In this document: piece after piece, positions 1 through 64,000 of the stretch | How positions within the stretch are numbered: position 1 is the first letter of the stretch | How the letters are laid out: each line of letters begins with the position of its first letter | Assembly: GCA_964558555.1 (NCBI GenBank) | Contig: CAZLEO010000008.1 | Location: 61 to 64,060 of the forward strand | Origin: an uncultured Rickettsiales bacterium | GTDB lineage: Bacteria > Myxococcota_A > UBA796 > UBA9615 > CAYRNR01 | Direction: 5' to 3' | Length of the DNA: 64,000 bases | Notes under the pieces: model-generated | Seen by the model: only the letters and a program-made list of their open reading frames with translations | Database searches by the model: none | What the model was told of the DNA's origin: nothing | Program-made: the position numbers and the translations under genes

Positions 1-236
1 GTGGGGCGGGGCCTGGGGGGCGTTGAGTGGCTCGGGATGCGCGAGCGCTCACAACTCGCGGGGTTGGCCTCAACCGGCCGAGATGTGAGCGGTATCCGTT
101 CATAACTCCAGGGGTTCTCGAGAACCCTCCCAGATATGAGCGACATCCGCTCATAACGTCCGGGGTTGATGCCAACCCCGGGAGATATGAGCGCTGAGCG
201 GCATCTCGGTCACGACTTGGGATGTGGGCCCGAGGC
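1..236. repeat. Copy 1 of a ~230-bp composite palindromic array (BIME/REP-like). Four units, each made of hairpin A (GATATGAGCG-n5-CGCTCATAAC) and hairpin B (GGGGTT-n6-AACCCC). It probably continues upstream of the window.
   Basis: Read directly: alternating near-perfect inverted repeats, e.g. gatatgagcgacatccgctcataac and ccggggttgatgccaaccccgg. The element is duplicated at 482-712 with >90% identity. Confidence 0.7.
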
Positions 237-481
237 ACGACGCTGATGAGCAAGGTGCCGCTGGGTGAGGTGGAGACCTATCGGTAGGGCTTCGACCGCC
301 CGTCGCCTGGTGAGCGTGCCCCGGTGCTCGACCGCGTCAAGGGCGAGTCGCTCCGCGACTCGTCGGCTTCGCCGATGTCGCCTTCGGCTCCACCCCTGAC
401 CCGGTCTGCGCTCCGGGGCCTGTGGGTGGGTGGCGACGGGGGAAGGATGGCTGATCTTGGCTCGGGAGGGATGGATGGGGG

Positions 482-712
482 GGTGGGGCCTGGGGGGCGT
501 CATGAGGCTCAGGATGCGCGACCGCTCACAACTCGCGGGGTTGGCCTCAACCGGCCGAGCTGTGAGCGGTATTCGCTCACAACTCCAGGGGTTCTCGAGA
601 ACGCTCCCAGATATGAGCGATATTCGCTCATAACGCCCGGGGTTGATGCCAACCCCGAGAGATATGAGCGTTGAGCGGCATCTCGGTCGCAACTTGGGAT
701 TTGGGCCCTCAG
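482..712. repeat. Copy 2 of the composite palindromic (BIME/REP-like) array.
   Basis: Near-identical to 1-236. It sits between ~150-bp imperfect inverted-repeat arms (328-480 and 780-935). The outer 24 bp of those arms, GTGCTCGACCGCGTCAAGGGCGAG, are a perfect reverse-complement pair at 328-351 and 912-935. Confidence 0.7.
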
Positions 713-1026
713 ACCCTCCGCCGACGGGGTCTCCAGTCGACCAACCAGGCCTTCGCCCTCCAAGCCACGAATCACCCCCCAAGGCCACCCCCCATCCATC
801 CACCCAGAGCTTGATCTCGCCATCCCTCCCCCCGTCGCCTGCAATCCACAAGCCTTGGCGCGCAGGCCGGGTCAAGGGTCGCCGCGGAGCGGCGACGGGC
901 GGAGCCCGCTCGCCCTTGACGCGGTCGAGCACCATGGCACCCTGTCACGGCGACGGGCGGCCGCCGCTCGAGCCTTCGCCCCACATGGAATGCTATCGTC
1001 CAGGTACCCGGGGAGGAGGTGGTCGG

Positions 1027-2079
1027 ATGTGTGAGGGGATGCGGTGGGTGGCTGCCTTCGCCCTGGCTCTGGGGGTGGCGGGGTGCTCCGATTCAGATGC
1101 TCGCGGTCCGATCGTGACTGACGACGATGACTCTGGCGACGACGTCGATGATGACGACGACGAGACAGGTGACGACGATCTGGCCGACGACGACTCTGGC
1201 GACGACGATTCGGGTGACGACGATTCGGGCGACGACGACGCTGTTGAATGTGCGCCGTGTGTCGGGGATTTCACGGTCCTCGACGAGATGGACCTGGCGA
1301 CGCTGGCCCGTTGTTCGAGCGTGACGGGAACCCTGGACATCATCGATCAGCAGTGGCTGACCGAGGTGGATCTGCCGTGCCTCGAGTCGGTGGATGGGGA
1401 TGTGAACATCACGGACAACTGGGATCTCGGCAGCCTGAGCTTGCCGAGCCTCACGTGCGTGGGCGGCGGCATGGGCATCGCTGACAGCTACTTCTTGACG
1501 AGCATCGACCTCGGTAGCCTCACGACGGTGGAGTACTCACTGAGCCTGGCCAACGTGATCGATCTCCAGAGCCTGGATCTCCATGGACTGGAGGCCGTGG
1601 GTTGGGACCTGTCCATTCACGGAGCCGACGAGCTCACGGTAGTCAGCCTCCCCGCGCTCGAATCCGTGGGCTGGGGGCTCTACGTGGGTAGCAACGACTC
1701 TATCCACACCATCGACGGAATGAGCGGTCTGACCACGGTGTGGATACTCTCCCTCACCCATAATCCGGCGCTGACCGATCTCGAAGCTCTTGCGGGCCTC
1801 GAGTCCCTGCCCGGATACATGACCATCCACGCGAACGACACCCTGATAGACCTTCGAGGTCTCGAGGGCATCGAGACCATTGGCGGACTGCTGTCCATCT
1901 CCGAAAACGATCTACTTCGCGACCTCAGTCAGCTTTCGAGCCTGACGTCCGTGGATGACCTGTACATCTACGACAATCCCTGCCTGAGTCAGTCCGATGC
2001 AGAGTCCTTTGCGAACGGACTCCAGGTCGCCGGCGAGATCGAGATCTACGACAACGGCGCAGCCCACCCCTGTCCATGA
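1027..2079 (+). CDS. Lipoprotein with an Asp-rich acidic linker and a leucine-rich-repeat / receptor-L-like repeat domain.
   Basis: Signal peptide with lipobox (MRWVAAFALALGVAGC). GGAGGAGG lies 9 nt upstream of the ATG. D-rich 21-bp DNA repeats (DDDSGDD x3), then repeated L-x-x-L-x-L-x-x-L/V blocks. The annotated 5' extension back to 643 overlaps the repeat array and is probably not translated. Confidence 0.6.
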   Translation: MCEGMRWVAAFALALGVAGCSDSDARGPIVTDDDDSGDDVDDDDDETGDDDLADDDSGDDDSGDDDSGDDDAVECAPCVGDFTVLDEMDLATLARCSSVTGTLDIIDQQWLTEVDLPCLESVDGDVNITDNWDLGSLSLPSLTCVGGGMGIADSYFLTSIDLGSLTTVEYSLSLANVIDLQSLDLHGLEAVGWDLSIHGADELTVVSLPALESVGWGLYVGSNDSIHTIDGMSGLTTVWILSLTHNPALTDLEALAGLESLPGYMTIHANDTLIDLRGLEGIETIGGLLSISENDLLRDLSQLSSLTSVDDLYIYDNPCLSQSDAESFANGLQVAGEIEIYDNGAAHPCP

Positions 2080-2095
2080 CAGGGAGCGTCTCTGC

Positions 2096-2479
2096 TCAGA
2101 TCATCATCGGCAGGAACGACACGATCGCCACGGCGATGGCGCCCAGCAGGATCAGGTTCGCCGGGACGATGTGTCGGGAGACCAGACCCGAGCGTGGCGA
2201 GGACTTGCCCGACTTGACGCGGGAGAGGTCGACCGCGGCGAGCAGCAGCGACAGCGGGGTCGCCAGGAGCGCGAGGGGGCCGGTGAAGGCGCCGAAGAGG
2301 CCGATGGCGGCCGCGGCAGCGGCGAGGGGAGAGGCCTTCTGGTCCCGGTCGTCGGCGCCGAGGTAGCGCATCAGCGCCAGGATGTAGATGAAGATCCAGA
2401 CGAGCGCGGCCAGGGACAGGACGACCGAGCCGATGACGGCGCCGGTGATCTCGAGGGGCCCCAGGGCTTGCTGTTCCAT
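2096..2479 (-). CDS. Small polytopic membrane protein, hypothetical.
   Basis: 127 aa with 3-4 hydrophobic helices. It is convergent with the upstream lipoprotein gene. Confidence 0.45.
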   Translation of the reverse strand: MEQQALGPLEITGAVIGSVVLSLAALVWIFIYILALMRYLGADDRDQKASPLAAAAAAIGLFGAFTGPLALLATPLSLLLAAVDLSRVKSGKSSPRSGLVSRHIVPANLILLGAIAVAIVSFLPMMI

Positions 2480-2503
2480 GTCTATCCTCGGGGCGGCGCC
2501 CGC

Positions 2504-3295
2504 CTACCAGATCTTCCACCAGGGTTTCTTCTCGCCGGCCTCCCCGTCGGCCTCCTTCGGCATCGCCGAGAGTCGCCGCGGCGCCTTGCCGGTGACCTGG
2601 CAGTTCCGGCCGGGGACGATGCAGCGGTCGAAACCCTCGGCGTCGAGGACGTCGAGCAGGGCGTCGGTGCCCTGTTCGAGCTTCAGGGCGCATTCCGGGG
2701 TGGTGATGGGCACCATCCACAGTAGATGGATCGGGTCCCCCTCGGAGACGATGGGACTCAGCGGCGGTTCCTCGAGCACGGGTTCGAGGAAGAGGACGGT
2801 GCTCAGCAGGGTGGAGGGCACGTAGGGCGTGGGTGGATCGCCGTTGGGGATGGTGTGGCCGGGCCCGAGCCAGGTGTTGTACTCGTGGGGGAAGCGGGCG
2901 AGGAACTTGGCGTTGCGGAACGGCCACCAGTCCTCTTCGCGGCTGTCGGAGCCTTCGGGCAGGGGCCAGTCGGGGGGCAGGTAGAACAGGATCTCGGCGA
3001 AGCGGCGTTCCTCGAGCTCGTCGGGGACGGTCATGGGGCGGTCGCTCAGGCCCATGGTGACCACCGTGGTCCAGTCGCGCTCCGCGGTGGGCGGGTAGAT
3101 GTAGAGATCCACGTGGACCGTCTCGGAGATGATCTCGTGAAACACGCTCGGCTCGGCGCCGAGGGCAGCTTCCAGGGCCGCCTCGAGGGCCTCGCGGCGG
3201 CGAGGATCCACGTCGTCGGGGAGGCGGCCGTCCGAGGTCGGTCCCTGGTCGTGGCGATAGAGCTTGGAGCCTCCGGGTGAGTCCTGTTCGGTCAT
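2504..3295 (-). CDS. Suppressor-of-fused (SUFU)-like domain protein.
   Basis: DWTTVVTMGLSDRPM and surrounding motifs are typical of the bacterial SUFU-like family. There is a 4-nt overlap with the upstream gene. Confidence 0.6.
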   Translation of the reverse strand: MTEQDSPGGSKLYRHDQGPTSDGRLPDDVDPRRREALEAALEAALGAEPSVFHEIISETVHVDLYIYPPTAERDWTTVVTMGLSDRPMTVPDELEERRFAEILFYLPPDWPLPEGSDSREEDWWPFRNAKFLARFPHEYNTWLGPGHTIPNGDPPTPYVPSTLLSTVLFLEPVLEEPPLSPIVSEGDPIHLLWMVPITTPECALKLEQGTDALLDVLDAEGFDRCIVPGRNCQVTGKAPRRLSAMPKEADGEAGEKKPWWKIW

Positions 3296-4386
3296 GGTGT
3301 GTCCCCTCGGGTGAGTGAGAACGATACCTCAGCCTTGCCGACCCCGTTGACGATCACGGCCAGCCCGTGTTCGCCGGGGTAGTGTTTGCGGGTGGACAGA
3401 TCGGCCAGGGAGAGCTTGCGCTTGACCAGGTGTGCGCCGGGTTCGAGCACGGCTTCCTTGATCTGGAAGATCTTGCCGGAGCGCTTGCCGCGCGCCTTGA
3501 CGTAGTCGACGCGGTATTCGAGGCGGACCTTGCGGGCGGCGTCCTCGTCGTTGTGCAGGTCGAAGGTGAAGTGGAGGTGGCCGCCGATGGGGACGCTGTC
3601 CGCGCTGAGGGAGAGCTGCTCGACGCGCAGGCTGGCGGGATCGGCGAAGCCGAAGATGCGCATGGCGCGGGGATCGCCGGCCTTGAGCAGCGTGCGGCAG
3701 GCGTGCTTGACGATCCAGTCGGTGCGGTCGGAGCTGCCGATCCAGCGCGCGGCGATGTCGAGGACGAGGTCGGGGTGGTCCTTGGAGATGTCGTTGAGGT
3801 TGTTGGCCACGGACCGGCGGACGTAGTCGGCCGGGTCGTCCTTGAGGGCCTCGAGGACGGGCAGGATCGGCGCGGGATCGGCCTTGAACGCCGGCAGGGC
3901 GGGGGCCCAGGGCAGGCGGGGCCGACACCCCTCGCTGGCGAGCCGGCGCACGTGCTCGTTGTCGTCGCGGGTCCACTCCAGCATCACCGCCATGGTCGCC
4001 GCGGTGTCCGCCTGGATGAACGGGCGGATCGCGAACTCGCCGCTGCCGTAGCGGGTGAACAGGCGCAGCGCCGGCAGGGAGAGATCCGGGCGGCCCTGTC
4101 CGAAGCAGAAGACATACTCGCTGAGCACCATGCCCATGAAGCCGTCGGTCTGCTCGGCGGTCCGCGCGAGGACGTCCAGGGCGCGTCCGTAGTCGTCGAA
4201 GACCTCGCCCAGGCCCAGGGCCAGGTGTCGCATCCGCTCCTTGAGCTCGCGGTCGGCCCAGCGTCCGTCGAGGACGAAGGCGATGTAACGGTCCCGGTCG
4301 AAGGTGGGCTCGGCCGCGGCCAGGCCGTCGGCGAAGCGGTGGACGTCGGGGGGGAGGAGGAGCTTGTCCTTGAGTTTCTGTGCCAT
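3292..4386 (-). CDS. DNA alkylation repair enzyme (AlkD/AlkC-like HEAT-repeat glycosylase family) with a C-terminal extension.
   Basis: VRRSVANNLNDISKDHPD-type HEAT motifs. A GGAG Shine-Dalgarno sequence precedes the ATG. Confidence 0.5.
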   Translation of the reverse strand: MAQKLKDKLLLPPDVHRFADGLAAAEPTFDRDRYIAFVLDGRWADRELKERMRHLALGLGEVFDDYGRALDVLARTAEQTDGFMGMVLSEYVFCFGQGRPDLSLPALRLFTRYGSGEFAIRPFIQADTAATMAVMLEWTRDDNEHVRRLASEGCRPRLPWAPALPAFKADPAPILPVLEALKDDPADYVRRSVANNLNDISKDHPDLVLDIAARWIGSSDRTDWIVKHACRTLLKAGDPRAMRIFGFADPASLRVEQLSLSADSVPIGGHLHFTFDLHNDEDAARKVRLEYRVDYVKARGKRSGKIFQIKEAVLEPGAHLVKRKLSLADLSTRKHYPGEHGLAVIVNGVGKAEVSFSLTRGDTP

Positions 4387-4408
4387 GGGGGACTCCGGGT
4401 GGTGCGCG

Positions 4409-5032
4409 TCAGAGTAGCCCGTACCCCAGCCGGGACGCCACGTTGCACAACATGAAGTGGAAAGCAGGGTCGTCGAGGCGGCGGTTGATCTCTGGATGGG
4501 CGGGTAGGGCGTCCTCGGCCCGCTCGCACAGAGCCGCGGAGGGGCGATTGGCGGCCATGGAGGAGGGATAGAGGACGCCGTCGACGTCCGGGTAGGCGGC
4601 GTGAATCCGCCTGGACCAGCGCCGGGATCGCGGGCGCGGACCCGTACTCAGGGCCATGGAGGCGCCTACACGTGTGGGCCAGGGCCCGGTGAGGTCGAGC
4701 AGCGTCACGTCGCGCGCGAGTCCAAATCCGGCGAGCCACGGGTTGGCGCGCGTCCGCTGGATGACCCGTGTGTCCTGGAAGACCTCGGCCAGGCAGGTCG
4801 GACCTTCCCCGGCGGCGTAGAGGATGCTCCGATCCTGGTCGTGAGCAGGCGGCTCGTGGTGATCGAACCGGCTGTGGGTCGGCCCCCAGGAGCGGAAGCG
4901 ATTCCAGAACGTGGGGTGACGGCCTCCCTGGAAGTAGATCCTCCACAGGAGGGTGCCCCGGGGCAGGATGTGGACCGCGGCCGGGATCTCCGCCAGATCG
5001 GCCGCCGGCGGGGGTTCGGGGAACTTCGCCAT
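4409..5032 (-). CDS. RES-domain toxin of a RES-Xre toxin-antitoxin pair.
   Basis: RES domain signature (LWRIY...R, FDHH, ILYAAGE, TCLAE). It starts 2 nt after the upstream HTH gene. Confidence 0.75.
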   Translation of the reverse strand: MAKFPEPPPAADLAEIPAAVHILPRGTLLWRIYFQGGRHPTFWNRFRSWGPTHSRFDHHEPPAHDQDRSILYAAGEGPTCLAEVFQDTRVIQRTRANPWLAGFGLARDVTLLDLTGPWPTRVGASMALSTGPRPRSRRWSRRIHAAYPDVDGVLYPSSMAANRPSAALCERAEDALPAHPEINRRLDDPAFHFMLCNVASRLGYGLL

Positions 5033-5033
5033 G

Positions 5034-5627
5034 TCAGAGGCTGGCGGCGATGGAGACGACCGGCTCGACCGGCAGCCTGAGGCGGAGCCAGGTCAGGGGA
5101 CTCAACGGCGCGGGCCGGTCCTCGTGCCGCAGATCCGGGCACGCGGTGGTGATCCAGCGGTAGACCGAGACCAGGTCCAGCTCGGGATCGAGCGCGGCGA
5201 CGACCTCTTCCATGCCGGGCACGAGGCCGTCGTCTTCGAACTGGAAGGCGGGGAACCGCCAGCCGCGACTCGCGCGGACACCGTAGAGCGTCCGTGGCTT
5301 CGACCCCACGCGCTGACGGATACGGCTCGGATTTACGCCGAGCTGGCTGGCGGCCTCGGCCGTGGTCAGGCTGGTGCGCAGCAGCGCCGCCAGCTCGGCC
5401 ACGGTCTCCGCGAGCACCCGGTCCGAGTCTGCGGGCTCGAGATCAAAGCCGCCGCGCTCCAGGGTAGCGGCCTCGTGTCTGGAGAGACCCGCGGCCGGCC
5501 TCTCCGGGACGAGCGCGACGGGTAGTTGATCGACGGCCTCGCGGACCATGAGTCCGAGCTCGTCCGGAGACACGCCGATACCGTGGACGTGCAGGTAGGC
5601 GCGGGTCGAGGGATCGGACGGTGGCAT
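5034..5627 (-). CDS. HTH-containing putative antitoxin (Xre/MbcA-like) cognate to the RES toxin.
   Basis: HTH segment AEAASQLGVNPSRIRQRV. Immediately upstream of the RES gene and tightly coupled to it. Confidence 0.6.
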   Translation of the reverse strand: MPPSDPSTRAYLHVHGIGVSPDELGLMVREAVDQLPVALVPERPAAGLSRHEAATLERGGFDLEPADSDRVLAETVAELAALLRTSLTTAEAASQLGVNPSRIRQRVGSKPRTLYGVRASRGWRFPAFQFEDDGLVPGMEEVVAALDPELDLVSVYRWITTACPDLRHEDRPAPLSPLTWLRLRLPVEPVVSIAASL

Positions 5628-5713
5628 GTTCGGCTCCGTTAACGGTGATTATCGACGTTAGATCTCGTTAACAACGTAACACGGAACCGGAAATCGGAGA
5701 AGGAGAACGTGCC
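5628..5713 (-). promoter_or_regulatory. AT-rich leader with a repeated palindromic CGTTAAC(G) motif. Candidate promoter/operator of the TA operon.
   Basis: ccgttaacggtgattatcgacgttagatctcgttaacaacgtaac carries two GTTAAC palindromes ~25 bp apart in an otherwise GC-rich genome. Confidence 0.4.
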
Positions 5714-6790
5714 TCAGTCCGTCCTTCCATCCCCCCGCTGGGCGATCCGGGAGGCCCTCATCAACGCCTCGAAGACCTCGGTGACGCCGCCGGGAGCGAG
5801 GTTGTGGGTCTCTCCCCAGGTGCGGCGGTCCTCGAGCATGCGGCGCTCCCGATCGGGATCGAGGACGCGGCGTCCGGTGGCGGCCTTGGCCGCCCCGGCC
5901 TGGCGGGCGAGCTGCACCCGGCGACCCATGAGCACGACGATGGCCTCGTCCACCTCGTCGATCAGGGTGCGGGCCTCCGCGAGGTCAGGGGAGGCCTCGC
6001 CGAGATCGGGGATGGCCAGGGCCCGGCGGGTCTCCAGGGTCGTGTCGGCGGAGGGTTCGGCGAGGGCGGCCTCCTCGAGCTCGTCGTCGATGTTCTGCAG
6101 CGCGTCGATGAATGCGCGCCGCGCGGCCGCGGCGTGGGGGTTCTCCAGCTGGATGGCCGCGAACAGGTGACCGGCGTCCCAGCGCACCGTCTCCACGGTG
6201 CGGTTCATCGCCTTGTACGACGGCGGCGAGAACGGGACGGCCTCGTCCGCGTCCGTGTCCAGCGCCAGCAGCCCCTTGGCCAGGAAGAACGCCAGGGCGT
6301 GGGTGCGGGCCATGAGCCGGTCGTGGGTGTCCGCGTCGGTCTCGACCACCTGGCATTCGATGGACTCGAGGAAGGTCCGCGCCTGCGTTGCCGCGTCGGG
6401 GTGGACCGGGTTGGGGCAGACCACCACCTCCAGCGGCCGCTCGCCGCGGGACAGCGACGCCGGCCCGAACAGCGGGTGCGTGCCGATCCAGGGGATGTCT
6501 CCGCCCAGGGCCCGCTCCATGGCCTGGATGGGCTCCACCTTGACGCTGGCCACGTCGATCACGAGCTGAGCCGGGTTCAGCGCGGGGCGAAGCTCCGTCA
6601 GGACCGGCCCCATGACCCCGATGGGCACGGCGACCACCACCAGCTGCGCGCCGTCCACGGCGGCCTCGAGCGTGGGCGCCATGGCCGACTCGGCCCCTGG
6701 ATCGTAGGCGGTGAAGGTGTGACCGGCCCGCACGATCAGGCCGGCGAAGGCGCGGCCGAAGCGGCCGTATCCGATGAGCGCGATGTGCAT
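5714..6790 (-). CDS. tyrA: Bifunctional prephenate dehydrogenase / chorismate mutase.
   Basis: N-terminal NAD-binding GYGRFGRAF and a prephenate dehydrogenase core. The C-terminal chorismate mutase helices include EAIVVLMGRRVQLARQAG. Confidence 0.85.
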   Translation of the reverse strand: MHIALIGYGRFGRAFAGLIVRAGHTFTAYDPGAESAMAPTLEAAVDGAQLVVVAVPIGVMGPVLTELRPALNPAQLVIDVASVKVEPIQAMERALGGDIPWIGTHPLFGPASLSRGERPLEVVVCPNPVHPDAATQARTFLESIECQVVETDADTHDRLMARTHALAFFLAKGLLALDTDADEAVPFSPPSYKAMNRTVETVRWDAGHLFAAIQLENPHAAAARRAFIDALQNIDDELEEAALAEPSADTTLETRRALAIPDLGEASPDLAEARTLIDEVDEAIVVLMGRRVQLARQAGAAKAATGRRVLDPDRERRMLEDRRTWGETHNLAPGGVTEVFEALMRASRIAQRGDGRTD

Positions 6791-6842
6791 GGGGGATCGT
6801 GTACCAAGTCGCTGCCTAAATGACCATGCGGGAGCTTCGGAT

Positions 6843-8090
6843 TCACGCCGCCCGGCGTACGGAGGCCGGCAGCGCCTCGGGCAGGTCCACCGCCTCGCCG
6901 AACCACGTGGGATCGGACGGCCGCAGGCCGGCGTCGCGGGCGAGCTGCTCGACGATGCGCATGTTGTCCATGTCGATGTCGCCGGTGAGCCTCAGACCCT
7001 GCAGCGTGCGGGCGAGCTCGGGGCGGGTGGCGAGCGCCCAGCCCAGCGCGAGGCCCTCGGAGCCGCACGCGAAGAGGTGGTGGGGCGGCAGGGGAAGGGG
7101 GAAGCCGCCGAAGCCGCGGTGCAGGTGATCCGACGAGAGGATGGACAGCTCGGCGGCGACCGTGGGGGCGCGCCGGGCCACGTCGCGGGCCAGGTTGTTG
7201 GGCTGGGAGGCGTCGCCCCACAGGGAGCCGTCCGGGCACAGCTGGTCGGCGCGGACGAGCTCTCCGGGGTGGCTGGTGCACAGGGCGCCCAGGCGCACCT
7301 CGGGGAGCATGTCGGTGAAGCAGGGGAACTCGTCGCGGCCGTCCCACGACGCCAGGTCCACGTCCAGACCCTGCAGGCGTAGCTCGGCGCGCAGGCGGCG
7401 GATCTTGGCGCTGGTGCGACCCACCGCGACCAGGCCTCCGTCGTGGTCTGCGTACCAGCGGACGAAGGCGCGTCCGATGATGCCTGTGGCGCCGACCACG
7501 GCCAGGCGCTCGCCGCGCATGTCGTAGCGGTCGATCAGCCGCTCGAGCTGCCGGCAGCCGGCCAGGGCGCTGAGGCTGTCGCCGTGGGAGACGATGACCG
7601 TGCGCAGCCGCGGGCACGCCCAGCCGAACAGACCGCCCAGCGCAGCGAACATCGTGCGGACGTCCTCGCCGTCGTGGGTCAGCGGCGACGTGTACGCCCC
7701 CAGCACGACCACGTCGGCGCCGCGCACCATCACGGCCCACAGGCACGCCGCCATCACCCGCAGCTGGGTCAGCCGCGGGTGGGCCTTCATCTGGTCGGCC
7801 ACCATCATCACGAAGTGGGTGTGGAAGCGGACCTGGCCGCGGTAGACGTCGCGTCCGGCGAGGAACGAAGACAGACCGCACAGCGGCAGCAGCCACAAGA
7901 CGGTGAACCGCAGCGCCGCCGTGGCCGCGCGATGCAGGCCCGGCCGGTGCGCCTTCCAGCGCCTCAGCGCCGGCAGCAGGATGGCGAAGTCGGCGTCGCG
8001 CCGCATGTTCACGATGAAGGCCACGGTGGTCCGGGGGTCGCTGTGCATCGTCGTTCCTCCCTCGCTCGGTTCACCCAGGGAGGTTTGCAT
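6843..8090 (-). CDS. NAD(P)-dependent oxidoreductase related to cyanobacterial acyl-ACP reductase (AAR) and the shikimate-dehydrogenase-like family. It has an N-terminal hydrophobic extension.
   Basis: LAVVGATGIIGRAFVRWY aligns with AAR's VAVVGATGDIGSAVCRWL. GCRQLERL aligns with AAR's ICRQVEAA. VVLGAYTSPL aligns with AAR's SALGGFTSI. The true start may lie downstream of 8090. Confidence 0.5.
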   Translation of the reverse strand: MQTSLGEPSEGGTTMHSDPRTTVAFIVNMRRDADFAILLPALRRWKAHRPGLHRAATAALRFTVLWLLPLCGLSSFLAGRDVYRGQVRFHTHFVMMVADQMKAHPRLTQLRVMAACLWAVMVRGADVVVLGAYTSPLTHDGEDVRTMFAALGGLFGWACPRLRTVIVSHGDSLSALAGCRQLERLIDRYDMRGERLAVVGATGIIGRAFVRWYADHDGGLVAVGRTSAKIRRLRAELRLQGLDVDLASWDGRDEFPCFTDMLPEVRLGALCTSHPGELVRADQLCPDGSLWGDASQPNNLARDVARRAPTVAAELSILSSDHLHRGFGGFPLPLPPHHLFACGSEGLALGWALATRPELARTLQGLRLTGDIDMDNMRIVEQLARDAGLRPSDPTWFGEAVDLPEALPASVRRAA

Positions 8091-8254
8091 CGGGCGTGCC
8101 AGTGTCGCCGACCGCGGCCTTTATGTAGTGAAATCAGGAAGTTACAGATGGTGCCCCGTCGGCGCGGGCGGGCGGGGTTGTCGGGCGCACATTACACCCT
8201 GGAAAGTGGTTGTCGTGGGTACAAATGGAGGTGTCGGCGTCGCGCCGGGGCCCC

Positions 8255-8821
8255 TCACTGCGCCGTGGTGCACGCCCCGTTGCGGCACTTGCCGCCGGCA
8301 CACTCGGAGTCGGAGTAGCAGCGCCCTCCAGCGGTGGTGCACTGGCCGTTGCGGCACTTGCCGCCGGCACACTCGGAGTCGGAGTAGCAGCGCCCACCGG
8401 CGGTGGTGCACTGGCCGTCGCGGCACTTGCCGCCGGCGCACTCGGAGTCGGAGTAACAACGGCCGCCAGCGGTGGTGCATTCGCCGTTACGGCACTTTCC
8501 ACCGGCGCACTCGGAGTCGGAGTAGCAGCGGCCGCCAGCGGTGGTGCATTCGCCGTTGCGGCACTTGCCGCCGGCGCATTCGGAGTCGGAGTAGCAGCGG
8601 CCTCCAGCGGTGGTGCACTCGCCGTTGCGGCACTTGCCGCCGGCGCATTCGGAGTCGGAGTAGCAGCGGCTCGGTGCGGGCTCGCACTTGCCCTGCTTGC
8701 AGCGCCCGTCATCGCAGTCTGCGTCCGTGGTGCAGGGTGGGGGATCGGCGGCGCGGGGCATTCCGGGGAGGAGGAGCACGGCCAGGAACAGGCCGGCGGC
8801 GAGGGTCCAGGGACATCTCAT
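8255..8821 (-). CDS. Secreted cysteine-rich repeat protein (Myxococcus-type Cys-rich repeat; 7 tandem 20-aa repeats).
   Basis: Signal peptide MRCPWTLAAGLFLAVLLLPG. GGGGAG Shine-Dalgarno sequence. Seven copies of GGRCYSDSECAGGKCRNGECTTA, encoded by 60-bp DNA repeats. Confidence 0.7.
   Translation of the reverse strand: MRCPWTLAAGLFLAVLLLPGMPRAADPPPCTTDADCDDGRCKQGKCEPAPSRCYSDSECAGGKCRNGECTTAGGRCYSDSECAGGKCRNGECTTAGGRCYSDSECAGGKCRNGECTTAGGRCYSDSECAGGKCRDGQCTTAGGRCYSDSECAGGKCRNGQCTTAGGRCYSDSECAGGKCRNGACTTAQ
8258..8665. repeat. Seven tandem 60-bp coding repeats inside the Cys-rich protein gene.
   Basis: The repeat unit is near-identical at the DNA level, so it is recently expanded or homogenised. 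Confidence 0.8.
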
Positions 8822-8882
8822 GGCGGTCTCCCCGGTCAGTGTACCGCGTCGCGCTGCCGGCGGGCGCAGACGCCCAGCCGTC

Positions 8883-9344
8883 CTACCAGCCGGGATCGCA
8901 GTCGGAGTTGCTGACCGTGCCCTCCAGGCGCCACATGGGCGCGCCGAAGAAGCAGCACAGCTCGTCGTCGAACTCGTCGAACTCGAACGTGGCGCTGTCG
9001 GGGCCATACGTGTCGCCGAAGTAGGTGTCCATGGACGACCAATCGATGTCTACGGTGCCGTCGTCGTGCGCGGTCCAGGTGCCCTTGTCGAGGAAGGTCC
9101 AGCCGTCGATCTCCGAGAACCCGTACATCCGGTTGTCGGCGCACAGGGTCCAGCCGACCTCCACGTACTCGCCGGACGCCAGCGTACCGGCGATGTACCA
9201 GGCGCCGACCACCGAGTTCTCGATGGACTCCTCCTCGTAGTATTCGCCCTCCTCGCCTTCGCCGCCTTCGGGGTGGGGGGGGCAGCCCAGGGCCAGGGTC
9301 AGGATGGAGCAAGCGATGAGGGTGATGAGAGTCTTGGGATGCAT
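8883..9344 (-). CDS. Hypothetical lipoprotein.
   Basis: MHPKTLITLIACSILTLALGC lipobox signal. GGAGG Shine-Dalgarno sequence. Acidic GEGEEGEYYEEE linker. Confidence 0.55.
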   Translation of the reverse strand: MHPKTLITLIACSILTLALGCPPHPEGGEGEEGEYYEEESIENSVVGAWYIAGTLASGEYVEVGWTLCADNRMYGFSEIDGWTFLDKGTWTAHDDGTVDIDWSSMDTYFGDTYGPDSATFEFDEFDDELCCFFGAPMWRLEGTVSNSDCDPGW

Positions 9345-9506
9345 GATGTGAACCTCCGGGGATTGTTGTGGCGACCTTCGATTGCCGCCTTCTGGTCCCT
9401 GGGTGCGGTGGGCCATCAGTCCGTCACAAGAAAGGCTGTCTTTTTTTTGGATCGAGCCGACGTGACCCGTTCGTGGGGCGGGCCGGAGGGGGCGGAGGGC
9501 GGTGAG

Positions 9507-12500
9507 TTACCGCTTGCAGGGGTGGTCGGGTGCGGGATCGGACACGACTGGACCCCCGTCTCGCCAGACCACCGGGACGCTGGACCAGACGTCCTCGACG
9601 ACGTCGCAGTACGGGCGTTCGAAGGTCCGCAGATCCACGATCTGGGCGTCGCCGAGCTCGGTGGCGGCGTGCAAAGTCGGGCCGTCGATCCGCAGGTGGG
9701 TGACCGCGCCGTGTAGCTTCTCGGTGTGGAGCCGAGCGCCGTCTCGGAGGCTCCACAATCCGAGGGTCCCGTTGCCGAAGCCGGCCACGAGGGTGTCCAT
9801 CGGTCCCGTGCGCAGGGAGGTCACGGGGCTGGAGGGCAGGTCCTCCAGCTCCAGAGTCGGGCCGTGGGCGGAGGCTCCCGACGTGCGCACCGCGATCGCG
9901 CCGTCCCGATAGCCCTGGACGCTCGTCCCGTCCACCCGATGCACCGCGGTCAGCCCCGTGCCGACGTCCCACTGCGAGAGCTGGGCCCCGTCGGTGCCCA
10001 GGAGGTGGGCGCGGTCGTCTGCGATGGCCAGGACCCCCTCGGGATCCCCGGAGATCGCCGAGACCCCGGACAGCGCCCTGGTCCAGCGGCCATCGAGGGA
10101 CAGCGTGTGCACCTCGCCGGCGGCGTCGAGGACCGCGCAGCCGCCCGCGTGTGCCACCAGCGCGGTGGCCGGAGGAGCCCGGTCGTCCGCATGGGGGCGA
10201 TCGGCGGCGGTGTCCCAGATCCACAGGCGTCCGTCCTCCGAGTAGGAACAGACGTGAGAGGCGTGGGACGCCGCGAGCACTGCGTCGGACTGGACGTGGT
10301 CGCGCCAGGCCGCGCTGGGGGGCGCGGAGCCGGGCTCGTCGGGGCGCTGCCAGCCGCGGTGGGTCAGCAGCTCGACCGGGGAGTCCATCATCAGCCGGGT
10401 CCACCAGGCCGGTCGGCCGTCCTCGGTGTGCCACAGGCGGACGGTGCCCTCGTCTCCGGCGGTCGCCGTCCAGTCGCCGTCGGGGCTGAATGCGAGGTCG
10501 ACCACGTCGCGCAGGTGCCCCCGCATGATCGTGGACTCCGATCCGTCGAGCGGCACGACCGCCGCGGTCCCGTCCCCGCAGGCCACGCCCACGCGCTGGT
10601 CGTCGGGGTGGTAGGTCACGGTCCAGTTGACGTGCGGTAGGCCGGTGTCGGCGCGCAGCTCGACGCGACCGTCGCCGTGAGTGTCGAGGATGCTCAGCAC
10701 GTCCCCTTCTCCGCTCACGGCCAGGTGAGAGCCGTCCTCGCTGAACTCCACGTGCACGGGCCAGGGGCCCACGTCCACGGCGCGCATGTGCCGGCCTCCG
10801 TCGATCCGCCAGAGGTGCACCTTTCCGTCGGTCGCCGCGCCGGCGAGGAGGCGCCCGTCCGGACTGACGTCGATCCCCCAGACTCCCGCCCCGCCCGTAT
10901 CCAGTGAGAGCCCCCGCTCGAACGCCGGGAGGCTCCACTGGTGGATCTCTCCAGACCACCCGCTGGAGTACAGCGTGTCACCGCCATCGGCGAAGCGGAC
11001 GTCGTACGCGCCCGACTCCCGCGCGGGGGACCGGGCGAGGAGTTCGCCGGAGTCGAGGTCCCACAGGTACACCACGCCGTCGAGGCCGGCGGCCACGACC
11101 CTGCGGCCCGTCGGGTCGACTCGCACGCGCGCGAAGCCGTCCTCCGGACCCGCGAGACTGCGCAGCTGTTCGCCGGTTTCCACGTCCCAGATCCGCACCG
11201 TTCCGTCGTAGCTCGACGAGAGCAGCCATCGGCCGTCCGCGGAGAAGGCCACGCCGTCGACCGTGCTGTCGTGGCCGCGGGCCGTGGTCGGCGCGGGTGT
11301 ACGGTCCAGGTCCCACAGCCGCACGGTCTGGTCCCGACCGCTCAGCGACGCGACGTGGCGGCCGTCCGGCGCGAAGACGACGCGCCGAATCCAGCCGTCG
11401 TGGCCCGCCACCGTGCGCCGGAGCTCGCCGGTGGTGACGTCCCAGATGTGGATGGCCCGGTCCTGGCCGCCCGTGGCCAGCTCGCGGCCGTCCGGCGAGA
11501 ACGACACCCCCCACAGGATGTCCGTGTGGCCCTCCAGATCGAGGCGCAGTTCCCCGGTCTGGGGGTTCCAGAGCTTGACGACATGGTCGCGGCCCAGGGA
11601 GGCGAGCTGCTCGCCGTCGGGGCTGAACCGGACCATGTGGATGCGCTGGGAATGTCCTTCGAGCGCGCGGATCTGGGCGCCGGTGGCCGCATCCCACAGG
11701 CGCACGGTGGCGTCCGAGCTGGCCGTGGCGATCCAGCGCCCGCGGGGGTCGAAGTCCACCGTGTGCGCGATGTCCTCGTGACCGACGAGATCCAGCCGCG
11801 CCTCGCCCGTGTCCGTGTGGAAGATCCGCGCGCGCTCGGACCAGCCGACGACCCCCAAGGACGCGCCGTCAGCGGAGAACCGCAGGTCGTTGATCTCGCC
11901 GAGCTCGGTGTCCACGGTGCGTGTGTCGCCGCCGGCGAGGTCGCGCAGGATGACGGTGCCCAGGCTCGTCCCGGACGCCAGCCAACGACCGTCCGGAGAG
12001 TAGGCGACGGCCATGTACAGCGCGTCGATGTCGCGCAGGATCTCCGACTGGCCGGAGGAGACGTCGAAGACCTGCACTGCGCCGTCGGCGCGGCACACGG
12101 CGACGGAACCCCCGTCCGGTGAGAACGCCAGGTCGTATGGGGCCGCCGGCAGCTCGTGATGCCAGACGAGGGGCTGTCGGCTCAGGCTCCACCACAGCGC
12201 TCGGGCCGTGGCCGAGTCACGGGTCTCCAGGGCGTTTCGCAGCCTGGCGCGGGCTTCCAGGAGGTCGCCACGCAGGTTCGCCGTCCGGGCGCCCTCGAGC
12301 ATGGCCGTGGCCTGACCCTCCTGGGCCAGGTCCCGCTGGCGGGCCGTGCGGTGATTCATCCATCCCAGCACGGCGGCGAGCGCGATCAGCGCGGCGAACC
12401 CAGCCACCAGGAGGCTCCGCCGTCGTCTCACACGCGCCCGCTCCTGGCGGCTGCCGACCACGAGGAACTCCATCGCCACGTGGGGCAGGCCGGACATCCG

Positions 12501-15107
12501 CCGTGCCCGCCGGTCGGCGTCGCGGAGGGCGTCCCCGGTCCAGACCTCGCTTGCCAGACGCCCGCGCCTCGCCCAGAGCTGGGCGGCCTGCGTCAGCTCG
12601 CTCGCGAACGCCCGGTCCGCGTGGCTCTCGTCGAGCCAGCGACGGAGCCGATCCCACTCTCCGACGAGGGACTCGTGGACCAGCTCGAGGGTGGCCTTCT
12701 CGTCCACGGATTCCTGTGCGCCGTCGCCACCTTCGGTCGCTACGCCATCGCCCCGGCTCCCCATCGATCGCTGGACGAGGACCAGTCTGCCCGTGACGAG
12801 CCGAACGAGCACGCCGCCAGCCTCCTCGGGTAGGTCCGCGAGCAGGTCGGAGCGAGTGACGACCCTTCTTGTCCCGTCGGGCCGCACCAGTCGCAGGAGG
12901 ATGTCCCGCGCCCACCCCAGCTGTTCTCCGTGCAGGCCGGCGAGGACGGCGTCGGCGTGGTGTGCCAGCGCGCCGGCCATGCCGCCCATGGACTCGTACT
13001 CACTGCGCAGCAACAGCCGAGCCTGGGTGTCGCGGTGGAGCCACAGGTGCTTGCCCACGACCTGTAGCAGCGGCAGCGCCGCGGCCTCGCCTCGGACGGC
13101 GTCGACCATCTCACCGACCAGGGCCGGGTCGTCGTAGGCATAGCCCGCGAGTTCGACGGGTCGGATGAGGATCTCCCGCAACCCCGCAGAGCCCGGAGGC
13201 CGTATCACAACCACCCGCGCCATCGCCGCCCGCGCGGCGGGGCCGATGGCGACGCGGGCGAGGAAGTCGTCGCGCAAGGTCGCGATCATCCGCACGGGGC
13301 CGTCGGGATCGTCGGCGGCGAGACAGATCGCCTCCATGAACACCCGGCGCTCGCGCTCGTCGTCCACCAGCGTGCACAGCTCCTCGAGCTGATCCACGAA
13401 CAACAGCACGCGGACCGGTCGGTCGTCCCCGGCGGCGGCTCCGAACGGGTCGCGAGTGGGCTGCGATCGGCCGGCGAACTCGCTCAGGCGCAACGCCAGC
13501 CTCGATGGGGATTCGTGAAGATCGCGGGCGAGCTCGGCGCGTAGCGCATCCACCTCCCCTGGAGTCGGCCGCCTGTGCGGCGTTGCCGGTCCGAGCTCTC
13601 CTTCGGTCGGCGGAATGCTCGAGCGGCTCGAACTCAGCGTCCACGTGCGTTCGTCCCCGGTCAGCAGCCGCTCGGCCAACGAACGCATCGGATCGCGCCC
13701 GGGCCGGAGCTGCAGCACGATCCAGCGACCCTGGTCCCGCAGCTTGGGGATGATCCCCGCCTGGACGAAAGAGCTCTTGCCGGATCCCGAGGCCCCCAGA
13801 ACGGCAATCGTCGACTCCTCGCGGAGACGCTCGAGGAGGGAGGCGATCTCCGCGTTCCTGCCGAAGAAGCGTTCAGCGTCCTTCTCCACGCAGGGCAGCA
13901 GCCCCCGGAAGGGGGGCTCCTCGACGGAGCGTCCCGTTCGCGCCACGGCGGCGAACTGCGCCAGTGACTCGGCGAGCTCGGAGATCGCGGGCCGTCGCCG
14001 GGGATCCCGGTCCATGCAGCGAGCCACGGTCTGGGCCAGCTGGGAGGGGAGCCCTTCCTCGTCCAGAGGAGCGAAGGGCTTGCGGGTGACCCGCATGGCC
14101 ATGGTCAGCCCGGGCATCCCCGCGAGAGGGTGCTCGCCGGCCAGCAGCTCGTACAGGATCATCCCCAACGCCCACACGTCCGTCGCGCTGCTGACGTCCT
14201 CTTCGAGCCACTGTTCCGGCGCCATGTACGGCGGCGTGCCCCGCAGACCCCGGGCGTGGGACTCGAACGTGCCCATCAGGTTGTCGTCCGTGGGCAGGGC
14301 CTGGGATCGGGCGTGCGGTTCCACACGCCCGGACTCCTCCACCGGCACGAGTTTGGCCAGACCGAAGTCCAGCACGCGCACGGTCCCGTCCTTGACGAGC
14401 ATCACGTTGTCGGGCTTGAGGTCCCGGTGGAGGATGCGGTGACGGTGCGCCTCGACCAGCGCCTCGGCGATGGCGAGCCCGATGCGGAGGATGTCTCGCA
14501 CGCCGACGCGCTCCTCGGTCATCCTCCTGCGCAGGGTCATCCCCTCCAGGTACTCGAGCGCGACGTATGGATTCTCTCCGTACTCACCCACCGCATGGAT
14601 GGTGACGATGTTGGGGTGATTGAATCTTGCGGTTGCACGCGCCTCGAATATGAACCTCTCGATGGCGCGCCGCGAGCCCATGTCCCGAGGCCGCAGGACT
14701 TTCAGCGCCACCTTTCGGCCGAGTCTCGTGTCCCGAGCCAGGTAGACCTCGCCCATGCCACCGCCGCCGAGTCGCCGCAGGATCTGGAGGTGGTCGACCC
14801 GCACACCGGGCTCCAGGGGCTGCGTCGGCGCTCCGGGTGGATCGAGTGCCCTCTCTCGGGCCGAGCCGCCACTGTCCACCTCGGTGTCGAAGGTGCCGGA
14901 CGCCTGCAGGCTCGCCGATAGGGACTGGCCGACGCTCCACAACAGGGTCCGCGCGTCGTGGATACCTGGGACGCTCTCCGGTTCCAGCTCCATCGCCTCG
15001 CGCAGCAACCGAGCACCCACCCGGCACTTCGGGCACGCGGAGAGGTGAGCCTGCACGGCCTCGGCCGGGGTGGGGTCGAGGAGCTCCTCGTCCGTACAGT
15101 GGCGCAT
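9507..15107 (-). CDS. Giant signalling protein of ~1867 aa. It has an N-terminal anti-sigma (zf-HC2) domain, a Ser/Thr protein kinase, a NACHT/AAA+ STAND ATPase, a transmembrane-like segment and ~14 WD40 repeats.
   Basis: N-terminus MRHCTDEELL...HLSACPKCR. Kinase motifs GGGGMGEVY, VALK, HRDLKPDN, DFGLAK. P-loop GASGSGKSS. Repeated WD motifs (LWD/IWD/VWD). The supplied 2391-aa ORF extends through the ECF gene in another frame; the real start, with signal-free ATG at 15105-15107, is placed 5 nt after the sigma stop. Confidence 0.8.
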   Translation of the reverse strand: MRHCTDEELLDPTPAEAVQAHLSACPKCRVGARLLREAMELEPESVPGIHDARTLLWSVGQSLSASLQASGTFDTEVDSGGSARERALDPPGAPTQPLEPGVRVDHLQILRRLGGGGMGEVYLARDTRLGRKVALKVLRPRDMGSRRAIERFIFEARATARFNHPNIVTIHAVGEYGENPYVALEYLEGMTLRRRMTEERVGVRDILRIGLAIAEALVEAHRHRILHRDLKPDNVMLVKDGTVRVLDFGLAKLVPVEESGRVEPHARSQALPTDDNLMGTFESHARGLRGTPPYMAPEQWLEEDVSSATDVWALGMILYELLAGEHPLAGMPGLTMAMRVTRKPFAPLDEEGLPSQLAQTVARCMDRDPRRRPAISELAESLAQFAAVARTGRSVEEPPFRGLLPCVEKDAERFFGRNAEIASLLERLREESTIAVLGASGSGKSSFVQAGIIPKLRDQGRWIVLQLRPGRDPMRSLAERLLTGDERTWTLSSSRSSIPPTEGELGPATPHRRPTPGEVDALRAELARDLHESPSRLALRLSEFAGRSQPTRDPFGAAAGDDRPVRVLLFVDQLEELCTLVDDERERRVFMEAICLAADDPDGPVRMIATLRDDFLARVAIGPAARAAMARVVVIRPPGSAGLREILIRPVELAGYAYDDPALVGEMVDAVRGEAAALPLLQVVGKHLWLHRDTQARLLLRSEYESMGGMAGALAHHADAVLAGLHGEQLGWARDILLRLVRPDGTRRVVTRSDLLADLPEEAGGVLVRLVTGRLVLVQRSMGSRGDGVATEGGDGAQESVDEKATLELVHESLVGEWDRLRRWLDESHADRAFASELTQAAQLWARRGRLASEVWTGDALRDADRRARRMSGLPHVAMEFLVVGSRQERARVRRRRSLLVAGFAALIALAAVLGWMNHRTARQRDLAQEGQATAMLEGARTANLRGDLLEARARLRNALETRDSATARALWWSLSRQPLVWHHELPAAPYDLAFSPDGGSVAVCRADGAVQVFDVSSGQSEILRDIDALYMAVAYSPDGRWLASGTSLGTVILRDLAGGDTRTVDTELGEINDLRFSADGASLGVVGWSERARIFHTDTGEARLDLVGHEDIAHTVDFDPRGRWIATASSDATVRLWDAATGAQIRALEGHSQRIHMVRFSPDGEQLASLGRDHVVKLWNPQTGELRLDLEGHTDILWGVSFSPDGRELATGGQDRAIHIWDVTTGELRRTVAGHDGWIRRVVFAPDGRHVASLSGRDQTVRLWDLDRTPAPTTARGHDSTVDGVAFSADGRWLLSSSYDGTVRIWDVETGEQLRSLAGPEDGFARVRVDPTGRRVVAAGLDGVVYLWDLDSGELLARSPARESGAYDVRFADGGDTLYSSGWSGEIHQWSLPAFERGLSLDTGGAGVWGIDVSPDGRLLAGAATDGKVHLWRIDGGRHMRAVDVGPWPVHVEFSEDGSHLAVSGEGDVLSILDTHGDGRVELRADTGLPHVNWTVTYHPDDQRVGVACGDGTAAVVPLDGSESTIMRGHLRDVVDLAFSPDGDWTATAGDEGTVRLWHTEDGRPAWWTRLMMDSPVELLTHRGWQRPDEPGSAPPSAAWRDHVQSDAVLAASHASHVCSYSEDGRLWIWDTAADRPHADDRAPPATALVAHAGGCAVLDAAGEVHTLSLDGRWTRALSGVSAISGDPEGVLAIADDRAHLLGTDGAQLSQWDVGTGLTAVHRVDGTSVQGYRDGAIAVRTSGASAHGPTLELEDLPSSPVTSLRTGPMDTLVAGFGNGTLGLWSLRDGARLHTEKLHGAVTHLRIDGPTLHAATELGDAQIVDLRTFERPYCDVVEDVWSSVPVVWRDGGPVVSDPAPDHPCKR

Positions 15108-15112
15108 GCCGC

Positions 15113-15748
15113 TCACCGGGTCTCCCACACGAAGGACGTGCCGTGGCCCAGCTGGGCCAGCCGGGCTTTCAGCTCGGCCTTGAGCTTGCGCCGGCAGCGC
15201 TGGAGCAGGCCGCGCGCGCCGGACGCGGTGGTCAGCCCGAGCAGGTCCGTGATCCGGTCCTGGGGCATCTGTTCGACGTAGCGCAGATACACCGCCTCTT
15301 GCTCCTGCTCCTCCAGCACGGCGGCAGCGGCGCTCCTGAGCAGCTCTTCGCGCTCTTGCCGCCCAAGAGCCGAGAGCGCCCCCTTCTCGTCGGAGGTCGG
15401 GTCGAGCAGACCGTCGACGGAAAGCAGGTCCTGCTTGCGCCGGAAAGCGCCATAGCAAACCCTCTTGGCGATGCCGTACAGCCACGTGCTGAAGGCGGAG
15501 TCCCCCCGGAACGTCGGGAGCCTGCGCCAGGCGGTCAGCAACGTCTCCTGGGCCAGGTCGCGCGCCTTCTCGGGGTCGCCGGCGAAGCGGTAGCAGATGG
15601 CGTAGACGCGGTCCTGATGGCGGGCGAAGAGCTGCTCGAGGTCGGCGGAGAGGGATGCAGAGGCGGACCCCTCGCCCTGCGCAACGAGCCGCACGCGCTT
15701 CAGCAGCGCCTCCTCGTCGCGAGCCTTGCGGTCCCCTGGCCTGTTCAT
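15113..15748 (-). CDS. ECF (sigma-70 family) RNA polymerase sigma factor.
   Basis: Region 2 (YAICYRFAGDPEKARDLAQETLLTAWRRL) and region 4 (EAVYLRYVEQMPQDRITDLLGLT). Confidence 0.85.
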   Translation of the reverse strand: MNRPGDRKARDEEALLKRVRLVAQGEGSASASLSADLEQLFARHQDRVYAICYRFAGDPEKARDLAQETLLTAWRRLPTFRGDSAFSTWLYGIAKRVCYGAFRRKQDLLSVDGLLDPTSDEKGALSALGRQEREELLRSAAAAVLEEQEQEAVYLRYVEQMPQDRITDLLGLTTASGARGLLQRCRRKLKAELKARLAQLGHGTSFVWETR

Positions 15749-15930
15749 GGCGATCCCTGCCCCACTCTCGAGCGCCTCGCCGCGAGCCTAGCACAGCCTC
15801 GGCGCCCCGCGAATGTACGCGCGAGGATGCCATCGCCCACGTGACGGCCACGACGGGTACAATCTGTGGTTGAGTGCCCGGATTGATGCGGCACCGGGGG
15901 CCGAAGCATCGTCCTGGCAAAGGAGGGAAC

Positions 15931-17211
15931 GTGAGACGCTCGATCCGACGCTCTGCGGTGTTGCGGCCGGCTCGACTCCTGATCGCCCTCGCGGTGCTGG
16001 GGACGGGCGGCACTGCCGCGGCCGGAGAGGCGTGCGGCATCTTCGAGCTGGCTGCCAGCGGCTCCAAGGCGACCAAGAACGTGGTGGTGAACCTGACCTC
16101 GCTGCTGGCCTCCGAGGTGGAGGCCACCGGCAAGTGCAGCTCCATCGCCATGTTCGCCGCAGAGGACTTCGAGCAGGGCTGCGGCGCGGACCCCGCGTGC
16201 GTGACGGAGTTCGCCGAGTACGACGAGCTGGACCTGATGATCACCGGCACGGTGCGGTTCGAGGCCGACGGGACACGGGTCAAGCTGCGGCTGCTGGATG
16301 CGGCCAGGGGCCGGTTCGTCAGCACCCTCGAGCGCGAGGCCGAGGGCGATCCCGACCGCCTCATGGAGCGCATGGCCGAGTTCGCGGCCGATCTGATGAG
16401 GGACCAGCGGGCCGTCGTGGTGGCAGAGGAGCCGAGCGAGCTGGACCTGATCGGCGACCTGGATCTGGTGGACGACCTCGACGACCCAGGCAGCGCCGAG
16501 GACGACTCCATCGTGGTGGAAGCCGAGGGGGCGGACTGGGAGGACGTGCCCATCGACGAGGTGGTCCGGCCCGTGGAGGAGGGGCCCATCGAGCTGGAGG
16601 TGTCGACCCTCGAGGAACGTGAGCGGATTGCCGTGGAGGAGGGGGATCTCGCCGACGCCGAGGACATGCCAGGGGCCTCCACCCTGCTCGGTCATGACTC
16701 CACGGGCCCCGAGCTGCTGTTCCGCATCGATCCCCGCCTGGGCATCAAGGCCTTTGGCGGGGTCGCGTTCTGGCAGGAGCCACACGGCGAGTTCGGGCTG
16801 GACTTCTCCATACACGTCAAGCCCCAGGCCTTCTTCGATGTGGAGGTCGGCACCTGGATCGGCACCAAGCATCAGCCGGGCAGCGATGACCTGTGGACCT
16901 ACGCGCTGTTGCCGTTCTCCATCGGGTTCGGCGCCAAGGGGCAGCGGCTGCCCCTGGTCCATCCCTACGTGGTCGGGGCGGCGATGGGTATCGTGTACTT
17001 CGTCAGCCCCAACAACGGCCTTCCCCAGCTGGCCTTCGGTGGCTGCGTCAAGGGCGGCATCGACCTGATGATCAAGCAGCGTTTCGGTCTGTTCGTCGAG
17101 GGGAGCGTCGGCGGGGTCTACGCGGGACACATCACGTCCGTGGTGGACGAGGACTACTGGCCGGGGCACGTCGTGTTGTCGCTGAACACCGGCGTGATCC
17201 TGCAGTTGTGA
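15931..17211 (+). CDS. Secreted hypothetical protein. The C-terminal part is beta-rich and may be an outer-membrane barrel.
   Basis: AGGAGGG then a GTG start. Signal peptide RRSAVLRPARLLIALAVLGTGGTAAAG. Acidic linker. Alternating hydrophobic beta strands at the C-terminus. Confidence 0.5.
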   Translation: MRRSIRRSAVLRPARLLIALAVLGTGGTAAAGEACGIFELAASGSKATKNVVVNLTSLLASEVEATGKCSSIAMFAAEDFEQGCGADPACVTEFAEYDELDLMITGTVRFEADGTRVKLRLLDAARGRFVSTLEREAEGDPDRLMERMAEFAADLMRDQRAVVVAEEPSELDLIGDLDLVDDLDDPGSAEDDSIVVEAEGADWEDVPIDEVVRPVEEGPIELEVSTLEERERIAVEEGDLADAEDMPGASTLLGHDSTGPELLFRIDPRLGIKAFGGVAFWQEPHGEFGLDFSIHVKPQAFFDVEVGTWIGTKHQPGSDDLWTYALLPFSIGFGAKGQRLPLVHPYVVGAAMGIVYFVSPNNGLPQLAFGGCVKGGIDLMIKQRFGLFVEGSVGGVYAGHITSVVDEDYWPGHVVLSLNTGVILQL

Positions 17212-17222
17212 GGAGGCCGGGC

Positions 17223-17768
17223 ATGACGCGTACAGTCTTTTCGGTGGTGCCGCTGCTCCTGGCCGTGCCCTTCTGGACGGTGGGGTGCATCGACATGATG
17301 GGGTTCCCGCCGGCGGAGTTCTACGAGGATCCGCTGGAAGCAGAAGGGAGCTTCTTCGAGGATTCGGGGGAGCCCGACGAGTGCGAGATCCCCGAGACCG
17401 AGCCCAACGGTCTGGACGATTCGTACGAGTTCGACACGATCGGTGCCCTGCTCGAGGGACAGAGCGCGACGGTGTGTGGGCGGATCTCCAGCACGGGAGT
17501 GGACGGCGAGGGGTACTTCGACGGGGACTACGACTACTACCTCTTCGAGCTGCTGCATCAGGAACGCGTGACGGTGGAGCTGCGATGGGAGGGCAGCACG
17601 GGGTTCGAGATGATCCTCCTCTCCTGGTCCGGCAGCTACTCGGAACAGACCTGGGGCGACGAGCCGCTTCGGATCAGTGACACCGTGCCTGCGGGGTACT
17701 ACGCGGTTCTGGTGGTGGCCGGGAGCGGCTCGGCGACCGACTACCAGCTGCTCCTCGAGGTGGATTGA
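17223..17768 (+). CDS. Lipoprotein with a PPC (pre-peptidase C-terminal)-like beta-sandwich domain.
   Basis: Lipobox LLLAVPFWTVGC with a GGAGG Shine-Dalgarno sequence. DGDYDYYLFEL...YYAVLVVAGSGSATDYQLLL resembles PPC/collagenase-type domains. Confidence 0.5.
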   Translation: MTRTVFSVVPLLLAVPFWTVGCIDMMGFPPAEFYEDPLEAEGSFFEDSGEPDECEIPETEPNGLDDSYEFDTIGALLEGQSATVCGRISSTGVDGEGYFDGDYDYYLFELLHQERVTVELRWEGSTGFEMILLSWSGSYSEQTWGDEPLRISDTVPAGYYAVLVVAGSGSATDYQLLLEVD

Positions 17769-17769
17769 C

Positions 17770-18891
17770 TCAGGAGTCTTCCTCGTCTTCCTCGTCTTCC
17801 TCGCCGCCGCCTTGTTCGCAATCGGCCGGATCGGGACAGTACAGGAAGTAGCCGATCGCGCGCTGATTCAACTCGGTGTAGTAGTCCAGCACCCAGAGGT
17901 GGATGCGCGGTCCGATGGCCCTCGCCGCGACCATCTGGGCGTCCCCGTCGAGCGTGGTGTTGAGGGGAAGGAAGCCGCCGTGTTGCCGGTTCCACGCGTC
18001 GTCGCCGGGCCCCTTGGACGCCAGCCCTACGTACGAATCACTCACCGAGCGCACGTTGCCCTGGTCGATCCACTCGCCGAAGCCCACGTAGAACATGTAG
18101 TCGTGGTCGTCCAGTTCGACGATGGAGATGTCCACGAAACCCTCGTCGTCCCACTCGCCGTCGGAGCCTGCCTTGAACACGCGGGAAGCATCGACGGCCC
18201 AGTTCTCGGGATCGTCGGTGGAGAGCCGATACACGTTGATTGACCCCTCCTCGACGCTCCCCCCGAGGTAGGCATCGTAGTTGCTCGCGCCGATGTTCAG
18301 CGCCAGGGGCCACGCGTAGTCGACGCCCTCGTAGGTCAGGCCGAAGTCGATGACTGGATTGTTGGGGGACAGCTCCCAGTTCAACCCGTCGTGGGAGGCG
18401 GCCAGCCCGGCGCCGAAGAACGACTTGTCCTCGTCGATACCGCCGTAGAGCATGACGTAGCCGTCCATGTTCACGTCCCAGGCCACCTCCAGGGCCTGGA
18501 CCTTGCCCCCGTCCCAGTCGCTGTTCGAGCGCGAGGGCCAGCCCGGGTTGTCCGGGTGGGGGGTCCACTCGGTCCCGCTGTCGCTGATGGCGTAGCCCAT
18601 GTCGAAGTCACCGCCTTCACTGGGGGAGCCCGCGTACCACAGCTGGTAGAACGGGTGTCCGGCCACCTCGGTGTGCCCGAAGGTGCTGAACGACAGGGTC
18701 TCGGCCCAGTCCTCGCCGGTGGTGGTGAACACGGGATTGCAGTCGTAGCGGTACAGCTCGTCGATGGCCGTGGGCACGAAGGGACACTCGGTGACCTCGT
18801 CGGGGTGCACGTTCACCGCGTGGAGCTGATACTCGCTGCAGGCTGCCAGGCCCAGGCAGACCAGGGTGAGCGGTAGGACGGCCCTACTCAT
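17770..18891 (-). CDS. Lipoprotein, probably a beta-propeller (GH32/43/130-like or BNR-like fold); function unknown.
   Basis: Lipobox LTLVCLGLAAC. Repeated W/Y-G-G-x-D blades. Acidic C-terminal tail. 8-nt overlap (ATGAGTAG) with the upstream gene. Confidence 0.45.
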   Translation of the reverse strand: MSRAVLPLTLVCLGLAACSEYQLHAVNVHPDEVTECPFVPTAIDELYRYDCNPVFTTTGEDWAETLSFSTFGHTEVAGHPFYQLWYAGSPSEGGDFDMGYAISDSGTEWTPHPDNPGWPSRSNSDWDGGKVQALEVAWDVNMDGYVMLYGGIDEDKSFFGAGLAASHDGLNWELSPNNPVIDFGLTYEGVDYAWPLALNIGASNYDAYLGGSVEEGSINVYRLSTDDPENWAVDASRVFKAGSDGEWDDEGFVDISIVELDDHDYMFYVGFGEWIDQGNVRSVSDSYVGLASKGPGDDAWNRQHGGFLPLNTTLDGDAQMVAARAIGPRIHLWVLDYYTELNQRAIGYFLYCPDPADCEQGGGEEDEEDEEDS

Positions 18892-19204
18892 CGTCGTCCC
18901 CCTCTTCGTCGACGGCGTGGTCGGAGCCGCCGTAGGCCCTGGCGCATTGCAGGATCACGAATGCGTCGCATTCGGCGTCGAGCACGCACTCGGTCAGGGG
19001 AGCCACGGCCGCGCCCCGCTCGGCCTTGTCGTACATGCAGCCGTCGTAGCAGGACCCGGGCTGGTCCGCGGGGAAGGCCTCGAACTGGCATTCGTCCACC
19101 AGCTCGTTGCACAGGTCCGTGCAGAGACCTTCCGAGTCCACGTTACAGCCCAGTGGGGTCGAGAGAAGCCCCAGTACCCCCAGGAGAAACAACGTCCGTC
19201 GCAT
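18884..19204 (-). CDS. Small Cys-rich lipoprotein (106 aa).
   Basis: MRRTLFLLGVLGLLSTPLGC. GGAGGG Shine-Dalgarno sequence. 10 Cys residues in 80 aa. Confidence 0.5.
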   Translation of the reverse strand: MRRTLFLLGVLGLLSTPLGCNVDSEGLCTDLCNELVDECQFEAFPADQPGSCYDGCMYDKAERGAAVAPLTECVLDAECDAFVILQCARAYGGSDHAVDEEGDDDE

Positions 19205-19352
19205 CCTCGTGCGCCCTCCAGGGGAGCCATCGTACGGTCGACCCGGGGGGGCGTCAACGTGGCGCGCCCGCCCCCCGTGCGTGGCTTGGACTATGATCGT
19301 GAGTCGTCCCATCCCTGGGACGACCCACTGCGTCGGGAACGGGGGTGATTGG

Positions 19353-20288
19353 GTGAGATCACGACGGTGGATCGAACGCACGGTGTGGGTGATCGCGTGC
19401 TGTCTCGCCGCGGCGTCCTCGCCTGCATGGGCCGAGGACGTGCCGCTGAAGATCAAGTTCTCGTCGCCGCGAGGTGGATCGTGGAATGGGCACCGCCTCG
19501 CCGTGGCCTTCGACGACCGGCGGTCGTCGCACCTCGGCGGCGGCACGGCCGACGTGATGGGCGTGGTGGGTGAGAACAAGGAAGTGACGCTGGTTCTCAA
19601 GCGGCTCACCGTCGAGGACGTGTTCTACGAACTGACCGAGGATGCGCTGAATGCCGCGGGCTTTCGTGCAGTCCAGGGGCGAGAAGACGGCCTTCCCACG
19701 CTGCTGGTGGTCCTGGAGGACCTCGAGGTGGAGGGCTTCACCGAGTACACGGTGAGCCTGTACCTGGAGTTCGAGCTGCTCTCGTCCGGGGACGAAGAGC
19801 TGCTGTGGGACGGCTCGGCAGCAGCCGAAGGAGAGGTGCGGCTCCAGTGGGGGGTCGGAGAGCTGTGGAAGGGCTACCGGGGGGCGTTCGAGGAGGCCCT
19901 GGACATCATGACTCGCCACTTCGAGAGCTCGGAGTTCCTCGAAGGACTGCCCGTCCAGAGCGAGCCTGCTGCCGTCGTCGAGGACGTCGTCGAGGACGTC
20001 GTCGAGGAGGCGCCGGTGGTGACCCCGCCCGTTGAACCCGTCGACACTCCGCTCCTGGCGGTGGTGCAGACGTACTACGCCTACCAGGGCACGACGATGA
20101 CCGACGATCAGCGCGAGGCGGGCGAGGACGCCGTGCGTCAGCTCCTGGCAGAGGGATTCGTCGCAGCCGGGCTGGAGAGGGCCGTGGTCCAGGTCCACCG
20201 GGAGATCCCCGGAGCCAGGACCATGGACTTCGAGCGCATCGTCCCCGCCTACGTGCGGGCGATGGGAGACACGTTCAAGGGACCGTAG
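19353..20288 (+). CDS. Secreted protein; paralogue P1 carrying an unrecognised ~70-aa C-terminal YY-x-QG...REIPGA domain.
   Basis: GTG start after GGGGG. Signal VRSRRWIERTVWVIACCLAAASSPAWA. The C-terminal domain is shared with P2 and P3. Confidence 0.5.
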   Translation: MRSRRWIERTVWVIACCLAAASSPAWAEDVPLKIKFSSPRGGSWNGHRLAVAFDDRRSSHLGGGTADVMGVVGENKEVTLVLKRLTVEDVFYELTEDALNAAGFRAVQGREDGLPTLLVVLEDLEVEGFTEYTVSLYLEFELLSSGDEELLWDGSAAAEGEVRLQWGVGELWKGYRGAFEEALDIMTRHFESSEFLEGLPVQSEPAAVVEDVVEDVVEEAPVVTPPVEPVDTPLLAVVQTYYAYQGTTMTDDQREAGEDAVRQLLAEGFVAAGLERAVVQVHREIPGARTMDFERIVPAYVRAMGDTFKGP

Positions 20289-20294
20289 GTCGGA

Positions 20295-21200
20295 TCAGAA
20301 GCGTGCGTGCAGGGTGAAGCCGGCGCTACGTGGGGTGAGCGCAGGTAGCACGGTCACCTGCGGGCGGTGGGTGTCCAGGTGGCTCCGGCGCCGGCTGTCC
20401 CGCTTGGGCGCGGCTGCTCCGACGATGATCAGCGTGATCCCTGCGACCTCCAGCACGGTCAGCGCCACGGCAAAGGGGACGTAGTAGTCGGTCACCGCCT
20501 GGCTGCACTCGGTCCCGCCCCAGTAGGCGTGGGAGGCGCCGGGGCCGATGATCGGGATCGCGCCGATCAAGGGGGCGCCGCCCGGCCAGAAGTTGCAGGC
20601 GTATCCGTGGGAGACGCCCAGAGCCATGCCGCCGATCATCCCACCGCCGAGCAGTCCGATTCCCGTGCCGATGAGTGCGTTCTTCTGCTTCTTCTTCAGG
20701 CCCTTGGGAGAACGGGATCTGCGGCGGGGCTCCTCGTCGATGTCGGCCACGGTGCGGGGCTGTTGCTCGGGTTCGTCCTCCGGCTCGACTTCCACCACGG
20801 GCTCGGTCTCGACTACGGGCTCGGTCTCGACTACGGGCTCGGTCTCGACTACGGGCTGAGGCGCCACCCACGCGGCCTTCCCACGGATCTGGGCGGAGCG
20901 CTCGTACGCCCAGCCCGGGACCACCTGCTCGAAGGGCGCCCAGGCCGCCGTCGGGTTTTCGCGGACGAGGTGGATCAGGGCACTCTCGAGTTGCTCGCGC
21001 GAGAATCCGGCATCGAACAGATCCAGGGCCGCCGGGATCCCGTCCACGAGCTGTCGAGCCGTGGCGTCGAGGCCCTGGAAGGTGTAGTAGGCCTCGACCA
21101 GCCTCGCGGCGTCCGTGGTGTCGGACGCCCGGGCCCCGGAGGCGGGGAGGAGCAATACGACCAGCAATCCCCATCGCGCGGCGGCCAGGATGACGTCCAT
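20295..21200 (-). CDS. Membrane protein, paralogue P3. Signal peptide, shared N-terminal domain, (EPVVET)x4 linker, then a Gly-zipper transmembrane C-terminus.
   Basis: GGGGAGGAAGG Shine-Dalgarno sequence. MDVILAAARWGLLVVLLLPASGARA. C-terminus LIGTGIGLLGGGMIGGMALGVSHGYACNFWPGG... Confidence 0.55.
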   Translation of the reverse strand: MDVILAAARWGLLVVLLLPASGARASDTTDAARLVEAYYTFQGLDATARQLVDGIPAALDLFDAGFSREQLESALIHLVRENPTAAWAPFEQVVPGWAYERSAQIRGKAAWVAPQPVVETEPVVETEPVVETEPVVEVEPEDEPEQQPRTVADIDEEPRRRSRSPKGLKKKQKNALIGTGIGLLGGGMIGGMALGVSHGYACNFWPGGAPLIGAIPIIGPGASHAYWGGTECSQAVTDYYVPFAVALTVLEVAGITLIIVGAAAPKRDSRRRSHLDTHRPQVTVLPALTPRSAGFTLHARF

Positions 21201-21215
21201 GAGCCTTCCTCCCCT

Positions 21216-22166
21216 CTAGAAAGCGACCGACATCATCAACACCGCGGGACCCTCCGTCGAGGCGGGGAGCACGGCGGTTGTCGGAGTCCAGCGCCGCGGC
21301 GTCTGCCCCACGGCCTCGCTCACCGCCAGGGCCTGATCCCACTTCGGCCGCACCGACAGCAGGTTGATCCCCTCGAGGACCAGCACCGTCGCGCCGGCGA
21401 TCACACCGCCGATGAGGGGCAACGTCCAGGCGCCGATGCCCAGGGCGATGCAGATCCCCGTGAGCGTCCAGGAACCCGCCATGTGCTTCTTCACCGGTCG
21501 ATAGCCCGCCCTCACGTACGCTCCGTGCTTGTCGGCCATGGCGATCGTGCCGATGATCGAACCTAGGGTGGTGAAGGTGGAGCCGATGACCATCACCAGC
21601 CCCACGACGCCGAAGCCGGCGCTGCTGGCCGCCGTGGAGGCCAGGAAGGTCGCGTAGCCCACGAGGTCGAAGATGGCGCAGGTGACGAGCCCGCCGCGCC
21701 CCCGTGCCCGGAGCCTGGCCGCCTCGGTGGTCGGCGGCGGCATCACCGGGGTCAGGGTCGTGTTCATGCGGGTCGAGGTCGCGGTGGCCGGAGCGCGGGT
21801 TTCCGGCGTCACGACCGCGGCTGTACCCGGCGTGGCCGTGGCGCGCACGAACGGTGGGAAGATCAGCTCGAAGGCCCCTGTCGCGGCCCCGGGGATCTCG
21901 CGGTGAACCTGGACCACGAGGTCGGTCATCGTGTCGACGTCGTATCCCGCGGCCATCAGCTCCAGGGCAGCCATCAGCCCCGCGTCCCGTTGTTCGTCGC
22001 CGACCTCGGTCGTGCCCTGCATGACGTAGTAGAGATCCACGACGCCCAGGGCGTCGTCGGTCACCGAAGCCCATACCCCTCCAGGGACGGCCAGGATCAG
22101 GCCCAGCGCCAGGGCGGTCAGGAGTCGGCCTCGGCGCTGGACAGGACTGTACGGAAGAGCATGCAT
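21216..22166 (-). CDS. Membrane protein, paralogue P2, with the same architecture as P3.
   Basis: Signal MHALPYSPVQRRGRLLTALALGLILAVPGGVWA. Domain VVDLYYVMQGTT...VVQVHREIPGAATGAFELIFPPFVRA. Gly-rich TM region GVIAGATVLVLEGINLL. Confidence 0.55.
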   Translation of the reverse strand: MHALPYSPVQRRGRLLTALALGLILAVPGGVWASVTDDALGVVDLYYVMQGTTEVGDEQRDAGLMAALELMAAGYDVDTMTDLVVQVHREIPGAATGAFELIFPPFVRATATPGTAAVVTPETRAPATATSTRMNTTLTPVMPPPTTEAARLRARGRGGLVTCAIFDLVGYATFLASTAASSAGFGVVGLVMVIGSTFTTLGSIIGTIAMADKHGAYVRAGYRPVKKHMAGSWTLTGICIALGIGAWTLPLIGGVIAGATVLVLEGINLLSVRPKWDQALAVSEAVGQTPRRWTPTTAVLPASTEGPAVLMMSVAF

Positions 22167-22234
22167 GGCGTCGTCCCTTCTCGTTCCCCAAAACGGGTAC
22201 GAACCCGATTCGAGATCCCCGCAGACCTTCGATC

Positions 22235-23587
22235 CTAGTCCACGCAGCGCAACCAAACGTTGTACTGGTCGTCGTTGCCGTAGACGACCCAGGCGCGTCC
22301 CTCGTCGTCCACCGTCACGTCGGAGAACAGCCAGTCCTGAGAGTCCAGCGTCCAGGTGTCGTATTGACCAGCTCGAAAGTCGTCCTCGATGTAGTACGCG
22401 ACGTCGTTGTCGTGGACGTAGGTGAAGTGACCCAGTTCGCCTTCCGAGAAGGCGGCCCCGCCCAGCCAGGAGAACCCGTTGTAGGGGAGGGTGGGGAAGG
22501 TCGAGCTGGAGGACCAGCTGTCGTTGTCGCACCAGTTGCGCTTGACCACGGCGTCCTCCTCCCAGCTGTCCTGGTGGTGGTAGAGCACGTAGGGCTCACC
22601 GCCGTACCTCGATCCTGCCCCGACGAAACCGCTGGGGTCCGAGTCGATCACCTGGGTGGACGTGAAGGAGGCGTCGGACACGTCGAACACTCGGCTGACG
22701 ATGCCGTCGGGGTCGTTGACGATGAGGACGAGTTCGTCGTTGGACCTGCATGAAAGGGCGAGGTCGCTGATCGAGTCGGCCTCGTAGAAGTAGCCATCCC
22801 AGTCACCGTTGTCCGGGACGTAGAAGTGGAGCGTATCGTTCGCGACCCAGCCGACGAACGGCTGGTCCGCCGGGCCGGGTGAGCAGATATCGAGGCCGTC
22901 CACGTAGTAGCTGGACTCGTTCACCCACTCGTCGTAGGCCCAGCTCGTCTCCGAGGTGTTCGTCGGGTAGATCCACAGGATGCGGTTGGAGTACGCGTAG
23001 GTGAGGATGTGGGGGGTTCCGCTGGCATCCAGCCACAGCTTCATGCTGTCGCCGGTGTGGACGTGCCCTTCGGGAACGGTGTCCACGTCGTCGAGCAGGT
23101 CGAGCGACTCGTCGAAGGTGCGATAGGCGATGTGATCGTCCTCTGTGGTCTGACCGCCGTAGCTCCAGGCGAAGGCGGTCTTCAACAGCCGGTCCTCCTC
23201 GTCGAAGAGGATGTCCACGACGGCGGTCTCCTGCCCTCCCGCGTTGAACGAGGCGATGAGCCCTTCGTCGTTGTCCCCGTCGGCGCAGTCCTCGTCCACC
23301 CCGTTGCAGGGGATCTCCGTTGCCCCGGGGTGGATGTTGGGGTTGCTGTCGTTGCAGTCGCCACCGGCTTCGGTCCAGCCGTCCCCGTCGGCGTCCGTGA
23401 CGGCATCGTCGTCGTCGCCGACCTGGTCGTCGTCGTCGCCGACCTGGTCGTCGTCGTCGTCAGAGACGAAGTCGTCGTCGTCCCCCTTCGTGTCGTCGTC
23501 GTCCCCGAGAGGGACAGGGGCGCAGCTGGCCAACAGCATGGAGGATGCGGTGAACAGTGAGATCCAGATGGGCGCACGTGTGAACAT
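22235..23587 (-). CDS. Lipoprotein with a poly-Asp linker and a MopE-type putative metal-binding motif.
   Basis: Lipobox MLLASC. DDDDTKGDDDDFVSDDDDDQVGDDDD linker. DGDGW..GGDCNDSNPNIHPGATEIPCNGVDEDC motif. Confidence 0.6.
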   Translation of the reverse strand: MFTRAPIWISLFTASSMLLASCAPVPLGDDDDTKGDDDDFVSDDDDDQVGDDDDQVGDDDDAVTDADGDGWTEAGGDCNDSNPNIHPGATEIPCNGVDEDCADGDNDEGLIASFNAGGQETAVVDILFDEEDRLLKTAFAWSYGGQTTEDDHIAYRTFDESLDLLDDVDTVPEGHVHTGDSMKLWLDASGTPHILTYAYSNRILWIYPTNTSETSWAYDEWVNESSYYVDGLDICSPGPADQPFVGWVANDTLHFYVPDNGDWDGYFYEADSISDLALSCRSNDELVLIVNDPDGIVSRVFDVSDASFTSTQVIDSDPSGFVGAGSRYGGEPYVLYHHQDSWEEDAVVKRNWCDNDSWSSSSTFPTLPYNGFSWLGGAAFSEGELGHFTYVHDNDVAYYIEDDFRAGQYDTWTLDSQDWLFSDVTVDDEGRAWVVYGNDDQYNVWLRCVD

Positions 23588-23714
23588 GGCTCTCCCCCTT
23601 CGAGGTCAGAATCTTGCCACGTTCCCTACGCTTGTCGGGGTAAAAAAACGGGTGAGACGCGGATCCGGCGATGGGCGTGGGCCTCGTCGGAACGGCGGCT
23701 CTCGGCGGGGCAGG

Positions 23715-23801
23715 TCAGCCGCCGGCCGGCGCGCAGACCATCGGGTTGATCACGAACACGTACAGCGCCGCGAGGGCGATCAGGCCGGCGAGGCCGGCCA
23801 T
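23715..23801 (-). CDS. Candidate 28-aa hydrophobic small protein (MAGLAGLIALAALYVFVINPMVCAPAGG).
   Basis: The ATG is 18 nt downstream of the ICMT stop. GAAGGAG lies 12 nt upstream. One predicted TM helix. Confidence 0.3.
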   Translation of the reverse strand: MAGLAGLIALAALYVFVINPMVCAPAGG

Positions 23802-23818
23802 GTAGAGGCCGAACTCCT

Positions 23819-24418
23819 TCACTTGCGGCTCCTCTCGGCGAAGTAGCGTCGGAAGCGGCTGAACCTGGGGATGAACATCGGCACCTCCTTGCGGTAGCGC
23901 TCGTAGGCCTCGCCCAGGTTCTGCAGGCAGTAACGCTCCTGGATGGCGACGTTGGTGATGTACGAGTACAGCAGCAGGATGGGGATGAAGATCGCCAGGA
24001 ATGCCAGCGACCGCATCAGGAAGCCCAGACCGATCACGCCGATGAGCTTGCCGATCACGGAGGGGTGGCGGATCCAGGAGTAGATGCCGGTGTCGACGAG
24101 GTTGGTGGTGTAGCCCATGTGGGAGCCGGGGCTGCCGGCGCCCTTGAGGTAGAGGTAGCCGTAGGAGTACCACACGACAAAGCCGCCGAGGGCCCAGCAG
24201 CCGGCGCAGATCACCACGTTCCAGGGCAAGCCCACGGTGGGGGCCCAGCCCCAGGACTGGTCCAGGCGCTGGGCGAACCACGCCAGCAAGGTGGCCGCGG
24301 GCACGAGCACGAAGACGTGGACCGCCATGTTGCCGTACAGCTCCTTGTGGCGGAGCGTGGCGAAGATCTCCCAGACAGTGGGTTCGCGGTCCACGGGCTG
24401 TGGGGATTCGTTGGTCAT
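23819..24418 (-). CDS. Membrane methyltransferase of the ICMT / phospholipid methyltransferase family (SrsB-like).
   Basis: Five TM helices. The C-terminal EYERYRKEVPMFIPR motif is typical of isoprenylcysteine carboxyl methyltransferase-family enzymes. Confidence 0.7.
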   Translation of the reverse strand: MTNESPQPVDREPTVWEIFATLRHKELYGNMAVHVFVLVPAATLLAWFAQRLDQSWGWAPTVGLPWNVVICAGCWALGGFVVWYSYGYLYLKGAGSPGSHMGYTTNLVDTGIYSWIRHPSVIGKLIGVIGLGFLMRSLAFLAIFIPILLLYSYITNVAIQERYCLQNLGEAYERYRKEVPMFIPRFSRFRRYFAERSRK

Positions 24419-24428
24419 GAATGGGACA

Positions 24429-25880
24429 CTATATCTTAGATTGACCGGCCTTTAGCAGCTCCATGCGGCCGAGCTGGAACCCGCCGAGCAGCACGTTCTT
24501 GAGCTCGGCGCGGGTGCGGATCTTGGAAAACGTCCGCGCCAGCGTGCGCGGATGGAAGTAGAAGGCCCGGTTGACCTTCTTGAACAGCTCGAGCAGTTCC
24601 TCCTTGGACAGGTGCTCCTCCCAGGCGGTGGGCAGGTCGTAGCCCTCGTCCGGATCGAGCATGAACCGTTCCCAGCAGTCCGCCGGCCACAGCCCCTTGT
24701 CGGTGCCCTCGGCGAAGATGGGGGCGTCGGGGTAGGGGGTGAACAGGGAGTACACGACGTAGTCGGGGGCCAGGTCGTGCATGAACGGGATCACGTCGAG
24801 GATCTGCTGGGCGTTCTCCTCGTGGGGGTTGCCCATGATCATGTAGGCGATGGCCTTGACCCCCTCGGACTGGGTCATGCGGAAGATGTCCTTGATCTCC
24901 GCCACCGTGGCCTTCTTGTTGAGCGCCTTGAGGCCGTGGTCGGTGAAGGTCTCCACCCCGTAGTGCATGCGGTAGCAGCCGGCGCGCTTGGCCAGCTTGA
25001 CCATCTCGCGGGTGGTCTGGCGGATGGACGCCTTGTACCCCCACCAGATCTTGAGGTTGCGCTGCAGGATCAGCTCGCTGATGGCCATGACCCGCTCGGG
25101 CGAGGCGTTGAACAGGTCGTCGACGAAGTGGATGTCCTGGATGCCGTGGCGGTGCACGCACTCGGCCATCTCGTCCACCACGCGCTCGGGGCTGTGGGGG
25201 CGGTAGGCGTGGGGCACGTTGCAGAACACGCAGCGGTGGGGGCAGCCGCGCGAGGACATCATGGTGGTGGTGTGGGCGCCGCGCATGCCCGGGGTGTAGT
25301 ACCTGCCCGGGGGGAAGAAGTCGCGGTCGGGGAAGGGCAGGGTGTCCAGGTCGTGGGTGGGGTCGCCCTTCTCGCCCTGGTAGACGCTGCCGTCCTCGCG
25401 CTGGATGACGATGGAGGGCACCGTGTCGATGTCGCCGCCCTCCTCGAGGGTGTCCAGCAGCTGCACCAGCGGCTTCTCGCCGTCGCCCTGGATGCACGCG
25501 TCCACGCCGCGCAGCCGCGCGCCGATCTCCGGGAACGAGGTGACGTGGGCGCCGCCCATGACCACGAACACGTCGGGCAGCACGCGCTTCACCGCGTCGA
25601 TGCAGCGGGCCACGTTGATGAGGTTGTGCGAGGCCGTGGCCGACACGCCCACCACGTCGGGGCGGACGCGGGCCGCGTGGGCCTCGATGTCGCCAAAGCT
25701 CATGTCCTCGACCACGCAGTCCAGGGTGTGGACCTCGTGATGGGAGTGCTCCTTGAGCCACGCCGACAGGCTCATCACGGCCAGGGGTGGGAACAGGTAG
25801 GCGTACTTGTCGTTGAACACCGACGGCACGCCCGCCCACACCTGGTAGGTCTTGGGGGGATGGATCAGCAGGATGCGCAC
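24429..25880 (-). CDS. B12-binding radical SAM enzyme.
   Basis: N-terminal cobalamin-binding Rossmann region (RILLIHPP...). CPHRCVFC radical SAM cluster motif. A GTG start at 25880 is preferred over the ATG at 25940, which would overlap the upstream gene by 76 nt. Confidence 0.75.
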   Translation of the reverse strand: MRILLIHPPKTYQVWAGVPSVFNDKYAYLFPPLAVMSLSAWLKEHSHHEVHTLDCVVEDMSFGDIEAHAARVRPDVVGVSATASHNLINVARCIDAVKRVLPDVFVVMGGAHVTSFPEIGARLRGVDACIQGDGEKPLVQLLDTLEEGGDIDTVPSIVIQREDGSVYQGEKGDPTHDLDTLPFPDRDFFPPGRYYTPGMRGAHTTTMMSSRGCPHRCVFCNVPHAYRPHSPERVVDEMAECVHRHGIQDIHFVDDLFNASPERVMAISELILQRNLKIWWGYKASIRQTTREMVKLAKRAGCYRMHYGVETFTDHGLKALNKKATVAEIKDIFRMTQSEGVKAIAYMIMGNPHEENAQQILDVIPFMHDLAPDYVVYSLFTPYPDAPIFAEGTDKGLWPADCWERFMLDPDEGYDLPTAWEEHLSKEELLELFKKVNRAFYFHPRTLARTFSKIRTRAELKNVLLGGFQLGRMELLKAGQSKI

Positions 25881-26578
25881 GGTTCGCTCTTTCTCGCGGG
25901 GTGGTTGACCCGCTCGCACCGGACCAGGTCCAGGTGCCACACCAGCATGGGCTTGCCGTAGAAACGGAAGCGGCCGGCGCGCTCGAAGCCCCAGGAGGTC
26001 AGCTGGCGCACGGCGCCGGCGTTGTCCTCCTCGGTGGTGATCTTGACGTGATCGTGGCCGCGCGCGGCCAGCTCGTCGAAGAGCACCTTGTTGATCAGCC
26101 CGGCCACCTTTTTACCCCGCAATCCCGGCTCGAACGAACAAAACATGGACTCCGCCTTCACGTCGGGGCCCTCGTCGGTCCGCGTGAGGGTGTGGTAGCG
26201 GAAGGTCTCGGCCAGGGGCAGGGCCGCGCCGGGGCGCCCCACGAGGCCGCGCGCGGTGGACAGGGCCAGGGCCGGAGCGTGACGCGTGAACGTCTCGCGT
26301 AGCATGCGCGGTCCGTCCTCCGTCCCCGCGATGAACCCCTGCACGCGCCCGTCGTCCACGAAGACCCAGGCCAGGAAGTCGGGGTGCTCCAGCAGGGCCT
26401 TGTAGATACGCGCGAGGAACCGCGGCCCCAGCTGGGCCCACAAGGAGTGACCCATGGCCGCGGTGTGCAGGCGGACCACCCCGGGGACGTGGGCCCGGTT
26501 CATCCGGTGGATGCGGGCCCGCACCTCGGGGTCGACGGGGAAGGGCGCGAGGCGCCCGTTCGGGGACGGCTCGGCCAA
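25865..26578 (-). CDS. GNAT-family N-acetyltransferase.
   Basis: Acetyl-CoA-binding motif (AARGHDHVKITTEEDNAGAVRQLTSWGFE). TTG start, 2 nt after the crotonase stop. Confidence 0.65.
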   Translation of the reverse strand: MAEPSPNGRLAPFPVDPEVRARIHRMNRAHVPGVVRLHTAAMGHSLWAQLGPRFLARIYKALLEHPDFLAWVFVDDGRVQGFIAGTEDGPRMLRETFTRHAPALALSTARGLVGRPGAALPLAETFRYHTLTRTDEGPDVKAESMFCSFEPGLRGKKVAGLINKVLFDELAARGHDHVKITTEEDNAGAVRQLTSWGFERAGRFRFYGKPMLVWHLDLVRCERVNHPARKSEPCASC

Positions 26579-26580
26579 GC

Positions 26581-27351
<771 letters not shown>

Positions 27352-27370
27352 GGAATCCTCCCCAGAGGGG

Positions 27371-28435
27371 TTACCAGCGAAGCAGGCCGGTCTCGATGGA
27401 GATGCCCGGGCCCATGGCGATGGTCACGCCGTAGTCCCCGGCGTGCACCACGTCCTCGTGCTTGAGCTCCTGGAAGGAGAACAGGAACGCGCCCGACGAC
27501 AGGTTGCCGTAGTCGCGCAGGATGGACTTGGTGTGGCGCACGTCGTGCTCGGTCAGGCCAAGGTTGTACTTGATGGCGTCGATGACCTTCTTGCCGCCGG
27601 AGTGGATGATCCAGTGGCGGATGTCGCGCTGTTTGAGGCCGTTGTCCTTCAGCAGCTTGCCCACCGGGGTGTTGATGGTCTCGCCGATGAGGTAGGGGAT
27701 GTCGCGGCCGAGGTAGAAGCTGAACTTGCCCTCCTCGAAGTCGAACCGCATCTCGGCCATGGCGTGGGCGACCATGATCGACTCGAAGCCCAGCACCTGG
27801 GGGCCCTCCGCCGCGGTGAGCTCGTCGCCCGACACCAGCAGCACGGCCGCCGCGCCGTCGCCGAACAGGGAGTTGACCACGCCGGTGCGCACGGTCATGT
27901 CGAACACGTAGGCCGCCGAACACACCTCGCAGGTCAGCAGCAGGGCCGGCTTGCCCGGGTTGGCTGCGGCGAACGAGGTGGTGGCCATCAGGCCGTTCAT
28001 GCCGCCGTTGCAGCCCATGCCCACCAGGTCGATGCGGTGGACGTTGTCGCGCATGCCCGAGTCGCGGGCGATCATGGCCGACAGGCCGGGGCACAGGAAG
28101 CCGGTGGAGGTGACCACGGCGAAGAACTCGATGTCCTCGGGGCCGTAGGGGCTGTCCTTGAGGCACCGCTCGACCGCCTCGCAGCCGATGGTGATGGAGA
28201 CGTCGGTGTGCTTGCCCAGCAGCTCCTCGCCGCTCTCGTCGGGCATGATCCCGTCCTCGCCGGGATCGGGCAGCACCAGGTGGCGGGTCTTGATGTGGGA
28301 GTTGGTGAAGAACCGCCGGATGATCTTCACCTCGCACTGGAACAGGTCGAGCAGCTCGGCCTGCGTGTAGCGGCGCGGCGGGTTGGCGGTGCCCACCGAC
28401 AGGATTCGGGGAGCGAGCGGGCGTTCCATGGCCAT
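27371..28435 (-). CDS. Type III polyketide synthase (chalcone/stilbene synthase superfamily).
   Basis: Cys-His-Asn catalytic triad contexts (GMGCNGG, IHSGGKKV, GNLSSG). GAGAGG Shine-Dalgarno sequence. Confidence 0.85.
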   Translation of the reverse strand: MAMERPLAPRILSVGTANPPRRYTQAELLDLFQCEVKIIRRFFTNSHIKTRHLVLPDPGEDGIMPDESGEELLGKHTDVSITIGCEAVERCLKDSPYGPEDIEFFAVVTSTGFLCPGLSAMIARDSGMRDNVHRIDLVGMGCNGGMNGLMATTSFAAANPGKPALLLTCEVCSAAYVFDMTVRTGVVNSLFGDGAAAVLLVSGDELTAAEGPQVLGFESIMVAHAMAEMRFDFEEGKFSFYLGRDIPYLIGETINTPVGKLLKDNGLKQRDIRHWIIHSGGKKVIDAIKYNLGLTEHDVRHTKSILRDYGNLSSGAFLFSFQELKHEDVVHAGDYGVTIAMGPGISIETGLLRW

Positions 28436-28653
28436 GGTCCTACCTCTCGTCGGGCGGCTCGCGAGCGTCGGAGCGCAGCCCAGGCATTCTCTATAGCCTA
28501 GGTTCGTCCATCGCCAGGAGGAATGCCGCGCCCGAGTCGCCGCATTATAGCATCAGGGTTCCGGGTCGCCCCCCCCTCGAAAGCCAGCGATATCGCTGGC
28601 TTGACATCGGTAGGGGTGGTCTCTACGGTGCCGGAGGAAGAACGGAGCACACC
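28436..28653. promoter_or_regulatory. Divergent intergenic control region. A perfect 20-bp palindrome AGCCAGCGATATCGCTGGCT (28582-28601) abuts a sigma70-like -35 TTGACA (28601-28606). A TACGGT -10 follows at 17-nt spacing.
   Basis: Read directly from the sequence. The predicted transcription start is ~18 nt upstream of the PP-loop gene ATG at 28654. Confidence 0.5.
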
Positions 28654-29427
28654 ATGGCCCCCAAGCCCGATCGAAGCGACGGCGACCGCAGGATGGCCCT
28701 GTTGTTCTCCGGTGGCCTGGACACCACGCTGGAGGTGGTCGAGCGGCTCAAGGAGTACGACGCCGTCGATCTACTCACCTTCGACAACGGCTACTGCATC
28801 AACATGCGCGGCGCGCGCCGGCGCGTGCGCGAGCTGCGCGACCTGCTGGGTCCAGACCGCATCCACCACGTGGAGGTCGAGACCAAGGAGCTCATCGACA
28901 TCCTGCTGCGCGACGGCGACCAGCTGTGGCGCGAGTACCGATCCCCGCTGATCTTCGACATGGCCTGCAAGGTGTCCTCCGTCACCGAGCTCATCTACTA
29001 CGCCCGCACCCACGGCATCACCGATCTGAGCGACGGCGCCGCGCTGGAGCAGACCGAGATCTTCTTGCAGCACCGCGACTTCTCCGCCGAGGTCAAGCCG
29101 TACCTGGAGAGCTACGGGCTGGTCTACCGCGAGGCCATCCAGTACGAGTGGTCCCGCGACGAGAAGCAGCGGATGATCGAGCAGCAGGGCCTGAGCTCCG
29201 GCGTGCCCTTGCTCGAGAAGTTCTCCATCGGCAGCCACATCGCCCACCAGCCGTTCTGCCTGCGCGGCGCCGTCACCTTCTTCTTCACCTCGCCGACCCG
29301 CCACCTCGGTCCGGTCAAGCGCTACGCCCTGCCCATGAACCGCGCCATCGCCCTGTGGAAGCGGCTGCTGCCCACGGCGAAGGACTACCTGGACGAGCGG
29401 TTGCGGGGGGCGGGGATCGAGGTCTAG
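28654..29427 (+). CDS. PP-loop ATP pyrophosphatase superfamily protein (QueC/ExsB-like).
   Basis: LFSGGLDTT PP-loop (SGGxDS-like). LLTFDNGYC resembles QueC's ITFDYGQRH. The QueC C-terminal Zn-Cys motif is absent. Confidence 0.55.
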   Translation: MAPKPDRSDGDRRMALLFSGGLDTTLEVVERLKEYDAVDLLTFDNGYCINMRGARRRVRELRDLLGPDRIHHVEVETKELIDILLRDGDQLWREYRSPLIFDMACKVSSVTELIYYARTHGITDLSDGAALEQTEIFLQHRDFSAEVKPYLESYGLVYREAIQYEWSRDEKQRMIEQQGLSSGVPLLEKFSIGSHIAHQPFCLRGAVTFFFTSPTRHLGPVKRYALPMNRAIALWKRLLPTAKDYLDERLRGAGIEV

Positions 29428-29458
29428 CGGGGATCCTGGAGCAGGGGCGGGAGCGGGA

Positions 29459-29965
29459 CTACTCGGCCTTCTTCGGCGCGGCCTCTGCGGCCGGCGGCGC
29501 GCTATCGCCGGCGGGCTTGTCGCCTTCGGCCTTCTCGCCTTCCGCGGGCGGCGCGGCCTCCTCGCCCTCCTTCTTCTCGGGCGCGGGGGCGGCCTCGGGC
29601 AGATCCAGGGCGGCGGCCCAGGTGATGAGCTCGTCGGTGGCGCCGGCCTTCTTGAGCATCTCCTTCTCGGCGTCGGTCAGTCCGGTGGCGCCTCCGAGCT
29701 GGTCGTTCTCGACGCCCTCGGTGGCCTTGGCGCGGATCTGCTCCTCGGTCAGGCCGATCTCGATCCACTCGGCGATGTGGCTCGCCAGGGCCCGCGGGGG
29801 ATCGGGGGCCGTGTTGGCGTCGGCGGACTTCGTGTTGTCGGCCGGCGGCGGCGTCCAGGCGGCGTCCGTCGGCTTGTCCGAGGCGTTCGTGGGCGCGGCG
29901 GGTCGGCAGGCGGGGAGCATCAGGGCCAGGACGATCACCGTGATCGCGAGGGTGTGGATCTTCAT
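29459..29965 (-). CDS. Ala/Pro/Glu-rich lipoprotein, hypothetical.
   Basis: Lipobox LALMLPAC. Low-complexity C-terminus. Confidence 0.5.
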   Translation of the reverse strand: MKIHTLAITVIVLALMLPACRPAAPTNASDKPTDAAWTPPPADNTKSADANTAPDPPRALASHIAEWIEIGLTEEQIRAKATEGVENDQLGGATGLTDAEKEMLKKAGATDELITWAAALDLPEAAPAPEKKEGEEAAPPAEGEKAEGDKPAGDSAPPAAEAAPKKAE

Positions 29966-30115
29966 GGGGGACATCTCCAGGTCGTCGCGCCGGTTCGCCC
30001 GGCGGCGTGTGCGCAGATGTTACCGATGGGTTTCGAAGGCGGTCAAGGCGCGCGTGTGCGGCGCGCGTGTGCCGGCGTCCTTGTGCGTGGGCGCGGACGG
30101 GGCAATAGTAGGGCC

Positions 30116-31357
30116 ATGCGTGGACTCCCGATTGCAGGTGTGTGTGTGGCGGTGTCGCTGGCCGGGCTGGCGGCCGCGCCCGGTTGTGGCGGCGATCAGA
30201 CGGTGGACCCGGACGCGGCGCGCCTCGCCGCGATCGAGCAGGAGGCGCGGGAGCGCAAGGACGACGGTGCGCCGCCCTTGAGGCCCCTCGATACGCCGAT
30301 CCTCAACGCCCACCCGGCCGGCGAGGGGTGCACGGCGCACGAGAGCATGACCATCCTGCTGGACGGCGACCAGATCGCCGATCCGCATTACCACAGCGAC
30401 GGCCAGCAGCCCTCGGTGGTGATCGGTCTGACCGACCACGACGGCGTCAGCGGCGTGCTGGTGGAGGATCTGGGCGACTACGCCCCGGCCATGGACTACA
30501 ACCTCGACGCCTGGCTGACCCGCTGGCGCATCGAGGAGACGACCTACCCGCGCCGGGCCCTGCTGATCTCCCACCCCCACACCATCGGCCGGATGATCCT
30601 GCCGGGGAAGATCACCCAGCCCGTGGAGGAAGGCCCAGCGGTCATCGACGAGACCCTGCGGCGGCTGGGTCACGCGTCCCTGACGAGTCCCAACTTCCAG
30701 AACCTGTGCGACGAGGCGCGGCGCGATCCCAACTGGCCGGTGGCGCCGGTATGCGAGCGGCCGGTCCACGACCTCGAGACCGGGCTGGAGCCGCTGGTGT
30801 GGGGGGACGGCACGAAGTCCGGGCGGGTGTTCCTGTACACCTATGCCATCGCGCCGGAGGAGCTGGACAAGATCCCGTTCCAGCCGCTGGAGACCGTACT
30901 GATCGTCCAGGCGGACCCCGGCTACCTGGTGTACAGCGTGTGCTCGCACCTGCCCAACCACCCCGACGAGGGGCACGTCGCGCCGTTCCACGTGGCCTAC
31001 GAGATCAAGGCGCTGATGGATGCGGGCAAGCTCGAGCCGGGCCCCATCCACACCGTGGTCACCGGCACCTGCGGAGTGCTGCGCACCTTTGACATGCAAG
31101 GCGGCAAGACCGAGCAGGGGGTGTTCGACACGCCGGGCTTCCAGAGCCGCGTCCAGCAGATGCGTGACGACCTGGGCATCCAGCGGCTGTTCCTGAGCCA
31201 CTGCGCCCTGCGGCGCACCTCCCAGCACTCCCTGCGGCCCTTCTACGAGGTGTTCCGCGAGGGGGTCCAGCTGGCCTACCCGGGGGCGTGTATTCCGCTA
31301 TCACCCCCCGCGGCGGTCCCCCAGGCCGAGGCGCCGACCGACCATCCCGCCCACTGA
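30116..31357 (+). CDS. Hypothetical lipoprotein (413 aa).
   Basis: MRGLPIAGVCVAVSLAGLAAAPGCGG. No recognisable domain. Confidence 0.5.
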   Translation: MRGLPIAGVCVAVSLAGLAAAPGCGGDQTVDPDAARLAAIEQEARERKDDGAPPLRPLDTPILNAHPAGEGCTAHESMTILLDGDQIADPHYHSDGQQPSVVIGLTDHDGVSGVLVEDLGDYAPAMDYNLDAWLTRWRIEETTYPRRALLISHPHTIGRMILPGKITQPVEEGPAVIDETLRRLGHASLTSPNFQNLCDEARRDPNWPVAPVCERPVHDLETGLEPLVWGDGTKSGRVFLYTYAIAPEELDKIPFQPLETVLIVQADPGYLVYSVCSHLPNHPDEGHVAPFHVAYEIKALMDAGKLEPGPIHTVVTGTCGVLRTFDMQGGKTEQGVFDTPGFQSRVQQMRDDLGIQRLFLSHCALRRTSQHSLRPFYEVFREGVQLAYPGACIPLSPPAAVPQAEAPTDHPAH

Positions 31358-31399
31358 ACTTGATATGGTGGGGATTCCTCTACCCTAGGGGGTACTCCG

Positions 31400-32617
31400 A
31401 TGTCCGTAGCGAGGTTCCGGCCCTCCCTGTCCCTGCGCGAGGCCGCGCACTTCGTGGGCGCCGGCCTGCCCGGCAAGCCGGCGCTGACGCGTGAGTTCGA
31501 GCGGGCCTTCGGCCGGGAGGTGCTGGGCAACCGCACCGTGATCCTGGCGCCGTCGGGCCGCATCGCCCTGTACTGGATCCTCGAGGCCCTGGACATGGGC
31601 CCTGGCGACGAGGTGGTCACCCAGGCGTTCAACTTCACCGCCGTGCCCGCGGCCATCGAGGCGGCCGGGGCGAAGCCGGTGTTCGTGGACGTGGCCCGGG
31701 ACGGGTTCGGCCCGGACCCGCGCAAGCTCGCCGAGGTGGTGGGGCCGCGCACGCGCGCCGTCCTGTTGACCCACCTGTACGGCAACCCCGCCGACGTGGG
31801 CGGCGTCAGCGCGGTGTGCGAGGAGCACGGCATCCCCCTGATCGAGGACTGCGCCCAGGCCGTGGGCGCCACGTACGAGGGGCGCACGCTGGGCACCTTC
31901 GGGCTGGCCACGTTCTTCACCTTCGGCCCCACCAAGAACTTCACGCTGCTCGGCGGCGGGGCCGTGGCCACCGCCGATCCGGAGATGGGTCAGCGCATGG
32001 CCGAGCTGGCGCGCCGCCACCGCCGCGTGGGGGCCCGCAAGTCCCTGCGCATGGCCGCCATGGCGGCGGTGATCACCGCGGCGACGAGCCCGCTGCCGTT
32101 CCAGCTGGCCACCTTCCCCGCCATCCGCCTGCTCAGCGCGCGCGGTGGCGATCCGGTGCACAAGGTCATGGCCGAGCCCGACAGCCCCCTGCGGGACGTG
32201 GAGGCCTACCGGGCTCCATCGGGGGCCATGGCCGCGGTGGGTATGGCCCAGCTCAAGCGCTACGTGGAGCTCAACCGCGCCCGCGAGCGCAATGGCTGGG
32301 AGCTGTACGACCGGCTGCGGCAGGTGGACGGCATCACCGTGCCGTTGTCCCGCGAGGGCAACATCTTCCTGAGCTTCCCGGTGTTCCACCCGCGGCGGAA
32401 GGCCTTTGCCGCGGCCCTGCGGAGTCGGGGCGTGGACACGGACCTGGGGTTCATGTGTGACTGCGCGTCCCACCCCATGTTCCCCGACGCGGCCGCCGAC
32501 TGCCCGGAGTCGATCCGGGCCGCGGACGAGATCGTGCACCTGCCGGTCCATCCGTACCTGGGCCAGCGCGGTCGCGACCGCATCGTCGAGGCCGCGAAGG
32601 AGGCCGCGAGCGTTTGA
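31400..32617 (+). CDS. DegT/DnrJ/EryC1/StrS-family PLP-dependent aminotransferase.
   Basis: Family motifs DCAQAVGATYEG and FSFGPTKNF-like (TFGPTKNFT). Confidence 0.8.
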   Translation: MSVARFRPSLSLREAAHFVGAGLPGKPALTREFERAFGREVLGNRTVILAPSGRIALYWILEALDMGPGDEVVTQAFNFTAVPAAIEAAGAKPVFVDVARDGFGPDPRKLAEVVGPRTRAVLLTHLYGNPADVGGVSAVCEEHGIPLIEDCAQAVGATYEGRTLGTFGLATFFTFGPTKNFTLLGGGAVATADPEMGQRMAELARRHRRVGARKSLRMAAMAAVITAATSPLPFQLATFPAIRLLSARGGDPVHKVMAEPDSPLRDVEAYRAPSGAMAAVGMAQLKRYVELNRARERNGWELYDRLRQVDGITVPLSREGNIFLSFPVFHPRRKAFAAALRSRGVDTDLGFMCDCASHPMFPDAAADCPESIRAADEIVHLPVHPYLGQRGRDRIVEAAKEAASV

Positions 32618-35600
32618 TCCACGAGGTCCCGGCTCAGCGGTCTCGGTGGCCTGGCCTCGCGGCCGCGGGGCTGGCCCTCGCCCTGCTGGCCGTCCCCGGC
32701 GTCGGCCGCGCCACCCTCACCGACCTGCCGCGGGACTTCGAGCTGTCCGAGGTGGCCTGGGGCGGCCTCGGCGGCGGCGAGGCGCGGACCGACTGCGGTG
32801 AGCTGCGCCATCACCCGGTGATCCTCGTCCACGGCGATGGCGAGGGGCCCGAGGCGTGGATCGCAGGGGAGGACGGCGGCGCGGTCGGCGCGCTGCGCGC
32901 GGCCGGGTTCGGTCCGTGCGAGGTGTGGGCCCTGCGGGTGGGCGAGGCGGGCAAGCCCATGCGCTCGCTGGAGGAGCTCACCGACGACGTCAAGGTCTTC
33001 ATGTACGCGGTGCTGTCGTACACCGGCGCGCCGCGGGTACAGATCGTGGCCGACGACGAGGGAGCCGTGCTCGTCCACGCCACCCTGGTCAAGTACGGCC
33101 TGCACAACCTCGTGCACGCCCTGGTCTACCTGGACGCGCCCTTCGGCGGCGAGCCGGGCTGCAACGACGACCGCTGCTTTGCCGGCGAGGTGATGTGCTG
33201 CACCCTGCGCCGGAAGTCCGGCTTCCTCGACCGTACGTTGCTGCCCGTGGAGACCCCCCACGCCCTCTCGGCGGTGCCGGACGGCAGGCGGACCGGCCAC
33301 ATCCGGTACCTGACCGCGGGCCCCACCCCGGCGGTGGCGCTGAAGGACCGCACCGACGTCCACGGCGGCTGGATGCTCGACGGCGCCTGGAACCTGTCCT
33401 ACCCCGGGCTGGCCGCGAAGCCGGCGCACCACGTGCCGGAGCTCTGGGGTGTGATCGTGCGGACCCTGTCCGACCCGGCGGCGGCGTGCCAGCGCGCCGA
33501 CGACGCGGACGGGGACGGATACTGCGCCACGGCCGCGGGCGGCAACGACTGCGACGACGCGAACCCGGCGATCTACCCGGGCGCGCCCGAGGTGCAGGCC
33601 GACGGCATCGACCAGGACTGCAACCTCCACGATCTGGACCGCAGCATCGTCGGCTGGAAGTGCGAGCGACCCCTCGGCGATCCGGTGGGCCCCACCGTGC
33701 TGGGCCCGCGGGCGACGACGACCGAGGAGGAGGACGGGGACTGGAGCTGGCAGGAGTGGGTGGTCGTGGCCGCCCTGTCGGCGTTGCTGCTGCCCATCGG
33801 GTGGGTGGCGTACGGCGCGTTCGGGCGGCGCTGGTTCAAGCGGATGCGGCGCCGGGCGCGGCGCGGGGCCCTGTCGGCGCCGGCCGCTGACGAGGAACCC
33901 GTCGCCGAGGAGACCCCGGATCGTCCGTGGCGCGCGAGGTTGCTCGAAGGGGCGGTCGTGGCCGCCGTGTTCGCTGCGGTCGTCACCGCGGCCCTGTTCA
34001 CCCGCGGGTTCGATCCGGCGCTGCACTACGTGGGCGGCAACTACGAGTTCGTGGGCTGGAACCTGGTGGACTGGAACGTCCACTACTGGTCCATGTGGGA
34101 CTTCCGTCACGTCTACCTGGGCCTGGACAACCCCCTGCGCTCGGTGCACGAGTTCTACCCCGAGGGCCTGCTCACGGTGACCGTGCGCGGCGACCTGGCG
34201 ATGATGGCCATCGCCGGGGTGGTGGGCCTGTTCTGCTCCCCGGACACCACCTACCTGCTCATGCTGGTGTTCATCCTCGCCGGCAACGGCCTGGGGGGCT
34301 TCGTGCTGGTGCGCACCCTCACCGGCAGCCGCCTGGCCGGCCTGGCCGTGGGGGTGGTCTTCTGCTTCGCCGGGGTCACGTCCTGGGCCCTGAACACGGG
34401 CAACCTCGAGTACGGCCTGTGGTTGTGGATCTGCCTGTACTTCGCCGCGCTGGTGCAGGTGCTGCGCCACGGGGGCCGCAAGCGCGCGGTGATCGCGGGG
34501 GTGTTCGGGCTGCTGGCCATCTACTCGAACTTCCTGTTCATCTACCACCTCGCCGGGGTCAGCGCGGTGCTCCTGGCCTTCCGGGCGCGCCAGCTGGACA
34601 CCCGCCGCTGGATCTCCCTGGGCGTGCTGGTGGCCACGATCCTGTCGCTGCTGCTGCCGTTCGCCATCTACTTCCGCTACGAGGGCAAGGACCAGGGGCA
34701 GGTCCTGCTGCCCAACGCCGACGAACTCAGCGACGACCAGGGCACGGGTCAGATGCGTCGCAACAACAGCTACGCCCTGTCCGACTACCTGCCGTGGAAG
34801 CGCGGCTACACCCGCGAGCACGGCGAGTACCTGCACTTCGACCGCAACGACGCCGACACGTACTACCTGCTGTTCGCGGCGGTGGTGCTGGGGCTGATCG
34901 TGGCGCCGCGGCGCAGCCTGCCGTGGCTGGTGGCCGGTGGTGTGTTCCTGTCGCTGTCCCTGGGGCCGGACTGGACGATCGGGACGGCCGAGGACCCGAC
35001 GCGCGTGCCGCTGCCGTACACCCTGGCGGTGCGGATCGTGCCGCTGTTCTACCGCATCTACTTCCCCCACCGGATCTTCACCTTCGCCATGATCTGCGCC
35101 GGCGTGGTCATGGGCTACGCCATCGCGTGGCTGCTGCAGCGGGCCGGCCGGCCCGGGTCGATCCGGCTGTCCGGCGGCAAGCAGCGCATGCGCGTCGGCG
35201 GGCGGCGCATGCGCACCCTGGTGGGGATCGCCGTGGTCTTCGCGGTGTTCATGGAGCTGCACGGTGCGTGGGGCATCCGCACCTTCTGGAAGCACGAGGT
35301 GCACCCCTTCTACCAGCAGCTGGGCGAGGACCACGAGCAGTACGCCATGGTGGTGTTCCCCATGGACTACGGCGTGTTCGACGCGCGCTACCTGTACTTC
35401 CAGACCGTGCACCACAAGCCGCTGTTCAACGGCACGGTGCCCCGTTACTTCGGCATCTACGGCATCCCCAACTACGAGATGCTCGAGGAGAACTCGATCC
35501 TGCGGCGGGCCTACCAGCTGCAGATGGAGCACATGCCGCGCACGGTCACCGCGGCCATGATCGAGATCGGCGGCGCCTCGTTCGCCCTGGACCGGCCCAC

Positions 35601-35811
35601 CCTCGACCAGGGCATCATCGACCTGCTGCGCGAGGGCTTCCGCTACGTGGTCCTGCACCGCCGGGTGGTGTGGGACTCGGGGCTGAGCTTCGAGATGCCC
35701 CGGGACACCGAGCTGGAGCTGTTCCTCGTGGACGCCCTGGGCAAGCCCGCGTACGAGGACGCCGAGATCGTCGTGTTCGACCTGCGCGCCACCGGAAGGA
35801 CCGGAAATTGA
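32614..35811 (+). CDS. Large fusion protein. Signal peptide, alpha/beta-hydrolase (lipase-like) domain, MopE metal-binding motif, then a ~700-aa polytopic membrane domain.
   Basis: ILVHGDGEG lipase-type motif. DADGDGYCATAAGGNDCDDANPAIYPGAPE motif. More than 12 predicted TM helices. 4-nt overlap with the aminotransferase gene. Confidence 0.55.
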   Translation: MIHEVPAQRSRWPGLAAAGLALALLAVPGVGRATLTDLPRDFELSEVAWGGLGGGEARTDCGELRHHPVILVHGDGEGPEAWIAGEDGGAVGALRAAGFGPCEVWALRVGEAGKPMRSLEELTDDVKVFMYAVLSYTGAPRVQIVADDEGAVLVHATLVKYGLHNLVHALVYLDAPFGGEPGCNDDRCFAGEVMCCTLRRKSGFLDRTLLPVETPHALSAVPDGRRTGHIRYLTAGPTPAVALKDRTDVHGGWMLDGAWNLSYPGLAAKPAHHVPELWGVIVRTLSDPAAACQRADDADGDGYCATAAGGNDCDDANPAIYPGAPEVQADGIDQDCNLHDLDRSIVGWKCERPLGDPVGPTVLGPRATTTEEEDGDWSWQEWVVVAALSALLLPIGWVAYGAFGRRWFKRMRRRARRGALSAPAADEEPVAEETPDRPWRARLLEGAVVAAVFAAVVTAALFTRGFDPALHYVGGNYEFVGWNLVDWNVHYWSMWDFRHVYLGLDNPLRSVHEFYPEGLLTVTVRGDLAMMAIAGVVGLFCSPDTTYLLMLVFILAGNGLGGFVLVRTLTGSRLAGLAVGVVFCFAGVTSWALNTGNLEYGLWLWICLYFAALVQVLRHGGRKRAVIAGVFGLLAIYSNFLFIYHLAGVSAVLLAFRARQLDTRRWISLGVLVATILSLLLPFAIYFRYEGKDQGQVLLPNADELSDDQGTGQMRRNNSYALSDYLPWKRGYTREHGEYLHFDRNDADTYYLLFAAVVLGLIVAPRRSLPWLVAGGVFLSLSLGPDWTIGTAEDPTRVPLPYTLAVRIVPLFYRIYFPHRIFTFAMICAGVVMGYAIAWLLQRAGRPGSIRLSGGKQRMRVGGRRMRTLVGIAVVFAVFMELHGAWGIRTFWKHEVHPFYQQLGEDHEQYAMVVFPMDYGVFDARYLYFQTVHHKPLFNGTVPRYFGIYGIPNYEMLEENSILRRAYQLQMEHMPRTVTAAMIEIGGASFALDRPTLDQGIIDLLREGFRYVVLHRRVVWDSGLSFEMPRDTELELFLVDALGKPAYEDAEIVVFDLRATGRTGN

Positions 35812-37646
35812 GCTGGCGTGCCCCGCGCGGCGGCTCCTTACGACTGCGCGGCCGCCACGCCTTCGGCGCCCTGTCCGCGCTGGGGGTGATCGCCTACCTG
35901 GCGGTCAACGTGCACTGGATCCAGCACAACGGCGACTACATCCAGTTCGACGTGGCCCACCACCTCAACGAGGCCGTGGACTTCGAGAACACGGCCCTGG
36001 CGATCCTGCACCACGATCAGGGATTCACCGCCAAGGTCGGCGATCTGGTCCAGCTGCTGAACAACCGCGCCGGGCTCAAGATGATGTGGCCGCGGCTGGT
36101 GTACGCGGTGACCGCGGCGTGGTCCATCTTCGTGGGCGGCGGCGACCGGGCGCCGTTCTACTCCAACCTCGCGTTCCTCATGGCCTGGATCGCGGGCGCG
36201 GCCGTGGCCATGCGGCGGCTGGTGGGCCGCAAGCTGGGCTGGGAGGGGTTCTTCTACGCGCTGGTGATCGGGCTGCTGTTCCCGGCCACGTACGGGCCGA
36301 TGCGCCTGTACGGGCTGGACTTCCCCCTGGCGTGCGGGGTGTGCCTGAGCCTGGGCCTGCTGATGGCGTCGCGGGGGTTCTCGCGTCCGGTGGCGACGTT
36401 GCTGTTCGGCCTCGTGGCCGGGCTGAGCCTGCTGATCAAGGCCCACTTCGCCTTCTACCTGATCTTCGCGCTGCCGTACGCCCTGGGCCAGCTCGTGGCG
36501 CGGGCGCCGTCGGGGCGCGACACCCGGCTGCGGCGGCTTGGCCTGCTCGCGGGGGCCACGGTGATCTTCGGCTTGATGGCGTACGTCTGGCTCGCAGGCA
36601 GCATCGGCGCCATCGTCCACGACCTGGCCATCCACACGGTGCCGCAGCTGGTGCCGTCGGCCGAGGGCAGCTACACCGAACCCCACTCCGAGGCGTTCCC
36701 CAAGTACTCGCTGGCGTGGTGGACGTACTACGTCAAGGCCGGCGTCCTGGACATGGGCATCGCCGGCACGCTGGCGCTGATCCTGGGCATCGTCTCGCTG
36801 GTGATCTGCCGCAAGGAGCTGCCGCGGGGCCTGCGCCACGACCGCCGCCTGCTCTACCTGGCCGCGGGCGGCGTGATGTTCGCCCTGTCGGTGTTGCCCA
36901 TCAAGGACACCCGCTACCTGTTCCCGGCCTTCCCGTTCTTCGCCCTGATCGCGGCCACGGGGCTGATGACCATGCGGCGACGCCCGCGGCGCCTCTTCGC
37001 CGGCATCGCCCTGGTGGTGGGCGTGGCCACCCTCGGCGGCATCTCGTACAACCGCAAGCTGTCGGACCGGCTGCACCACGAGCTGATGCACAACGTGGGC
37101 TGGGAGGAGGGCAACCTCTGGGCCCGGTCCACGGGCGAGGAGCGGTTCGAGGGTATGGCGTCGAACGTGGCGGCCACCCTCATGGACGAGCCCAGCCAGC
37201 GCGGGGCCAACGTGGGCTTCATCGTCGTGCCCCAGGGCCACCCCATGGCCGGCTACCACATCGACCTGGCGCGCCTGGATGCGTACCGCCTCAAGCGGCG
37301 GCTGGGGTGCGTCGGTCGCAAGAACCCCGACCTGTTCGACACGGCCATGCTCGACGCCCTGTGTTACGTCGAGACCGTGGACATGCGCTTCTACAGCCCC
37401 ACCTACTTCGAGATCGAGGCCATGCACCTCGACGCCTTCGTGGTCTACCACTGCGTGGGCAGCTACGACGGCTTCGAGCCGCCGTACATGTCGTATTACG
37501 GCGAGCCCATGCCCGACCTGGTGTTCTCGCGCACCGTCGAGGAGATCGACGAGCGCATGCCGCGCCGCTACGACCGCATCGCCGAGTACGACTACGCCTC
37601 GGGGGGCCAGCAGGTGCCGGCGCTGGTGTACCTGTACGAGAAGTAG
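35808..37646 (+). CDS. GT-C-fold membrane glycosyltransferase-like protein (GT39/ArnT/PMT-like), 612 aa.
   Basis: N-terminal polytopic region with a C-terminal soluble domain. The start is uncertain: a TTG at 35808 overlaps the upstream stop as TTGA; the first in-frame ATG is at 36079. Confidence 0.4.
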   Translation: MSWRAPRGGSLRLRGRHAFGALSALGVIAYLAVNVHWIQHNGDYIQFDVAHHLNEAVDFENTALAILHHDQGFTAKVGDLVQLLNNRAGLKMMWPRLVYAVTAAWSIFVGGGDRAPFYSNLAFLMAWIAGAAVAMRRLVGRKLGWEGFFYALVIGLLFPATYGPMRLYGLDFPLACGVCLSLGLLMASRGFSRPVATLLFGLVAGLSLLIKAHFAFYLIFALPYALGQLVARAPSGRDTRLRRLGLLAGATVIFGLMAYVWLAGSIGAIVHDLAIHTVPQLVPSAEGSYTEPHSEAFPKYSLAWWTYYVKAGVLDMGIAGTLALILGIVSLVICRKELPRGLRHDRRLLYLAAGGVMFALSVLPIKDTRYLFPAFPFFALIAATGLMTMRRRPRRLFAGIALVVGVATLGGISYNRKLSDRLHHELMHNVGWEEGNLWARSTGEERFEGMASNVAATLMDEPSQRGANVGFIVVPQGHPMAGYHIDLARLDAYRLKRRLGCVGRKNPDLFDTAMLDALCYVETVDMRFYSPTYFEIEAMHLDAFVVYHCVGSYDGFEPPYMSYYGEPMPDLVFSRTVEEIDERMPRRYDRIAEYDYASGGQQVPALVYLYEK

Positions 37647-37658
37647 GTCCGCGGCGCG

Positions 37659-38987
37659 TCACTTCACCTGCATGTCGATCACGACGGTGATCTCGTCGCG
37701 GGCGCGCAGCAGCACCACCACCAGCTGACGGCCCACCGCGCCGCGGGCGATGGCGGCGCGCATGTCCGCCACCGAGGCGACGGGGGCGGTGGAGTCCGCG
37801 TCGATGCCGGCGCGCAGGACCTGATCGCCGGCGTAGATGCCGGCAGCCTCGGCCGGTCCGCCCCGGTCGATGCCCACCACCATCAGCCGCGACGACTCCT
37901 TGATGTCCGGGGCCACGGACAGGCCCAGGTACAGCTCGCCGGGCACCGAGCCCAGCGAGACCGCGACCGCGAGGTCGTTGCCGGCGCGGCGGATGCCGAA
38001 CAGCACCTCCTCGCCGGGCAGGCGGTGGAAGGTCACCTCGCGCTGGAAGTCTCGCCTCGAGCCCATGGTCCGGCCGTCCACGGTCAACAGCAGGTCGTCG
38101 GGCAGGATGCCGGCGTGGGCGGCCGGGGAGTCGTCCTCCACCGCGTGCACGAGCAGGCCGGCGGGCAGGGCAAGGGCGAGCTTGGTGGCCTGGGGGATCG
38201 GCTCGAGGGTGACGCCGGCCCAGGGGTGGACCACGTTGCCGTGGTCGCGCAGCTGCTGGGCGACCCACATGGCCGCGTTGATGGGGATGGCGAAGCCCAG
38301 GGACTGGGGCGGGACCGGCGAGTTGCCCGTGCGGCCGATGATCCAGGTGTTGATGCCCACCACCTGGCCGCACAGATCCACCAGCGGCCCGCCGCTGTTG
38401 CCCAGGTTGATGGCCGCGTCGGTCTGAACGTAGTCCTCGTACGAGGCGATGCCGAACCCGGACCGGCCCAGGCCCGACACGATGCCCACGCTGGCGGAGA
38501 ACTCCAGGCCCATGGGATGACCGATGGCCACCACCTCCTCGCCCACCACCAGCCCTGCGGAGTCCCCCATGGGCGCGGGTCGCAGCTCCTGCAACGGCGG
38601 CCGCTCCAGCACCTGTAGCAGCGCCAGGTCCAGGTCCTCGTCCAGGCCCACCACCATCGCCCGCGCCACGCCGCCGTCGCGCAGGGTCACCGCCAGGTCC
38701 ACGGCCCGCTCCACCACGTGGGCGTTGGTCAGCACGTAGTCCCCGTCGTACACCACCACCCCCGTGCCGATGCCCGTGGCCTTGTCGTCCAGCTCCGCGC
38801 CCAGGTCGTCCTCGATGGCCCGCGCCGACAGGGGTGTGATCGCCACCACCGAGTGGGACATCTGCTCGACGATGGCCGTGTACGGCTGGGCGCACGACAG
38901 GGCCGGGCGGTGCTCGGCCTGGGCTCCGGCGACACACGCCCACACCACCGCCAATGTGGCAGCCAGCCCGGGCAGCATGCGTCTCAT
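37659..38987 (-). CDS. htrA: HtrA/DegP-family periplasmic serine protease (trypsin domain + 2 PDZ).
   Basis: Catalytic His, Asp and GNSGGP Ser motifs. Two PDZ-like segments. Signal peptide. Confidence 0.85.
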   Translation of the reverse strand: MRRMLPGLAATLAVVWACVAGAQAEHRPALSCAQPYTAIVEQMSHSVVAITPLSARAIEDDLGAELDDKATGIGTGVVVYDGDYVLTNAHVVERAVDLAVTLRDGGVARAMVVGLDEDLDLALLQVLERPPLQELRPAPMGDSAGLVVGEEVVAIGHPMGLEFSASVGIVSGLGRSGFGIASYEDYVQTDAAINLGNSGGPLVDLCGQVVGINTWIIGRTGNSPVPPQSLGFAIPINAAMWVAQQLRDHGNVVHPWAGVTLEPIPQATKLALALPAGLLVHAVEDDSPAAHAGILPDDLLLTVDGRTMGSRRDFQREVTFHRLPGEEVLFGIRRAGNDLAVAVSLGSVPGELYLGLSVAPDIKESSRLMVVGIDRGGPAEAAGIYAGDQVLRAGIDADSTAPVASVADMRAAIARGAVGRQLVVVLLRARDEITVVIDMQVK

Positions 38988-38991
38988 GGGA

Positions 38992-39594
38992 CTACAGCGG
39001 CACCGCCGGCCCGTCGGCCGGGTCGTCCTCGGGGAGCGTCTCGTCGAGCTCCTGCATCAGGCCGGGGTCGTGCAGCAGCTCCATCAGCAGTTCCGTGAAC
39101 TCGTCGGCCTTGTCCACGCAGAAGTACATGTTGCCGAGGAACTCTTCGCGGTCGATGAGGGCCGTGGGGAACTCCAGCGACACCACCGGCTCGAACGTCT
39201 CGTCCAGCCCCACCTTCACCTGGTTCCAGTTGAAGTTCATCCGCCCGATCACCGCGAACAGCGCCAGGTTCAGCCGCTCGTTGCGCTCCCCCAGCAGCTG
39301 GGTCACCGGCCGCAGCCAGACCACGTACGTCGTGAACGTCTCCTCGAACTCCACGTACACGTCCCACGACCGGTCCTCGACGTCGCTCGCGAACGGCAGC
39401 TTCCACAGCCCGTACTGCGCCTTCACGTCCACCCGTTGCCGCTCGTAATGCAGGTCCTGCTCGTCCATCCACCCCTCGAGCAGCTCCACACTCGGCGTCG
39501 GCTTCGCCTCCCGCAGATTCTTCCGCGTCACCCCACACCCCACCAGCAGCGGCACCACCACCACCACGGCCATCCACCTCGCCGGAATCCTCAT
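38992..39594 (-). CDS. Hypothetical lipoprotein, co-directional with and upstream of htrA.
   Basis: MRIPARWMAVVVVVPLLVGC. GGAGGGAGG Shine-Dalgarno sequence. Confidence 0.5.
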   Translation of the reverse strand: MRIPARWMAVVVVVPLLVGCGVTRKNLREAKPTPSVELLEGWMDEQDLHYERQRVDVKAQYGLWKLPFASDVEDRSWDVYVEFEETFTTYVVWLRPVTQLLGERNERLNLALFAVIGRMNFNWNQVKVGLDETFEPVVSLEFPTALIDREEFLGNMYFCVDKADEFTELLMELLHDPGLMQELDETLPEDDPADGPAVPL

Positions 39595-39699
39595 CGCCAG
39601 CCTCCCTCCGAGGGAGTGCAGAACCAGGGCAGGAACACGAGACCCTCTCCCCTTCAACGTAGCATTCGGCCCCCTGTCCCCCAAAAACACCCCCCATGC

Positions 39700-39890
39700 C
39701 AACTAACTCCCGAGATGGCCGGCATCTCGCCCACAAGTTGGCATCGATGGGGGGAAGGGTATGGATAGTGCCCGAGCTGTGGACAACCCTGCGGGTTGCC
39801 CCCAGCTCGTTGGATAACCCCTTCGGGGTTACCCACACTCTCCACACCCTCGACGACTACAAAAAAAAAGAAAAAATGAGCTCTAGGGAA
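39700..39890. repeat. REP-like hairpins downstream of the RAYT gene, plus an atypical A-rich tract.
   Basis: ATGCCAACT/AGTTGGCAT inverted repeat. Hairpins caaccctgcgggttg and aaccccttcggggtt. acaaaaaaaaagaaaaaatg occurs in a ~70% GC background. Confidence 0.45.
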
Positions 39891-39977
39891 TCGTCGTCGC
39901 GGCGGTGGGCATGTGGGAAACCACGGAGAAAAGCGGCGTGACACGCCATGTCCACGGCCGATCCCCCAAGCCTTCGG

Positions 39978-40748
39978 TCACCCCAGCCGCGCCACCGCCA
40001 CCTCGATTCCCATCCGCAGCAACACCGCCTCGAGTTCCCGTTCCTCGACGGGTCGCTTCGACAGCTTCCTCGCGGCTTCGCGGGAGATGTGGAGGGCTGC
40101 CGTGACATCCCGGGTCGGGAGGCCAGCCTCTCGGCCGAGCGCCACGACCAGGGCCTTAGCGTGGGTCTCGGGTGCGGTGCGGCCGGAGAGGTCTGGTGGC
40201 GCGTTGGCCACGAATGACGCCGCAGCGGTCAGGGACTCGACATCGGCGCCGCGCAGCTGTCTCACGTCGAGCTGGCGGACTCCTTGGGGATTCAAGCCGG
40301 CCGATCTCCAGGCCTCGGCCGGCCGGTACCTCGGCAACACATCGGGGATGCGCAGCTCACAGATGACCCGCGCACCGACGATGTCCGGGAACGCACTGCC
40401 CGACCACAGCGCCGGGTGCGCGTCGAGGCCGTGCTTGGCTGGCTGCTCGATGGTGTAGCCAACGAGCCTGAGCAGGTGGGCCCGGCTTTCCACCGGCTTG
40501 ATGTACGGTTGCTCGAATTCCCTCCCGGCGATCGGCCGCAAGCCCAGGAGCAGGGCCCGCGACAACTTGCCCGCTGTCGCTCGGTCGCAGACCACCACCA
40601 CGTGCAGGTGGTCGTCGACGATGCCGAATGTGATCAGATGGGGGCCGGCCCGCTGGACCACGACGGCGACGGCAGCTCTCCGCTGACGCTCCGTGGGGAA
40701 CAGGGGGTGGCGGCCGTCCGAGGAGAACCTCAGATGCCAGATTTCCAT
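39978..40748 (-). CDS. REP-associated tyrosine transposase (RAYT; IS200/IS605 Y1 HUH family) with a C-terminal HTH-like extension.
   Basis: HUH motif DDHLHVVVV. Catalytic Tyr motif GYTIEQPAKHGL, compared with E. coli RAYT YIYINPVKHGWV. Confidence 0.65.
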   Translation of the reverse strand: MEIWHLRFSSDGRHPLFPTERQRRAAVAVVVQRAGPHLITFGIVDDHLHVVVVCDRATAGKLSRALLLGLRPIAGREFEQPYIKPVESRAHLLRLVGYTIEQPAKHGLDAHPALWSGSAFPDIVGARVICELRIPDVLPRYRPAEAWRSAGLNPQGVRQLDVRQLRGADVESLTAAASFVANAPPDLSGRTAPETHAKALVVALGREAGLPTRDVTAALHISREAARKLSKRPVEERELEAVLLRMGIEVAVARLG

Positions 40749-40893
40749 GGGTACTTCTTTCCCCGTGGGGGCGAGGGCGAAGGGAATCTAGTCACGACGC
40801 CGAGGGGCACAAGTAGGGAAGGATGTAGCCGTTCCAGGGCCTTGGAAAAGATGGTCCGTGATATGAACGGAAAGACAAGGGGGTGCCGGACGC

Positions 40894-41838
40894 ATGCGAT
40901 GGGAACCGTTTCTCATTCTCTATGTCCTCGGCTCGCTCGGTTGTTCGGCCGGCGATGTGCCAGCGGGTGCTGACGACGACGTCGTTGACGACGACGACAG
41001 CGACGCGCTCGAGTCGGGTGAGTGGAGAACGGTGCAGGCGTCATACGTGTTCTCGTGCGGCCTGCGGACTGAAGGACGCGTCGAATGCTGGGGATTGGAG
41101 AGCGAGGGAGAGTGCGCGCCGCCCCTGGGGCTCTATCGAGAGATCAGCGTGGGGATGAACCACAGCTGCGGCATCCTCGACGGCGGCCAGGTGGTCTGCT
41201 GGGGTAGCAATGCCGTCGGTCAGAACGACGTTCCTGACGGTGAGTTCTCCATGGTCGTTGCCGGCCTCGGCAGTTTCTCGTGCGGGCTGGAACCTGCCGG
41301 GAGCGCGCGATGCTGGGGAGCCGTCCAGTTCGACGGGTTGGAGGAGTATCCATTGGCCGCGCTGACGACCCTGAGCGCGGGATCGGCGCACGTGTGCGGC
41401 TTGACCGCGGAGGGCGAGGCCGTGTGCTGGGGCTGTGACGGCCCGACCTATCACCATAACGGGCAGTGCACACCGCCTGCGGGTGCCTTCAGGCAAGTGT
41501 CGGCCGGGAACTACCACACCTGCGGGATCGCCCAGGATGGCCAGCTGGGCTGCTGGGGCTGCTGGGACCCGGATCGGAACCATGGGCAATGCGCCCCCCC
41601 CTCAGGAACCTTCGAGTACGTCGACTGCGGGGTGGACGCCTGCTGCGCCATCGACGACGGGCAGACCATCCATTGCTGGGGCCGGGCCAACGTGGGACAG
41701 GGGGAGATCATCCCCTCGCTGGCAGCGCTGTCCTATCGCCAGGTCCATGTGGGCGTGGAGCACTCCTGCGCCGTGCACACCACAGGTGAGGCCGTGTGCT
41801 GGGGGTACAACTGGTACGACCAGTGCGACGTCCCGTGA
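40894..41838 (+). CDS. Lipoprotein with RCC1-like repeats (beta-propeller).
   Basis: Lipobox LGSLGC. Asp-rich linker. Repeated HxCG..DG..xCWG blades (RCC1-like). Confidence 0.65.
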   Translation: MRWEPFLILYVLGSLGCSAGDVPAGADDDVVDDDDSDALESGEWRTVQASYVFSCGLRTEGRVECWGLESEGECAPPLGLYREISVGMNHSCGILDGGQVVCWGSNAVGQNDVPDGEFSMVVAGLGSFSCGLEPAGSARCWGAVQFDGLEEYPLAALTTLSAGSAHVCGLTAEGEAVCWGCDGPTYHHNGQCTPPAGAFRQVSAGNYHTCGIAQDGQLGCWGCWDPDRNHGQCAPPSGTFEYVDCGVDACCAIDDGQTIHCWGRANVGQGEIIPSLAALSYRQVHVGVEHSCAVHTTGEAVCWGYNWYDQCDVP

Positions 41839-41862
41839 TTGGGGACGCGCCCGCCCGGGGCT

Positions 41863-44800
41863 CTACGGCCGGCGACGAATCCTTGCCTTGAACATCCCCG
41901 AGTACGCCAGCTCGACGCCGACGATGGTGCTCAGCCCCGGGTCGGAGGTGGCGTCGACCTTGCCGCGGTAGGCGAGGAGGTCGGCGTAGACCTTGAGGTG
42001 GAGGTGGCCGAGGAGGACGACGCCGAGCTCGGAGCGGAAGTTGGCGGAGATGAGGAGGTCCTCGTCGGTGTCGTCGCGGTGGGGGAACCAGCCGGAGAGG
42101 ACGAGGGTGTTGGCCCACTTGAGGGGGCCGCGGGAGACCTCCTGGGCGATGTCGAGGGAGATGCCGGCCTCGAGGGCGCCGGAGTCGGCGGAGAGGTCGT
42201 ACTCGATGAAGGGGCCGGTCTTGATGGTCTTGACGGTGGGGATGAGGTTGGAGGCGGTGGCGCCGGCGGTGCCGCGCAGATCCTTCTGGCGGGGCTGCTG
42301 GCCGATGACGGCGCCGTCGTCGGCGAGCTCGTCGGCGCGGAGGAACTCGGTGTCGTAGGAGGCCTGGAGGAAGGGGTAGACCGGGGCCTTGCGGATGGAC
42401 AGGGCCTTGAGGCCGAGGTCGGCGGAGAGCAACAGGTCGTCCTCGAGCTCGGTGGGGTCCTCTTCGCCGATGGTGTTGAGGGTGAGCACGGCCTTGCCGC
42501 GGGTCTCGAAGACGAGGTTGCGGGTGTCGATGCCCAGGGTGCCGTCGGCGCGCAGGCCGAAGGTGAAGGAGCCGGGGGTGGTGATGCGGCTCTCGCGGAC
42601 GTTGGCGTAGGGCTCCTGGTCGCCGTTGACCATGTAGCGGGTGAGCACGACGCCGAGGTTGTCGGCGCGGGCGTAGAACATGGGGTGGATGGTCTCGCCG
42701 CGCTCGCGCAGCCAGTCCGACAGCTGGGCGCGGTAGGCCTCGTCGAAGCCGTCGTGGGTGTCGCGGGCGTCGTGGAGTCCGCGCAGGACCTGCGCCCGCA
42801 GGGTCAGGGGCTGGCCGTGCAGGGTGGGGCGGAAGCCGCGGTCGGTGGTGCGGAAGCGCGTCTTGGGCTTGGCGCCGCCGATCACCGACGTGACCGATGC
42901 GTAGTCGCGCAGCTTCGAGGTGGTCAGCACGCGGTAGGTGTCGCCGCCGACCAGGGGCCGCCCGCCGACCTTGCCGTGGGTCGGGTCCAGGCCGGCGACC
43001 CAGGGCGCGCCGGTCCGCTTCTCGGACTCCACGTCGCCGCGGGTGGCGGTGCGGCGCGGGGCGCTGCGCGGTGCGTTGCGGGCGTCGCCGGTGAGGCGGA
43101 CCAGCTCCTTGAGCTGGGCGCCGGTGAGCTCCATCAGCTGCAGCTCGTCGGGCACGGCGAGGTAGGCCGACGCGTACATGTCGCGGGTCGCGCCGGAAAG
43201 GTCGACGGGCCACGGCAGGGGCGGCAGCACGACCACGTCGGCGCCGCTGCGCTCGAGCAGCACGTTGGCCGAGAGGTTGGCGAACAGGCTGCGGGTCATG
43301 CGCAGCTGCAGCCGCTCCACGGCCAGGGTGCCCGTGGCCATCTCCACCTCGATGACCCGCTGGTACGGCTGGCCCTGCACCAGGAACTGCAGGCGGTTGA
43401 CGTCCTCCTCGACCAGGGTGCGCAGGTCGGGGATGAGCACCGGCTCGCCGTCGAGGTAGACCGACTGGCGGATCTCCATGACCCGCGCCAGGCCCTCGGG
43501 ATCGGGCGGCAGCAGCTGGGTGATCGGCGTGGTGTTCAGCGCCAGCTCGGCCAGCCGGCCGTCGTCCATGCGCACGTCCAGCTGGCCGGTCTCCACACCC
43601 GACGCGTGGACCACCAGCAGGGGCGGGGGGTCGGGCGCGTACAGCCGCGCCGGCGCGGGGCGGACCGTCTGCTCCTGGGCGCGCGGCACCGCCGCGTGGA
43701 AGTCCCCCACGACCACGTCCACGTGGGCCAGGCGCGCCACGAGGTCGCCGAAGGTGTCCGGCTCGAACCCGGCCAGCAGCACGGTCAGATCGGGGTCGCG
43801 GCCCTCCCGCGCCCTGAGGGAATGCAGCGCCCGCTCCACGGCCGGGGCCGGGGATTCGATGTCCAGGCCGCTGCGCGCGGTGGAGTCCAGCTGCGCCTCG
43901 ATCGCCGGGTCCACCACGCCGATGAACGCCACGTCCACGTCGCCGAGCTGGATCATCTGCGCGCCGTCGAAGGGGTGATCCCCGGCGGCGTCGGTGAGGT
44001 TGGCGGCGATCACGGTGATGCCCGCCTCTTCGGCCTCGGTGGTGAGGTGATCCAGCCCCAGCATCAGCTCGGGCAGCCCCGGTGACAGCAGCCGCAGCCC
44101 GGCCTCACCCAGGCTGTCCCAGGACAGGGGGCGGTGCAGGCTGGCGTCCTGGCCCGGCACGAAGGAGCGCCCCTCCACCACGCCGCCGCTGGAGACGTAG
44201 ACCGCCGGCGCGTCGGCCCGTTCGATCAGCCCGCGCGTCAGGGCCATGCGACGCGTGCCCTCGCCCACCATGCGCGAGAGCTGGTGCAGGGTCCGCTGCT
44301 GGCCGGACTGCTCCACCACCACGGTTTCCTGGCTGCGCACCTCCCAGGTCGTGAACTCCTGTTCCAGGGGGGCGTCGGGGGGCATGCCCGGTCCCTGGGC
44401 CACCCACGCCTCGGCCCCGTCGGAGTTGCGGTAGCGGGTGAGCACACCCTGCAGGCGGATGGCGTCGCCGTACCCGTGGCGTTCGCCCATGGCGCGCTCG
44501 AGGTGGTCCAGCAGCTCCAGGTCCGGGTCGTGGACCCCCTGCACCAGCACGGCCAGGTCGGTGCGGATCACCGGCGCCGGGTCCACCCGCTCGACCACCT
44601 CGAAGCCCCCCGCCGGCAGGAACGTGATCGCGCTGGACAGCAGCCCGTCGTCGGTCCACAGGTAGCGCCCCTCGCGGTACAGCGCCCCCATGCCCGACTG
44701 CACCGACACGATGCGCCCGCCCTCCTGCTCCAGGTAGTCGAACAGCAGGTCGCCGAACCCCAGCTCCATGCGGCCGCTGCTCACGCCGCCGGTGTTGCCG

Positions 44801-44964
44801 TCGAAGACGATGCGGCAGTCCGGCGGCGGCTCGCCGATCTCGCCGGCCAGCTCACCCTCGTCCATCAGGTCGGGCTCGAGGAGTGGGGGATCTGCGGCGA
44901 GGGCGGGCAGGGCGGTGCCGAGGGTGAGGGCGAGGGTCAGAGCTGGGATATTGAAGGGACGCAA
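41863..44964 (-). CDS. Large secreted protein (1033 aa). Central region resembles 5'-nucleotidase/metallophosphoesterase domains; the C-terminus is beta-rich (possible outer-membrane domain).
   Basis: Signal peptide MRPFNIPALTLALTLGTALPALA. Apparent TTG start with an AGGGA Shine-Dalgarno sequence. The domain call is weak. Confidence 0.4.
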   Translation of the reverse strand: MRPFNIPALTLALTLGTALPALAADPPLLEPDLMDEGELAGEIGEPPPDCRIVFDGNTGGVSSGRMELGFGDLLFDYLEQEGGRIVSVQSGMGALYREGRYLWTDDGLLSSAITFLPAGGFEVVERVDPAPVIRTDLAVLVQGVHDPDLELLDHLERAMGERHGYGDAIRLQGVLTRYRNSDGAEAWVAQGPGMPPDAPLEQEFTTWEVRSQETVVVEQSGQQRTLHQLSRMVGEGTRRMALTRGLIERADAPAVYVSSGGVVEGRSFVPGQDASLHRPLSWDSLGEAGLRLLSPGLPELMLGLDHLTTEAEEAGITVIAANLTDAAGDHPFDGAQMIQLGDVDVAFIGVVDPAIEAQLDSTARSGLDIESPAPAVERALHSLRAREGRDPDLTVLLAGFEPDTFGDLVARLAHVDVVVGDFHAAVPRAQEQTVRPAPARLYAPDPPPLLVVHASGVETGQLDVRMDDGRLAELALNTTPITQLLPPDPEGLARVMEIRQSVYLDGEPVLIPDLRTLVEEDVNRLQFLVQGQPYQRVIEVEMATGTLAVERLQLRMTRSLFANLSANVLLERSGADVVVLPPLPWPVDLSGATRDMYASAYLAVPDELQLMELTGAQLKELVRLTGDARNAPRSAPRRTATRGDVESEKRTGAPWVAGLDPTHGKVGGRPLVGGDTYRVLTTSKLRDYASVTSVIGGAKPKTRFRTTDRGFRPTLHGQPLTLRAQVLRGLHDARDTHDGFDEAYRAQLSDWLRERGETIHPMFYARADNLGVVLTRYMVNGDQEPYANVRESRITTPGSFTFGLRADGTLGIDTRNLVFETRGKAVLTLNTIGEEDPTELEDDLLLSADLGLKALSIRKAPVYPFLQASYDTEFLRADELADDGAVIGQQPRQKDLRGTAGATASNLIPTVKTIKTGPFIEYDLSADSGALEAGISLDIAQEVSRGPLKWANTLVLSGWFPHRDDTDEDLLISANFRSELGVVLLGHLHLKVYADLLAYRGKVDATSDPGLSTIVGVELAYSGMFKARIRRRP

Positions 44965-44982
44965 AGCGTCCCTGGTTATAAC

Positions 44983-45090
44983 GTTCCCACGGGGACCGTG
45001 GGAACGAGGAATCTGGGAATGGGGACCGTGGGAACGAGGAATCTGGGAATGGGGACCGTGGGAACGAGGAAATAGGAGAGGAATGGGGGA
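44983..45090. repeat. Perfect palindrome GTTCCCACGG-GG-ACCGTGGGAAC followed by three tandem 30-bp direct repeats (GGGGACCGTGGGAACGAGGAATCTGGGAAT).
   Basis: Read directly from the sequence. Located between the tatC stop and the start of the large secreted-protein gene. Confidence 0.8.
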
Positions 45091-45091
45091 A

Positions 45092-45877
45092 TCAGTCGGT
45101 GTCGTCGTCGGGCGGCTCCACCCACTTCACCAGCACGATGCCCAGCTCGTACAGCACCATCAGCGGCAGCCCCAGCGCGATCTGGGTCACCACGTCCGGG
45201 GGCGTGATCAGCGAGGCGAGCACGAACACGCCGATCAGCGCGAACGGTCGCGCCTTGCGCAGCAACGGGGTCCGCACGAACCCGATCTTGCCGAGGAACA
45301 TCATCGCCAGCGGTAGCTCGAACACGACCCCGAAGGCCAGCAGCAGCCGCGTGCTGAACGACAGGTACTCCCCGATGGTCAACATCGGCGCGGTCGTCTC
45401 GTTCCCGTAGCCCAGGAAGAACTTGCACGCCCACGGCAAGACGGCGAAGTAGCACGCGGCCGCGCCCGCGACGAACAGCGCGGTGCTGAACAACACGAAC
45501 GGCACCACGAGCTTGCGTTCCCTGGCGTACAGCCCCGGCGCGACGAACCGCCACCCCTGGTAGAAGAGCACCGGCGAGGCGACGAACACCGAGGCCAGCA
45601 GCGAGACCTTGAGGTAGGTCAGGAACGCCTCGGGGAGCTTGGTGTAGATGAACGTGGAGCCCTCGGGGAAGTAGGGCAGGGCCGGCAGGATCAGCAACTG
45701 GAAGAGCCGCTTGGAGAACAGCAGGCACACGCCCAGGGCCAGGGCATAGGCGATCATCCCGTGGATCATCCGCTTGCGGAGCTCTTCGAGGTGCTCCAGC
45801 AGCGGCATCCTGTATCCGTCGACCTCGTCGAGCAGGCCGTCCGGTCCCCCGCCGTTGGAGGCCGTTGCCGTGCTCAC
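45092..45877 (-). CDS. tatC: Twin-arginine translocase subunit TatC.
   Basis: Six-TM TatC signature (FSKRLFQLLILP...PLAMMFLGKIG). Confidence 0.9.
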   Translation of the reverse strand: MSTATASNGGGPDGLLDEVDGYRMPLLEHLEELRKRMIHGMIAYALALGVCLLFSKRLFQLLILPALPYFPEGSTFIYTKLPEAFLTYLKVSLLASVFVASPVLFYQGWRFVAPGLYARERKLVVPFVLFSTALFVAGAAACYFAVLPWACKFFLGYGNETTAPMLTIGEYLSFSTRLLLAFGVVFELPLAMMFLGKIGFVRTPLLRKARPFALIGVFVLASLITPPDVVTQIALGLPLMVLYELGIVLVKWVEPPDDDTD

Positions 45878-46161
45878 TCGTCTGCCCCAGGCTGCTCGGC
45901 GGATTCAGCGGCGTCGGGCGGTGTCATCGCCGGCGACCGCGACGGTCGGGCCACGAAGCGCCGCTTCTGGCCGGCGGGCCGCCTTGGGCTGTGGTCGGTC
46001 CCCTCGAGGATCAGGTTGCTCTTGAGGTCGTCCGTGACGCGCTTCGCCTCGGACATGGTTCGGAACAGGGTGCGGGCCACCTGCGGGAGCTTGTCGGGGC
46101 CGACGAACACCAGGACCAGCACGAGGATCACGGCGATCTCGGTGAAGCCTATGCTGGGCAT
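45874..46161 (-). CDS. tatA: Twin-arginine translocase TatA/TatB-family protein.
   Basis: GFTEIAVILVLVLVFVGPDKLPQVAR. GGAGG Shine-Dalgarno sequence. 4-nt overlap with tatC. Confidence 0.85.
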   Translation of the reverse strand: MPSIGFTEIAVILVLVLVFVGPDKLPQVARTLFRTMSEAKRVTDDLKSNLILEGTDHSPRRPAGQKRRFVARPSRSPAMTPPDAAESAEQPGADE

Positions 46162-47168
46162 GGCGGAGCCTCCTGATCCTCGCTGTCATCGGATGGTGGG
46201 CGAAGCTGGCAGTGCTGCTCGATGAACTCGACCATGGGGCCGGGATCGTCCAGTGGGAACCTCGGCCAGTCGCCGTCCACGCGCGAGTCCCCGACGACCG
46301 CCACCGTCGTGGACGGGGGGACGTGGGGTGGGGACGGGGCTCCCTCGCGGGTGATCAGGACGACCGGGACTCCTGCGTCCCGGTATCCCTCGATCAAGAC
46401 GATGTCCACGTCTCCGAGGAGGGGGACGAGGTCGGGCAGGGTCGTGTCGGACGGCAGGTCGCCGTGGGCGCCGACGCGGCCGTCGCCGGCGATGACGACC
46501 CGGGTGGAACCCGCCTCCCTGAGGCGGTACGAATCCTTGCCCTCGTGATCGATGTCGAACTCGTGGGCGTCGTGCTTGATCGTCCCCACCCGATACCCGC
46601 GGTCGGCCAGCGCGCGGATGAGGGTTTCGAGGTAGGTCGTCTTGCCGGTGCCCGAGGGCGCGACGAACGAGATCCTGGGCGCCTCGGGGTTGCGGTAGTG
46701 GCCACTGCGACCGCCGGACTTCTCCAGCAGCCGGACCCGGGACAGGACCATGGAGCGGTCCATGGACTTGCACATGTCGTACACCGTCAGGGCGGCCACG
46801 GTCGCGGCGGTGATGGCCTCCATCTCCACGCCGGTCCTGGCGAACGTCCTCGCCGAGGCCTCGATGGCGACCGCCCGGTCCAGCAGCCGGCACCGGACGT
46901 CCAGGTGGTCCAGCAGCAGGGGATGGCACATGGGGATCAGCTCGGCGGTCTTCTTGGCGGCCTGGATGCCGGCGATGCGGGCCGTCTCGAGGACGGGCCC
47001 CTTGGCCATGGCGCCGTCGCGGATGCGACCGATGACCTCGCGCGTGGTGAACACCCTCGCCGCCGCCCGCGCGAACCGCACGGTCTGCTCCTTGCCCGAG
47101 ACGTCCACCATGCGCGCTCGGCCCTGGCGATCGACGTGGGTGAAGTCACCCACTGCGGTCGCCGCCAC
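46149..47168 (-). CDS. moaC: MoaC (cyclic pyranopterin monophosphate synthase accessory protein) fused to MobB (molybdopterin-guanine dinucleotide biosynthesis adaptor GTPase).
   Basis: MoaC motifs THVD..MVDVS, MCHPL, YDMCK. MobB Walker A VAPSGTGKTT. The GTG start at 47168 is approximate. Confidence 0.75.
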   Translation of the reverse strand: MAATAVGDFTHVDRQGRARMVDVSGKEQTVRFARAAARVFTTREVIGRIRDGAMAKGPVLETARIAGIQAAKKTAELIPMCHPLLLDHLDVRCRLLDRAVAIEASARTFARTGVEMEAITAATVAALTVYDMCKSMDRSMVLSRVRLLEKSGGRSGHYRNPEAPRISFVAPSGTGKTTYLETLIRALADRGYRVGTIKHDAHEFDIDHEGKDSYRLREAGSTRVVIAGDGRVGAHGDLPSDTTLPDLVPLLGDVDIVLIEGYRDAGVPVVLITREGAPSPPHVPPSTTVAVVGDSRVDGDWPRFPLDDPGPMVEFIEQHCQLRPPSDDSEDQEAPPCPA

Positions 47169-48354
47169 GGATGAGCTGGAAGTGGACCTCCTCGCCGGCG
47201 CGCAGGGCGTGCTCGCCCGCGGGCAGGGGCACCAGCGCGTTGGCCGCGGCCGTGGCGAAGACATCCGCCGAGCCGCTCCCCGGGCGAGCCGTGACCTCGT
47301 AGTGGTCGTCGCACCACCGCGCGGTCACCAGCGCGAACAGTTCTCGCTTGCTCTGGTACCACGCGTCGTCGCTCAGCACCCCCCGATGTCGTGGGGGCGC
47401 CGGGACGTGGCCCGTCATCTTGGCCACGGCCGCGGAGACGTACACCTGGAACGCCACCACCGTCGCGAGGGGATTGCCGGGCGCGCCGAAGACCAGGGTC
47501 CGGCCCCGCGTGCCGAACCACAGCGGTTTGCCGGGCTTTTGCAGCACCCTGTGGAAGCAGCACTCGACGCCCAGCTCCTCCAGGGTGTCCGGCACGAGAT
47601 CGTACTTGCCCCGCGACACACCTCCGGCGATCACGACCACGTCGCTCGCCAGCGCGTCTTGCAGGGTGGTCCGGAGTACGTCCGGATCGTCCGTCGCGCG
47701 CAGCAAGGTGATCTTGTCGAGCCCCAGGCAGCGCGCCTGCGCGGCCAGGGACACCCCGTTGGAGTCCCGGATCTGATGGGGGCCGGGCTCGCTGTCGATG
47801 GAGACCAGCTCGTCGCCGGTGGTGACCACCGCCAGGGACGGGGTCCGCCGGACGCGCACGAGGGTGCGGCCCTCGGCGGCCAGCGCCGCGATCCCGATGG
47901 GGGTCACGACGGCGCCCTCCGGCAGGATCACCTCACCTTCGGCCGTGGAGCTGCCCCTTCGAGCCACGTGCTGTCCGGCCTTGACCTCGTCTGCGAAGTG
48001 GATCGCGTCTCCGCTGCGCGAGGTCATCTCCACCGGGACCACGGCGTCTGCGCCATCGGGGAGGGGGCCACCAGTCATGACCTCCATGCACGCGCCGGAT
48101 CGCACGTGGGTGATCGCGACCGCTCCGGCCGGGCACTCTCCGATCCGCAGCAGGGTCACCCCGGCCCGGACCTCCGCGGAGCGCACCGCGTACCCGTCCA
48201 TCATCACCTTGTCGAACGCCGGGTGGGAGGACGAGGTGACGAGCGCCTCGCTCAGGACGCGGCCGACCGCACAGTGGATGGGGATGACGATGTTGCCGAG
48301 GGTCTCCGGACAGGCGGCGAGGACCTCCTCGAGGGCTTGTTCGACGGTGATCAT
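47146..48354 (-). CDS. moeA: Molybdopterin molybdenumtransferase MoeA.
   Basis: MoeA N-terminal and MoCF-binding motifs (DGYAV, GGVSRGKYD). Confidence 0.85.
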   Translation of the reverse strand: MITVEQALEEVLAACPETLGNIVIPIHCAVGRVLSEALVTSSSHPAFDKVMMDGYAVRSAEVRAGVTLLRIGECPAGAVAITHVRSGACMEVMTGGPLPDGADAVVPVEMTSRSGDAIHFADEVKAGQHVARRGSSTAEGEVILPEGAVVTPIGIAALAAEGRTLVRVRRTPSLAVVTTGDELVSIDSEPGPHQIRDSNGVSLAAQARCLGLDKITLLRATDDPDVLRTTLQDALASDVVVIAGGVSRGKYDLVPDTLEELGVECCFHRVLQKPGKPLWFGTRGRTLVFGAPGNPLATVVAFQVYVSAAVAKMTGHVPAPPRHRGVLSDDAWYQSKRELFALVTARWCDDHYEVTARPGSGSADVFATAAANALVPLPAGEHALRAGEEVHFQLIRGGDRSG

Positions 48355-49607
48355 GCGTACTCCTCAGACGTGGCCTCGTCGGCCGGCTCCGATGCCGACG
48401 TCTCCGGTAACAGCGGCAGGAGCTTGATTCCCAGGACGAACAGCGCAGCACCCAGCGCCAGGATCCCGCCCGAGACGAGCCACTCGAAGAGGCTGGGGAA
48501 GTACTCGAAGACCGCGCGCTGCGAGTGATAGGCCTCGGCCAGGCCCTCCATCATGGGCTGGGTCAGGGGCGGCACCACGAGGTTCAGCCGCACCGACAGG
48601 AAGGTCACGGCCACCAGGCCGCCCGCGAGGGCCACGGCGCCGGGCTTTCGCGGCAGCCAGACCAGCAGCGCCACCGGGACGACGACGCCCAGCGCCAGGT
48701 GGAAGATCCAGAAGTTCCACCAGTACGGGCCGAACAGCAGGTGATGGAAGATCTCGGATTCGTGGCTGATGCCCTGCCACAGGGGGGTGGAGAACTCGGC
48801 CCACTCCAGCAGGCTGTCGGCCAGCACCAGCACCAGGACCAGCCGGCCGAGCATGACCAGGGTCTCGCGGAACCGGGCACCCCGGTCGGGCCACACGATG
48901 TAGTAGATCGCCGCCAGCCCGCCGCAACCCGAGGCCAGGGCGCCGACCAGGAAGATGATCGGGAACAGGGGCTGGTGCCAGTACATCCGCGCGCCGATGG
49001 TGGCGAACAGCGCTCCCACGCCGCCGTGGAAGGCGATGGCGAGGGGGACGCCGATCATGCCCAGGCGGTGGAGCCAGCGTTCGGCAAAGGGCTCGGGGAT
49101 GCGCGTGACCTGACGGGCCATGAAGCCCGTCAGCCCCCTCTTGTCACGCCAGGGCACCAGCCGGGGGACCAGGGCCAGGAGGTTCTCGACCAGGATCACG
49201 CCGAAGTAGGTGGAGTACAGGAAGATCATCCACGCCATCATCGAGCGGAAGTTGGCGTGGAGCATGACCTGGATGGAGCGGTTCATGTGGCCCAGGTCCA
49301 TGGCGATGGACAGCAGCGCCATGACCAGGGTGACCGCCGCGGTGAACAGGGCCAGCGGCGCCAGGGGCGCCAGCTTCTCCACGCGTCCGACGTAGACCAC
49401 GGACGAGAGGATGAACGAGCCCGCGGACAGGCCGATGAAGTAGATGTAGAAGGCGACCCACAGGCCCCAGGGGATGTAGTTGTTGTAGTCGGCGAGCTGG
49501 TGGCCGGTGCTCAGCCTCAACCAGACCCCCCAGACCCCGGTGACGGCGAGGACCGCCCAGAGCAGGAAGAAGACGATCTTGGCGAGCCGGATCATGGTGC
49601 TCTCCAT
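48351..49607 (-). CDS. NrfD/PsrC-family polytopic membrane anchor subunit (quinol-interacting).
   Basis: ~10 TM helices with the NrfD family pattern. An alternative start at 49595 (MIRLAK) is preceded by GGAGAG. Confidence 0.75.
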   Translation of the reverse strand: MESTMIRLAKIVFFLLWAVLAVTGVWGVWLRLSTGHQLADYNNYIPWGLWVAFYIYFIGLSAGSFILSSVVYVGRVEKLAPLAPLALFTAAVTLVMALLSIAMDLGHMNRSIQVMLHANFRSMMAWMIFLYSTYFGVILVENLLALVPRLVPWRDKRGLTGFMARQVTRIPEPFAERWLHRLGMIGVPLAIAFHGGVGALFATIGARMYWHQPLFPIIFLVGALASGCGGLAAIYYIVWPDRGARFRETLVMLGRLVLVLVLADSLLEWAEFSTPLWQGISHESEIFHHLLFGPYWWNFWIFHLALGVVVPVALLVWLPRKPGAVALAGGLVAVTFLSVRLNLVVPPLTQPMMEGLAEAYHSQRAVFEYFPSLFEWLVSGGILALGAALFVLGIKLLPLLPETSASEPADEATSEEYA

Positions 49608-51827
49608 CTACAGGCGGTCACACGAGCCGCGCTTGCTGGCCAGCAGCTCGGCGAGGGTCCGCCGCGGTTCGGGGTCGGCCGGGTGGACCGTGACGGCTCC
49701 GGATTCGCCGCGCAGCGAACCCACCTCGGCCCCGAACGTCCGCCGCGGATCGGGCTGGACCGCGGCTCCGTCGATGGTCATGCGTCCATCGAACCCCTCG
49801 GTGTGCCCGTACCCCACGGCGGCGGCGACCACACCGGGGCGGACGGCCTCGGTCTCGACCACGTTGATCTCCCGGTGCGCGCGATCCGCCTCCAGCTCGA
49901 CGCGGTGCCCCCGTCGGACCCCGACCTCGGCGAACGTGCTCGGGTGGACCCAGGCCTCGTTCTCGGCCCTCAGGGACGGCGTGGCCCAGTACTGGGCCGT
50001 GGAGTCCACGAAGCCGCCGAAGCTCTCGCGGTAGGTCACCAGCGCCACCCCCTCGATGGGATCCCCGGGGGATCGGACCGCGCTGGGACGGAACGCTTCG
50101 GGTTTGGGCGGCGTGACAGGGCTGCGGCGGGCTTCGAGCCAGCCCCGGTGCTGGAGCCTGGCCGGGTTCGGGGTCGCGGCGATGGCCGCTTCCAGGACCG
50201 CGTGACTGTCCAGCGTCTCACCGGCGAGCGCGGCGAGGGTCTCGAGCAGGCCCTCGAGCCCACGGCTCCAGGGCGCCTCCAGCCCGGCCTCGCTCATCAC
50301 CGAGCCGACCGTCGGCTGGACCAGCGAGATGCCGTCCCAGCGCTCGACGAGGCCGAACCGCTCGTGCTCGGTCACGTCCGGGACGATCCAGTCGGCCAGG
50401 GCGGCCACGGGGTTCATGACCGTCGTGACGACCACGAGGTTGCGCACGCGGGCGGGGTCGGCCAGGGCCTCGAGCAGCTCGGCGTGGTGGGGGCCGTCGG
50501 TGATCCCTCCGTCCCCCACGACGATCAGGGTCTCGAGGGTCTCCCTGGCGGCCAGGCGTTGTTGCAGCGCGAGGTCGGCACGCTCCCCGAGGGGAACGGG
50601 CGACAGCGCCGGCTCCATGGCCCCACCGACGCCCGTGGCCCCGGACAGGACCGCCAGCCGCAGGATGGCCTCGCAGACCTCGGCGCCGTCGGGGCGCTCC
50701 CCCACGCCGCCGCCCACCCGCACGGTCAGACCATCACCCATCTCCGCGAGCCGGTCGGCGGTGCGCCGGACGACCATCTCACCCAGCCCCGACCGCGGCT
50801 CTAGGTCCTTCCACGGCCGCGCGGCGATCTGGTCGAGCCACTCGTCGGGCGGCTCGACGACACCGTCGTCCACCCAGGCCCTGAGCAGCATCCACGCCAG
50901 GGCCATGTCGCCGCCTGGGCGCACGGGCAGCCAGACGTCGGCCATCCCGGCGACCTCGGACAGCCGCGGATCGACCACGACCAGGGCGCCCGTCCCGTGG
51001 CGCTCACGCAGCCGGAGCAGCTCCCGCGAGTCCCCGATGGGATCCACACCGGACGCGATCGCGTCGGCCCCCCAGATCAACGCCCCCCGCGCGCGCTCGA
51101 GGCGCGGCTGCAGCGTCCAGCCGGGCTGTCCCATCATGGCGTCGCTGGCCGCGTTCACCCACGGGTTGGGCGTACCCAGGAGGACCTCGGCCCCCTCCAG
51201 CGTCTGCTGGAAGGCCTCCAGGACCGGGCGCCGGTCCAGCTGGCGCGGATCCACCGCGACGACGGTCCCGGATGGAGCGGTATCGGCGATCAGGTTTGCC
51301 GCTGCCGCGGCGGCGTCGCCGGGCTGGAGGGTCTGCCAGGCCCCCTCGCCGCGCTCGCCGAGCCTGGAGAGCGGCCGCACGATGCGGAAGGGGTCGTGGG
51401 TGTTCTGCAGCCGCGCCTGGCCGCGGGCGCAGCAGGCTCCTCGCAGGGTCGCGGCGTCGGCGGCCGTGACCGGGAGGGGGCCGCCGTGGACCCTCGGGGA
51501 CCAAGGGTTGCCGTCGATCTTGGCCAGCACCCCACCTTCGGTGGCCACCCGCACGGGGCACGCGCCGTGGCACCCCAGACAGGTGGACAGGACGATGGAG
51601 CCGGGATCATCGAGGGGGTACTCGGCGCGGAAGATCGTGTCCGCGTCGGCAAAGTCGGGACGGCCGGGGCCGATGGCCAGCCCCGCGCGGGAGGCGGCCA
51701 GGGTTCCCAGCGCGCACCCGCCCAGCAGGGCGGTGAGACGACAGAACTGGCGGCGGTCCACGCCCTTTCGGGTGTCCCGGTCGGATCGGACCTCCGGATC
51801 AGCTCCTGTAGTAGACCGTCGGCTCAT
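49608..51827 (-). CDS. Molybdopterin (Mo-bisPGD) oxidoreductase catalytic subunit, Psr/Phs/Ttr-like, Tat-exported.
   Basis: Twin-arginine signal DRRQFCRLTALLGGCALG. N-terminal [4Fe-4S] motif CLGCHGACP. ~740 aa. Confidence 0.8.
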   Translation of the reverse strand: MSRRSTTGADPEVRSDRDTRKGVDRRQFCRLTALLGGCALGTLAASRAGLAIGPGRPDFADADTIFRAEYPLDDPGSIVLSTCLGCHGACPVRVATEGGVLAKIDGNPWSPRVHGGPLPVTAADAATLRGACCARGQARLQNTHDPFRIVRPLSRLGERGEGAWQTLQPGDAAAAAANLIADTAPSGTVVAVDPRQLDRRPVLEAFQQTLEGAEVLLGTPNPWVNAASDAMMGQPGWTLQPRLERARGALIWGADAIASGVDPIGDSRELLRLRERHGTGALVVVDPRLSEVAGMADVWLPVRPGGDMALAWMLLRAWVDDGVVEPPDEWLDQIAARPWKDLEPRSGLGEMVVRRTADRLAEMGDGLTVRVGGGVGERPDGAEVCEAILRLAVLSGATGVGGAMEPALSPVPLGERADLALQQRLAARETLETLIVVGDGGITDGPHHAELLEALADPARVRNLVVVTTVMNPVAALADWIVPDVTEHERFGLVERWDGISLVQPTVGSVMSEAGLEAPWSRGLEGLLETLAALAGETLDSHAVLEAAIAATPNPARLQHRGWLEARRSPVTPPKPEAFRPSAVRSPGDPIEGVALVTYRESFGGFVDSTAQYWATPSLRAENEAWVHPSTFAEVGVRRGHRVELEADRAHREINVVETEAVRPGVVAAAVGYGHTEGFDGRMTIDGAAVQPDPRRTFGAEVGSLRGESGAVTVHPADPEPRRTLAELLASKRGSCDRL

Positions 51828-52500
51828 TGCCGAGCTCCTCCTTGAGCCTGTGGCCGCCGTGGTGGGAGATGCTCTCCTGGACCAGGCTGTACGGGTCGTT
51901 GAGATCTCCGAAGACCAGGGCACCCGTGGGACAGGTGAGCACGCAGGCGGGCAGCGAACCGCGGGCGAGCCGGTGCATGCAGTGGTGGCACTTGCGGACG
52001 TTGCCCACGGGGCTCTCGTGGTGGTGGCGCGTCCACGGCCGGTCGTAGTCGGGCGACGGCCGCTGCTCGTAGGCCACCTCGCCGTGGCAGCCCTCGCCGT
52101 ACCGATCCCCCACGTCGAACGTGCGCGCCGAATAGGGGCACGCGGTCATGCAGTACCGGCAGCCGATGCACTTCATGTAGTCCATCACCACCGTCCCGTC
52201 CGGGGTCGAATAGGTGGCGGCGACGGGGCACACCAGCACACACGCGGGCGTGGCGCAGTGCATGCAGGGTTTGGGGCGGTAGGACCGCCGCGTGTGGGGG
52301 AACTTCCCGTGCAGCTCCTCGAGCACCATCATGTAGGTGATCGCCGGGGGCAGGTTGTTCTCGGCCTCGCACGCGACCTGGCAGGCGCGGCACCCGGTGC
52401 AGGCGTGCATGTCGATGAACATGCCCCACTGACGCCGGCCGTCGCGCCGCTGGAGGGCACGGGTCAGCTCCTCGGCCTGCCTGGCCTTGGCGTCGCTCAT
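51799..52500 (-). CDS. 4Fe-4S ferredoxin-type iron-sulfur subunit (PsrB/NrfC-like).
   Basis: Four Cys clusters (CTGCRACQVAC, CMHCATPACVLVCP, CIGCRYCMTACP, CHHCMHRL...CPTGA). GGGAGG Shine-Dalgarno sequence. Confidence 0.85.
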   Translation of the reverse strand: MSDAKARQAEELTRALQRRDGRRQWGMFIDMHACTGCRACQVACEAENNLPPAITYMMVLEELHGKFPHTRRSYRPKPCMHCATPACVLVCPVAATYSTPDGTVVMDYMKCIGCRYCMTACPYSARTFDVGDRYGEGCHGEVAYEQRPSPDYDRPWTRHHHESPVGNVRKCHHCMHRLARGSLPACVLTCPTGALVFGDLNDPYSLVQESISHHGGHRLKEELGNEPTVYYRS

Positions 52501-53072
52501 GGGGGGGCCTCCCGTTCGGGTTGCGAAGGGGGCCCTCGGTGGACCCGGTCGTGCATCGCGGTGTGGACGCGGACGCTGCGGTCGTGGAACGCCTCCACGT
52601 GGCAGTTGCGGCAGTGGAGGCCCTCGAAGGGCCGCTCCATCATCCGGTCGTGGTGGCAGGCCTCGCACCGCTCGGTGATGTCGATGTCGTGGGAGCCGTC
52701 GGCGTGACACCGGACGCAGTCGGTGCTGCCACGCCCGTGGGTCAGGTGGCACTCGAGGCAGCTCTGCTCCGCCACCACCGGGTTCTCCATCGACTCCATC
52801 CAGGATGGGACGTCGGCGCCGACCCGCAGCGTGGTGTACGACAGGTACTCCTTGATCGGGAGTACGTGGCAGACGTGGCAGCTGGCCGAGAAGGTTTCCG
52901 AGTGAGGAGGCGTGTCCAGGGCCTCGGCGTCGGAGGTGCCGTGGTGGCACGACACGCACAGGGCCTCGCGCGTATCGATCTGCTCGAAGCGGGCGCCACC
53001 GGCGAAGCCGCCGAGGAACAGCCCGATCACGGCAGGGGCGAGGGTGCGGGGTTGGATCAAGTTCCTCACCAC
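52497..53072 (-). CDS. Hexaheme c-type cytochrome (NrfB/ActA-like).
   Basis: Six CxxCH motifs (CVSCH, CHVCH, CLECH, CVRCH, CEACH, CRNCH) and an N-terminal TM/signal. Confidence 0.8.
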   Translation of the reverse strand: MVRNLIQPRTLAPAVIGLFLGGFAGGARFEQIDTREALCVSCHHGTSDAEALDTPPHSETFSASCHVCHVLPIKEYLSYTTLRVGADVPSWMESMENPVVAEQSCLECHLTHGRGSTDCVRCHADGSHDIDITERCEACHHDRMMERPFEGLHCRNCHVEAFHDRSVRVHTAMHDRVHRGPPSQPEREAPP

Positions 53073-53182
53073 ATGCCTCCGTGGGGGAGCACCACGGCGA
53101 GGAATCGCACCAGGAACATCAGCCAGTAGCCCAGCACCGCGCCGACCACGAGCATCCCTGTGCCGATGATCCAGCGCATCAT
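53066..53182 (-). CDS. Candidate 38-aa single-TM protein (MMRWIIGTGMLVVGAVLGYWLMFLVRFLAVVLPHGGMW).
   Basis: GAGGA Shine-Dalgarno sequence. Overlaps both flanking genes by 4-7 nt in the operon. Confidence 0.35.
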   Translation of the reverse strand: MMRWIIGTGMLVVGAVLGYWLMFLVRFLAVVLPHGGMW

Positions 53183-55743
53183 GGTGAATCCTCGCCCTGG
53201 TCCAGGGTCAGCCGGTACTCGTCCTCGTGGAAGAAGGTGAGCTGCGGCCTGCCCTCGAGGCCGTGGCACACCTCACAGAAGCGGACGATCTCGTCGGGAT
53301 CACGCAGGAAGCTGTTGAGCTCCGAGCCGTCCACCTCTCCGGGCCGGTCCTCGGCGTCGTGGCGCCAGCGGTGCGGGTCGTGGCAGGTCATGCACGTGAT
53401 CTCCCCCACCTGGCGGTTCTCGGTCTGCTCGCCGTCGGGGCCGTAGTAGGGCACGGGGCCGTCGTAGCGGAACGGCAGCCCGCCCACGGTGAGCATCAGC
53501 CGCTCGGGGTGGGTGTAGTGGTCCACTGGGGTGGCGTCGGTGGAGCCGTCGTGGCAGGCCAGGCAGCGACCGTTGGCGGGGTTGATCTCCCCGGCGCCGT
53601 CGTCGGCGAGCCCTGTCATCAGGTAGTCCAGATCCGATCCGTGGGCCGCGTGGCACGAGAGACAGGGCCGCCGCTCGCCGTCGACGGCCACGACGCTGGC
53701 GTCGTGATCCGTACCCAGCACCGCACCCTTGTCGGCGTGGCACTCGAGGCACAGGGGGCCGACGCCGTCGTCGCTCCTGAGCACGAACGCGGTACCCGCG
53801 TGGGCATCGTGGCAGGTGCTGCAGCCGAGCCGACCATCGTAGTCGGGCAGGTCGCCGTGCTCGCCGGGCTCGAGGTCCGTGCCCAGCGGATGGGAGGCTG
53901 CCAGGGAGATCTGCGGGTCCTCGCTGCCGTCGGTGTGGCAGTCCAGGCACTGATCGGGTCCCACGCCCTGGCGCCGCTGGCCGTCCCCGAAGCCCCCGGG
54001 CCGCGTGTGCATGCCGTGGCATTCCTGGCAGGCCGGCGCTCCGTGGCCGCCGGCCCGGATGGCGCGCGACTCGTCCACGTGGCAGGCGCGACAGGCGTCG
54101 GTGCCCGCCTGGTTCATCCGCAACAACGTGGCGCTGGTGGACTGGTGGGGATCGTGGCACGACAGGCAGGTCAGGTGGCCGTCGGGCGCGAAGGCCCCGC
54201 CCATGGACTCGACCCGGTTGAGGGTGATCCGGTCGACCTCCACGTCCACGGCGTGGCGGGAGAACCCGCTGGCGTGGTCCGCGTGGCACGACGTACACAG
54301 GTCGCCGTTGGACGCCGCCGAGATCAGCAGGGGGTCGGCGTGGGCGCCGTGGGGCGGATGGCAGCTCATGCACACCAGCCGCTCGCCCTCGAACCGCGCG
54401 CCCTCCCCGATCAGCTCCTCCGCGGCCGTGCCGGCCGGCGGCGCCAGCCCGATGGGGTGGCTCTTGCGGCGGTGCGAGGTCTCGGTGTCCAGGTAGTCGT
54501 CGTGGCACTCGACGCACAGATCGTTGCCCGGGAAGCGTGAGACCTGCTCCCCTTCGCGCGGCAATCCGAAGTCCACCACCTCACCCAGCGCGGCGGGCCC
54601 GGCGGAGGCGCCCATCTCCCTGTGCACGAAGTGGCAGGTGTGACAGGTCATGTCGCCGGACTCGGACGTGCGGAACCGCTCCGGGATCTCGTCGTCCTCC
54701 TCGAGCACGAGGGGATGGTTGGTGGCCCCTGGGTCCCAGTTGCCGGAAGCGAGCACCCTCGTGCCGTCGTGACACTGACGGCAAACGAAGGACGGGTCTG
54801 CGTCGCGGACCGTGGCGCTGCTGGCGAGCTCCCCTTCGGGCGGGAACCGCCCGTCCCGCCACGCGCTCCCCTGCGCGTCCAGGCGGTACGCCGAGGCGGA
54901 GCCCGCGTCCGTGACGTACAGGCTGCCCTCGTGTGCGGCGATGCCGATGGGGAAGGCGAACAGCAGCGGCTCGGCGGGCCCGGAGATCAGCTGCCGGAAC
55001 GTGCCGTCGCGCTCGAGGATCTGCACCGCGCCCTTGTGGCTGTCCACCACGGCCATCGCGCCGTCGGCGAGGACGGCCACGTCCTTGGGCTTGTAGAAGC
55101 GGCCCTCCCCCGGTCCCCACTCCCCGAAGGCCCCACGCAGGGTCCCGTCGTCGGCGAGATGGAGCACGCGGCCCGCCAGCGTCTCGGTGACGAGGACCCC
55201 GCCGTCGCCGTCCGAGACGAGGCCACGGGGACCTTCCAGCGGCGTACCGTCGATCGCGTCGATGTCCGCCTCCACCGCACCGGCGGAGTCCAGGACCAGG
55301 ATGCGATTCTGGGGCGTGAGGGCGACCCACAGCCTGCCGTCCGCGGCGACACAGACGTCGATGGGCTCGGTGTGCTCGTCGAGGATGATCTCGTCCTGTT
55401 GCCGGCCGTCGGCGGGGGACAGGAGCACGAGCCGATGGTTGCCTGCGTCGGCGATCCAGATCCCCTCGTCTGCCACGCCGATCCCCGATGGGTGATCGAG
55501 GTCCTGGGACACGCGCCAGCGGATCTTCCCCATGGGTCCGACCGCCATCACGACGTCCCTGGCGATGTCGGCGATCACGACGGTCCCGTCGGCGAGGACG
55601 TCCACGGCCGCGGGCTCGGCCAGGCCCGCCTGCCAGGTGGAGCCGATGACGAAGCCCGTGGTCGTACCCGGGCCGGCGAGCACCCCCCCGGCGAGGGCGC
55701 ACAGGAGCCCCAGGCCGGCCGCGACGAGGAGTAGGCGCTTCAT
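53179..55743 (-). CDS. Fusion protein: N-terminal NHL-repeat beta-propeller followed by a 15-heme c-type cytochrome domain.
   Basis: Signal MKRLLLVAAGLGLLCALAGG. NHL-like repeats. 15 CxxCH motifs. Confidence 0.8.
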   Translation of the reverse strand: MKRLLLVAAGLGLLCALAGGVLAGPGTTTGFVIGSTWQAGLAEPAAVDVLADGTVVIADIARDVVMAVGPMGKIRWRVSQDLDHPSGIGVADEGIWIADAGNHRLVLLSPADGRQQDEIILDEHTEPIDVCVAADGRLWVALTPQNRILVLDSAGAVEADIDAIDGTPLEGPRGLVSDGDGGVLVTETLAGRVLHLADDGTLRGAFGEWGPGEGRFYKPKDVAVLADGAMAVVDSHKGAVQILERDGTFRQLISGPAEPLLFAFPIGIAAHEGSLYVTDAGSASAYRLDAQGSAWRDGRFPPEGELASSATVRDADPSFVCRQCHDGTRVLASGNWDPGATNHPLVLEEDDEIPERFRTSESGDMTCHTCHFVHREMGASAGPAALGEVVDFGLPREGEQVSRFPGNDLCVECHDDYLDTETSHRRKSHPIGLAPPAGTAAEELIGEGARFEGERLVCMSCHPPHGAHADPLLISAASNGDLCTSCHADHASGFSRHAVDVEVDRITLNRVESMGGAFAPDGHLTCLSCHDPHQSTSATLLRMNQAGTDACRACHVDESRAIRAGGHGAPACQECHGMHTRPGGFGDGQRRQGVGPDQCLDCHTDGSEDPQISLAASHPLGTDLEPGEHGDLPDYDGRLGCSTCHDAHAGTAFVLRSDDGVGPLCLECHADKGAVLGTDHDASVVAVDGERRPCLSCHAAHGSDLDYLMTGLADDGAGEINPANGRCLACHDGSTDATPVDHYTHPERLMLTVGGLPFRYDGPVPYYGPDGEQTENRQVGEITCMTCHDPHRWRHDAEDRPGEVDGSELNSFLRDPDEIVRFCEVCHGLEGRPQLTFFHEDEYRLTLDQGEDSP

Positions 55744-56732
55744 GGTTGCTGTCCCTGCAGTTCGGCGTCCACCTCTGCGGCGGGGTGGCATGCCTTGCAC
55801 AGCTGGCCGTCACTCAGGGGCAGACGCAGGTAGTCGGGCTCGGTCGTGTGCAGGACCGGGGACTCCCCCTCCTCCGCGTCCACGGCCACGCCCAGGACCT
55901 CCTCGGCCCAGTCCGGCGGCATCACGAGGCCGCCCAGGGCCTGGGCGCGCCCGCTCTCCTGTTCGATGCTGCCGGCGGGGTGGGGATCGTGGCAGGTACC
56001 GCAGTACACCTTGCCCTGATCCAGCGGGAGGCCTGCCGCCTCGGCGCGGGTGATCCCGTCTGCGTCCAGCTCGACGAGGTGCTCGGCGGAGCTGGTGTGG
56101 ATGCCCTCCTCCCGGTGGCATCCCTCGCACATCTGCGGTGCGGCGACCTTGAGGTCGTCCATGTCGGCCTCGGTGACCGTGGCGTCCTGGTGACAGAACT
56201 CGCAGATGGACGTGGCCTCCGGACGCTCCTTCATGTCCTCGTGGGGGTCGTACTTGCCCAGCTGCTCCACCGTGTGGCACCGGGCGCAGAACTCGCCGAT
56301 GGTGCCGTAGGGGCCGCCACGGAGGAAGTAGGGGTTGTCGGGGGCCATGGGAGCCCCGTCGCAGGCCGGCTCGTCGTGACACGTCAGGCAGGCGACCCGG
56401 CCATCGTCCAGAGGCCATGTCTCCGGGAGTTCGGCGTGCTCGCCCGTCCCGTCGTCCTCCAGTACGGGCTCCATGCCGACCTCGTGGGGGCCCTCCTCGT
56501 GGCAGTACAGGCACGCCGCGTCGGAAGAACCCCGGGCGAACGTCGTCCCGGCGGATGCGGGGACACCCTCGCCGTCGGAGTGACAGCCCGTGCAGGACGA
56601 GGGCACGCCGTGGGGCGACTCCTCGTCGGCGCCCGGGGCGGCGCCGAGCAGGGCGGCGAGGGCCAGCGCCGAGACGCCCAACGCGACGTTCCGGTCGGCA
56701 GGGCGACCCCTCGGTGGTTGGACTGGCGTCAC
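55740..56732 (-). CDS. Octaheme c-type cytochrome.
   Basis: Eight CxxCH motifs. Signal peptide ALGVSALALAALLGAAPGA. The GTG start overlaps the upstream stop as GTGA. Confidence 0.75.
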   Translation of the reverse strand: MTPVQPPRGRPADRNVALGVSALALAALLGAAPGADEESPHGVPSSCTGCHSDGEGVPASAGTTFARGSSDAACLYCHEEGPHEVGMEPVLEDDGTGEHAELPETWPLDDGRVACLTCHDEPACDGAPMAPDNPYFLRGGPYGTIGEFCARCHTVEQLGKYDPHEDMKERPEATSICEFCHQDATVTEADMDDLKVAAPQMCEGCHREEGIHTSSAEHLVELDADGITRAEAAGLPLDQGKVYCGTCHDPHPAGSIEQESGRAQALGGLVMPPDWAEEVLGVAVDAEEGESPVLHTTEPDYLRLPLSDGQLCKACHPAAEVDAELQGQQP

Positions 56733-57034
56733 GGCAGCACTCCGTTGGAGCCGTGGCAGTCGGAGCAGCTGTCGTAGCCCTCCGTCCGCACCAGGGTCTC
56801 CAGTTCCAGGTAGTCCACGCCCGTCGTGCACTCGCGCTGGTGGACCACCGCGAGGACGTGGCAGGCCGCGCAGTCGTCCCGGCCCCAGCCATCGGCGTGC
56901 TCCGAAGGGGTCACGACGAGCCCCTCCTCCGACTGGCCGATGGGGACCTCCAGGTCCTCGCACGGCGTCAGAGAGGCGCACGACAGCCCGAGGACGGCGA
57001 GCCCCAGGGAGACCAGGACGTGGCGCGCTACCAT
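56729..57034 (-). CDS. Diheme c-type cytochrome lipoprotein (101 aa).
   Basis: Lipobox LGLAVLGLSC. CAACH and CSDCH. GGAAGG Shine-Dalgarno sequence. Confidence 0.7.
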   Translation of the reverse strand: MVARHVLVSLGLAVLGLSCASLTPCEDLEVPIGQSEEGLVVTPSEHADGWGRDDCAACHVLAVVHQRECTTGVDYLELETLVRTEGYDSCSDCHGSNGVLP

Positions 57035-57633
57035 GGCGACCTTCCGTTGCTGTGACAGCGCGTACACGAGTCGCCGGAGTGGCACGTGACGCAGGACTGG
57101 GGATCGAAGCGGGCCTCGATGCCGTGGAGCGCGCCCCACCCCGGCGGGTGATTCGAGCGGGTCAGGGCGCCGCGGTTCTCGTGGCAGGTGAGGCAGCGGC
57201 CGGTGTCGTGGCATTCGTGACAGCCAGGGCGGATCATCCTGACCTCGCTGCCGTGGAACCTGGCCCAGCCCGGCCCGTGGGAGTCGGGGGAGAACCCCTC
57301 GCCGTGACAGATCTGGCACCCCTCGGGACCCACGGCGGCGCGGGTGTCCGTGGCCTTGTGACAGTAGTGGCAGCTGGCAGGGGGCGGCGACAGGAACGCG
57401 TCGTCCAGGACCTCGGCGTCCCCGGGTTCCTCCAGGCGCGTCCCGACCAGGTGACAGGCGACGCACGCGACGTTCTGCTCGGTGAAGGTCTCGACGTGCT
57501 CCTCGTGCAGGAACTCGTCGAAGATCAGCTGCACCTCCTCGGACGTGAGGGACTCCTCGGCCCCACCCCCGACCATCGTGGCCGAGGCGCCCAGCAGGAT
57601 CACCACCAGCGGCGTCGCGACGATGGCCCTCAC
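57028..57633 (-). CDS. Heptaheme c-type cytochrome.
   Basis: Seven CxxCH motifs. GTG start after AAGGGAGGGG. Signal peptide. Confidence 0.75.
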   Translation of the reverse strand: MRAIVATPLVVILLGASATMVGGGAEESLTSEEVQLIFDEFLHEEHVETFTEQNVACVACHLVGTRLEEPGDAEVLDDAFLSPPPASCHYCHKATDTRAAVGPEGCQICHGEGFSPDSHGPGWARFHGSEVRMIRPGCHECHDTGRCLTCHENRGALTRSNHPPGWGALHGIEARFDPQSCVTCHSGDSCTRCHSNGRSPW

Positions 57634-59009
57634 AGCGCCCCCCTCCCTTGGCCCACGCGGGCCTGCAAGGCCACGCCCGCACGCCACCAGGGGGACAGCA
57701 GACGGTCCGTGCCCACGGCGGTGCGGAAGACGATGCCCAGTTGACCCCACTTGGGCCGCACGGGAAGGACCAGGCTCCCCTGGAACCGGGCCTCCCCGAC
57801 GGTGGCCTGGGTCCCATCCAGGCCCTGGAAGCGATAGATCCCGGCCTCACCCCAGAGGTGGACCGGGCCGACCTGGTGGCGCATCCCCACGCCGCCGCCG
57901 GCGTACCACGATGCGCCCACGGACGTGCCGGTGCCGTAGAGGCCCAGTCCGGACCAGTCGAAGGCCAGCTTTGCGGTGCCGCCGACCGCGACTCCCGTCT
58001 CCACACCCGGGGGGATCTCGGAGTCCTCGGCCACGACCTCGTAGCCCTCGGTCTGCTGCCCGATGGTGGGGCCGCCCTCGACACGGAGGCTCAGGTCGTT
58101 GGCGGGCCGGAGCTCGAACGAGACCTCGGCCACGCCGTAGTCCTCGGGGCGGAGGGTCTCCACGATCGAGGCGGCGGACCAGGGCACCGTGATGGGGGGC
58201 AGGCCGTAGTAGCGCCCGCCCAGCCTCAGCCTCGCGCGCGTCCCCAGCGGGAGCGAGGACTGGACGCGCGCCGCGAATCCAACCCCCCCGGAGTCCTCGA
58301 CCCCCTCGGTCTCGCCGTCGATGCCGAGCTCGCCCAGCGCCAGCAGGGACACCCCCCGGCTGCTGCGCAGGGTCGTGCTCAGGTGGATGCGGTGGGTCAG
58401 GTTCACCGGCGTGCGGCGAATGTCGTACCCGGCGGCGAGGCCGAACGCCCCCGGTGAGATGCGGAACTGCGCGCCGCCGCCCACGTCTCCGCCGATGTCG
58501 ATCGCCTCCGGGTGGCCCACGCGGCCGCCCCACAGCGACACCCCCACCGGATCGTCCATGCCGAGGTTCAGCAGGACGCCGTCCACGCGGGTCAGGCCGA
58601 GGGTCCCGGCGTGGACGTACCGGCCGGCCGTGATCGACACCTTGGGGCCGTTGTACTGCACGGCCAGGCGCTGGATGCTCGCCTCGTCCCAGGCGTACAC
58701 GTCGGTGGTGGCCAGGGGGATCAGCAGCTGGCCGTCGGCGATCACCCGGAAACGCGGTGAGAAGCCTGCGGTGAGCGACAGCCCATGGCGCATCCGGGCC
58801 CAGGTGTCGCCGTTGGACTCCGGCAGGACCTCGATGGACGAATGGCCCTCGGCCTGGCTCTGGCTCGCAAATGTACCCGCGCTGGCCAAAGAGGCAAAAG
58901 CCAGCAGGGGGACCAGCACCAGGCCGAAGGCCCACCGTCCGGAGCGAGTGGGCGCGCTCCGGAGCAGAGTTCGCCGTGGTTGCAAGAGGCGCACGGCCCT
59001 ACTCCTCAT
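57630..59009 (-). CDS. Porin-like outer-membrane beta-barrel protein (MtrB/PioB/OmbB-like context).
   Basis: Signal peptide. Glycine/aromatic-rich alternating beta-strand pattern throughout. No cofactor motifs. Flanked on both sides by cytochromes. Confidence 0.6.
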   Translation of the reverse strand: MRSRAVRLLQPRRTLLRSAPTRSGRWAFGLVLVPLLAFASLASAGTFASQSQAEGHSSIEVLPESNGDTWARMRHGLSLTAGFSPRFRVIADGQLLIPLATTDVYAWDEASIQRLAVQYNGPKVSITAGRYVHAGTLGLTRVDGVLLNLGMDDPVGVSLWGGRVGHPEAIDIGGDVGGGAQFRISPGAFGLAAGYDIRRTPVNLTHRIHLSTTLRSSRGVSLLALGELGIDGETEGVEDSGGVGFAARVQSSLPLGTRARLRLGGRYYGLPPITVPWSAASIVETLRPEDYGVAEVSFELRPANDLSLRVEGGPTIGQQTEGYEVVAEDSEIPPGVETGVAVGGTAKLAFDWSGLGLYGTGTSVGASWYAGGGVGMRHQVGPVHLWGEAGIYRFQGLDGTQATVGEARFQGSLVLPVRPKWGQLGIVFRTAVGTDRLLSPWWRAGVALQARVGQGRGAL

Positions 59010-59277
59010 CCTCGAGGTGGACTGGCGGGTAGGCGTGGCACAGGGAGCAGTGGTAGACCGACGTACCCTCGATCCGTCCGTCCTCGTCCTCGGCGTGGCA
59101 CTCGAAGCAGGCGGTGTCGTCCTCCTCGACGTCCTCCATGTGCAGGCGCGAGTACCCTTCGGGATGGGGGAATCCTCCCGATCCGTACCCCTCGGTGACG
59201 TCCACGGGCACGCCGCAGCTCCCCACGGCCAGCCCGAGCGCGCACGCCAGCAGGGTCCTGGAAATCCAGCGAGTCAT
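58999..59277 (-). CDS. Diheme c-type cytochrome lipoprotein.
   Basis: MTRWISRTLLACALGLAVGSC lipobox. CFECH and CSLCH. GGAG Shine-Dalgarno sequence. ATGA overlap with the upstream gene. Confidence 0.7.
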   Translation of the reverse strand: MTRWISRTLLACALGLAVGSCGVPVDVTEGYGSGGFPHPEGYSRLHMEDVEEDDTACFECHAEDEDGRIEGTSVYHCSLCHAYPPVHLEDEE

Positions 59278-59837
59278 CGATGCGCTCCACGCGGTGGCGG
59301 GGTGCGCCGGACCAGCAACCACAGGATCAGCAGATACGACGGCCAGGGCGCCGAGACATCGCCGGCGAGCGAGTACACGCAGCTGGCGGGAGCTTCGTCC
59401 TCGCCGGCGGAGTCGTCGTCGTCGGAGATGTCCGCGCACTCGTAGACCGGCAGCTCTTCGAGGACACTGAGATCATCCCCCGGGTTGCTGGTCTCCTCGA
59501 ACGCGGCGTCCTGGCCGTAGGTCCATTCGCCGCAGGGATCGCCGAGCTCCTCGCCGTTGGTCTGACCGTCGTCGTCGGAGTCGAGTGCGTACACCGCGGG
59601 CCAGATGGGTTTCGGGTTGACGTAGTCGTCGTAGGTCAGCGCGACGTCGACCCCGAACCAGGTGAGGTTCAGGGCCCTGTCGATGTCGATGTGACAGGCG
59701 CCGCAGTCGTGCGTGGCGCCGTTGGGGATCTCGGTGCTGAACAGGTTCCGCGCCTCGGCCGGGGCGGCCGGGAGCAGCGCGAGGAGGCACACCACCGCCA
59801 TGGCACGGGGTGCGGCACATGGCGGTCTGGTGCTCAT
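59274..59837 (-). CDS. Monoheme c-type cytochrome with a C-terminal TM anchor.
   Basis: Signal MAVVCLLALLPAAPAEA. Single CGACH. C-terminal hydrophobic helix. Acidic region. Confidence 0.6.
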   Translation of the reverse strand: MSTRPPCAAPRAMAVVCLLALLPAAPAEARNLFSTEIPNGATHDCGACHIDIDRALNLTWFGVDVALTYDDYVNPKPIWPAVYALDSDDDGQTNGEELGDPCGEWTYGQDAAFEETSNPGDDLSVLEELPVYECADISDDDDSAGEDEAPASCVYSLAGDVSAPWPSYLLILWLLVRRTPPPRGAHR

Positions 59838-60496
59838 GTGCCGCTGGCCCCGTGCCGCGCACCCTCTTCCTCGAGCAAGACCTCGGTGAGGCGCGCCAGC
59901 TCGGCGTAGAAGGGTCGCCGTGCCGCTTGCCGCACCTTCCGACAGAATGGGGGAACCCAGCGAGAGAGATCCTGTCGGTAGAGGTAGCGTTCGGAGTTGA
60001 GGATGCGCTCGGCTCGTTCGTCGTCTCCGTCCTGTAGTGCCCCGGCCTGGCTCTCGAGGAGCTTGGCGTACAGCTCCAGCTCGTGGGCGACGTGGTCCGG
60101 GATTCCGTCGTAGCTCTGTCCGCCGAACTCCAGGCCGTGGTCCTTGGCGAACCGACGGATGCGGCTCGTGGTATTGCCCCAGAGGTTGCCCTGCCTGGTG
60201 TCGTCCGGGTGGTGGACCGATCCGTAGGGCGGCACGTGCTTTCCCGGCCCCAGGAAGACCCTGGAGTACTCCCGGCGGATGGCCGTGAGCTCGTCCGCGT
60301 CCGCCAGGGCCTCCTGCTCGAGGTCGAAGCCCTCGCGCTGCAGCAGCCCCAGCGTTCCCGAGCTCGCCAGCTTGTCGCCCAGCTCCTCGGTGACCTCGCT
60401 GCGGTACAGCGTCGCCATGAGTCGGTACAGGGCCGCCCGCTCGATGAGAGCCAGGGGTTGTGTCGTCGTGCTGTCGGACATGTCACAGCTCTCCAT
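59834..60496 (-). CDS. TorD/DmsD-family redox-enzyme maturation chaperone (REMP).
   Basis: TorD-like helical protein (REYSRVFLGP...PPYGSVHH motif region). Confidence 0.7.
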   Translation of the reverse strand: MESCDMSDSTTTQPLALIERAALYRLMATLYRSEVTEELGDKLASSGTLGLLQREGFDLEQEALADADELTAIRREYSRVFLGPGKHVPPYGSVHHPDDTRQGNLWGNTTSRIRRFAKDHGLEFGGQSYDGIPDHVAHELELYAKLLESQAGALQDGDDERAERILNSERYLYRQDLSRWVPPFCRKVRQAARRPFYAELARLTEVLLEEEGARHGASGT

Positions 60497-60552
60497 TGCC
60501 GGCCCGGAGGCCGGGCCGGCTCGAGTTCGGGGTTGAGGTGCCTGTCGCTGCG

Positions 60553-63429
60553 TCAGGCGGGCGAAACGCTGACCACCGTGTCCATGAACCGCAGCCCGCC
60601 GCCGATGGGGTCACCAGCGTTGGGCATGATCCAGTTGGGCCGGAAGCCCTTGCTGTTCCACCAGATCTCGTCCTTGTCCACGTCGTTGGCGCCGTGGTCG
60701 GTGTAGTCCGCGTCGTCGCCCAGCGGGTGGGTCTCCTCACCCGCCGTGGCGTAGCGTCCGTAGGCCCAGTGATCGAAGTGGTGGGACACGGCGATCACCT
60801 TGGGGTGGATACCCTGGACGACCTTGGCGGTGACCGTGATGGAGGACCGGGCGGTCCCTTCGGTCACGATCATGTCCTTGTCGTTGATCAGCTCCGCGGT
60901 GCGCGTGATGGTGATCTCGTCGCCGTCGGCGATCCCCAGGGACGCGGCCGTGGACGCGTTGATCCAGGCACCCTCGGAGTGATCGAGCTCGCTGAGGTAC
61001 TTGCAGTTCTGGCTGCGCGAGTGGATCTGCGTGGCCAGCTTGAACGTGGTCAGGATGAGCTCGTCGGCGCCCATCTCGTCGTGCTCGGGGATGCGCATCC
61101 ACACGGGCAGACCCGGGTAGTGGCCCATCTCCATGATCACGGACTGGAGCTCGAAGAAGCCCGACTTGTTGATCTTGTCGGGCGCGAACCCCTCGTACAC
61201 CGTCCCCGAGTCGTCGATCACCTGGCCGACGTAGTGCTTGTACGACTTGGAGGTGTTGCGGTAGCCGTCGTTGAACTCGGCCTTGGTGCACTCCCAGACG
61301 ATGCCCTCCTCGTCCATGAAGACGTAGTCGTCCTCGTCCTCGTCGTCGACGGTCTCGGGATCGGTCAGGTCCACGTCCACGACGTTGTCGTACTCGCCGT
61401 ACTTGGGTTCGGCGGACGGGTCGTGCCACGCCCCTTCGGCGGTCATGAAATCGAACCCGTTGGCGTATCCGGCGCTCGTGCCGGCGTTGTCCACGTCCTC
61501 GGTGTCGTTGCACGCGGCCTCGACGAAGTTCTCCATGCTGCCCACGGCGGCCACGTCCTCGAGGGGATCGTCGCCACCTTCGCTGAGGCGGCCGGCCAGG
61601 TCGATGAGCACGTCCTGCATGTTGCGGACCTCGCCCAGCGGCGAGATCACCGGCTGGCGGATGTAGAACTCGGGGACCATGTCGTACGAGACCATGTCCT
61701 CCCAGTCCCAGCGCTCGAGGTACGTGGCGTCCGGCAGGATCAGGTCGGCGTACATGGCGGCCTCGGTGTACGCGACGTCGGACACCACGATGTACGGGAT
61801 CAGGCTCTCGTCCTTGAGGACGTCGATGTTGTCCTGCATGTCGCCGTTGGCGTAGGCCGGGGTGTAGCAGTACACCAGGTACACCATCGGGCGATCCTCG
61901 GGCGCGGCCGCGCGGATCTCCTTGAGCACCTGGTGACTGGCGTGATGCGACGGGGCCACGTAGGCGTCGTCGTTCTGGACCGACAGCCCGGTGGTGTCGT
62001 TGCTGGGCTTGGGGAAGGTCGAGGAGTACGACCAGCTGGCGCCCACGCCGTGGACGCGGCCGCCTTCGCGGTCGATGTTCCCACAGAGCCCCTCGAGCAT
62101 CTGCACGGCGTTCTCGGTCACGGTGCCGTTGAAGTGCATCACGGCGCCGCGGTAGCTGATGATGGTGCTGCCGGGGCTGCCGGCGGCGTAGGCCTCGGCG
62201 ACCATCTCGATGTCCGCCGCGGACACACCGCTGAGGCCCTCGGCCCACGCGGGCGTGAAGCCACCTGCGGGCTGGTCGTCGGGATCCCAGTAGTCGATCA
62301 TGTCGGGATCGGCGTCGCGGCAGGCCGAGATGTAGTCGGCCGGGTTCTCGAGCAGGTCACGCAGGCGCTCGAACTTGCTGTCGAAGCCCAGCGGATCGAC
62401 GTTCGACCAGTCGTTGATGAAGTCGATGCCCGCCTGGGGCGCCAGGTCGTTGGTGACGATGTGGTAGGTCATCGCCAGGACGACCGCCAGATCGGTGCCG
62501 GGCTTGATCGGCAGCCACTTGGTGGACTTGGCCGCGGTCTCGGAGAGCCGGACGTCGAAGGTGTAGGTCTCCGCGCCCTCGTGGATAGCCTCGCTGAGTC
62601 GCGTGGCGAACGGGATGTGGCTGGTGTGCGCGGCCAGCGGATTGGAGCCGAAGTTGACGATGACGCTGGAGTTGATCACGTCGTTGACGTCGTAGTGCTT
62701 GCCCCAGACCAGCTCCTGGCTCGTCCACTTGTTGGACTCGCAGATGGCGGTGTGCCCCGCATAGGACTTGGAGCCGAACGCGGGCAGGAAGTAGGACTTG
62801 GCCAGCTTGGACGACGAGCCCTTCATGCGTCCGTAATGGAACATGAAGTACTTGGGATCGGCGGCGCGGGCCTCGGCCATCTTCGCGGTCAGCTCGGTGA
62901 GGGCGTCGTCCCAGGAGATGCGCTCCCACTGGTGGTCGCCGCGAGCGGTCCCGGCGACGCGCCGCATGGGGAACAGCAGGCGATCGGGGTCGTAGACCTG
63001 ACCGATGCCACCCTGCCCCTTGGCGCAGATCTTCCCTCGGGTCTTCTGCGCCCTGGGGTTGCCCTCGATCTTGGCCAGGCGGCCGTCCTCGACGTAGCAG
63101 ATGATCCCGTCGCGGCAGACGCACTGCCAGCAAGCGCTGGGGATGGCGGTGCGCTCCTCGCCGGTGACGGGCGAGTAGTCTGTCATGGTGCCGTCGACCG
63201 TATCGCCGACGATCACGTCGTCGAACTGGACCGTGTCGTCCGGGCACTCCTCGGTCACGACATCGTCGTCATCGACGTCATCGGCGCATGCCGCGATCGC
63301 GGCGCCCACGCCGAACACCAGCGCGCTCTTGGCGCCCAGAGAGGTCAGCAACTCCCGACGCGACGACGCGCGCTCGGTCTCGGCACCCTCGGCGGTCAGC
63401 GCATCATTCTTCTTTGATTCGTCCTTCAT
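60553..63429 (-). CDS. Second molybdopterin oxidoreductase catalytic subunit (958 aa; TtrA/PsrA-like), Tat-exported.
   Basis: Twin-arginine signal SRRELLTSLGAKSALVFGVGAAIAACA. Cys motif CWQCVCRDGIIC. Mo-bisPGD domain architecture. AAGGAG Shine-Dalgarno sequence. Confidence 0.8.
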   Translation of the reverse strand: MKDESKKNDALTAEGAETERASSRRELLTSLGAKSALVFGVGAAIAACADDVDDDDVVTEECPDDTVQFDDVIVGDTVDGTMTDYSPVTGEERTAIPSACWQCVCRDGIICYVEDGRLAKIEGNPRAQKTRGKICAKGQGGIGQVYDPDRLLFPMRRVAGTARGDHQWERISWDDALTELTAKMAEARAADPKYFMFHYGRMKGSSSKLAKSYFLPAFGSKSYAGHTAICESNKWTSQELVWGKHYDVNDVINSSVIVNFGSNPLAAHTSHIPFATRLSEAIHEGAETYTFDVRLSETAAKSTKWLPIKPGTDLAVVLAMTYHIVTNDLAPQAGIDFINDWSNVDPLGFDSKFERLRDLLENPADYISACRDADPDMIDYWDPDDQPAGGFTPAWAEGLSGVSAADIEMVAEAYAAGSPGSTIISYRGAVMHFNGTVTENAVQMLEGLCGNIDREGGRVHGVGASWSYSSTFPKPSNDTTGLSVQNDDAYVAPSHHASHQVLKEIRAAAPEDRPMVYLVYCYTPAYANGDMQDNIDVLKDESLIPYIVVSDVAYTEAAMYADLILPDATYLERWDWEDMVSYDMVPEFYIRQPVISPLGEVRNMQDVLIDLAGRLSEGGDDPLEDVAAVGSMENFVEAACNDTEDVDNAGTSAGYANGFDFMTAEGAWHDPSAEPKYGEYDNVVDVDLTDPETVDDEDEDDYVFMDEEGIVWECTKAEFNDGYRNTSKSYKHYVGQVIDDSGTVYEGFAPDKINKSGFFELQSVIMEMGHYPGLPVWMRIPEHDEMGADELILTTFKLATQIHSRSQNCKYLSELDHSEGAWINASTAASLGIADGDEITITRTAELINDKDMIVTEGTARSSITVTAKVVQGIHPKVIAVSHHFDHWAYGRYATAGEETHPLGDDADYTDHGANDVDKDEIWWNSKGFRPNWIMPNAGDPIGGGLRFMDTVVSVSPA

Positions 63430-63442
63430 GATGCTTCTCCTT

Positions 63443-64000
63443 TCAGATGCTGGGGACGTCGAGCTGGCGACCTGCGTCGCCGCGGATGTCGTAGCCGGTG
63501 TCGTAGACGTCGGAGTCGAGGTCGATGTAGTACAGCGCCGGGTCGGTGCCCGAGCCGCCGAGCAACACGGTGACCCGGTCGCCCGCGGCCTCGATCTGCT
63601 GGCTGATCTCGCTGTTGGGATCATTGAGGTTGCCCGTGACGCGCGCGTTGGCCGGACAGGTGTTCACGCACGAGGGCACGATCCCGTTGGCCAGGCGGTG
63701 GATGCAGCTGTTGCACTTGTCCACGGGGTGGGGATCGCTGATGGACAGTCCGAACTCGGCGGGGTCCCCGCCGGCGGTCTTGGAGTAGTCGAGGAAGCGG
63801 GCGCCGTAGGGGCAGTCCGCGACGCAGTACCCGCAGCCGACGCAGCGGTCCTGGTCCACGTGGACCAGGCCGTCGGGGCGCTGGTAGGTGGCGCGAGCCC
63901 AGAACTGGGCCGTGCCCCCGCCGGGGAACTCGAGGTTGGCCATGATCGGCGTGGTCGGGCAGCGCTCGAGGCAGACCGGCTCACGGCAGTGGTTGCACCG
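63443..64000 (-). CDS. 4Fe-4S iron-sulfur subunit partner of the second molybdoenzyme. Partial: the N-terminus lies beyond the window edge.
   Basis: CVGCGYCVADCP and CNSCIHRL...CPANA clusters. Translating upstream of the internal Met gives CNHCREPVCLERCP, so the gene continues past 64000. Confidence 0.75.
   Translation of the reverse strand, partial: RCNHCREPVCLERCPTTPIMANLEFPGGGTAQFWARATYQRPDGLVHVDQDRCVGCGYCVADCPYGARFLDYSKTAGGDPAEFGLSISDPHPVDKCNSCIHRLANGIVPSCVNTCPANARVTGNLNDPNSEISQQIEAAGDRVTVLLGGSGTDPALYYIDLDSDVYDTGYDIRGDAGRQLDVPSI

Follow-up and report, generated by a model that had tools for sequence, protein, structure and literature searches.

The hairpin arrays at the start of the window (the whole stretch of DNA analysed, 64,000 nt) are probably REP-like repeats that co-occur and co-diverge with a divergent family of RAYT-like enzymes; the gene at 39978-40748 belongs to this family. 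The arrays and this gene together are best read as a REPtron-like system in a variant form. Among 51 homologue loci found, about a dozen were examined, and 10 loci other than the window's own were sampled for arrays. The results showed that palindromic tandem arrays adjoin the RAYT-like gene in all 10, with a period of about 51 nt in nine and of 62 nt in one, and that array sequence diverges in step with the RAYT-like protein across the homologue loci. The kind of palindromic repeat that flanks this divergent RAYT-like family, which is found in uncultured GC-rich bacteria, is previously undescribed. The original prediction of a REP/BIME cluster linked to a RAYT gene was borne out in substance as a REP/RAYT reading, by the protein fold, the flanking arrays and the cross-matches between loci, but the canonical BIME part of it was not, because the units are arranged head-to-tail, lack a GT[AG]G foot and have no further copy in the 64 kb. 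The features are listed in Table 1.

Table 1. Position, strand and description of the features of the array locus, the RAYT-like gene and the arrays of homologue loci (L numbers; positions in those loci are their own)
Feature	Position	Strand	Description and evidence
G-rich leader, copy 1	1-45	+	Homologous to 478-522; cut by window start (copy 1-copy 2 alignment)
Array copy 1	46-198	.	Units 46-96, 97-147, 148-198, head-to-tail; hairpins -19.5 to -32 kcal/mol (TRF, inverted repeats, pair counts)
Degenerate terminal unit, copy 1	184-246	+	GAGCGGCATCTCGGTCACGACTTGGGATGTGGGCCC; matched by L039, L046 and L037 arrays (nhmmer)
Left arm of inverted repeat	293-482	+	G-rich, abuts array copy 2; core 323-347 (inverted-repeat search, alignment)
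G-rich leader, copy 2	478-522	+	Copy alignment
Array copy 2	523-675	.	Units 523-573, 574-624, 625-675; also in independent contig L001
Degenerate terminal unit, copy 2	661-724	+	Matched by L039 and L043 arrays
Right arm of inverted repeat	788-963	-	Reverse complement of 293-482; core 909-933; ends 63 nt before lipoprotein start codon
Single REP-like unit	39696-39744	-	GCCAACTTGTGGGCGAGATG-CCGGC-CATCTCGGGAGTTAGTTGGC; 234 nt downstream of RAYT-like gene (inverted repeat)
Divergent RAYT-like Y1 HUH enzyme	39978-40748	-	256 aa; helical HTH-like C-terminal extension (motifs, model)
L037 array	9731-9929		Period 51, 3.9 copies
L039-42 array	4051-4174		Period 51
L046/47 array	5015-5164		Period 51, 2.9 copies
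L043 array	10786-10925		Period about 51
L051/52 array	3226-3374		Period 51, units 100% identical; second array at L051 103-279
L054/55 arrays			On both gene sides; period 51
L049 array			Period 62
L056 array	1892-2099		Period 51, 4.1 copies
L057 array	4623-4774		Period 51

A duplicated array of 51-nt palindromic units

A duplicated hairpin array upstream of a lipoprotein gene had been predicted, and recomputation of the direct repeat and of the 51-nt tandem period showed that it is real. The repeat alignment placed the two copies at 3-231 and 480-708 (229 nt, 91% identity), which keeps the duplication and refines its earlier extents of 1-236 and 482-712; similarity between the copies begins at base 1 of the window and fades out at about 250/728. 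Tandem Repeats Finder (TRF) detected a repeat at 46-193 with a period of 51 nt and 2.9 copies, and the likeness from unit to unit at the 1-708 locus was only about 72-74%. The four units formerly assigned to each copy were found to be three full 51-nt units and a fourth, degenerate terminal unit that is not their equal; in copy 1 this terminal unit is of the CATCTCG/CTTGGG type, as found flanking RAYT-like genes in relatives.

The unit consensus is CGCTCAYAAC-N4-GGGGTTS-N4-SAACCCC-N4-GATRTGAGCG followed by a 5-nt spacer. Both of the alternating hairpins previously described, A and B, are present and are the dyad centres of tandem 46-nt palindromes; they alternate because each unit consists of a 46-nt imperfect palindrome plus the 5-nt spacer. 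The hairpin A core, TGAGCG-N5-CGCTCA, occurs at 86, 137, 563 and 614, and a search of the 64-kb window at 0-1 mismatch returned no further site. The composite A-to-B pattern gave four matches compared to 0.00 expected, and GGGGTT-N6-AACCCC, at no more than one mismatch, gave three compared to 0.08 expected. Pattern and profile scans detected no second locus of either the A/B or the RAYT-flank unit type within the 64-kb window. The better-conserved pairing was the 46-nt hairpin within the unit, in which 85.8% of cells were paired and three compensatory pairs were found (7-40, 13-34 and 21-26). Compared to shuffled sequences, the array also folds much more stably, with z scores of -7.2 (+ strand) and -5.9 (- strand). 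The 25-nt A hairpins and the 46-nt unit hairpins, at -10 to -32 kcal/mol, are imperfect palindromes of the sort that characterizes REPs. No GT[AG]G was found at the hairpin foot: the arm sequences are CGCTCAYAAC and GATRTGAGCG, with GTTRTGAGCG in the opposite strand, and neither GTAG nor GTGG is present there.

The locus is extragenic, as positions 1-730 of the independent JGI contig L001 carry no gene call and the sole open reading frame called across it in the window (P0001) had no homologue among 5.8 billion proteins. A protein-coding 17-aa repeat was considered (51 = 3 x 17; four open frames) and rejected, because a manual count in the open + frame showed that 10 of the 11 substitutions between copies change the amino acid; a six-frame pseudo-protein query against the same 5.8 billion proteins matched only the window's own spurious open reading frame. 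A CRISPR was rejected since the segments separating the A repeats are conserved hairpins rather than unique spacers, and a diversity-generating retroelement was rejected since the differences between copy 1 and copy 2 are not adenine-specific and no reverse transcriptase was noticed beside the locus.

Copy 2 lies inside a long imperfect inverted repeat, and copy 1 lies outside its arms. The bracketing arms were as predicted in presence and longer in extent (about 190 nt instead of about 150). They are 72-87% complementary, with a 15-nt indel, and the perfect 24-bp ends claimed at 328-351 and 912-935 gave way to a 25-nt perfect core at 323-347 and 909-933. The predicted fold of 285-970 had a z score of -18.3. 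The arms probably arose by an inverted duplication driven by the palindromes.

The downstream gene at 1027-2079, expected to encode a leucine-rich-repeat lipoprotein, has a product with a lipobox, a D-rich linker, a Pfam Recep_L_domain match and a weak LRR_4 match. A sigma-54 promoter upstream of it was rejected, as the GG-N10-GC pattern does not hold at 936 or 987. Three related MAGs are without the whole 1-5700 region adjoining the prephenate dehydrogenase/chorismate mutase fusion gene (PDH, 68-74% identical). The exact array pattern was absent from the GTDB representative genomes and from viral contigs, and it had no match in a first metagenome scan, the collection for which evidently lacked the JGI sample known to contain the locus. 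The TGAGCG-N5-CGCTCA core with the 51-nt period was also detected in four distinct intergenic gaps, which appear convergent by the raw open reading frame listing, on other GC-rich metagenome contigs.

The RAYT-like gene and the arrays beside its homologues

The RAYT gene noted earlier at 39978-40748 encodes a RAYT-like Y1 HUH enzyme by its motifs and its structural model, although its sequence scores below curated cut-offs. D45, D46, H47, H49, Y98 and Q102, which make up a DDHxH motif and the YxxxQ motif, are invariant across 27 homologue sequences, as is R89. The structural model (pLDDT 96.5) has the Y1 transposase fold, and with Foldseek its best PDB match, at E = 7.5e-4 and probability 1.00, was 4er8_A, in which the E. 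coli RAYT is bound to a REP hairpin; the TnpA proteins of ISDra2, IS200 and IS608 came next. At the level of sequence, the window protein scored 12.3 bits (E = 0.11) against the 80-bit cut-off of NCBIfam NF047646 and had no match to Pfam Y1_Tnp (PF01797). Across the family, NCBIfam REP_Tyr_transpos was weakly matched by 19 of the 27 members (E = 2.3e-5 for the best) and Y1_Tnp by three, and one member carries the JGI name RayT. The C-terminus appears to be HTH-like: it is helical in the model, gave weak matches in seven of the 27 members, and in the window protein matched HTH_23 at E = 0.0057, below the cut-off. Across related MAGs, the gene seems to be present once and to have been inherited vertically. 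No inverted repeat bracketing 39978-40748 was found, and GGGGWSAS was absent from 1-1026 and present near the RAYT-like gene on one side only.

The unit that flanks the RAYT-like gene in the window is arrayed in the closest relative, L056, in which the array matched the flank at E = 4.4e-19. When the arrays of four of the closer homologues (L039, L037, L046 and L043) were searched against the window, the top three matches of the L039 array were 610-702 (E = 0.0062, its best in the window), 193-246 and 39713-39747. The L037 and L046 arrays ranked the same three places highest, with copy 1 matched at 131-223 and 193-223, respectively, and the top window matches of the L043 array were 39696-39750 and 649-707; the flank at 39696-39750 was the top match for both L037 and L043. 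In 583 kb of related loci, cross-locus matches of the RAYT-associated arrays were confined to the flanks of RAYT-like genes or to the window arrays. Taken singly, the similarities between the window arrays and the RAYT-flanking arrays are marginal (E from 0.006 to about 1), and the direct match of 199-223 to 39720-39744 had an E value of 1.5. The window's GAGATATGAGCGACATCCG and GAGATGAGCGGCATCTCG of L037, aligned by eye, are a 2-nt indel apart. Within the window's arrays, only the terminal unit is similar to the gene-proximal unit, and the three main units, of the A/B type, differ from it, so that arrays and enzyme are at most a candidate cognate pair; the link between the two places comes from the arrays of relatives, which match both. 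No tblastn signal of a RAYT-like gene remnant was obtained between the arrays.

Alternative explanations

A structured RNA or an operator is less likely, given that arrays of this kind adjoin unrelated genes wherever the RAYT-like gene occurs. If the arrays were a double-stranded binding platform, operator- or enhancer-like, for a dimeric regulator of the lipoprotein gene, the 25.5-bp spacing of the palindromic sites (51 bp being about five helical turns) would put the A and B sites on opposite faces of the helix. The palindromic, regularly spaced half-sites, the location of the arrays upstream of the 1027-2079 gene and the HTH-like C-terminus of the RAYT-like family, which could bind double-stranded DNA, all agree with this arrangement. 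We nevertheless consider it unlikely, as similar arrays track the RAYT-like gene and no particular neighbour gene, no sigma-70-like promoter was found in 1-1026, copy 2 stops 320 nt short of the start codon with an inverted-repeat arm intervening, and there is no orthologue of the lipoprotein above 39% identity with which it could be compared. It is very unlikely that the arrays are transcribed into a structured RNA of many hairpins, whether this were a small RNA or an extended 5' leader on the lipoprotein mRNA. No Rfam family reached the gathering threshold across the window (at E of 10 or less, only chance-level matches were seen in 1-1100), and neither a promoter nor an intrinsic terminator was found at the array locus. 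The predicted fold is strong, with the + strand the more stable (-136 kcal/mol vs -114), and G.U and G-C pairs are exchanged between copy 1 and copy 2, as would suit an RNA; however, palindromic DNA folds in this way on both strands whether it is transcribed or not.

The inverted repeat raises two other explanations. A non-autonomous MITE-like element at 293-963, with terminal inverted repeats of about 190 bp, the array as its cargo and a transposase unrelated to the RAYT-like protein, would account for a long inverted repeat with a 25-nt perfect core that brackets copy 2, but it leaves copy 1 outside the arms; the arms are just 72-87% complementary, no further copy of them turned up in the 64-kb window or among related loci totalling 583 kb, and such an element is quite improbable. 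In an inverton, or invertible promoter switch, the 25-nt repeats at 323-347 and 909-933 would serve as recombinase sites around a 561-bp segment and the lipoprotein would vary in phase. Known invertons are unlike arms of about 190 nt at low identity. Although the geometry and the neighbouring surface lipoprotein fit, and assemblies break nearby (contig L001 ends at 297 and L002 at 893), these ends miss the inner boundaries of the core repeats, both assemblies show the same orientation, no promoter-like site lies within the segment, and an unsystematic look at the window revealed no recombinase, which makes inversion a highly doubtful account. Finally, the locus could be a mis-joined or duplicated repeat, being at or near the end of a contig (source contig 64,569 bp) and having copy 1 known from the window's own contig only; several assemblies also break or have runs of N within such arrays. 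Artefactual duplications are normally near-identical. Here 9% of positions differ between the copies and 13-28% between the inverted arms, and 297-1026 is identical in the independent JGI contig L001; because of this identity and the divergence between the copies, the possibility raised earlier that the locus is an assembly artefact is extremely improbable.

Known systems and a possible mechanism

The REPtron, reported by Nunvar in 2010, is a RAYT (TnpA-REP) gene that has its own REP/BIME sequences around it (see also Ton-Hoang 2012, as cited in PMC6006769, and the structure 4er8). In common with a REPtron, the system described here has a single Y1 HUH gene of the RAYT fold, flanking clustered extragenic hairpin repeats that co-diverge with the protein, and related repeats away from the gene. 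It differs in that the repeats lack the GT[AG]G guide tetranucleotide, in that they are head-to-tail tandem units with a conserved period of 51 nt whereas REPtron REPs alternate in orientation, and in that the protein, extended by an HTH-like C-terminus, scores below the curated cut-offs for RAYT and Y1_Tnp. In classical REP-rich genomes several REP sites are expected across 64 kb; here, one remote locus and the unit at 39696-39744 are known from that length. In E. coli BIMEs, Y and Z REPs of alternating orientation are joined by defined linkers, and BIMEs are bound by IHF or gyrase. The window arrays share with them a clustered intergenic palindromic mosaic of two alternating kinds of dyad, but here A and B alternate through the geometry of palindromic units set in tandem, and these units are direct repeats and not in alternating orientation.

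A REPIN is a REP doublet that forms a hairpin (Bertels and Rainey 2011, PMC3116915). The 46-nt unit is likewise built of two inverted arms of about 21 nt and a 4-nt loop. A REPIN is longer and usually stands alone, and a genome has tens to hundreds of them, whereas the units here are shorter, in tandem and at one remote locus in 64 kb. The IS200/IS605 elements and their non-autonomous derivatives, the PATEs, also rely on a Y1 HUH enzyme, which in their case acts on subterminal single-strand DNA hairpins, and the 51-nt two-dyad unit resembles a minimal pair of left and right ends; however, the gene appears single-copy and vertically inherited, and known PATEs are far bigger than 51-nt units. 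TIRYT, or TnpA-Y1 subclass 2.1, proteins (PMC3733652; PMC6006769) are RAYT-related Y1 proteins with a C-terminal HTH_23-like domain, to which the C-terminus of the window protein may correspond. Genes of this subclass were reported to have no REP-like sequences and to have terminal inverted repeats with GGGGWSAS (Di Nocera 2013, PMC3733652; Quentin 2018, PMC6006769), and they differ in this from the gene in the window, which goes with tandem hairpin arrays and has no terminal inverted repeats around it.

By analogy with E. coli TnpA(REP) and the IS200/IS605 TnpA, the RAYT-like enzyme may bind the hairpins in single-stranded DNA, for instance on the lagging-strand template, and may cut and rejoin the DNA at the hairpin foot or spacer. 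Such cutting and rejoining could lead to gain or loss of whole 51-nt units and, now and then, to a new intergenic site. The locus at 1-708 would be a remote, older seeded site, with units about 72-74% alike and copies at 91%. As the simplest account, the inverted repeat of about 190 nt would have arisen when the palindromic array set off a fold-back (template-switch) event that duplicated the left flank in inverted orientation, after which the arms diverged. Any effect on the lipoprotein gene, as an insulating or RNA-stabilising block of hairpins, would be secondary.

Among domesticated transposases that maintain a population of short repeats in bacterial genomes, those of REP-RAYT systems are the best known. 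Surveys tie them to REPs with a GT[AG]G foot and to a few Y1 subclasses, and place the HTH-bearing subclass without REP-like partners (PMC6006769). The reading of the arrays as REP-like repeats of the RAYT-like family, if true, would extend the association to a divergent HTH-bearing clade in uncultured lineages and to a different repeat grammar, that of tandem 51-nt palindromic units without a GTAG foot, with an unexplained constraint on length in which the period is conserved and the sequence is not. More tentatively, there may be an undescribed REPtron-type system of uncultured GC-rich bacteria, in which an HTH-bearing Y1 HUH clade that escapes the Pfam and NCBIfam cut-offs amplifies a minimal two-dyad element in exact quanta of 51 nt. 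The persistence of the 51-nt period even where unit sequences are no longer recognisably alike, and its recurrence in the TGAGCG-core arrays of other metagenomes, apparently a separate set with the same period, would in that case be due to a structural ruler within the complex of enzyme and DNA. Arrays of this kind break metagenome assemblies and yield spurious open reading frames such as P0001, and recognising them therefore aids annotation.

Organization and authenticity of the array locus

The first 1,026 nt of the window are non-coding and lie upstream of a lipoprotein gene (1027-2079). The two array copies form a 229-nt direct repeat (3-231 versus 480-708, 91% identity). Alignment of the copies showed that their likeness starts at window base 1 and fades at about 250/728, so the window edge may cut copy 1 short. 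Tandem Repeats Finder detected a 51-nt period within both copies, and the six units of the two copies align gap-free. Each unit consists of a 46-nt imperfect palindrome, CGCTCAYAAC-N4-GGGGTTS-N4-SAACCCC-N4-GATRTGAGCG, plus 5 nt. Because the units are both tandem and palindromic, they have two alternating dyad centres, hairpin A (TGAGCG-N5-CGCTCA) across the unit-unit junction and hairpin B (GGGGTT-N6-AACCCC) at the unit centre. These are the two alternating hairpin types of the original prediction, and both occur far above chance and only at the array locus: the B pattern gave 3 matches versus 0.08 expected, and the joint A-to-B pattern gave 4 versus 0.00 expected. The four units predicted per copy were approximately right, as three full units are followed by a degenerate fourth, GAGCGGCATCTCGGTCACGACTTGGGATGTGGGCCC, but not by a fourth full unit.

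The within-unit 46-nt hairpin paired 85.8% of cells across the six units, with two-sided changes at pairs 7-40 (U-A/C-G), 13-34, and 21-26 (G-C/C-G), and its covariation score was reached by only 2 of 500 shuffles. This covariation appears supportive of within-unit pairing but not decisive, because the six units amount to three pairs of near-duplicate sequences. Owing to G.T/G.U pairs, the array fold is about 22 kcal/mol more stable on the plus than on the minus strand, which hints weakly that one strand matters.

Copy 2 is flanked by inverted arms of about 190 nt (293-482 on the left and 788-963 on the right), which are 72-87% complementary with one 15-nt indel. The left arm is continuous with the G-rich leader of copy 2, and the right arm begins 79 nt past the array. 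The perfect reverse-complement pair predicted around copy 2 is present, but lies a few bases from where it had been placed (25 nt, 323-347/909-933). As single-stranded DNA, 285-970 folds into one giant hairpin (z = -18). Neither the rest of the window nor the other fetched loci contained a further copy of the arms. We infer that the inverted repeat would most simply have arisen at the palindromic array when the left flank underwent inverted duplication, by fold-back or template switching, and would have diverged since.

The possibility of an assembly artefact, raised with the original prediction, is made unlikely by the finding that 297-1026 is identical in an independent JGI assembly (L001, sample 3300009008). 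In addition, sequence differences of 9% between the copies and of 13-28% between the inverted arms speak against an assembler-made duplication. The window comes from an NCBI contig of 64,569 bp, of which at most 569 bases lie outside it. Contig ends or N runs fall inside arrays of this kind in several assemblies, consistent with repetitive or tandem DNA, and the contigs concerned come from several assemblers; such arrays repeatedly cause assemblies to break. The 241-aa ORF P0001, an entry of a public protein set, is a spurious product of one array.

The RAYT-like protein and arrays beside its homologues

By curated sequence models, the ORF predicted to be a RAYT gene is not a RAYT, as it had no match to Pfam Y1_Tnp and reached only 12.3 of the 80 bits that NCBIfam REP_Tyr_transpos requires. 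The ORF has 51 homologues. Aligning 27 of them showed no variation in DDHxH (the HUH motif), R89, or Y98-x3-Q102; IS608 TnpA has Y-x3-Q as its active-site signature. The top PDB match of the AlphaFold model (pLDDT 96.5, pTM 0.92) was the E. coli RAYT in complex with a REP hairpin (4er8; E = 7.5e-4), followed by the TnpA proteins of ISDra2, IS200, and ISHp608. Weak REP_Tyr_transpos matches were found in 19 of the 27 family members (best E = 2.3e-5), Y1_Tnp matches in three, and HTH_23 matches in seven. The invariant motifs, the confident model, the 4er8 match, and the weak profile matches together mark the product as a divergent RAYT-like Y1 HUH enzyme, whose C-terminal extension is predicted to be helical and HTH-like. 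The predicted RAYT gene is thus RAYT-like by motifs and structure match, but falls below the curated models. A tblastn search showed one copy of the gene in the window.

The DNA around homologues 36-85% identical to the window protein was compared, covering about a dozen of the 51 loci. The result showed that a tandem palindromic array adjoins the RAYT-like gene at all homologue loci fetched. The array unit of L056, the locus of the closest relative, recurs as the single REP-like hairpin near the window's gene (E = 4.4e-19), implying that the gene-proximal array has one unit in the window and four in the closest relative. Across 583 kb, cross-locus matches of the RAYT-associated arrays fell only beside RAYT-like genes or at the window arrays. 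Neither the L049 array nor the L051 array, whose proteins are 44% and 36% identical to the window protein, matched the window's arrays or gene flank, and the downstream array of L054/55 gave only non-significant matches there (E at least 1.2). This pattern is consistent with repeats diverging alongside the enzyme.

Coordinates of arrays and associated features (window positions unless a locus is named)
Feature	Coordinates	Period and copies	Location or remark
RAYT-like ORF	39978-40748 (-)		256 aa
Single REP-like hairpin	39696-39744		234 nt downstream of the RAYT-like gene
Genes in 2504-5627	2504-5627		SUFU-family; HEAT/DNA_alkylation-like; RES-domain; adjoining 197-aa ORF without Pfam match
L037 (P0004) array	9731-9929	51 nt, 3.9 copies	71 nt upstream of gene
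L039-42 (P0015) array	4051-4174	51 nt, 2.4 copies	3 nt downstream of gene
L046/47 (P0023) array	5015-5164	51 nt, 2.9 copies	65 nt upstream of gene
L043-45 (P0012) array	10786-10925	about 51 nt, 3 hairpin pairs	just downstream of gene
L051/52 (P0049) array	3226-3374	51 nt, 2.9 copies, units 100% identical	downstream of gene
L051 second array	103-279		two genes away from P0049
L054/55 (P0036) arrays		51 nt	both flanks of gene
L049 (P0030) array	9670-9897	62 nt, 3.7 copies	upstream of gene
L056 (P0003, 85% identical) array	1892-2099	51 nt, 4.1 copies	downstream of gene
L057 (P0005) array	4623-4774	51 nt, 3.0 copies	upstream of gene
Assembly breaks in arrays	L038 1-69; L048 2-45; L055 1-157; L054 ~4082-4180, 5308-5400; starts of L001, L002		
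TGAGCG arrays	L019 12740-12930; L022 3225-3310; L024 5125-5300 (= L026); L025 3565-3750		

Several further features were observed at these loci. An A-rich tract, CAAAAAAAAAGAAAAAATGAGC (39852-39880), unusual for a genome of about 70% GC, lies between the window's RAYT-like gene and its hairpins. The conserved motif TTGGATA(A/G)CCC-TTCGG-...TATCCA/TTACCCACAC..CTCCACACCCTC occurs past the REP-like unit in the window (39784-39850) and in L043 (10975-11022), in opposite orientations relative to the RAYT-like gene; from sequence, array and motif seem to form one module. In L057, the gene directly beside P0005, on the other strand (5831-6817, 328 aa), has a faint Y1_Tnp match. L040 carries a DGR-like cassette (215-2125; HRDC, bAvd, and RVT_1 genes) about 5.6 kb from the gene for P0015, which is about 60% identical to the window protein; L040 and the window's organism come from one metagenome sample.

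Relation of the window arrays to RAYT-linked repeats and known systems

The window arrays and the RAYT-flanking arrays share the 51-nt period and a long-palindrome/short-spacer build. For the L039 array, the top three window matches were 610-702 (E = 0.0062), 193-246, and 39713-39747; the same three places were again on top for the L037 and L046 arrays, and 39696-39750 and 649-707 for the L043 array. These E-values are singly marginal and the queries mutually related, yet the same spots recur across a 128-kb search space. By eye, GAGATATGAGCGACATCCG of the window aligns with GAGATGAGCGGCATCTCG of L037, differing by a 2-nt indel that changes the register of pairing, GAGATG/CATCTC becoming TGAGCG/CGCTCA. 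From the shared period and build, the recurrent top matches, and this near-match, we conclude that the arrays at 1-708 are putative diverged members of the RAYT-linked repeat family, with 39 kb separating them from the gene.

Among known systems, the REPtron, in which REPs/BIMEs flank a RAYT gene, comes closest. Canonical GT[AG]G REPs lie beside subclasses 2.2, 2.4, 2.5, 2.7, and 2.8, and atypical structures beside subclass 2.6 and class 3, while REP-like sequences were not found alongside subclasses 2.1 and 2.3 (Quentin et al. 2018, PMC6006769). A C-terminal HTH_23/HTH_28-like domain is a trait of subclass 2.1 (PMC6006769). This subclass corresponds to the TIRYTs, whose flanks carry terminal inverted repeats with a GGGGWSAS motif (Di Nocera et al. 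2013, PMC3733652). The window's RAYT-like family may resemble TIRYTs in its predicted HTH_23-like tail, but differs in having tandem hairpin arrays. No inverted repeats were found around the window's RAYT-like gene and no GGGGWSAS in the window arrays. Four of the 24 GGGGWSAS matches in the window lie within 460 nt (39527-39984, minus strand) on one side of the gene; the cluster has no inverted partner across it, and some matches fall inside the neighbouring ORF.

REPs are defined by high copy number, whereas the 64-kb window holds only the array locus at 1-708 and the single gene-proximal unit. The predicted tie of a REP/BIME-like array to a RAYT gene stands as a REP/RAYT-like link through the homologue arrays, but the array is not a strict BIME because its units run head-to-tail. 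Given the predicted HTH_23-like tail together with tandem arrays, the head-to-tail units, and the lack of gene-flanking inverted repeats, the arrays and RAYT-like gene are filed as working like a REP/RAYT system outside any described REP family.

The units form hairpins and the arrays are associated with a Y1 HUH gene family; by comparison across loci, the repeats appear to diverge in step with the RAYT-like protein. Unit copy number varies between relatives and some loci have perfectly identical units, implying recent unit-wise amplification. By analogy with E. coli TnpA(REP) (4er8) and IS200/IS605 TnpA, the enzyme would recognise the hairpins in single-stranded DNA and would cut and rejoin near the hairpin foot, so that whole units could be added, deleted, or relocated.

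Gene neighbourhood and TGAGCG-core arrays elsewhere

The protein encoded by 1027-2079 contains a lipobox (LALGVAGC) and an Asp-rich linker, and matched Pfam Recep_L_domain (E = 4.9e-6) and, weakly, LRR_4. No promoter-like or terminator-like site was found at the array locus, so any regulatory effect of the arrays on this gene is speculative. No close orthologue of the lipoprotein and no synteny for 1-5700 in GTDB relatives were found, and the whole of 1-5700 is missing beside the PDH gene in three related MAGs, suggesting that it is a variable region. Its SUFU-family gene possibly encodes an immunity-type protein, which is a guess, and the 197-aa ORF is possibly a candidate antitoxin of the RES-domain gene. 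Two other repeats were noted in the window. A tandem repeat at 8265-8670 (69-nt period, 5.9 copies, 92% match) is probably a coding repeat. At 44976-45071, a short gap that separates long minus-strand ORFs holds three perfect 30-nt repeats in tandem, GGGGACCGTGGGAACGAGGAATCTGGGAAT, each with a stem of about 9 bp (TTCCCACGG/CCGTGGGAA); these may represent an operator-like array or a further small palindromic repeat.

When metagenomes were scanned for pairs of TGAGCG-N5-CGCTCA palindromes spaced 28-40 nt apart, 18 loci were recovered, five of which represent four distinct sites (L019, L022, L024 (= L026), and L025; 71-76% GC) on contigs Ga0187892 and Ga0187893. At these sites, an A hairpin, AAGTGAGCG-N5-CGCTCACTT, alternates with a different second hairpin at 49-51-nt spacing, which agrees with the 51-nt period of the window arrays; the TGAGCG core is imposed by the search pattern, the period and architecture are not. 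No RAYT-like gene was found within a few kilobases around the four sites, and in a raw ORF listing their arrays seem to fill convergent-gene gaps. Other tandem palindromic TGAGCG-N5-CGCTCA repeats were seen on unrelated metagenome contigs (L020, L030, L028, L034; L021, L027; L029), with periods of 26-28 nt (e.g. GTCGTGGGTTGAGCGGCACTCGCTCA); one of them adjoins a tRNA-like sequence.

Follow-up and report, generated by a model that had tools for sequence, protein, structure and literature searches.

An ECF sigma factor encoded beside a kinase-STAND-WD40 protein that carries an anti-sigma-like zinc module

Analysis of a 64,000-nt stretch of DNA from an uncultured Rickettsiales bacterium (hereafter, the window) pointed to a two-gene locus in which an ECF sigma factor is followed by a large multidomain protein whose N-terminus is supported as a ZAS-type anti-sigma-like module. 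The same protein contains a Hanks-type Ser/Thr kinase, a STAND NTPase, a transmembrane (TM) helix, and an array of WD40 repeats. We consider it reasonably probable that the two genes form a self-contained sigma/anti-sigma module in which a receptor kinase incorporates the anti-sigma factor. Signalling by ECF sigma factors and signalling by Hanks kinases are usually viewed as distinct systems.

The gene pair and its junction

Both genes lie on the minus strand, with the following features of the sigma factor and its junction to the downstream gene.

15113..15748, minus: ECF sigma factor gene (211 aa, coordinates including the stop; Sigma70_r2 1.5e-20, TIGR02937 1.6e-25)
15431..15631, minus: sigma region 2, residues 40-106 (Pfam; alignment to E. 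coli RpoE; family alignment)
15179..15322, minus: sigma region 4, residues 143-190 (family signature SGARGLLQRCRRKL)
15131..15151, minus: conserved C-terminal sigma tail L-G-H-G-T-S-F, residues 200-206 (alignment A1)
9507..15116, minus: multidomain anti-sigma/kinase/STAND/WD40 gene (probable start GTG 15116-15114; alternative ATG 15107)

By content, the first gene encodes an ECF (group 4) sigma-70 factor, with sigma2 and sigma4 domains alone in ~200 aa. The TIGR02937 sigma70-ECF model scored 89.6 bits (cutoff, 42.9), the Pfam match to region 4 was weak and below cutoff but present, and the best PDB relatives were ECF sigmas without exception. NCBIfam returned no specific equivalog, the best entry being PRK05602 (96 bits versus a cutoff of 208). 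The sigma family is tight, with ~210-aa members sharing 50-83% identity and 158 cluster representatives at E<=1e-30. Region 2.2 reads KARDLAQE where DxxDxxQE is expected (K61-A62-R63-D64 in the window), the family pattern at the DxxD position being xAx[DE]; Ser and Thr are absent from the site that is phosphorylated in ECF43. In ECF43 sigmas, uncharged QTTA or STTA replaces the acidic DxxD in region 2.2, and phosphorylation of Thr in this region switches the factor on (PMC8999054, PMC13147305). The view of the original prediction that kinase-linked ECFs are mechanistically unresolved is thus outdated for ECF43. Since region 2.2 of the window sigma lacks Ser/Thr, an ECF43-like phospho-switch was ruled out, and KARD in place of DxxD further indicates that this factor is a kind of kinase-linked ECF other than ECF43. 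At the other end of the protein, G201, H202, G203, S205, and F206 of the tail are invariant or near-invariant (alignment A1; consensus LGHG(S/T)SF), a signature present in ~60 of the 75 best-scoring representatives whose C-termini were inspected.

The coordinates originally assigned to the sigma and the large gene, as well as the 5-nt distance between them, hold: the sigma stop TGA (15115-15113) is followed by 5 nt and then by the ATG at 15107-15105 of an ORF ending at 9507. This ORF (9507-15107) stands as predicted, whereas its product has 1866 residues rather than 1867, the latter being the number of codons with the stop; initiation at GTG 15116 would yield 1869 aa (MSGMRHC...). In the orthologs L051, L052, and L053, the equivalent position holds no ATG; their start codon, GTG or TTG, overlaps with the stop of the sigma gene (GTGA/TTGA). 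The window has the same GTGA overlap, preceded 5 nt upstream by GGGAG, which makes GTG 15116-15114 the likely true start of the large gene. The zinc module lies inside the protein with either start, and the gene callers' models of the large gene take it in. Within codons 1-45, 26-31 differ between the window and each ortholog, and 9-16 of those are synonymous, a share indicating that the N-terminal segment is translated and under purifying selection. These synonymous changes and the overlapping ortholog starts exclude the objection, raised along with the original prediction, that the gene might start far downstream and leave the anti-sigma segment untranslated.

The zinc module and its linkage to the sigma factor

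Two features of the large protein precede the kinase domain.

14901..15107, minus: ZAS-like anti-sigma module, residues 1-69 (zf-HC2 match, invariant ligands, PDB profile matches, AF2)
14871..14927, minus: Ser/Thr-rich patch SLSASLQASGTFDTEVDS, residues 61-79, at and just past helix IV (kept in orthologs L051-L053)

The proposed resemblance of the N-terminus to a zf-HC2 anti-sigma domain was borne out by a search with residues 1-45 alone, which matched PF13490 at 23.7 bits (gathering cutoff, 22.2; E 5e-5), over the HxxxCxxC half of the profile only. The putative zinc ligands H3, H21, C25, and C28, together with R29, are invariant in 25 homologous modules (alignment A2). Seven of these 25 family members (~28%) match zf-HC2, and no other family was matched. 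Among 177,635 distinct PDB sequences, the module profile found only four matches, all to ECF anti-sigma factors (ChrR twice, RslA, and RsiW); each single match is marginal (E 0.055-1.2), and the alignment to ChrR reaches through the helix IV region. AF2 predicted helices at 6-10, 16-24, and 26-40 with pLDDT 83-90 (residues 1-40) and a fourth helix at 49-69. For residues 1-271 of the natural fusion P0297, the picture was mixed, with a low pLDDT (49-71) at the zinc knuckle and up to 94 at helix IV. A search of 5.8 billion proteins with the 71-column profile returned a single significant match, P0241, the module being too short for a database of that size. These results support a ZAS-type anti-sigma-like module at the N-terminus of the large protein, one of a divergent HP-type subfamily. 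The Ser/Thr-rich patch is conserved in L051-L053, whereas the linker that follows varies; the patch might act as a phospho-acceptor.

Comparison across genomes links the module to the sigma factor. Of the 35 genome loci that encode a homologous sigma, 32 show the same module on an adjoining kinase protein, and most of the module-kinase genes in those loci begin at a 4-nt overlap with the sigma stop. Dozens of uncultured marine myxobacteria-like genomes contain the sigma-module-kinase pairing. All 32 loci have the module attached to a kinase, with two different orders of domains among them, and none has it by itself. Furthermore, sigma, module, and kinase are fused in one ORF in L041, L042, and five more cluster representatives (880-1172 aa), and several fused members have a degenerate kinase catalytic loop (e.g., HQDLRPAH in L042). 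As negative controls, no sigma gene lies next to the three closest kinase-nSTAND1(-WD40) paralogs that lack the module, and the module is absent from four other kinases within the same loci. P0013 and P0060 are kinase-nSTAND1 proteins with a classic Cys-type zf-HC2, yet they have no sigma neighbour; a zf-HC2 on a kinase therefore need not, on its own, signify a cis-encoded sigma. Neighbourhood, start/stop overlap, natural fusions, and negative controls support a specific tie between the module and the adjacent ECF sigma, and the predicted sigma-binding role of the module is well supported by this comparison.

Domain architecture, proposed receptor mechanism, and alternatives

Downstream of the module and the patch, the large protein comprises the following regions.

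13968..14786, minus: Hanks-type Ser/Thr kinase domain, residues 108-380 (Pkinase 1e-43)
12558..13913, minus: nSTAND1 STAND NTPase, residues 399-850 (PF20703 2.8e-92)
12357..12413, minus: single transmembrane helix, residues 899-917 (Kyte-Doolittle mean 2.41 over 19 aa; RVRRRRS just before)
10428..12155, minus: ~14 WD40 blades, residues ~985-1560 (WD40 PF00400 1.3e-77 and many beta-propeller families)
9510..10427, minus: degenerate C-terminal beta-propeller-like region, residues ~1561-1866 (weak WD40, PQQ_2/BamB-like matches)

The domain order originally read from this protein was largely confirmed, with its NTPase renamed. The eukaryotic-like kinase has all five Hanks motifs intact (G-loop 114, VALK 133-136, HRDLKPDN 227-234, DFG 247, and APE 296) and looks active. 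The P-loop ATPase had been labelled NACHT-type, but it is an nSTAND1 domain, from a STAND clade distinct from NACHT. PF20703 scored 310.7 bits against a cutoff of 27.1 and was covered from positions 1 to 376 of 379, with a Walker A motif (GASGSGKS) at 438 and a Walker B motif (LLFVDQ) at 568; NACHT was absent from the 25 best Pfam families of the large protein, among which nSTAND1 was the top NTPase family. The TM-like segment is a strong helix whose N-side flank has a net charge of +6, compared with +1 for the C-side flank. An equivalent helix occurs in the same place in L033 (KD 2.48) and in the module-less paralogs L048 (2.75) and L049 (2.94), and this conserved position suggests that the WD40 sensor is probably outside the cytoplasm. 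A TM helix between the STAND NTPase and the repeat sensor is unusual among STAND proteins. Its conservation probably makes the protein a receptor-like anti-sigma factor rather than a cytosolic NLR. Pfam matches to WD40 and beta-propeller families run from about residue 990 onward. The ~14 WD40 repeats also hold, with a 42-residue period and a blade count that is enough for two seven-bladed propellers. The degenerate region beyond them (~300 aa) shares 35% identity with the C-terminus of the L033 protein. The NCBIfam PknD model matched the large protein partially (2.7e-43), below cutoff.

From these features we infer physical binding of the sigma by the module, the membrane topology, and every activation step of the following scheme. 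H3, H21, C25, and C28 would hold zinc in a class-I-type anti-sigma domain made up of the first ~70 residues. In the resting state, helices I-III and the fourth helix would bind the co-translated sigma and keep it inactive at the membrane. The kinase and nSTAND1 domains would be in the cytoplasm, connected by one TM helix to a ~950-residue WD40/propeller sensor outside. A signal at the propellers would induce clustering or rearrangement of the large protein, the STAND module would switch via nucleotide exchange and oligomerisation, and the kinase domains would then trans-activate. Phosphorylation of the Ser/Thr-rich patch, of the sigma tail GHG(S/T)SF, or of the two together would free the sigma for RNA polymerase. 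Sigma release driven by NTP-dependent oligomerisation or by a ligand on the WD40 array, as envisaged in the original prediction, is a hypothesis. There is precedent for the last step of the scheme in Mycobacterium tuberculosis, where the sigma is released once PknB has phosphorylated the ZAS anti-sigma factor, RshA or RseA (PMC8999054). A broader reading, which we put forward only tentatively, is that of a transmembrane NLR-like receptor with transcription rather than cell death as its output: binding of a ligand (possibly from prey, kin, or an invader) by extracytoplasmic WD40 propellers would trigger nSTAND1 oligomerisation on nucleotide exchange in the cytoplasm, kinase trans-activation, phosphorylation of the anti-sigma domain or the sigma tail, and release of a dedicated sigma. 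The whole sigma family, given its obligate module-plus-kinase partners and the natural fusions, would then be regulated by a mechanism of a new class, with the anti-sigma and Ser/Thr-kinase pathways of ECF control united in a single protein.

Alternatively, the sigma could be phosphorylated directly, as in ECF43, with the zinc module serving as a docking domain that recruits it as a substrate, not as an inhibitor, and with a phosphorylated tail (S205 in GHGTSF) as the activating element. Such an arrangement would be in keeping with the residence of the module in a kinase-containing protein in 32 of 32 loci, never alone, and with a Ser-containing and (near-)invariant tail. Loss of the first acidic residue of DxxD (KARD) means that core binding might need help, and the published kinase-linked ECF groups act via sigma phosphorylation (PMC8999054, PMC13147305). 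However, the ECF43 switch itself is impossible in a region 2.2 without Ser/Thr, the module resembles inhibitory ZAS domains only among PDB entries, and the degenerate catalytic loops of several fused members, such as that of L042, argue for a catalysis-independent role of the module. We regard direct phosphorylation as unlikely.

Less probable still is that the module works as a redox or thiol ZAS switch like RsrA or RshA, in which oxidation of C25/C28 frees zinc and sigma while the kinase, STAND, and WD40 parts are unrelated or modulatory. The HxxxCxxC motif and the upstream His are invariant, and the ZAS proteins RshA and RseA sense oxidation (PMC8999054), but many others (ChrR, RslA, and RsiW) are not simple thiol switches. 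The consistent joining of module and kinase, in two domain orders, would be hard to explain if the kinase were irrelevant, and no thioredoxin or redox genes are conserved beside the sigma-kinase pair. Finally, the Cys/His pattern might be incidental, or the segment untranslated, with the sigma and the large gene merely adjacent. The zf-HC2 score is just 1.5 bits over threshold with half of the profile covered, and fold searches were uninformative. Nonetheless, the five residues invariant in 25 homologs, the linkage of module and sigma in 32 of 35 loci along with the existing fusions, the enrichment of synonymous substitutions in codons 1-45, and the ortholog starts overlapping the sigma stop already contradict this reading, which we deem highly improbable.

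Known systems and locus surroundings

Class I ZAS proteins (ChrR, 2q1z/2z2s; RslA, 3hug; RsiW, 5wuq; and RsrA/RshA) share with the large protein the H/C-x(n)-H-x3-C-x2-C ligands and a gene directly downstream of an ECF sigma and translationally coupled to it. Their short helices I-III plus a fourth helix have predicted counterparts in the window module, and their usual TM helix and extracytoplasmic sensor have a probable counterpart in the TM helix and WD40 region. Unlike them, the window protein has a complete Hanks kinase and a STAND NTPase (~800 residues) between the putative anti-sigma domain and the TM helix, and sigma binding by its module is predicted. M. tuberculosis PknD, which signals to sigma-factor regulators, resembles the plan predicted for the window protein: a Hanks kinase linked through one TM helix to a beta-propeller sensor outside the cytoplasm. 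PknD differs from the window protein in having neither an anti-sigma domain nor a STAND NTPase, and in its NHL-type, not WD40, propeller.

In ECF43 systems (EcfP/PknT of Vibrio parahaemolyticus and EcfK/PknS of Xanthomonas citri), the ECF is also co-encoded with a receptor Hanks kinase, which has a TM helix and, outside the cytoplasm, a domain that varies (PMC8999054, PMC13147305). They lack an anti-sigma factor, whereas the window kinase carries an anti-sigma-like domain and the window sigma has KARD. The M. tuberculosis PknB-RshA/RseA pairs resemble the locus in that a Hanks kinase cooperates with a ZAS anti-sigma factor, but those are separate proteins from separate loci; in the one polypeptide of the window, phosphorylation, if any, would take place in cis or inside an oligomer. 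The nSTAND1 counter-invader systems (Kaur, Iyer, Burroughs, and Aravind 2021, PMC8195603) show the same layout of an N-terminal output domain (S/T/Y kinase among those listed), a central nSTAND1, and C-terminal repeats. That family is expanded in multicellular-type bacteria, and coupling to ECF sigma factors is described for some related systems (PMC8195603). The same source describes no anti-sigma N-terminal output and no TM helix between NTPase and repeats, and the window protein differs further in lacking a death or effector domain. In Myxococcus xanthus, DdvS/DdvA are an ECF sigma and a transmembrane ZAS anti-sigma factor that control a CBASS-CRISPR defence island (PMC11506125). The window pair, with its predicted sigma-holding membrane protein, resembles this myxobacterial one, in which a membrane-bound ZAS protein with a large C-terminus retains the ECF sigma. 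Unlike in that system, no defence genes flank the window pair. To our knowledge, DdvA has no kinase or STAND domain.

A literature search on ECF or anti-sigma factors with kinase, STAND, or WD40 domains found no description of an anti-sigma-kinase fusion, with an earlier mention being possible in Jogler 2012, Huang 2015, or the 2021 ECF classification supplements. According to the survey by Casas-Pastor et al., kinase-linked ECF groups are typically without anti-sigma factors (PMC7826278); in this sigma family, by contrast, the kinase itself carries an anti-sigma-like domain. The family makes it testable whether an anti-sigma factor is released by cis-phosphorylation, what the conserved sigma tail does, and whether a STAND switch gates a transcription factor across the membrane. 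As compact units of two genes, sensor and output, whose sensor domains are very diverse, such modules could also serve as orthogonal regulators.

As regards the surroundings of the pair, the 35 related loci contain no homolog of any of the eight window proteins that flank it, and a larger conserved operon was thus rejected. PADLOC matched the large protein to kinase-domain models only (mad6, PD-T4-6, PglW, and others; residues ~100-400) and gave no match for the sigma; these matches being generic to kinases, membership in an anti-phage defence system was also rejected. No sigma-70 consensus promoter or terminator was found in 9300-16100. One further feature precedes the sigma gene.

15749..15957, minus: intergenic region upstream of the sigma (CCGTCAC element at 15841-15847)

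The combined TGTG and CCGTCAC(A) pattern has no further copy in the window, and neither a regulon nor an autoregulated promoter was defined. Across related loci, CGTCACA occurs in 8 of 39 sigma upstream regions (0.5 expected), with TGTG 14-16 nt upstream of it in about 9 loci. CCGTCAC(A) with TGTG upstream, a candidate promoter element at most, is enriched ahead of the sigma genes of about 10 loci, with a spacing that is not constant.

Architecture and start of the large protein

As originally predicted, an ECF sigma gene lies directly ahead of the gene for the large protein in the window (G+C ~70%), its TGA stop (15115-15113) being followed by 5 nt and then by ATG 15107-15105. Read from this ATG on the minus strand, the large ORF ends at 9507 and encodes 1866 residues, correcting the initial count of 1867. 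The Ser/Thr kinase, TM-like segment and ~14 WD40 repeats recognized in the first reading were borne out, and the ATPase then labeled NACHT-type proved to be nSTAND1, a STAND NTPase clade distinct from NACHT. Features of the two genes are as follows.

15748..15113, minus strand: ECF sigma gene, 211 aa (Sigma70_r2, 1.5e-20; TIGR02937 sigma70-ECF, 1.6e-25; weak region 4 match)
15131-15151, minus strand: sigma C-terminal tail L-G-H-G-(S/T)-S-F-x-R after region 4, with LGHG(S/T)SF at residues 200-206
Large protein, residues 108-380: Pkinase (Pfam), all motifs intact (G-loop 114, VALK 133, HRDLKPDN 227, DFG 247, APE 296)
Large protein, residues 399-850: nSTAND1 (Pfam, 2.8e-92), intact Walker A GASGSGKS 438 and Walker B LLFVDQ 568
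Large protein, from ~residue 990: WD40 and beta-propeller families (Pfam)

The sole strongly hydrophobic stretch of the large protein is a helix at residues 899-917 (Kyte-Doolittle [KD] mean, 2.41), flanked by RVRRRRS on the N side and NHRTARQRD on the C side. The ~14 blades recur with a period of 42 residues over roughly 985-1560 and give way to ~300 residues of degenerate propeller. Because both enzyme domains depend on nucleotides of the cytoplasm and the N side of the helix carries the positive charge, an extracytoplasmic position is predicted for the WD40 region. We infer a layout in which a kinase and a STAND switch are inserted into the classical anti-sigma order of cytoplasmic anti-sigma domain, then TM helix, then external sensor. 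The full order of module, kinase, nSTAND1, TM helix, WD40 and C-terminal propeller recurs in three orthologs and in the related locus L033, whose nSTAND1 part is 43% identical and which has an arginine-flanked, strongly hydrophobic helix in the equivalent region between NTPase and WD40 repeats (KD, 2.48). Other family members combine module and kinase with C-terminal regions of quite different kinds, a single TM helix occurring in many. The closest paralogs (kinase-nSTAND1 and TM-WD40; L048, 4001-9430, and L049, 4001-9429) have neither zinc module nor sigma gene. In each, the coding sequence is split between two genes that adjoin or overlap, the first ending in or after nSTAND1 and the second opening shortly before the TM helix, which lies ahead of the repeats near the start of the WD40 gene (KD, 2.75 and 2.94); the split may reflect real two-gene systems or assembly frameshifts.

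A true start downstream of the zinc motif, raised as an alternative in the original prediction, is contradicted by gene callers, ortholog start codons and synonymous codon changes. In five independent metagenome contigs with an identical sigma, the start chosen by gene callers was the ATG or a position a few codons ahead of it. In three orthologous loci, where the sigma is 76-83% identical and the large proteins measure 1870, 1872 and at least 1841 aa, no ATG stands at the window's position, and the gene starts at a GTG or TTG overlapping the sigma stop (GTGA/TTGA), an arrangement typical of translational coupling. Because the window has the same GTGA overlap, with GGGAG 5 nt upstream, its large gene likely starts at GTG 15116-15114, which would yield 1869 aa (MSGMRHC...). 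Among the first 45 codons, 26-31 differ from each ortholog and 9-16 of these differences are synonymous; the N-terminal segment is both translated and under constraint.

A ZAS-like module linked to one sigma family

The zf-HC2-like character assigned earlier to this N-terminus held when residues 1-45 were searched alone (23.7 bits versus a Pfam gathering threshold of 22.2); the HxxxCxxC half was the one part of the model that matched. Alignment of 25 homologous modules from related loci revealed five invariant positions, H3, H21, C25, C28 and R29 in window numbering, within the consensus H-P-x(16-19)-H-L-x2-C-x2-C-R-V-E-x-R-L-L. The module shows the His/His/Cys/Cys ligand pattern seen in ChrR and other ZAS anti-sigma domains, in keeping with the ChrR alignment, which extends into the fourth-helix region. 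Seven of the 25 modules matched zf-HC2, and none of these seven matched any other Pfam family. A search of the module profile against all 177,635 distinct PDB sequences (E ≤ 10) returned four, ChrR (2q1z, 2z2s), RslA (3hug_B) and RsiW (5wuq_C), all of them ECF anti-sigma factors whose structures include the partner sigma. Each E value was marginal (0.055-1.2); despite this, we consider the restriction of the matches to ECF anti-sigma factors telling. Confidence in a predicted (AF2) model of a sigma-module-kinase fusion (P0297, residues 1-271) was ~90 for the sigma, 49-71 for the zinc knuckle and 94 for the helix IV equivalent.

Scanning one genome per species for sigma relatives (E ≤ 1e-22) yielded 35 loci, nearly all from Myxococcota, "Deltaproteobacteria" or mislabeled MAGs; two further matches with E near 1e-5 were left out. 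Onto these loci we mapped the domains seen in the window together with the module motif; the module was found inside a kinase-containing neighbor of the sigma in 32 of 35, arranged as follows.

20 loci: gene directly after sigma, mostly with a 4-nt overlap, module first and then kinase
L021, L027: downstream protein in the order kinase-module-P-loop NTPase
L030 3694-6174, L036 5211-7577, L038 3398-4912, L040 3377-7003, L045 3657-6071 (locus coordinates), minus strand: kinase-module, divergent from sigma
L015: module-kinase gene upstream of sigma
L020: module-kinase gene 5 kb downstream of sigma
L012: module-kinase gene, truncated
L041 2282-6139, L042 7998-11474: sigma, module and kinase-like domain in one ORF

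A hydrophobic-looking stretch begins just after the module in L036 and L045, and the L041 and L042 fusions contain a strongly hydrophobic helix (KD, about 2.5). Five further single-ORF fusions of 880-1172 aa (P0292, P0297, P0304, P0305 and P0341) were retrieved from 1.84 billion cluster representatives. Where a sigma is covalently tethered to its putative anti-sigma domain, it could act only through proteolysis or a conformational switch. No sigma neighbored the three closest kinase-nSTAND1(-WD40) paralogs devoid of the module, the module was absent from four other kinases in the same loci, and none of the eight flanking window genes was conserved in related loci; the pair of genes is itself the unit. 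A caveat is that no sigma adjoins two kinase-nSTAND1 proteins whose zf-HC2 is of the classic Cys type; the specific association is therefore one of this sigma family with the HP-type module.

Proposed release of the sigma and its precedents

The most economical model is that the module would sequester the sigma, that sensor input through the STAND module would activate the kinase, and that phosphorylation would then break the sigma-module complex; we infer every step beyond domain identity and genetic linkage. A kinase-like domain accompanies every module, arguing that the two act together, and degenerate catalytic loops in several fusions (e.g., HQDLRPAH in L042) argue for an additional role of the module, in binding and independent of catalysis. 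There are two candidate phospho-targets.

Large protein, residues 61-79: Ser/Thr-rich patch SLSASLQASGTFDTEVDS at the end of helix IV, kept in orthologs, which do not keep the linker after it
Sigma tail: GHG(S/T)SF, invariant

The sigma relatives form a tight family (~210 aa, 50-83% identity) with the region 4 signature SGARGLLQRCRRKL. Their L-G-H-G-(S/T)-S-F-x-R tail is almost invariant in every close homolog, more conserved than most of the sigma, and present in most of the top ~70 of 158 family representatives (E ≤ 1e-30; 1.84 billion cluster representatives searched). It is missing from the sigma-module-kinase fusions, and may be a phospho-acceptor or docking motif. The sigma2.2 motif DxxDxxQE, a core polymerase contact, reads KARDLAQE in the window sigma and xAx[DE]LxQ[DE] across the family, Ser/Thr being absent from both. 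For this reason the mechanism of ECF43, in which a Thr of QTTA/STTA is phosphorylated (PMC8999054, PMC13147305), was rejected as inapplicable here. A precedent, in trans, for a kinase acting on ZAS anti-sigma factors is the phosphorylation of RshA and RseA by PknB (PMC8999054). The parts are already known: ZAS anti-sigma domains, Hanks receptor kinases, nSTAND1 NTPases, described with N-terminal kinase outputs alongside ECF-coupled conflict systems (PMC8195603), and kinase-linked ECF groups (PMC7826278). Our literature search, with some relevant sources beyond reach, found no published description of a Hanks kinase that carries a fused anti-sigma domain, and PADLOC returned generic kinase matches only. 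The pair belongs to a coherent, so far uncharacterized ECF/anti-sigma-kinase family, of which the window protein is the most elaborate member.

Upstream element and surrounding genes

A CCGTCAC(A) element at window positions 15841-15847 is enriched upstream of sigma genes (CGTCACA in 8 of 39 sigma upstream regions versus 0.5 expected) and may be an ECF-type autoregulated promoter. It also precedes the sigma in L012, L013, L018, L024, L028, L029, L033, L051 and L053, often with TGTG 14-16 nt upstream at variable spacing. No second copy of this type occurs in the window, and a search for the promoter and regulon of the sigma defined none.

The proteins encoded by all genes of the flanks 6843-9344 and 15958-20288 have signal-peptide- or lipoprotein-like N-termini and lack a recorded Pfam match, and none is conserved beside sigma homologs elsewhere; two of the proteins have acidic tails (...EEDEEDEEDS and ...EEGDDDE), and one flanking protein is Cys-rich. 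Farther away, 22235-25940 (minus strand) encodes a B12-binding radical SAM enzyme, a PEMT-like methyltransferase, a 35-aa ORF and a MopE-like copper-binding protein. This cluster is conserved in the orthologous locus L051 and might be peptide-modifying (RiPP-like) or copper-related.

Follow-up and report, generated by a model that had tools for sequence, protein, structure and literature searches.

A shared head domain in three exported proteins

The window, a 64-kb stretch of DNA, holds three adjacent open reading frames, P1, P3 and P2, at the positions where the original prediction had placed them, and BLASTP with compositional adjustment confirmed that they have one domain of about 75 amino acids in common (Table 1). 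A six-frame scan with an HMM of this domain, hereafter the head, found these three copies as the only ones in the window. The gene after P3 is P1, in convergent orientation, and 68 nt upstream of P2, on the same strand, lies a gene whose product is an Asp-rich lipoprotein carrying a metal-binding motif of the MopE type; the genes around P1–P3 mostly encode lipoproteins. The closest relative (L005) has the same order of MopE-type gene, P2-like gene, and P3-like gene, which more distant loci do not show. Comparison of the window with L005 upstream of this unit revealed no common motif that would indicate a conserved ECF-type promoter, and Rfam gave no match in the window. A B12 radical-SAM gene is a further neighbor; one also occurs near the pair in L017, but the two enzymes are 28% identical and such genes are absent at the other loci, leaving a functional tie unproven.

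Table 1 Features of the P1–P3 locus (positions in the window)
Feature	Position	Strand	Details and basis
P1, anchorless paralog	19353..20288	+	311 aa from GTG 19353; translation
Tandem repeat, 12 bp x3, perfect; encodes VVED repeats of P1 spacer	19973..20008	+	TRF
P1 head	20049..20276	+	residues ~233-308; BLASTP, AF2, HMM match 7.6e-30
P3, type A	20295..21200	-	301 aa; translation, family alignment, AF2 model
P3 membrane anchor and tail	20298..20720	-	residues 161-301; hydropathy, AF2
Tandem repeat, 18 bp x3.4, perfect; encodes (EPVVET) of P3 spacer	20797..20857	-	TRF score 122, 100% matches
P3 head	20886..21125	-	residues 26-105; BLASTP vs P2 and P1, AF2
P2, type B	21216..22166	-	316 aa; translation, family alignment
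P2 membrane anchor and tail	21219..21698	-	residues 157-316; hydropathy, alignments
P2 head	21837..22067	-	residues 34-110; BLASTP, HMM
Asp-rich lipoprotein gene with MopE-type metal-binding motif	22235..23587	-	Pfam PF11617, E=3.9e-9

As read from their sequences, all three proteins have Sec-type signal peptides; those of P3 and P2 end in AXA-type sites (ARA before S and VWA before S) with no Cys at +1, and P1 has no lipobox at a plausible position. In P1, the signal peptide (ending SPAWA, followed by ED) precedes an α/β N-domain of ~170 aa, an acidic spacer, and the C-terminal head. Public gene callers start this protein at 19383, giving 301 aa (as called in L001 and L002), and its cluster consists of four near-identical proteins. 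P2, which is found as the exact same protein on five public contigs, runs from its signal peptide (ending GVWA, followed by S) through the head, a Pro/Thr-rich spacer, and four hydrophobic segments to a tail ending in VAF. In P3, the signal peptide and head are followed by the (EPVVET)n spacer and a basic cluster, and then by a glycine-zipper helix (TM1), a conserved P..G.IP..GP segment, a second helix with an invariant Glu (TM2), another basic cluster, and a β-hairpin tail ending in ARF. The fourfold EPVVET spacer that had been noted in P3 is genuine, being encoded by a perfect tandem repeat (Table 1).

The similarity among the heads is significant under compositional adjustment and is thus not a low-complexity artefact: P1 and P2 are 53% identical in this domain (E=1e-16), and the P2/P3 and P1/P3 comparisons gave E=6e-11 and E=3e-8, respectively. 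AlphaFold2 (AF2) predicted the head as a compact five-helix unit with pLDDT 95-98, that is, 95-97 in P3 (helices 22-41, 48-63, 68-81, 83-86, and 90-100) and 97-98 in P1. The failure of the original prediction to recognize the domain extended to every library that we searched (Pfam, NCBIfam, PHROG, PADLOC, and PDB). P1 and P2 had zero matches in Pfam-A, NCBIfam, PHROGs, and PADLOC, and in the same libraries P3 had only matches of its low-complexity spacer, far under the curated cut-offs. The 16 type A proteins described below and eight further family members (five of type B, P0010, P0021, and P0005) were likewise without a Pfam match. In the PDB, the head had no significant match by sequence or by fold, and Foldseek returned no match to it for the P3 and P1 models against the PDB or for the P1 model against BFVD. 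If the tether model proposed below is right, the head would be a new protein fold.

For the N-domain of P1, the top Foldseek matches in the PDB were all periplasmic lipoprotein folds, namely DUF330/PqiC-like proteins (2iqi, 4kwy), GNA1162, LptE, and LpoB. These matches are weak (E 0.07-1, with a probability of at most 0.97 and an rmsd of 3.1 over 66 columns) and were obtained with a model of pLDDT 24-73, and the domain had no sequence match in the PDB and no match in Pfam. We describe it as possibly LptE/PqiC-like.

A small family with two different anchor types

Searched with an HMM, 1.84 billion representative proteins yielded about 23 members of the head family (clusters at 50% identity), all from high-GC uncultured bacteria, a rarity that limits the practical impact of these proteins. 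Only this exhaustive search recovered the family. Word-indexed homolog searches with the three heads and the P1 N-domain returned nothing or the query itself, and a word-indexed search with the type A alignment returned two members only; type B patterns found nothing in GTDB species genomes or JGI metagenomes, and a single-protein genome scan recovered only the contig of P0003 itself. That contig has a GC content of 72.6%. Two further matches of the HMM search, P0012 and P0025, proved to be long repeat proteins in which the match is limited to a 'GY(S/T)..EL' motif; they were rejected as non-members.

The usual layout in the family is a signal peptide, the head, a Pro/Glu-rich spacer, and, at the C-terminus, a membrane anchor whose last residue is Phe or Trp; all members except fusion forms begin with a signal-peptide-like segment with the head immediately after it. 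Across the family, the head is joined to four or more different modules, which are C- or N-terminal, including at least three unrelated C-terminal membrane modules. In P0005, a partial protein, a fragment resembling the P1 N-domain, the head, and a type A anchor lie in a single chain, and P0010 has a β-rich C-terminus instead of a helical anchor. No second head gene was present in the available flanks of P0003, P0024, and P0010 (HMM scan) or of P0004 (gene table only).

The anchors of P2 and P3 had been thought to share a conserved HG(Y/A)-containing, Gly-rich membrane C-terminus. At the level of the family this does not hold. There are two anchor types, type A (P3-like, with a glycine-zipper helix and a second helix) and type B (P2-like, with four hydrophobic segments), between which hhalign detected no homology (probability 0.9%, E=0.06 over 21 columns), and the HG(Y/A) match is conserved in neither family alignment. 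The suggestion that both proteins have glycine-zipper anchors survives for P3, which has six GxxxG motifs and four overlapping [GAS]xxxGxxx[GAS] motifs in TM1, but not for P2, which has none of the latter and two GxxxG. Pfam glycine-zipper models matched neither protein at E<=1, and when PDB sequences were searched with profiles of the complete alignments of type A and type B, the anchors had no match. What the P2 and P3 anchors do have in common is a Gly content of 13-15% and a short predicted β-hairpin tail with an aromatic last residue. In the AF2 model of P3, the anchor helices span residues 170-201 and 234-263 with pLDDT >=90, and the hairpin (281-300) reaches a pLDDT of only 54-69.

The membrane region of type A is 82-89 aa long (85-89 in 15 of the 16 members) and contains 0-4 Lys/Arg, as compared with ~5 in each flank. 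Acidic residues are conserved in both types: Asp167 and Glu265 are invariant in the type B alignment, and Glu251 is invariant in six aligned core members of type A, with Gln in place of Glu in variant type A members. The last residue is Phe or Trp in all 22 anchored A/B members. Compared with the β-signal of outer membrane proteins (OMPs), positions -4 and -6 are mostly hydrophobic, and the usual residue at -2 is Gly or Ala (..G/A-R-F), as against a typical Y/F-x-F. The two types are also linked genetically: in seven of seven independent B loci examined (the window, L005, L011, L012, L016, L017, and L018), the B gene is directly followed by an A gene with a spacing of about -11 to +27 nt.

A proposed periplasmic tether and its alternatives

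We tentatively propose a model whereby P2 and P3 are two subunits of a rare envelope complex, a heteromeric, membrane-anchored periplasmic tether or scaffold, with P1 as a soluble accessory paralog. All three proteins would be exported through their Sec signal peptides. The mature N-terminus of P2 and P3 is predicted to be the compact five-helix head, which a flexible spacer, rich in Pro/Glu and about 20-130 residues long, would join to the helical membrane anchor at the C-terminus; this anchor would have its two ends on the periplasmic side, with a predicted short β-hairpin and final Phe. P2 and P3 may co-assemble via their Gly-rich helices, which bear the invariant buried carboxylates; here we argue only from the adjacency of the A and B genes. 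In such an assembly, two heads would reach into the periplasm on long tethers and could dock there with a partner in the envelope that is common to both, or with one another. P1, carrying the same head on its possibly LptE/PqiC/LpoB-like domain, might be recruited to that docking site or compete there.

In view of the charge distribution and the aromatic C-terminus, we lean slightly toward insertion from the periplasmic side, and toward the outer rather than the inner membrane. On the other hand, a crude hydrophobicity sum gives the anchor helices values like those of genuine inner-membrane helices, for instance that of TonB, and scores them well below the SlyB zipper (more hydrophobic), which favors inner-membrane retention. 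An inner-membrane topology with a cleaved signal peptide would in turn leave about 10-15 Lys/Arg on the periplasmic face, in violation of the positive-inside rule, so that neither membrane is a comfortable assignment. A bolder version of the model, which we consider unlikely, is that the A/B pair represents a new class of heteromeric α-helical anchor that enters a membrane, most plausibly the outer one, from the periplasm, is targeted by its OMP-like C-terminal hairpin, and carries a new docking fold on long tethers; its alternative would be a mirror-image, carboxylate-dependent, TonB-like transducer of reversed polarity in the inner membrane. If true, the new anchor class would provide a previously unseen means of connecting the outer membrane with partners in the wall or inner membrane.

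The inner-membrane alternative deserves to be weighed in its own right. The A and B helices with their invariant buried Asp/Glu could constitute a cytoplasmic-membrane module that responds to protons or ions, from which spacer and head pass force or a signal across the periplasm as in TonB/TolA, with the polarity of the chain reversed. The long and fairly hydrophobic helices, similar to the TonB transmembrane helix on the crude scale, would fit such a module, as would the carboxylates within the membrane (type B, D167 and E265; core type A, E251) and the TonB-like (EP)n spacer; indeed, the only NCBIfam match of P3 is to TonB, through the spacer alone (residues 112-173; E=0.0019, 18 bits against a cut-off of 265). 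A two-gene module with unequal numbers of transmembrane segments also recalls stator pairs such as ExbB/ExbD and MotA/MotB, the partners of which differ in this number. We nevertheless regard a transducer as rather doubtful, because the cleaved signal peptide would make all Lys/Arg clusters periplasmic, against the positive-inside rule, P1–P3 and the family members tested have no ExbB, ExbD, TolQ, TolR, MotA, or TonB_C match in Pfam, the gene calls next to the pair include no such genes in the window, L005, L012, L017, or L018, and Gln replaces the Glu in variant type A members. A different function for the head, as a peptidoglycan-binding module related to CW_7 or to UBA-like three-helix bundles, would make these proteins wall-to-membrane staples like OmpA, Pal, and Lpp, and the head-spacer-anchor architecture suits a wall tether. 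Weak matches of the head profile, confined to 30-40 columns in its center, were to the Cpl-7 lysin with its CW_7 repeats (5i8l), the Cbl UBA domain, and RuvA domain III, with a common pattern G-x6-L-x2-(A)G(Y/F)-x4-hydrophobic. The Cbl and RuvA matches (E=1.8e-3 and 9e-3) cover 29-39 of 79 profile positions, and neither domain was among the Foldseek matches. The value of 1e-4 for 5i8l, however, arises only as the sum over three repeats, each of which is insignificant (independent E 18, 20, and 140). The Arg in the CW_7 binding groove (Arg223/271/319) is fully conserved and functionally required (PMC5705596), but its position, which is Ala in the crystallized 5i8l mutant, aligns with an Ala-dominated column of the head. 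Neither CW_7 nor PG_binding was matched in Pfam, the Foldseek search gave nothing for the head in a PDB that includes CW_7 structures, and DotG/IcmE repeats score still better, which shows that what is matched is a generic helix-turn motif, 'aGYs..dL'. Peptidoglycan binding by the head appears distinctly improbable.

The original prediction had seen in the locus a polymorphic or envelope-interaction system with a variable partner. The envelope part agrees with the Sec signal peptides, the two anchors behind long Pro/Glu spacers, and the lipoprotein neighbors, and a variable partner exists in that the head is combined with several different modules across the family, but not in the sense of polymorphic toxins. 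In a toxin or bacteriocin-like system, the head would be a conserved N-terminal delivery domain in front of variable, membrane-inserting (pore-forming, glycine-zipper) C-terminal toxins. The attachment of the conserved domain to unrelated C-terminal membrane modules would be consistent with this, and glycine-zipper helices do occur in some membrane-damaging toxins (for example, PMC12955049); insertion from outside would also account for the 'positive-outside' charge pattern. Nonetheless, we consider a toxin highly unlikely. Between the window and L005, the head is 65-79% and the anchor 69-75% identical, whereas the spacer (41-49%) and signal peptide (36-52%) have diverged, and a polymorphic toxin would show the reverse, with hypervariable anchors. 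Moreover, the same head is present on both genes of the pair, no small immunity gene consistently lies downstream (in the window, convergent P1 comes after P3), no T1SS, T6SS, CDI, or Rhs components are nearby, and no match was obtained in PADLOC or to any toxin, immunity, or secretion-system family.

Relation to known envelope systems

To our knowledge, the head family has no cultured host, no phenotype, and no homolog with a known function. If our tether model is right, a new fold and two new membrane-anchor families would form a periplasm-spanning tether in poorly known high-GC uncultured bacteria. Their charge topology, contrary to the positive-inside rule that usually applies to helical membrane proteins with a signal peptide, would make these proteins a useful test of how diderm bacteria distribute helical segments between their two membranes.

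Individual parts of the three proteins resemble known systems. With CW_7 (Cpl-7) and UBA-like bundles, the head has in common a helix, (A)G(Y/F) turn, helix motif at its center, but it comprises ~75 aa and five helices, has Ala for the essential CW_7 Arg, and matches with marginal scores and without Foldseek support. P1 is likened to LptE, PqiC (DUF330), and LpoB by the top Foldseek matches of its model (2iqi, 4kwy, 4hrv, 2n8x, 4q6l, and 7rxu); it differs from these lipoproteins in having no lipobox at a plausible position and no match at the sequence level, and the structural matches are weak and come from a low-confidence model. TonB and TolA, similarly to P2 and P3, combine a membrane anchor, a long, extended Pro/Glu-rich spacer, and a small globular end domain. 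In P2 and P3, however, the polarity is reversed, with the signal peptide and head at the N-terminus and the anchor at the C-terminus, the anchor consists of 2-4 hydrophobic segments and a β-hairpin tail, and a TonB_C or TolA domain is absent, as is an ExbBD or TolQR partner. Finally, the outer-membrane 2TM glycine-zipper lipoproteins SlyB, YfgH, OsmB, and YiaD (Pfam Rick_17kDa_Anti and Gly-zipper families) offer a parallel for the anchor. P2 and P3 differ from them in lacking a Pfam match and a lipobox, their signal peptides being of the signal-peptidase-I type, and in anchor helices that are more hydrophobic than the SlyB zipper on the crude scale; P2 lacks the [GAS]xxxGxxx[GAS] zipper motif, and the second helix of P3 is rich in Ile/Leu/Val with a buried Glu. 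The 2TM glycine-zipper domain is defined by GXXXG repeats in a membrane-embedded helix (bioRxiv 10.64898/2025.12.22.696046), and P3 resembles the SlyB-type proteins both in the repeated GxxxG/[GAS]xxxGxxx[GAS] motifs of TM1 and in a predicted helical hairpin with both ends on one side of the membrane.

The shared head domain

P1, P2 and P3 share one domain, here called the head. BLASTP with compositional adjustment aligns a ~75-aa segment in all three proteins (P1/P2, 53% identity, E=1e-16; P2/P3, E=6e-11; P1/P3, E=3e-8), and a head HMM run against all six-frame ORFs of the window matches only these three. The paralogy claimed in the original prediction is therefore real and not an artefact of low-complexity composition. 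P2 and P3 run in the same direction with 15 nt between them, while P1 is convergent with P3, their stop codons lying 6 nt apart. The (EPVVET) spacer of P3 is indeed present, encoded by a perfect 18-bp tandem repeat, and the P1 spacer has a 12-bp x3 repeat.

The head, which was initially not recognised, proved to match nothing catalogued: P1 and P2 have no match in Pfam-A, NCBIfam, PHROGs or PADLOC, P3 has only sub-threshold spacer matches in these databases (e.g. TonB, 18 bits, cut-off 265), and Pfam searches with 16 type A (P3-like) relatives and eight further members were likewise negative. AlphaFold2 with family alignments predicts the head at pLDDT 95-98, in P3 as a compact five-helix unit (22-41, 48-63, 68-81, 83-86 and 90-100), for which Foldseek found no PDB match with either model and no BFVD match with the P1 model. 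A profile built from 24 sequences gave only marginal matches to PDB sequences, over its central 30-40 columns: DotG/IcmE repeats, three CW_7 repeats of Cpl-7 (5i8l), the Cbl UBA domain and RuvA domain III, all sharing with the head a motif of helix, (A)G(Y/F) turn and helix. This central motif is also matched by tens of 'LLxKGYSxxELAxxL' or 'AGFSxxxLxxAG' repeats in P0012 (1035 aa) and P0025 (1149 aa), as by the Legionella DotG/IcmE repeats in the PDB, and may be an ancient repeat unit.

The head family is new and very rare. Reading all 1.84 billion representative proteins, the HMM search returned 25 matches or, minus the repeat proteins P0012 and P0025, which match by the central motif only, about 23 members. 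All recovered loci are of metagenomic or MAG origin, with a GC content of 62-73%. The sole named record, CAZOYV010000132.1 (L015/L013), bears the title 'uncultured Rickettsiales bacterium', which is hard to reconcile with its 72.6% GC; the contig carries TPR, MlaDEF and transglutaminase genes, and the taxonomic label looks unreliable.

Two anchor types and a conserved gene pair

Members follow a common plan: a Sec-type signal peptide with basic n-region and AXA-like site, the head, placed first in the mature protein, a Pro/Glu/Ala spacer of low complexity whose length varies greatly, and a C-terminal membrane anchor. In type A (P3-like), the anchor runs from a basic cluster through a Gly-rich TM1, an invariant P..G.IP..GP segment, a second helix whose conserved Glu is Gln in a variant subgroup, and a second basic cluster to a tail ending ..(G/A)RF; in type B (P2-like), it comprises four hydrophobic segments with invariant Asp167 and Glu265 and a Phe-terminated tail. 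Because the two types show no homology in profile-profile comparison (probability 0.9%), the HGY/Gly-rich C-terminus thought to be shared by P2 and P3 is a resemblance and not a conserved feature; of the proposed common Gly-zipper anchor, there remains the P3 TM1, with four overlapping zipper motifs. In P0010 the helical anchor is replaced by a beta-rich C-terminus, and P0021 has an N-terminal extension of 330 aa. P0005, cut by a contig end, is a single chain comprising a P1-N-like fragment, a head and a type A anchor, thus tying the extra domain of the anchorless P1 to anchored forms.

In every type B locus (the window, L005, L011, L012, L016, L017 and L018), a type A gene follows the type B gene at a spacing of about -11 to +27 nt. 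Apart from this obligate-looking pair, no element of the neighbourhood is conserved throughout the family; in the flanking DNA examined, no second head gene accompanies P0024, P0010 or members of the variant type A subgroup. In L005, the closest relative, the block of MopE-motif lipoprotein, type B and type A genes is inverted with respect to the flanking DNA, and P1 is absent from the 21-kb locus.

Fractional identities of P2 and P3 to their L005 orthologues are 0.79 and 0.65 in the head, 0.69 and 0.75 in the anchor, 0.57 and 0.55 in the tail, 0.41 and 0.49 in the spacer and 0.36 and 0.52 in the signal peptide. Judged from these sequences, heads and anchors are under purifying selection. Polymorphic toxins are hypervariable at the C-terminus, the opposite of what P2 and P3 display, and the suggestion of a polymorphic system is not borne out.

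Neighbouring genes

Features of the window and related loci (window positions unless a locus is named)
Feature	Position	Strand	Remark
P1	19353-20288	+	public gene calls: start at 19383
P3	20295-21200	-	ORF
P3 (EPVVET) repeat	20797-20857
P2	21216-22166	-	ORF
Asp-rich MopE-motif lipoprotein	22235-23587	-	upstream; kept only in L005
MopE 21/24-bp tandem repeats	23406-23503	-
35-aa hydrophobic ORF	23715-23822	-	L005 10965-11072
Cys-rich acidic lipoproteins	18884-19204	-	L005 6683-6955, 7095-7490; L018 3201-3578, 5708-6226; L012 5322-5876
Cluster adjoining MopE-P2-P3	~23819-29000	-	L001 3738-8348
Lipoprotein, GH130-type match	17770-18891	-	ends ..EEDEEDEEDS
ECF sigma factor, Ser/Thr kinase	9507-15748	-
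P0024 and FHA-domain gene	L008 9648-10933
B12 radical SAM gene near B-A pair	L017 4036-5484

The MopE-motif lipoprotein has an N-terminal run of (G)DDDD repeats, for which the 21/24-bp tandem repeats code, and similar acidic low-complexity tracts start or finish several neighbouring exported proteins. Comparison of the DNA ahead of the MopE-P2-P3 unit in the window and in L005 revealed no promoter motif common to both. The adjoining cluster, which looks like lipid or alkyl-phenol modification, holds a type III polyketide synthase, an enoyl-CoA hydratase, a 237-aa unknown, a B12-binding radical SAM enzyme and a PEMT/ICMT-like methyltransferase; in the distant L017, the B-A pair likewise has a B12 radical SAM gene (28% identical) two genes upstream. 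The 35-aa ORF (VKEFGLYMAGLAGLIALAALYVFVINPMVCAPAGG) overlaps the methyltransferase gene end by 4 nt and, being conserved in a related locus, probably encodes a real small membrane protein. Small Cys-rich acidic lipoproteins (90-185 aa, without Pfam match) adjoin members of the head family in several loci that otherwise differ; this may be a real association or lineage background. Behind the ECF sigma factor (Sigma70_r2) comes a ~1870-aa Ser/Thr kinase that carries nSTAND and WD40 domains, a pairing also found beside the L005 locus. Between the sigma factor gene and the B-A pair lies the P1-carrying block, none of whose genes is called in the corresponding L005 interval; it includes a lipoprotein weakly matching a GH130-type beta-1,2-mannobiose phosphorylase model (E=0.0015). 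P0024 shares 4 nt with the end of an FHA-domain gene of 118 aa, a context not seen in the other loci.

Membrane topology and a proposed tether

Signal peptides predict export of head and spacer. The type A membrane region spans 82-89 aa (85-89 in 15/16 members) with 0-4 Lys/Arg and is flanked by Lys/Arg clusters, about five residues before and about five after; charge maps, on inspection, have the same pattern in type B. Export of the head would thus place the basic residues on the periplasmic side, violating the positive-inside rule if these are inner-membrane proteins. An aromatic residue closes the chain in all 22 anchored A/B members, behind a hairpin predicted at pLDDT 54-69. This recalls the outer-membrane protein C-terminal signal, except that position -2 holds Gly/Ala and not an aromatic residue. 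By a crude hydrophobicity sum, however, the anchor helices lie within the TonB TM range and are more hydrophobic than the SlyB glycine zipper, and buried invariant carboxylates are typical of inner-membrane complexes. Charge pattern and aromatic end thus pull against hydrophobicity and carboxylates, and the anchor may lie in either membrane.

An ion-coupled transducer of the inner membrane, with which hydrophobicity and carboxylates would agree and the charge pattern would not, we consider unlikely. We give decidedly less credence to a wall-binding head of the CW_7 or UBA-like kind, suggested by the marginal PDB matches: one fully conserved Arg is needed for muropeptide binding by CW_7 (PMC5705596), and because this position is an Ala column in the head alignment, we reject CW_7 membership. 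Most improbable is a bacteriocin-like toxin, for which conserved anchors would not be expected.

From the rare head, the two unrelated anchor families, the B-then-A pair, the export signals and the fast-evolving spacers that link conserved heads to conserved anchors, we infer that P2 and P3 might form a heteromeric membrane-anchored complex whose long flexible tethers would hold two heads in the periplasm. P1, a soluble paralogue, might take its extra domain to the same docking site or compete there; this domain is possibly LptE/PqiC/LpoB-like, as suggested by Foldseek matches (E 0.07-1) to a weak model. The family has a coherent envelope-tether architecture with an unusual charge topology, and would gain in significance if the unconventional membrane insertion proved true. 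In its mode of working, the A/B complex would resemble envelope tethers of the TonB/TolA and OmpA/Lpp classes, without being a member of either.
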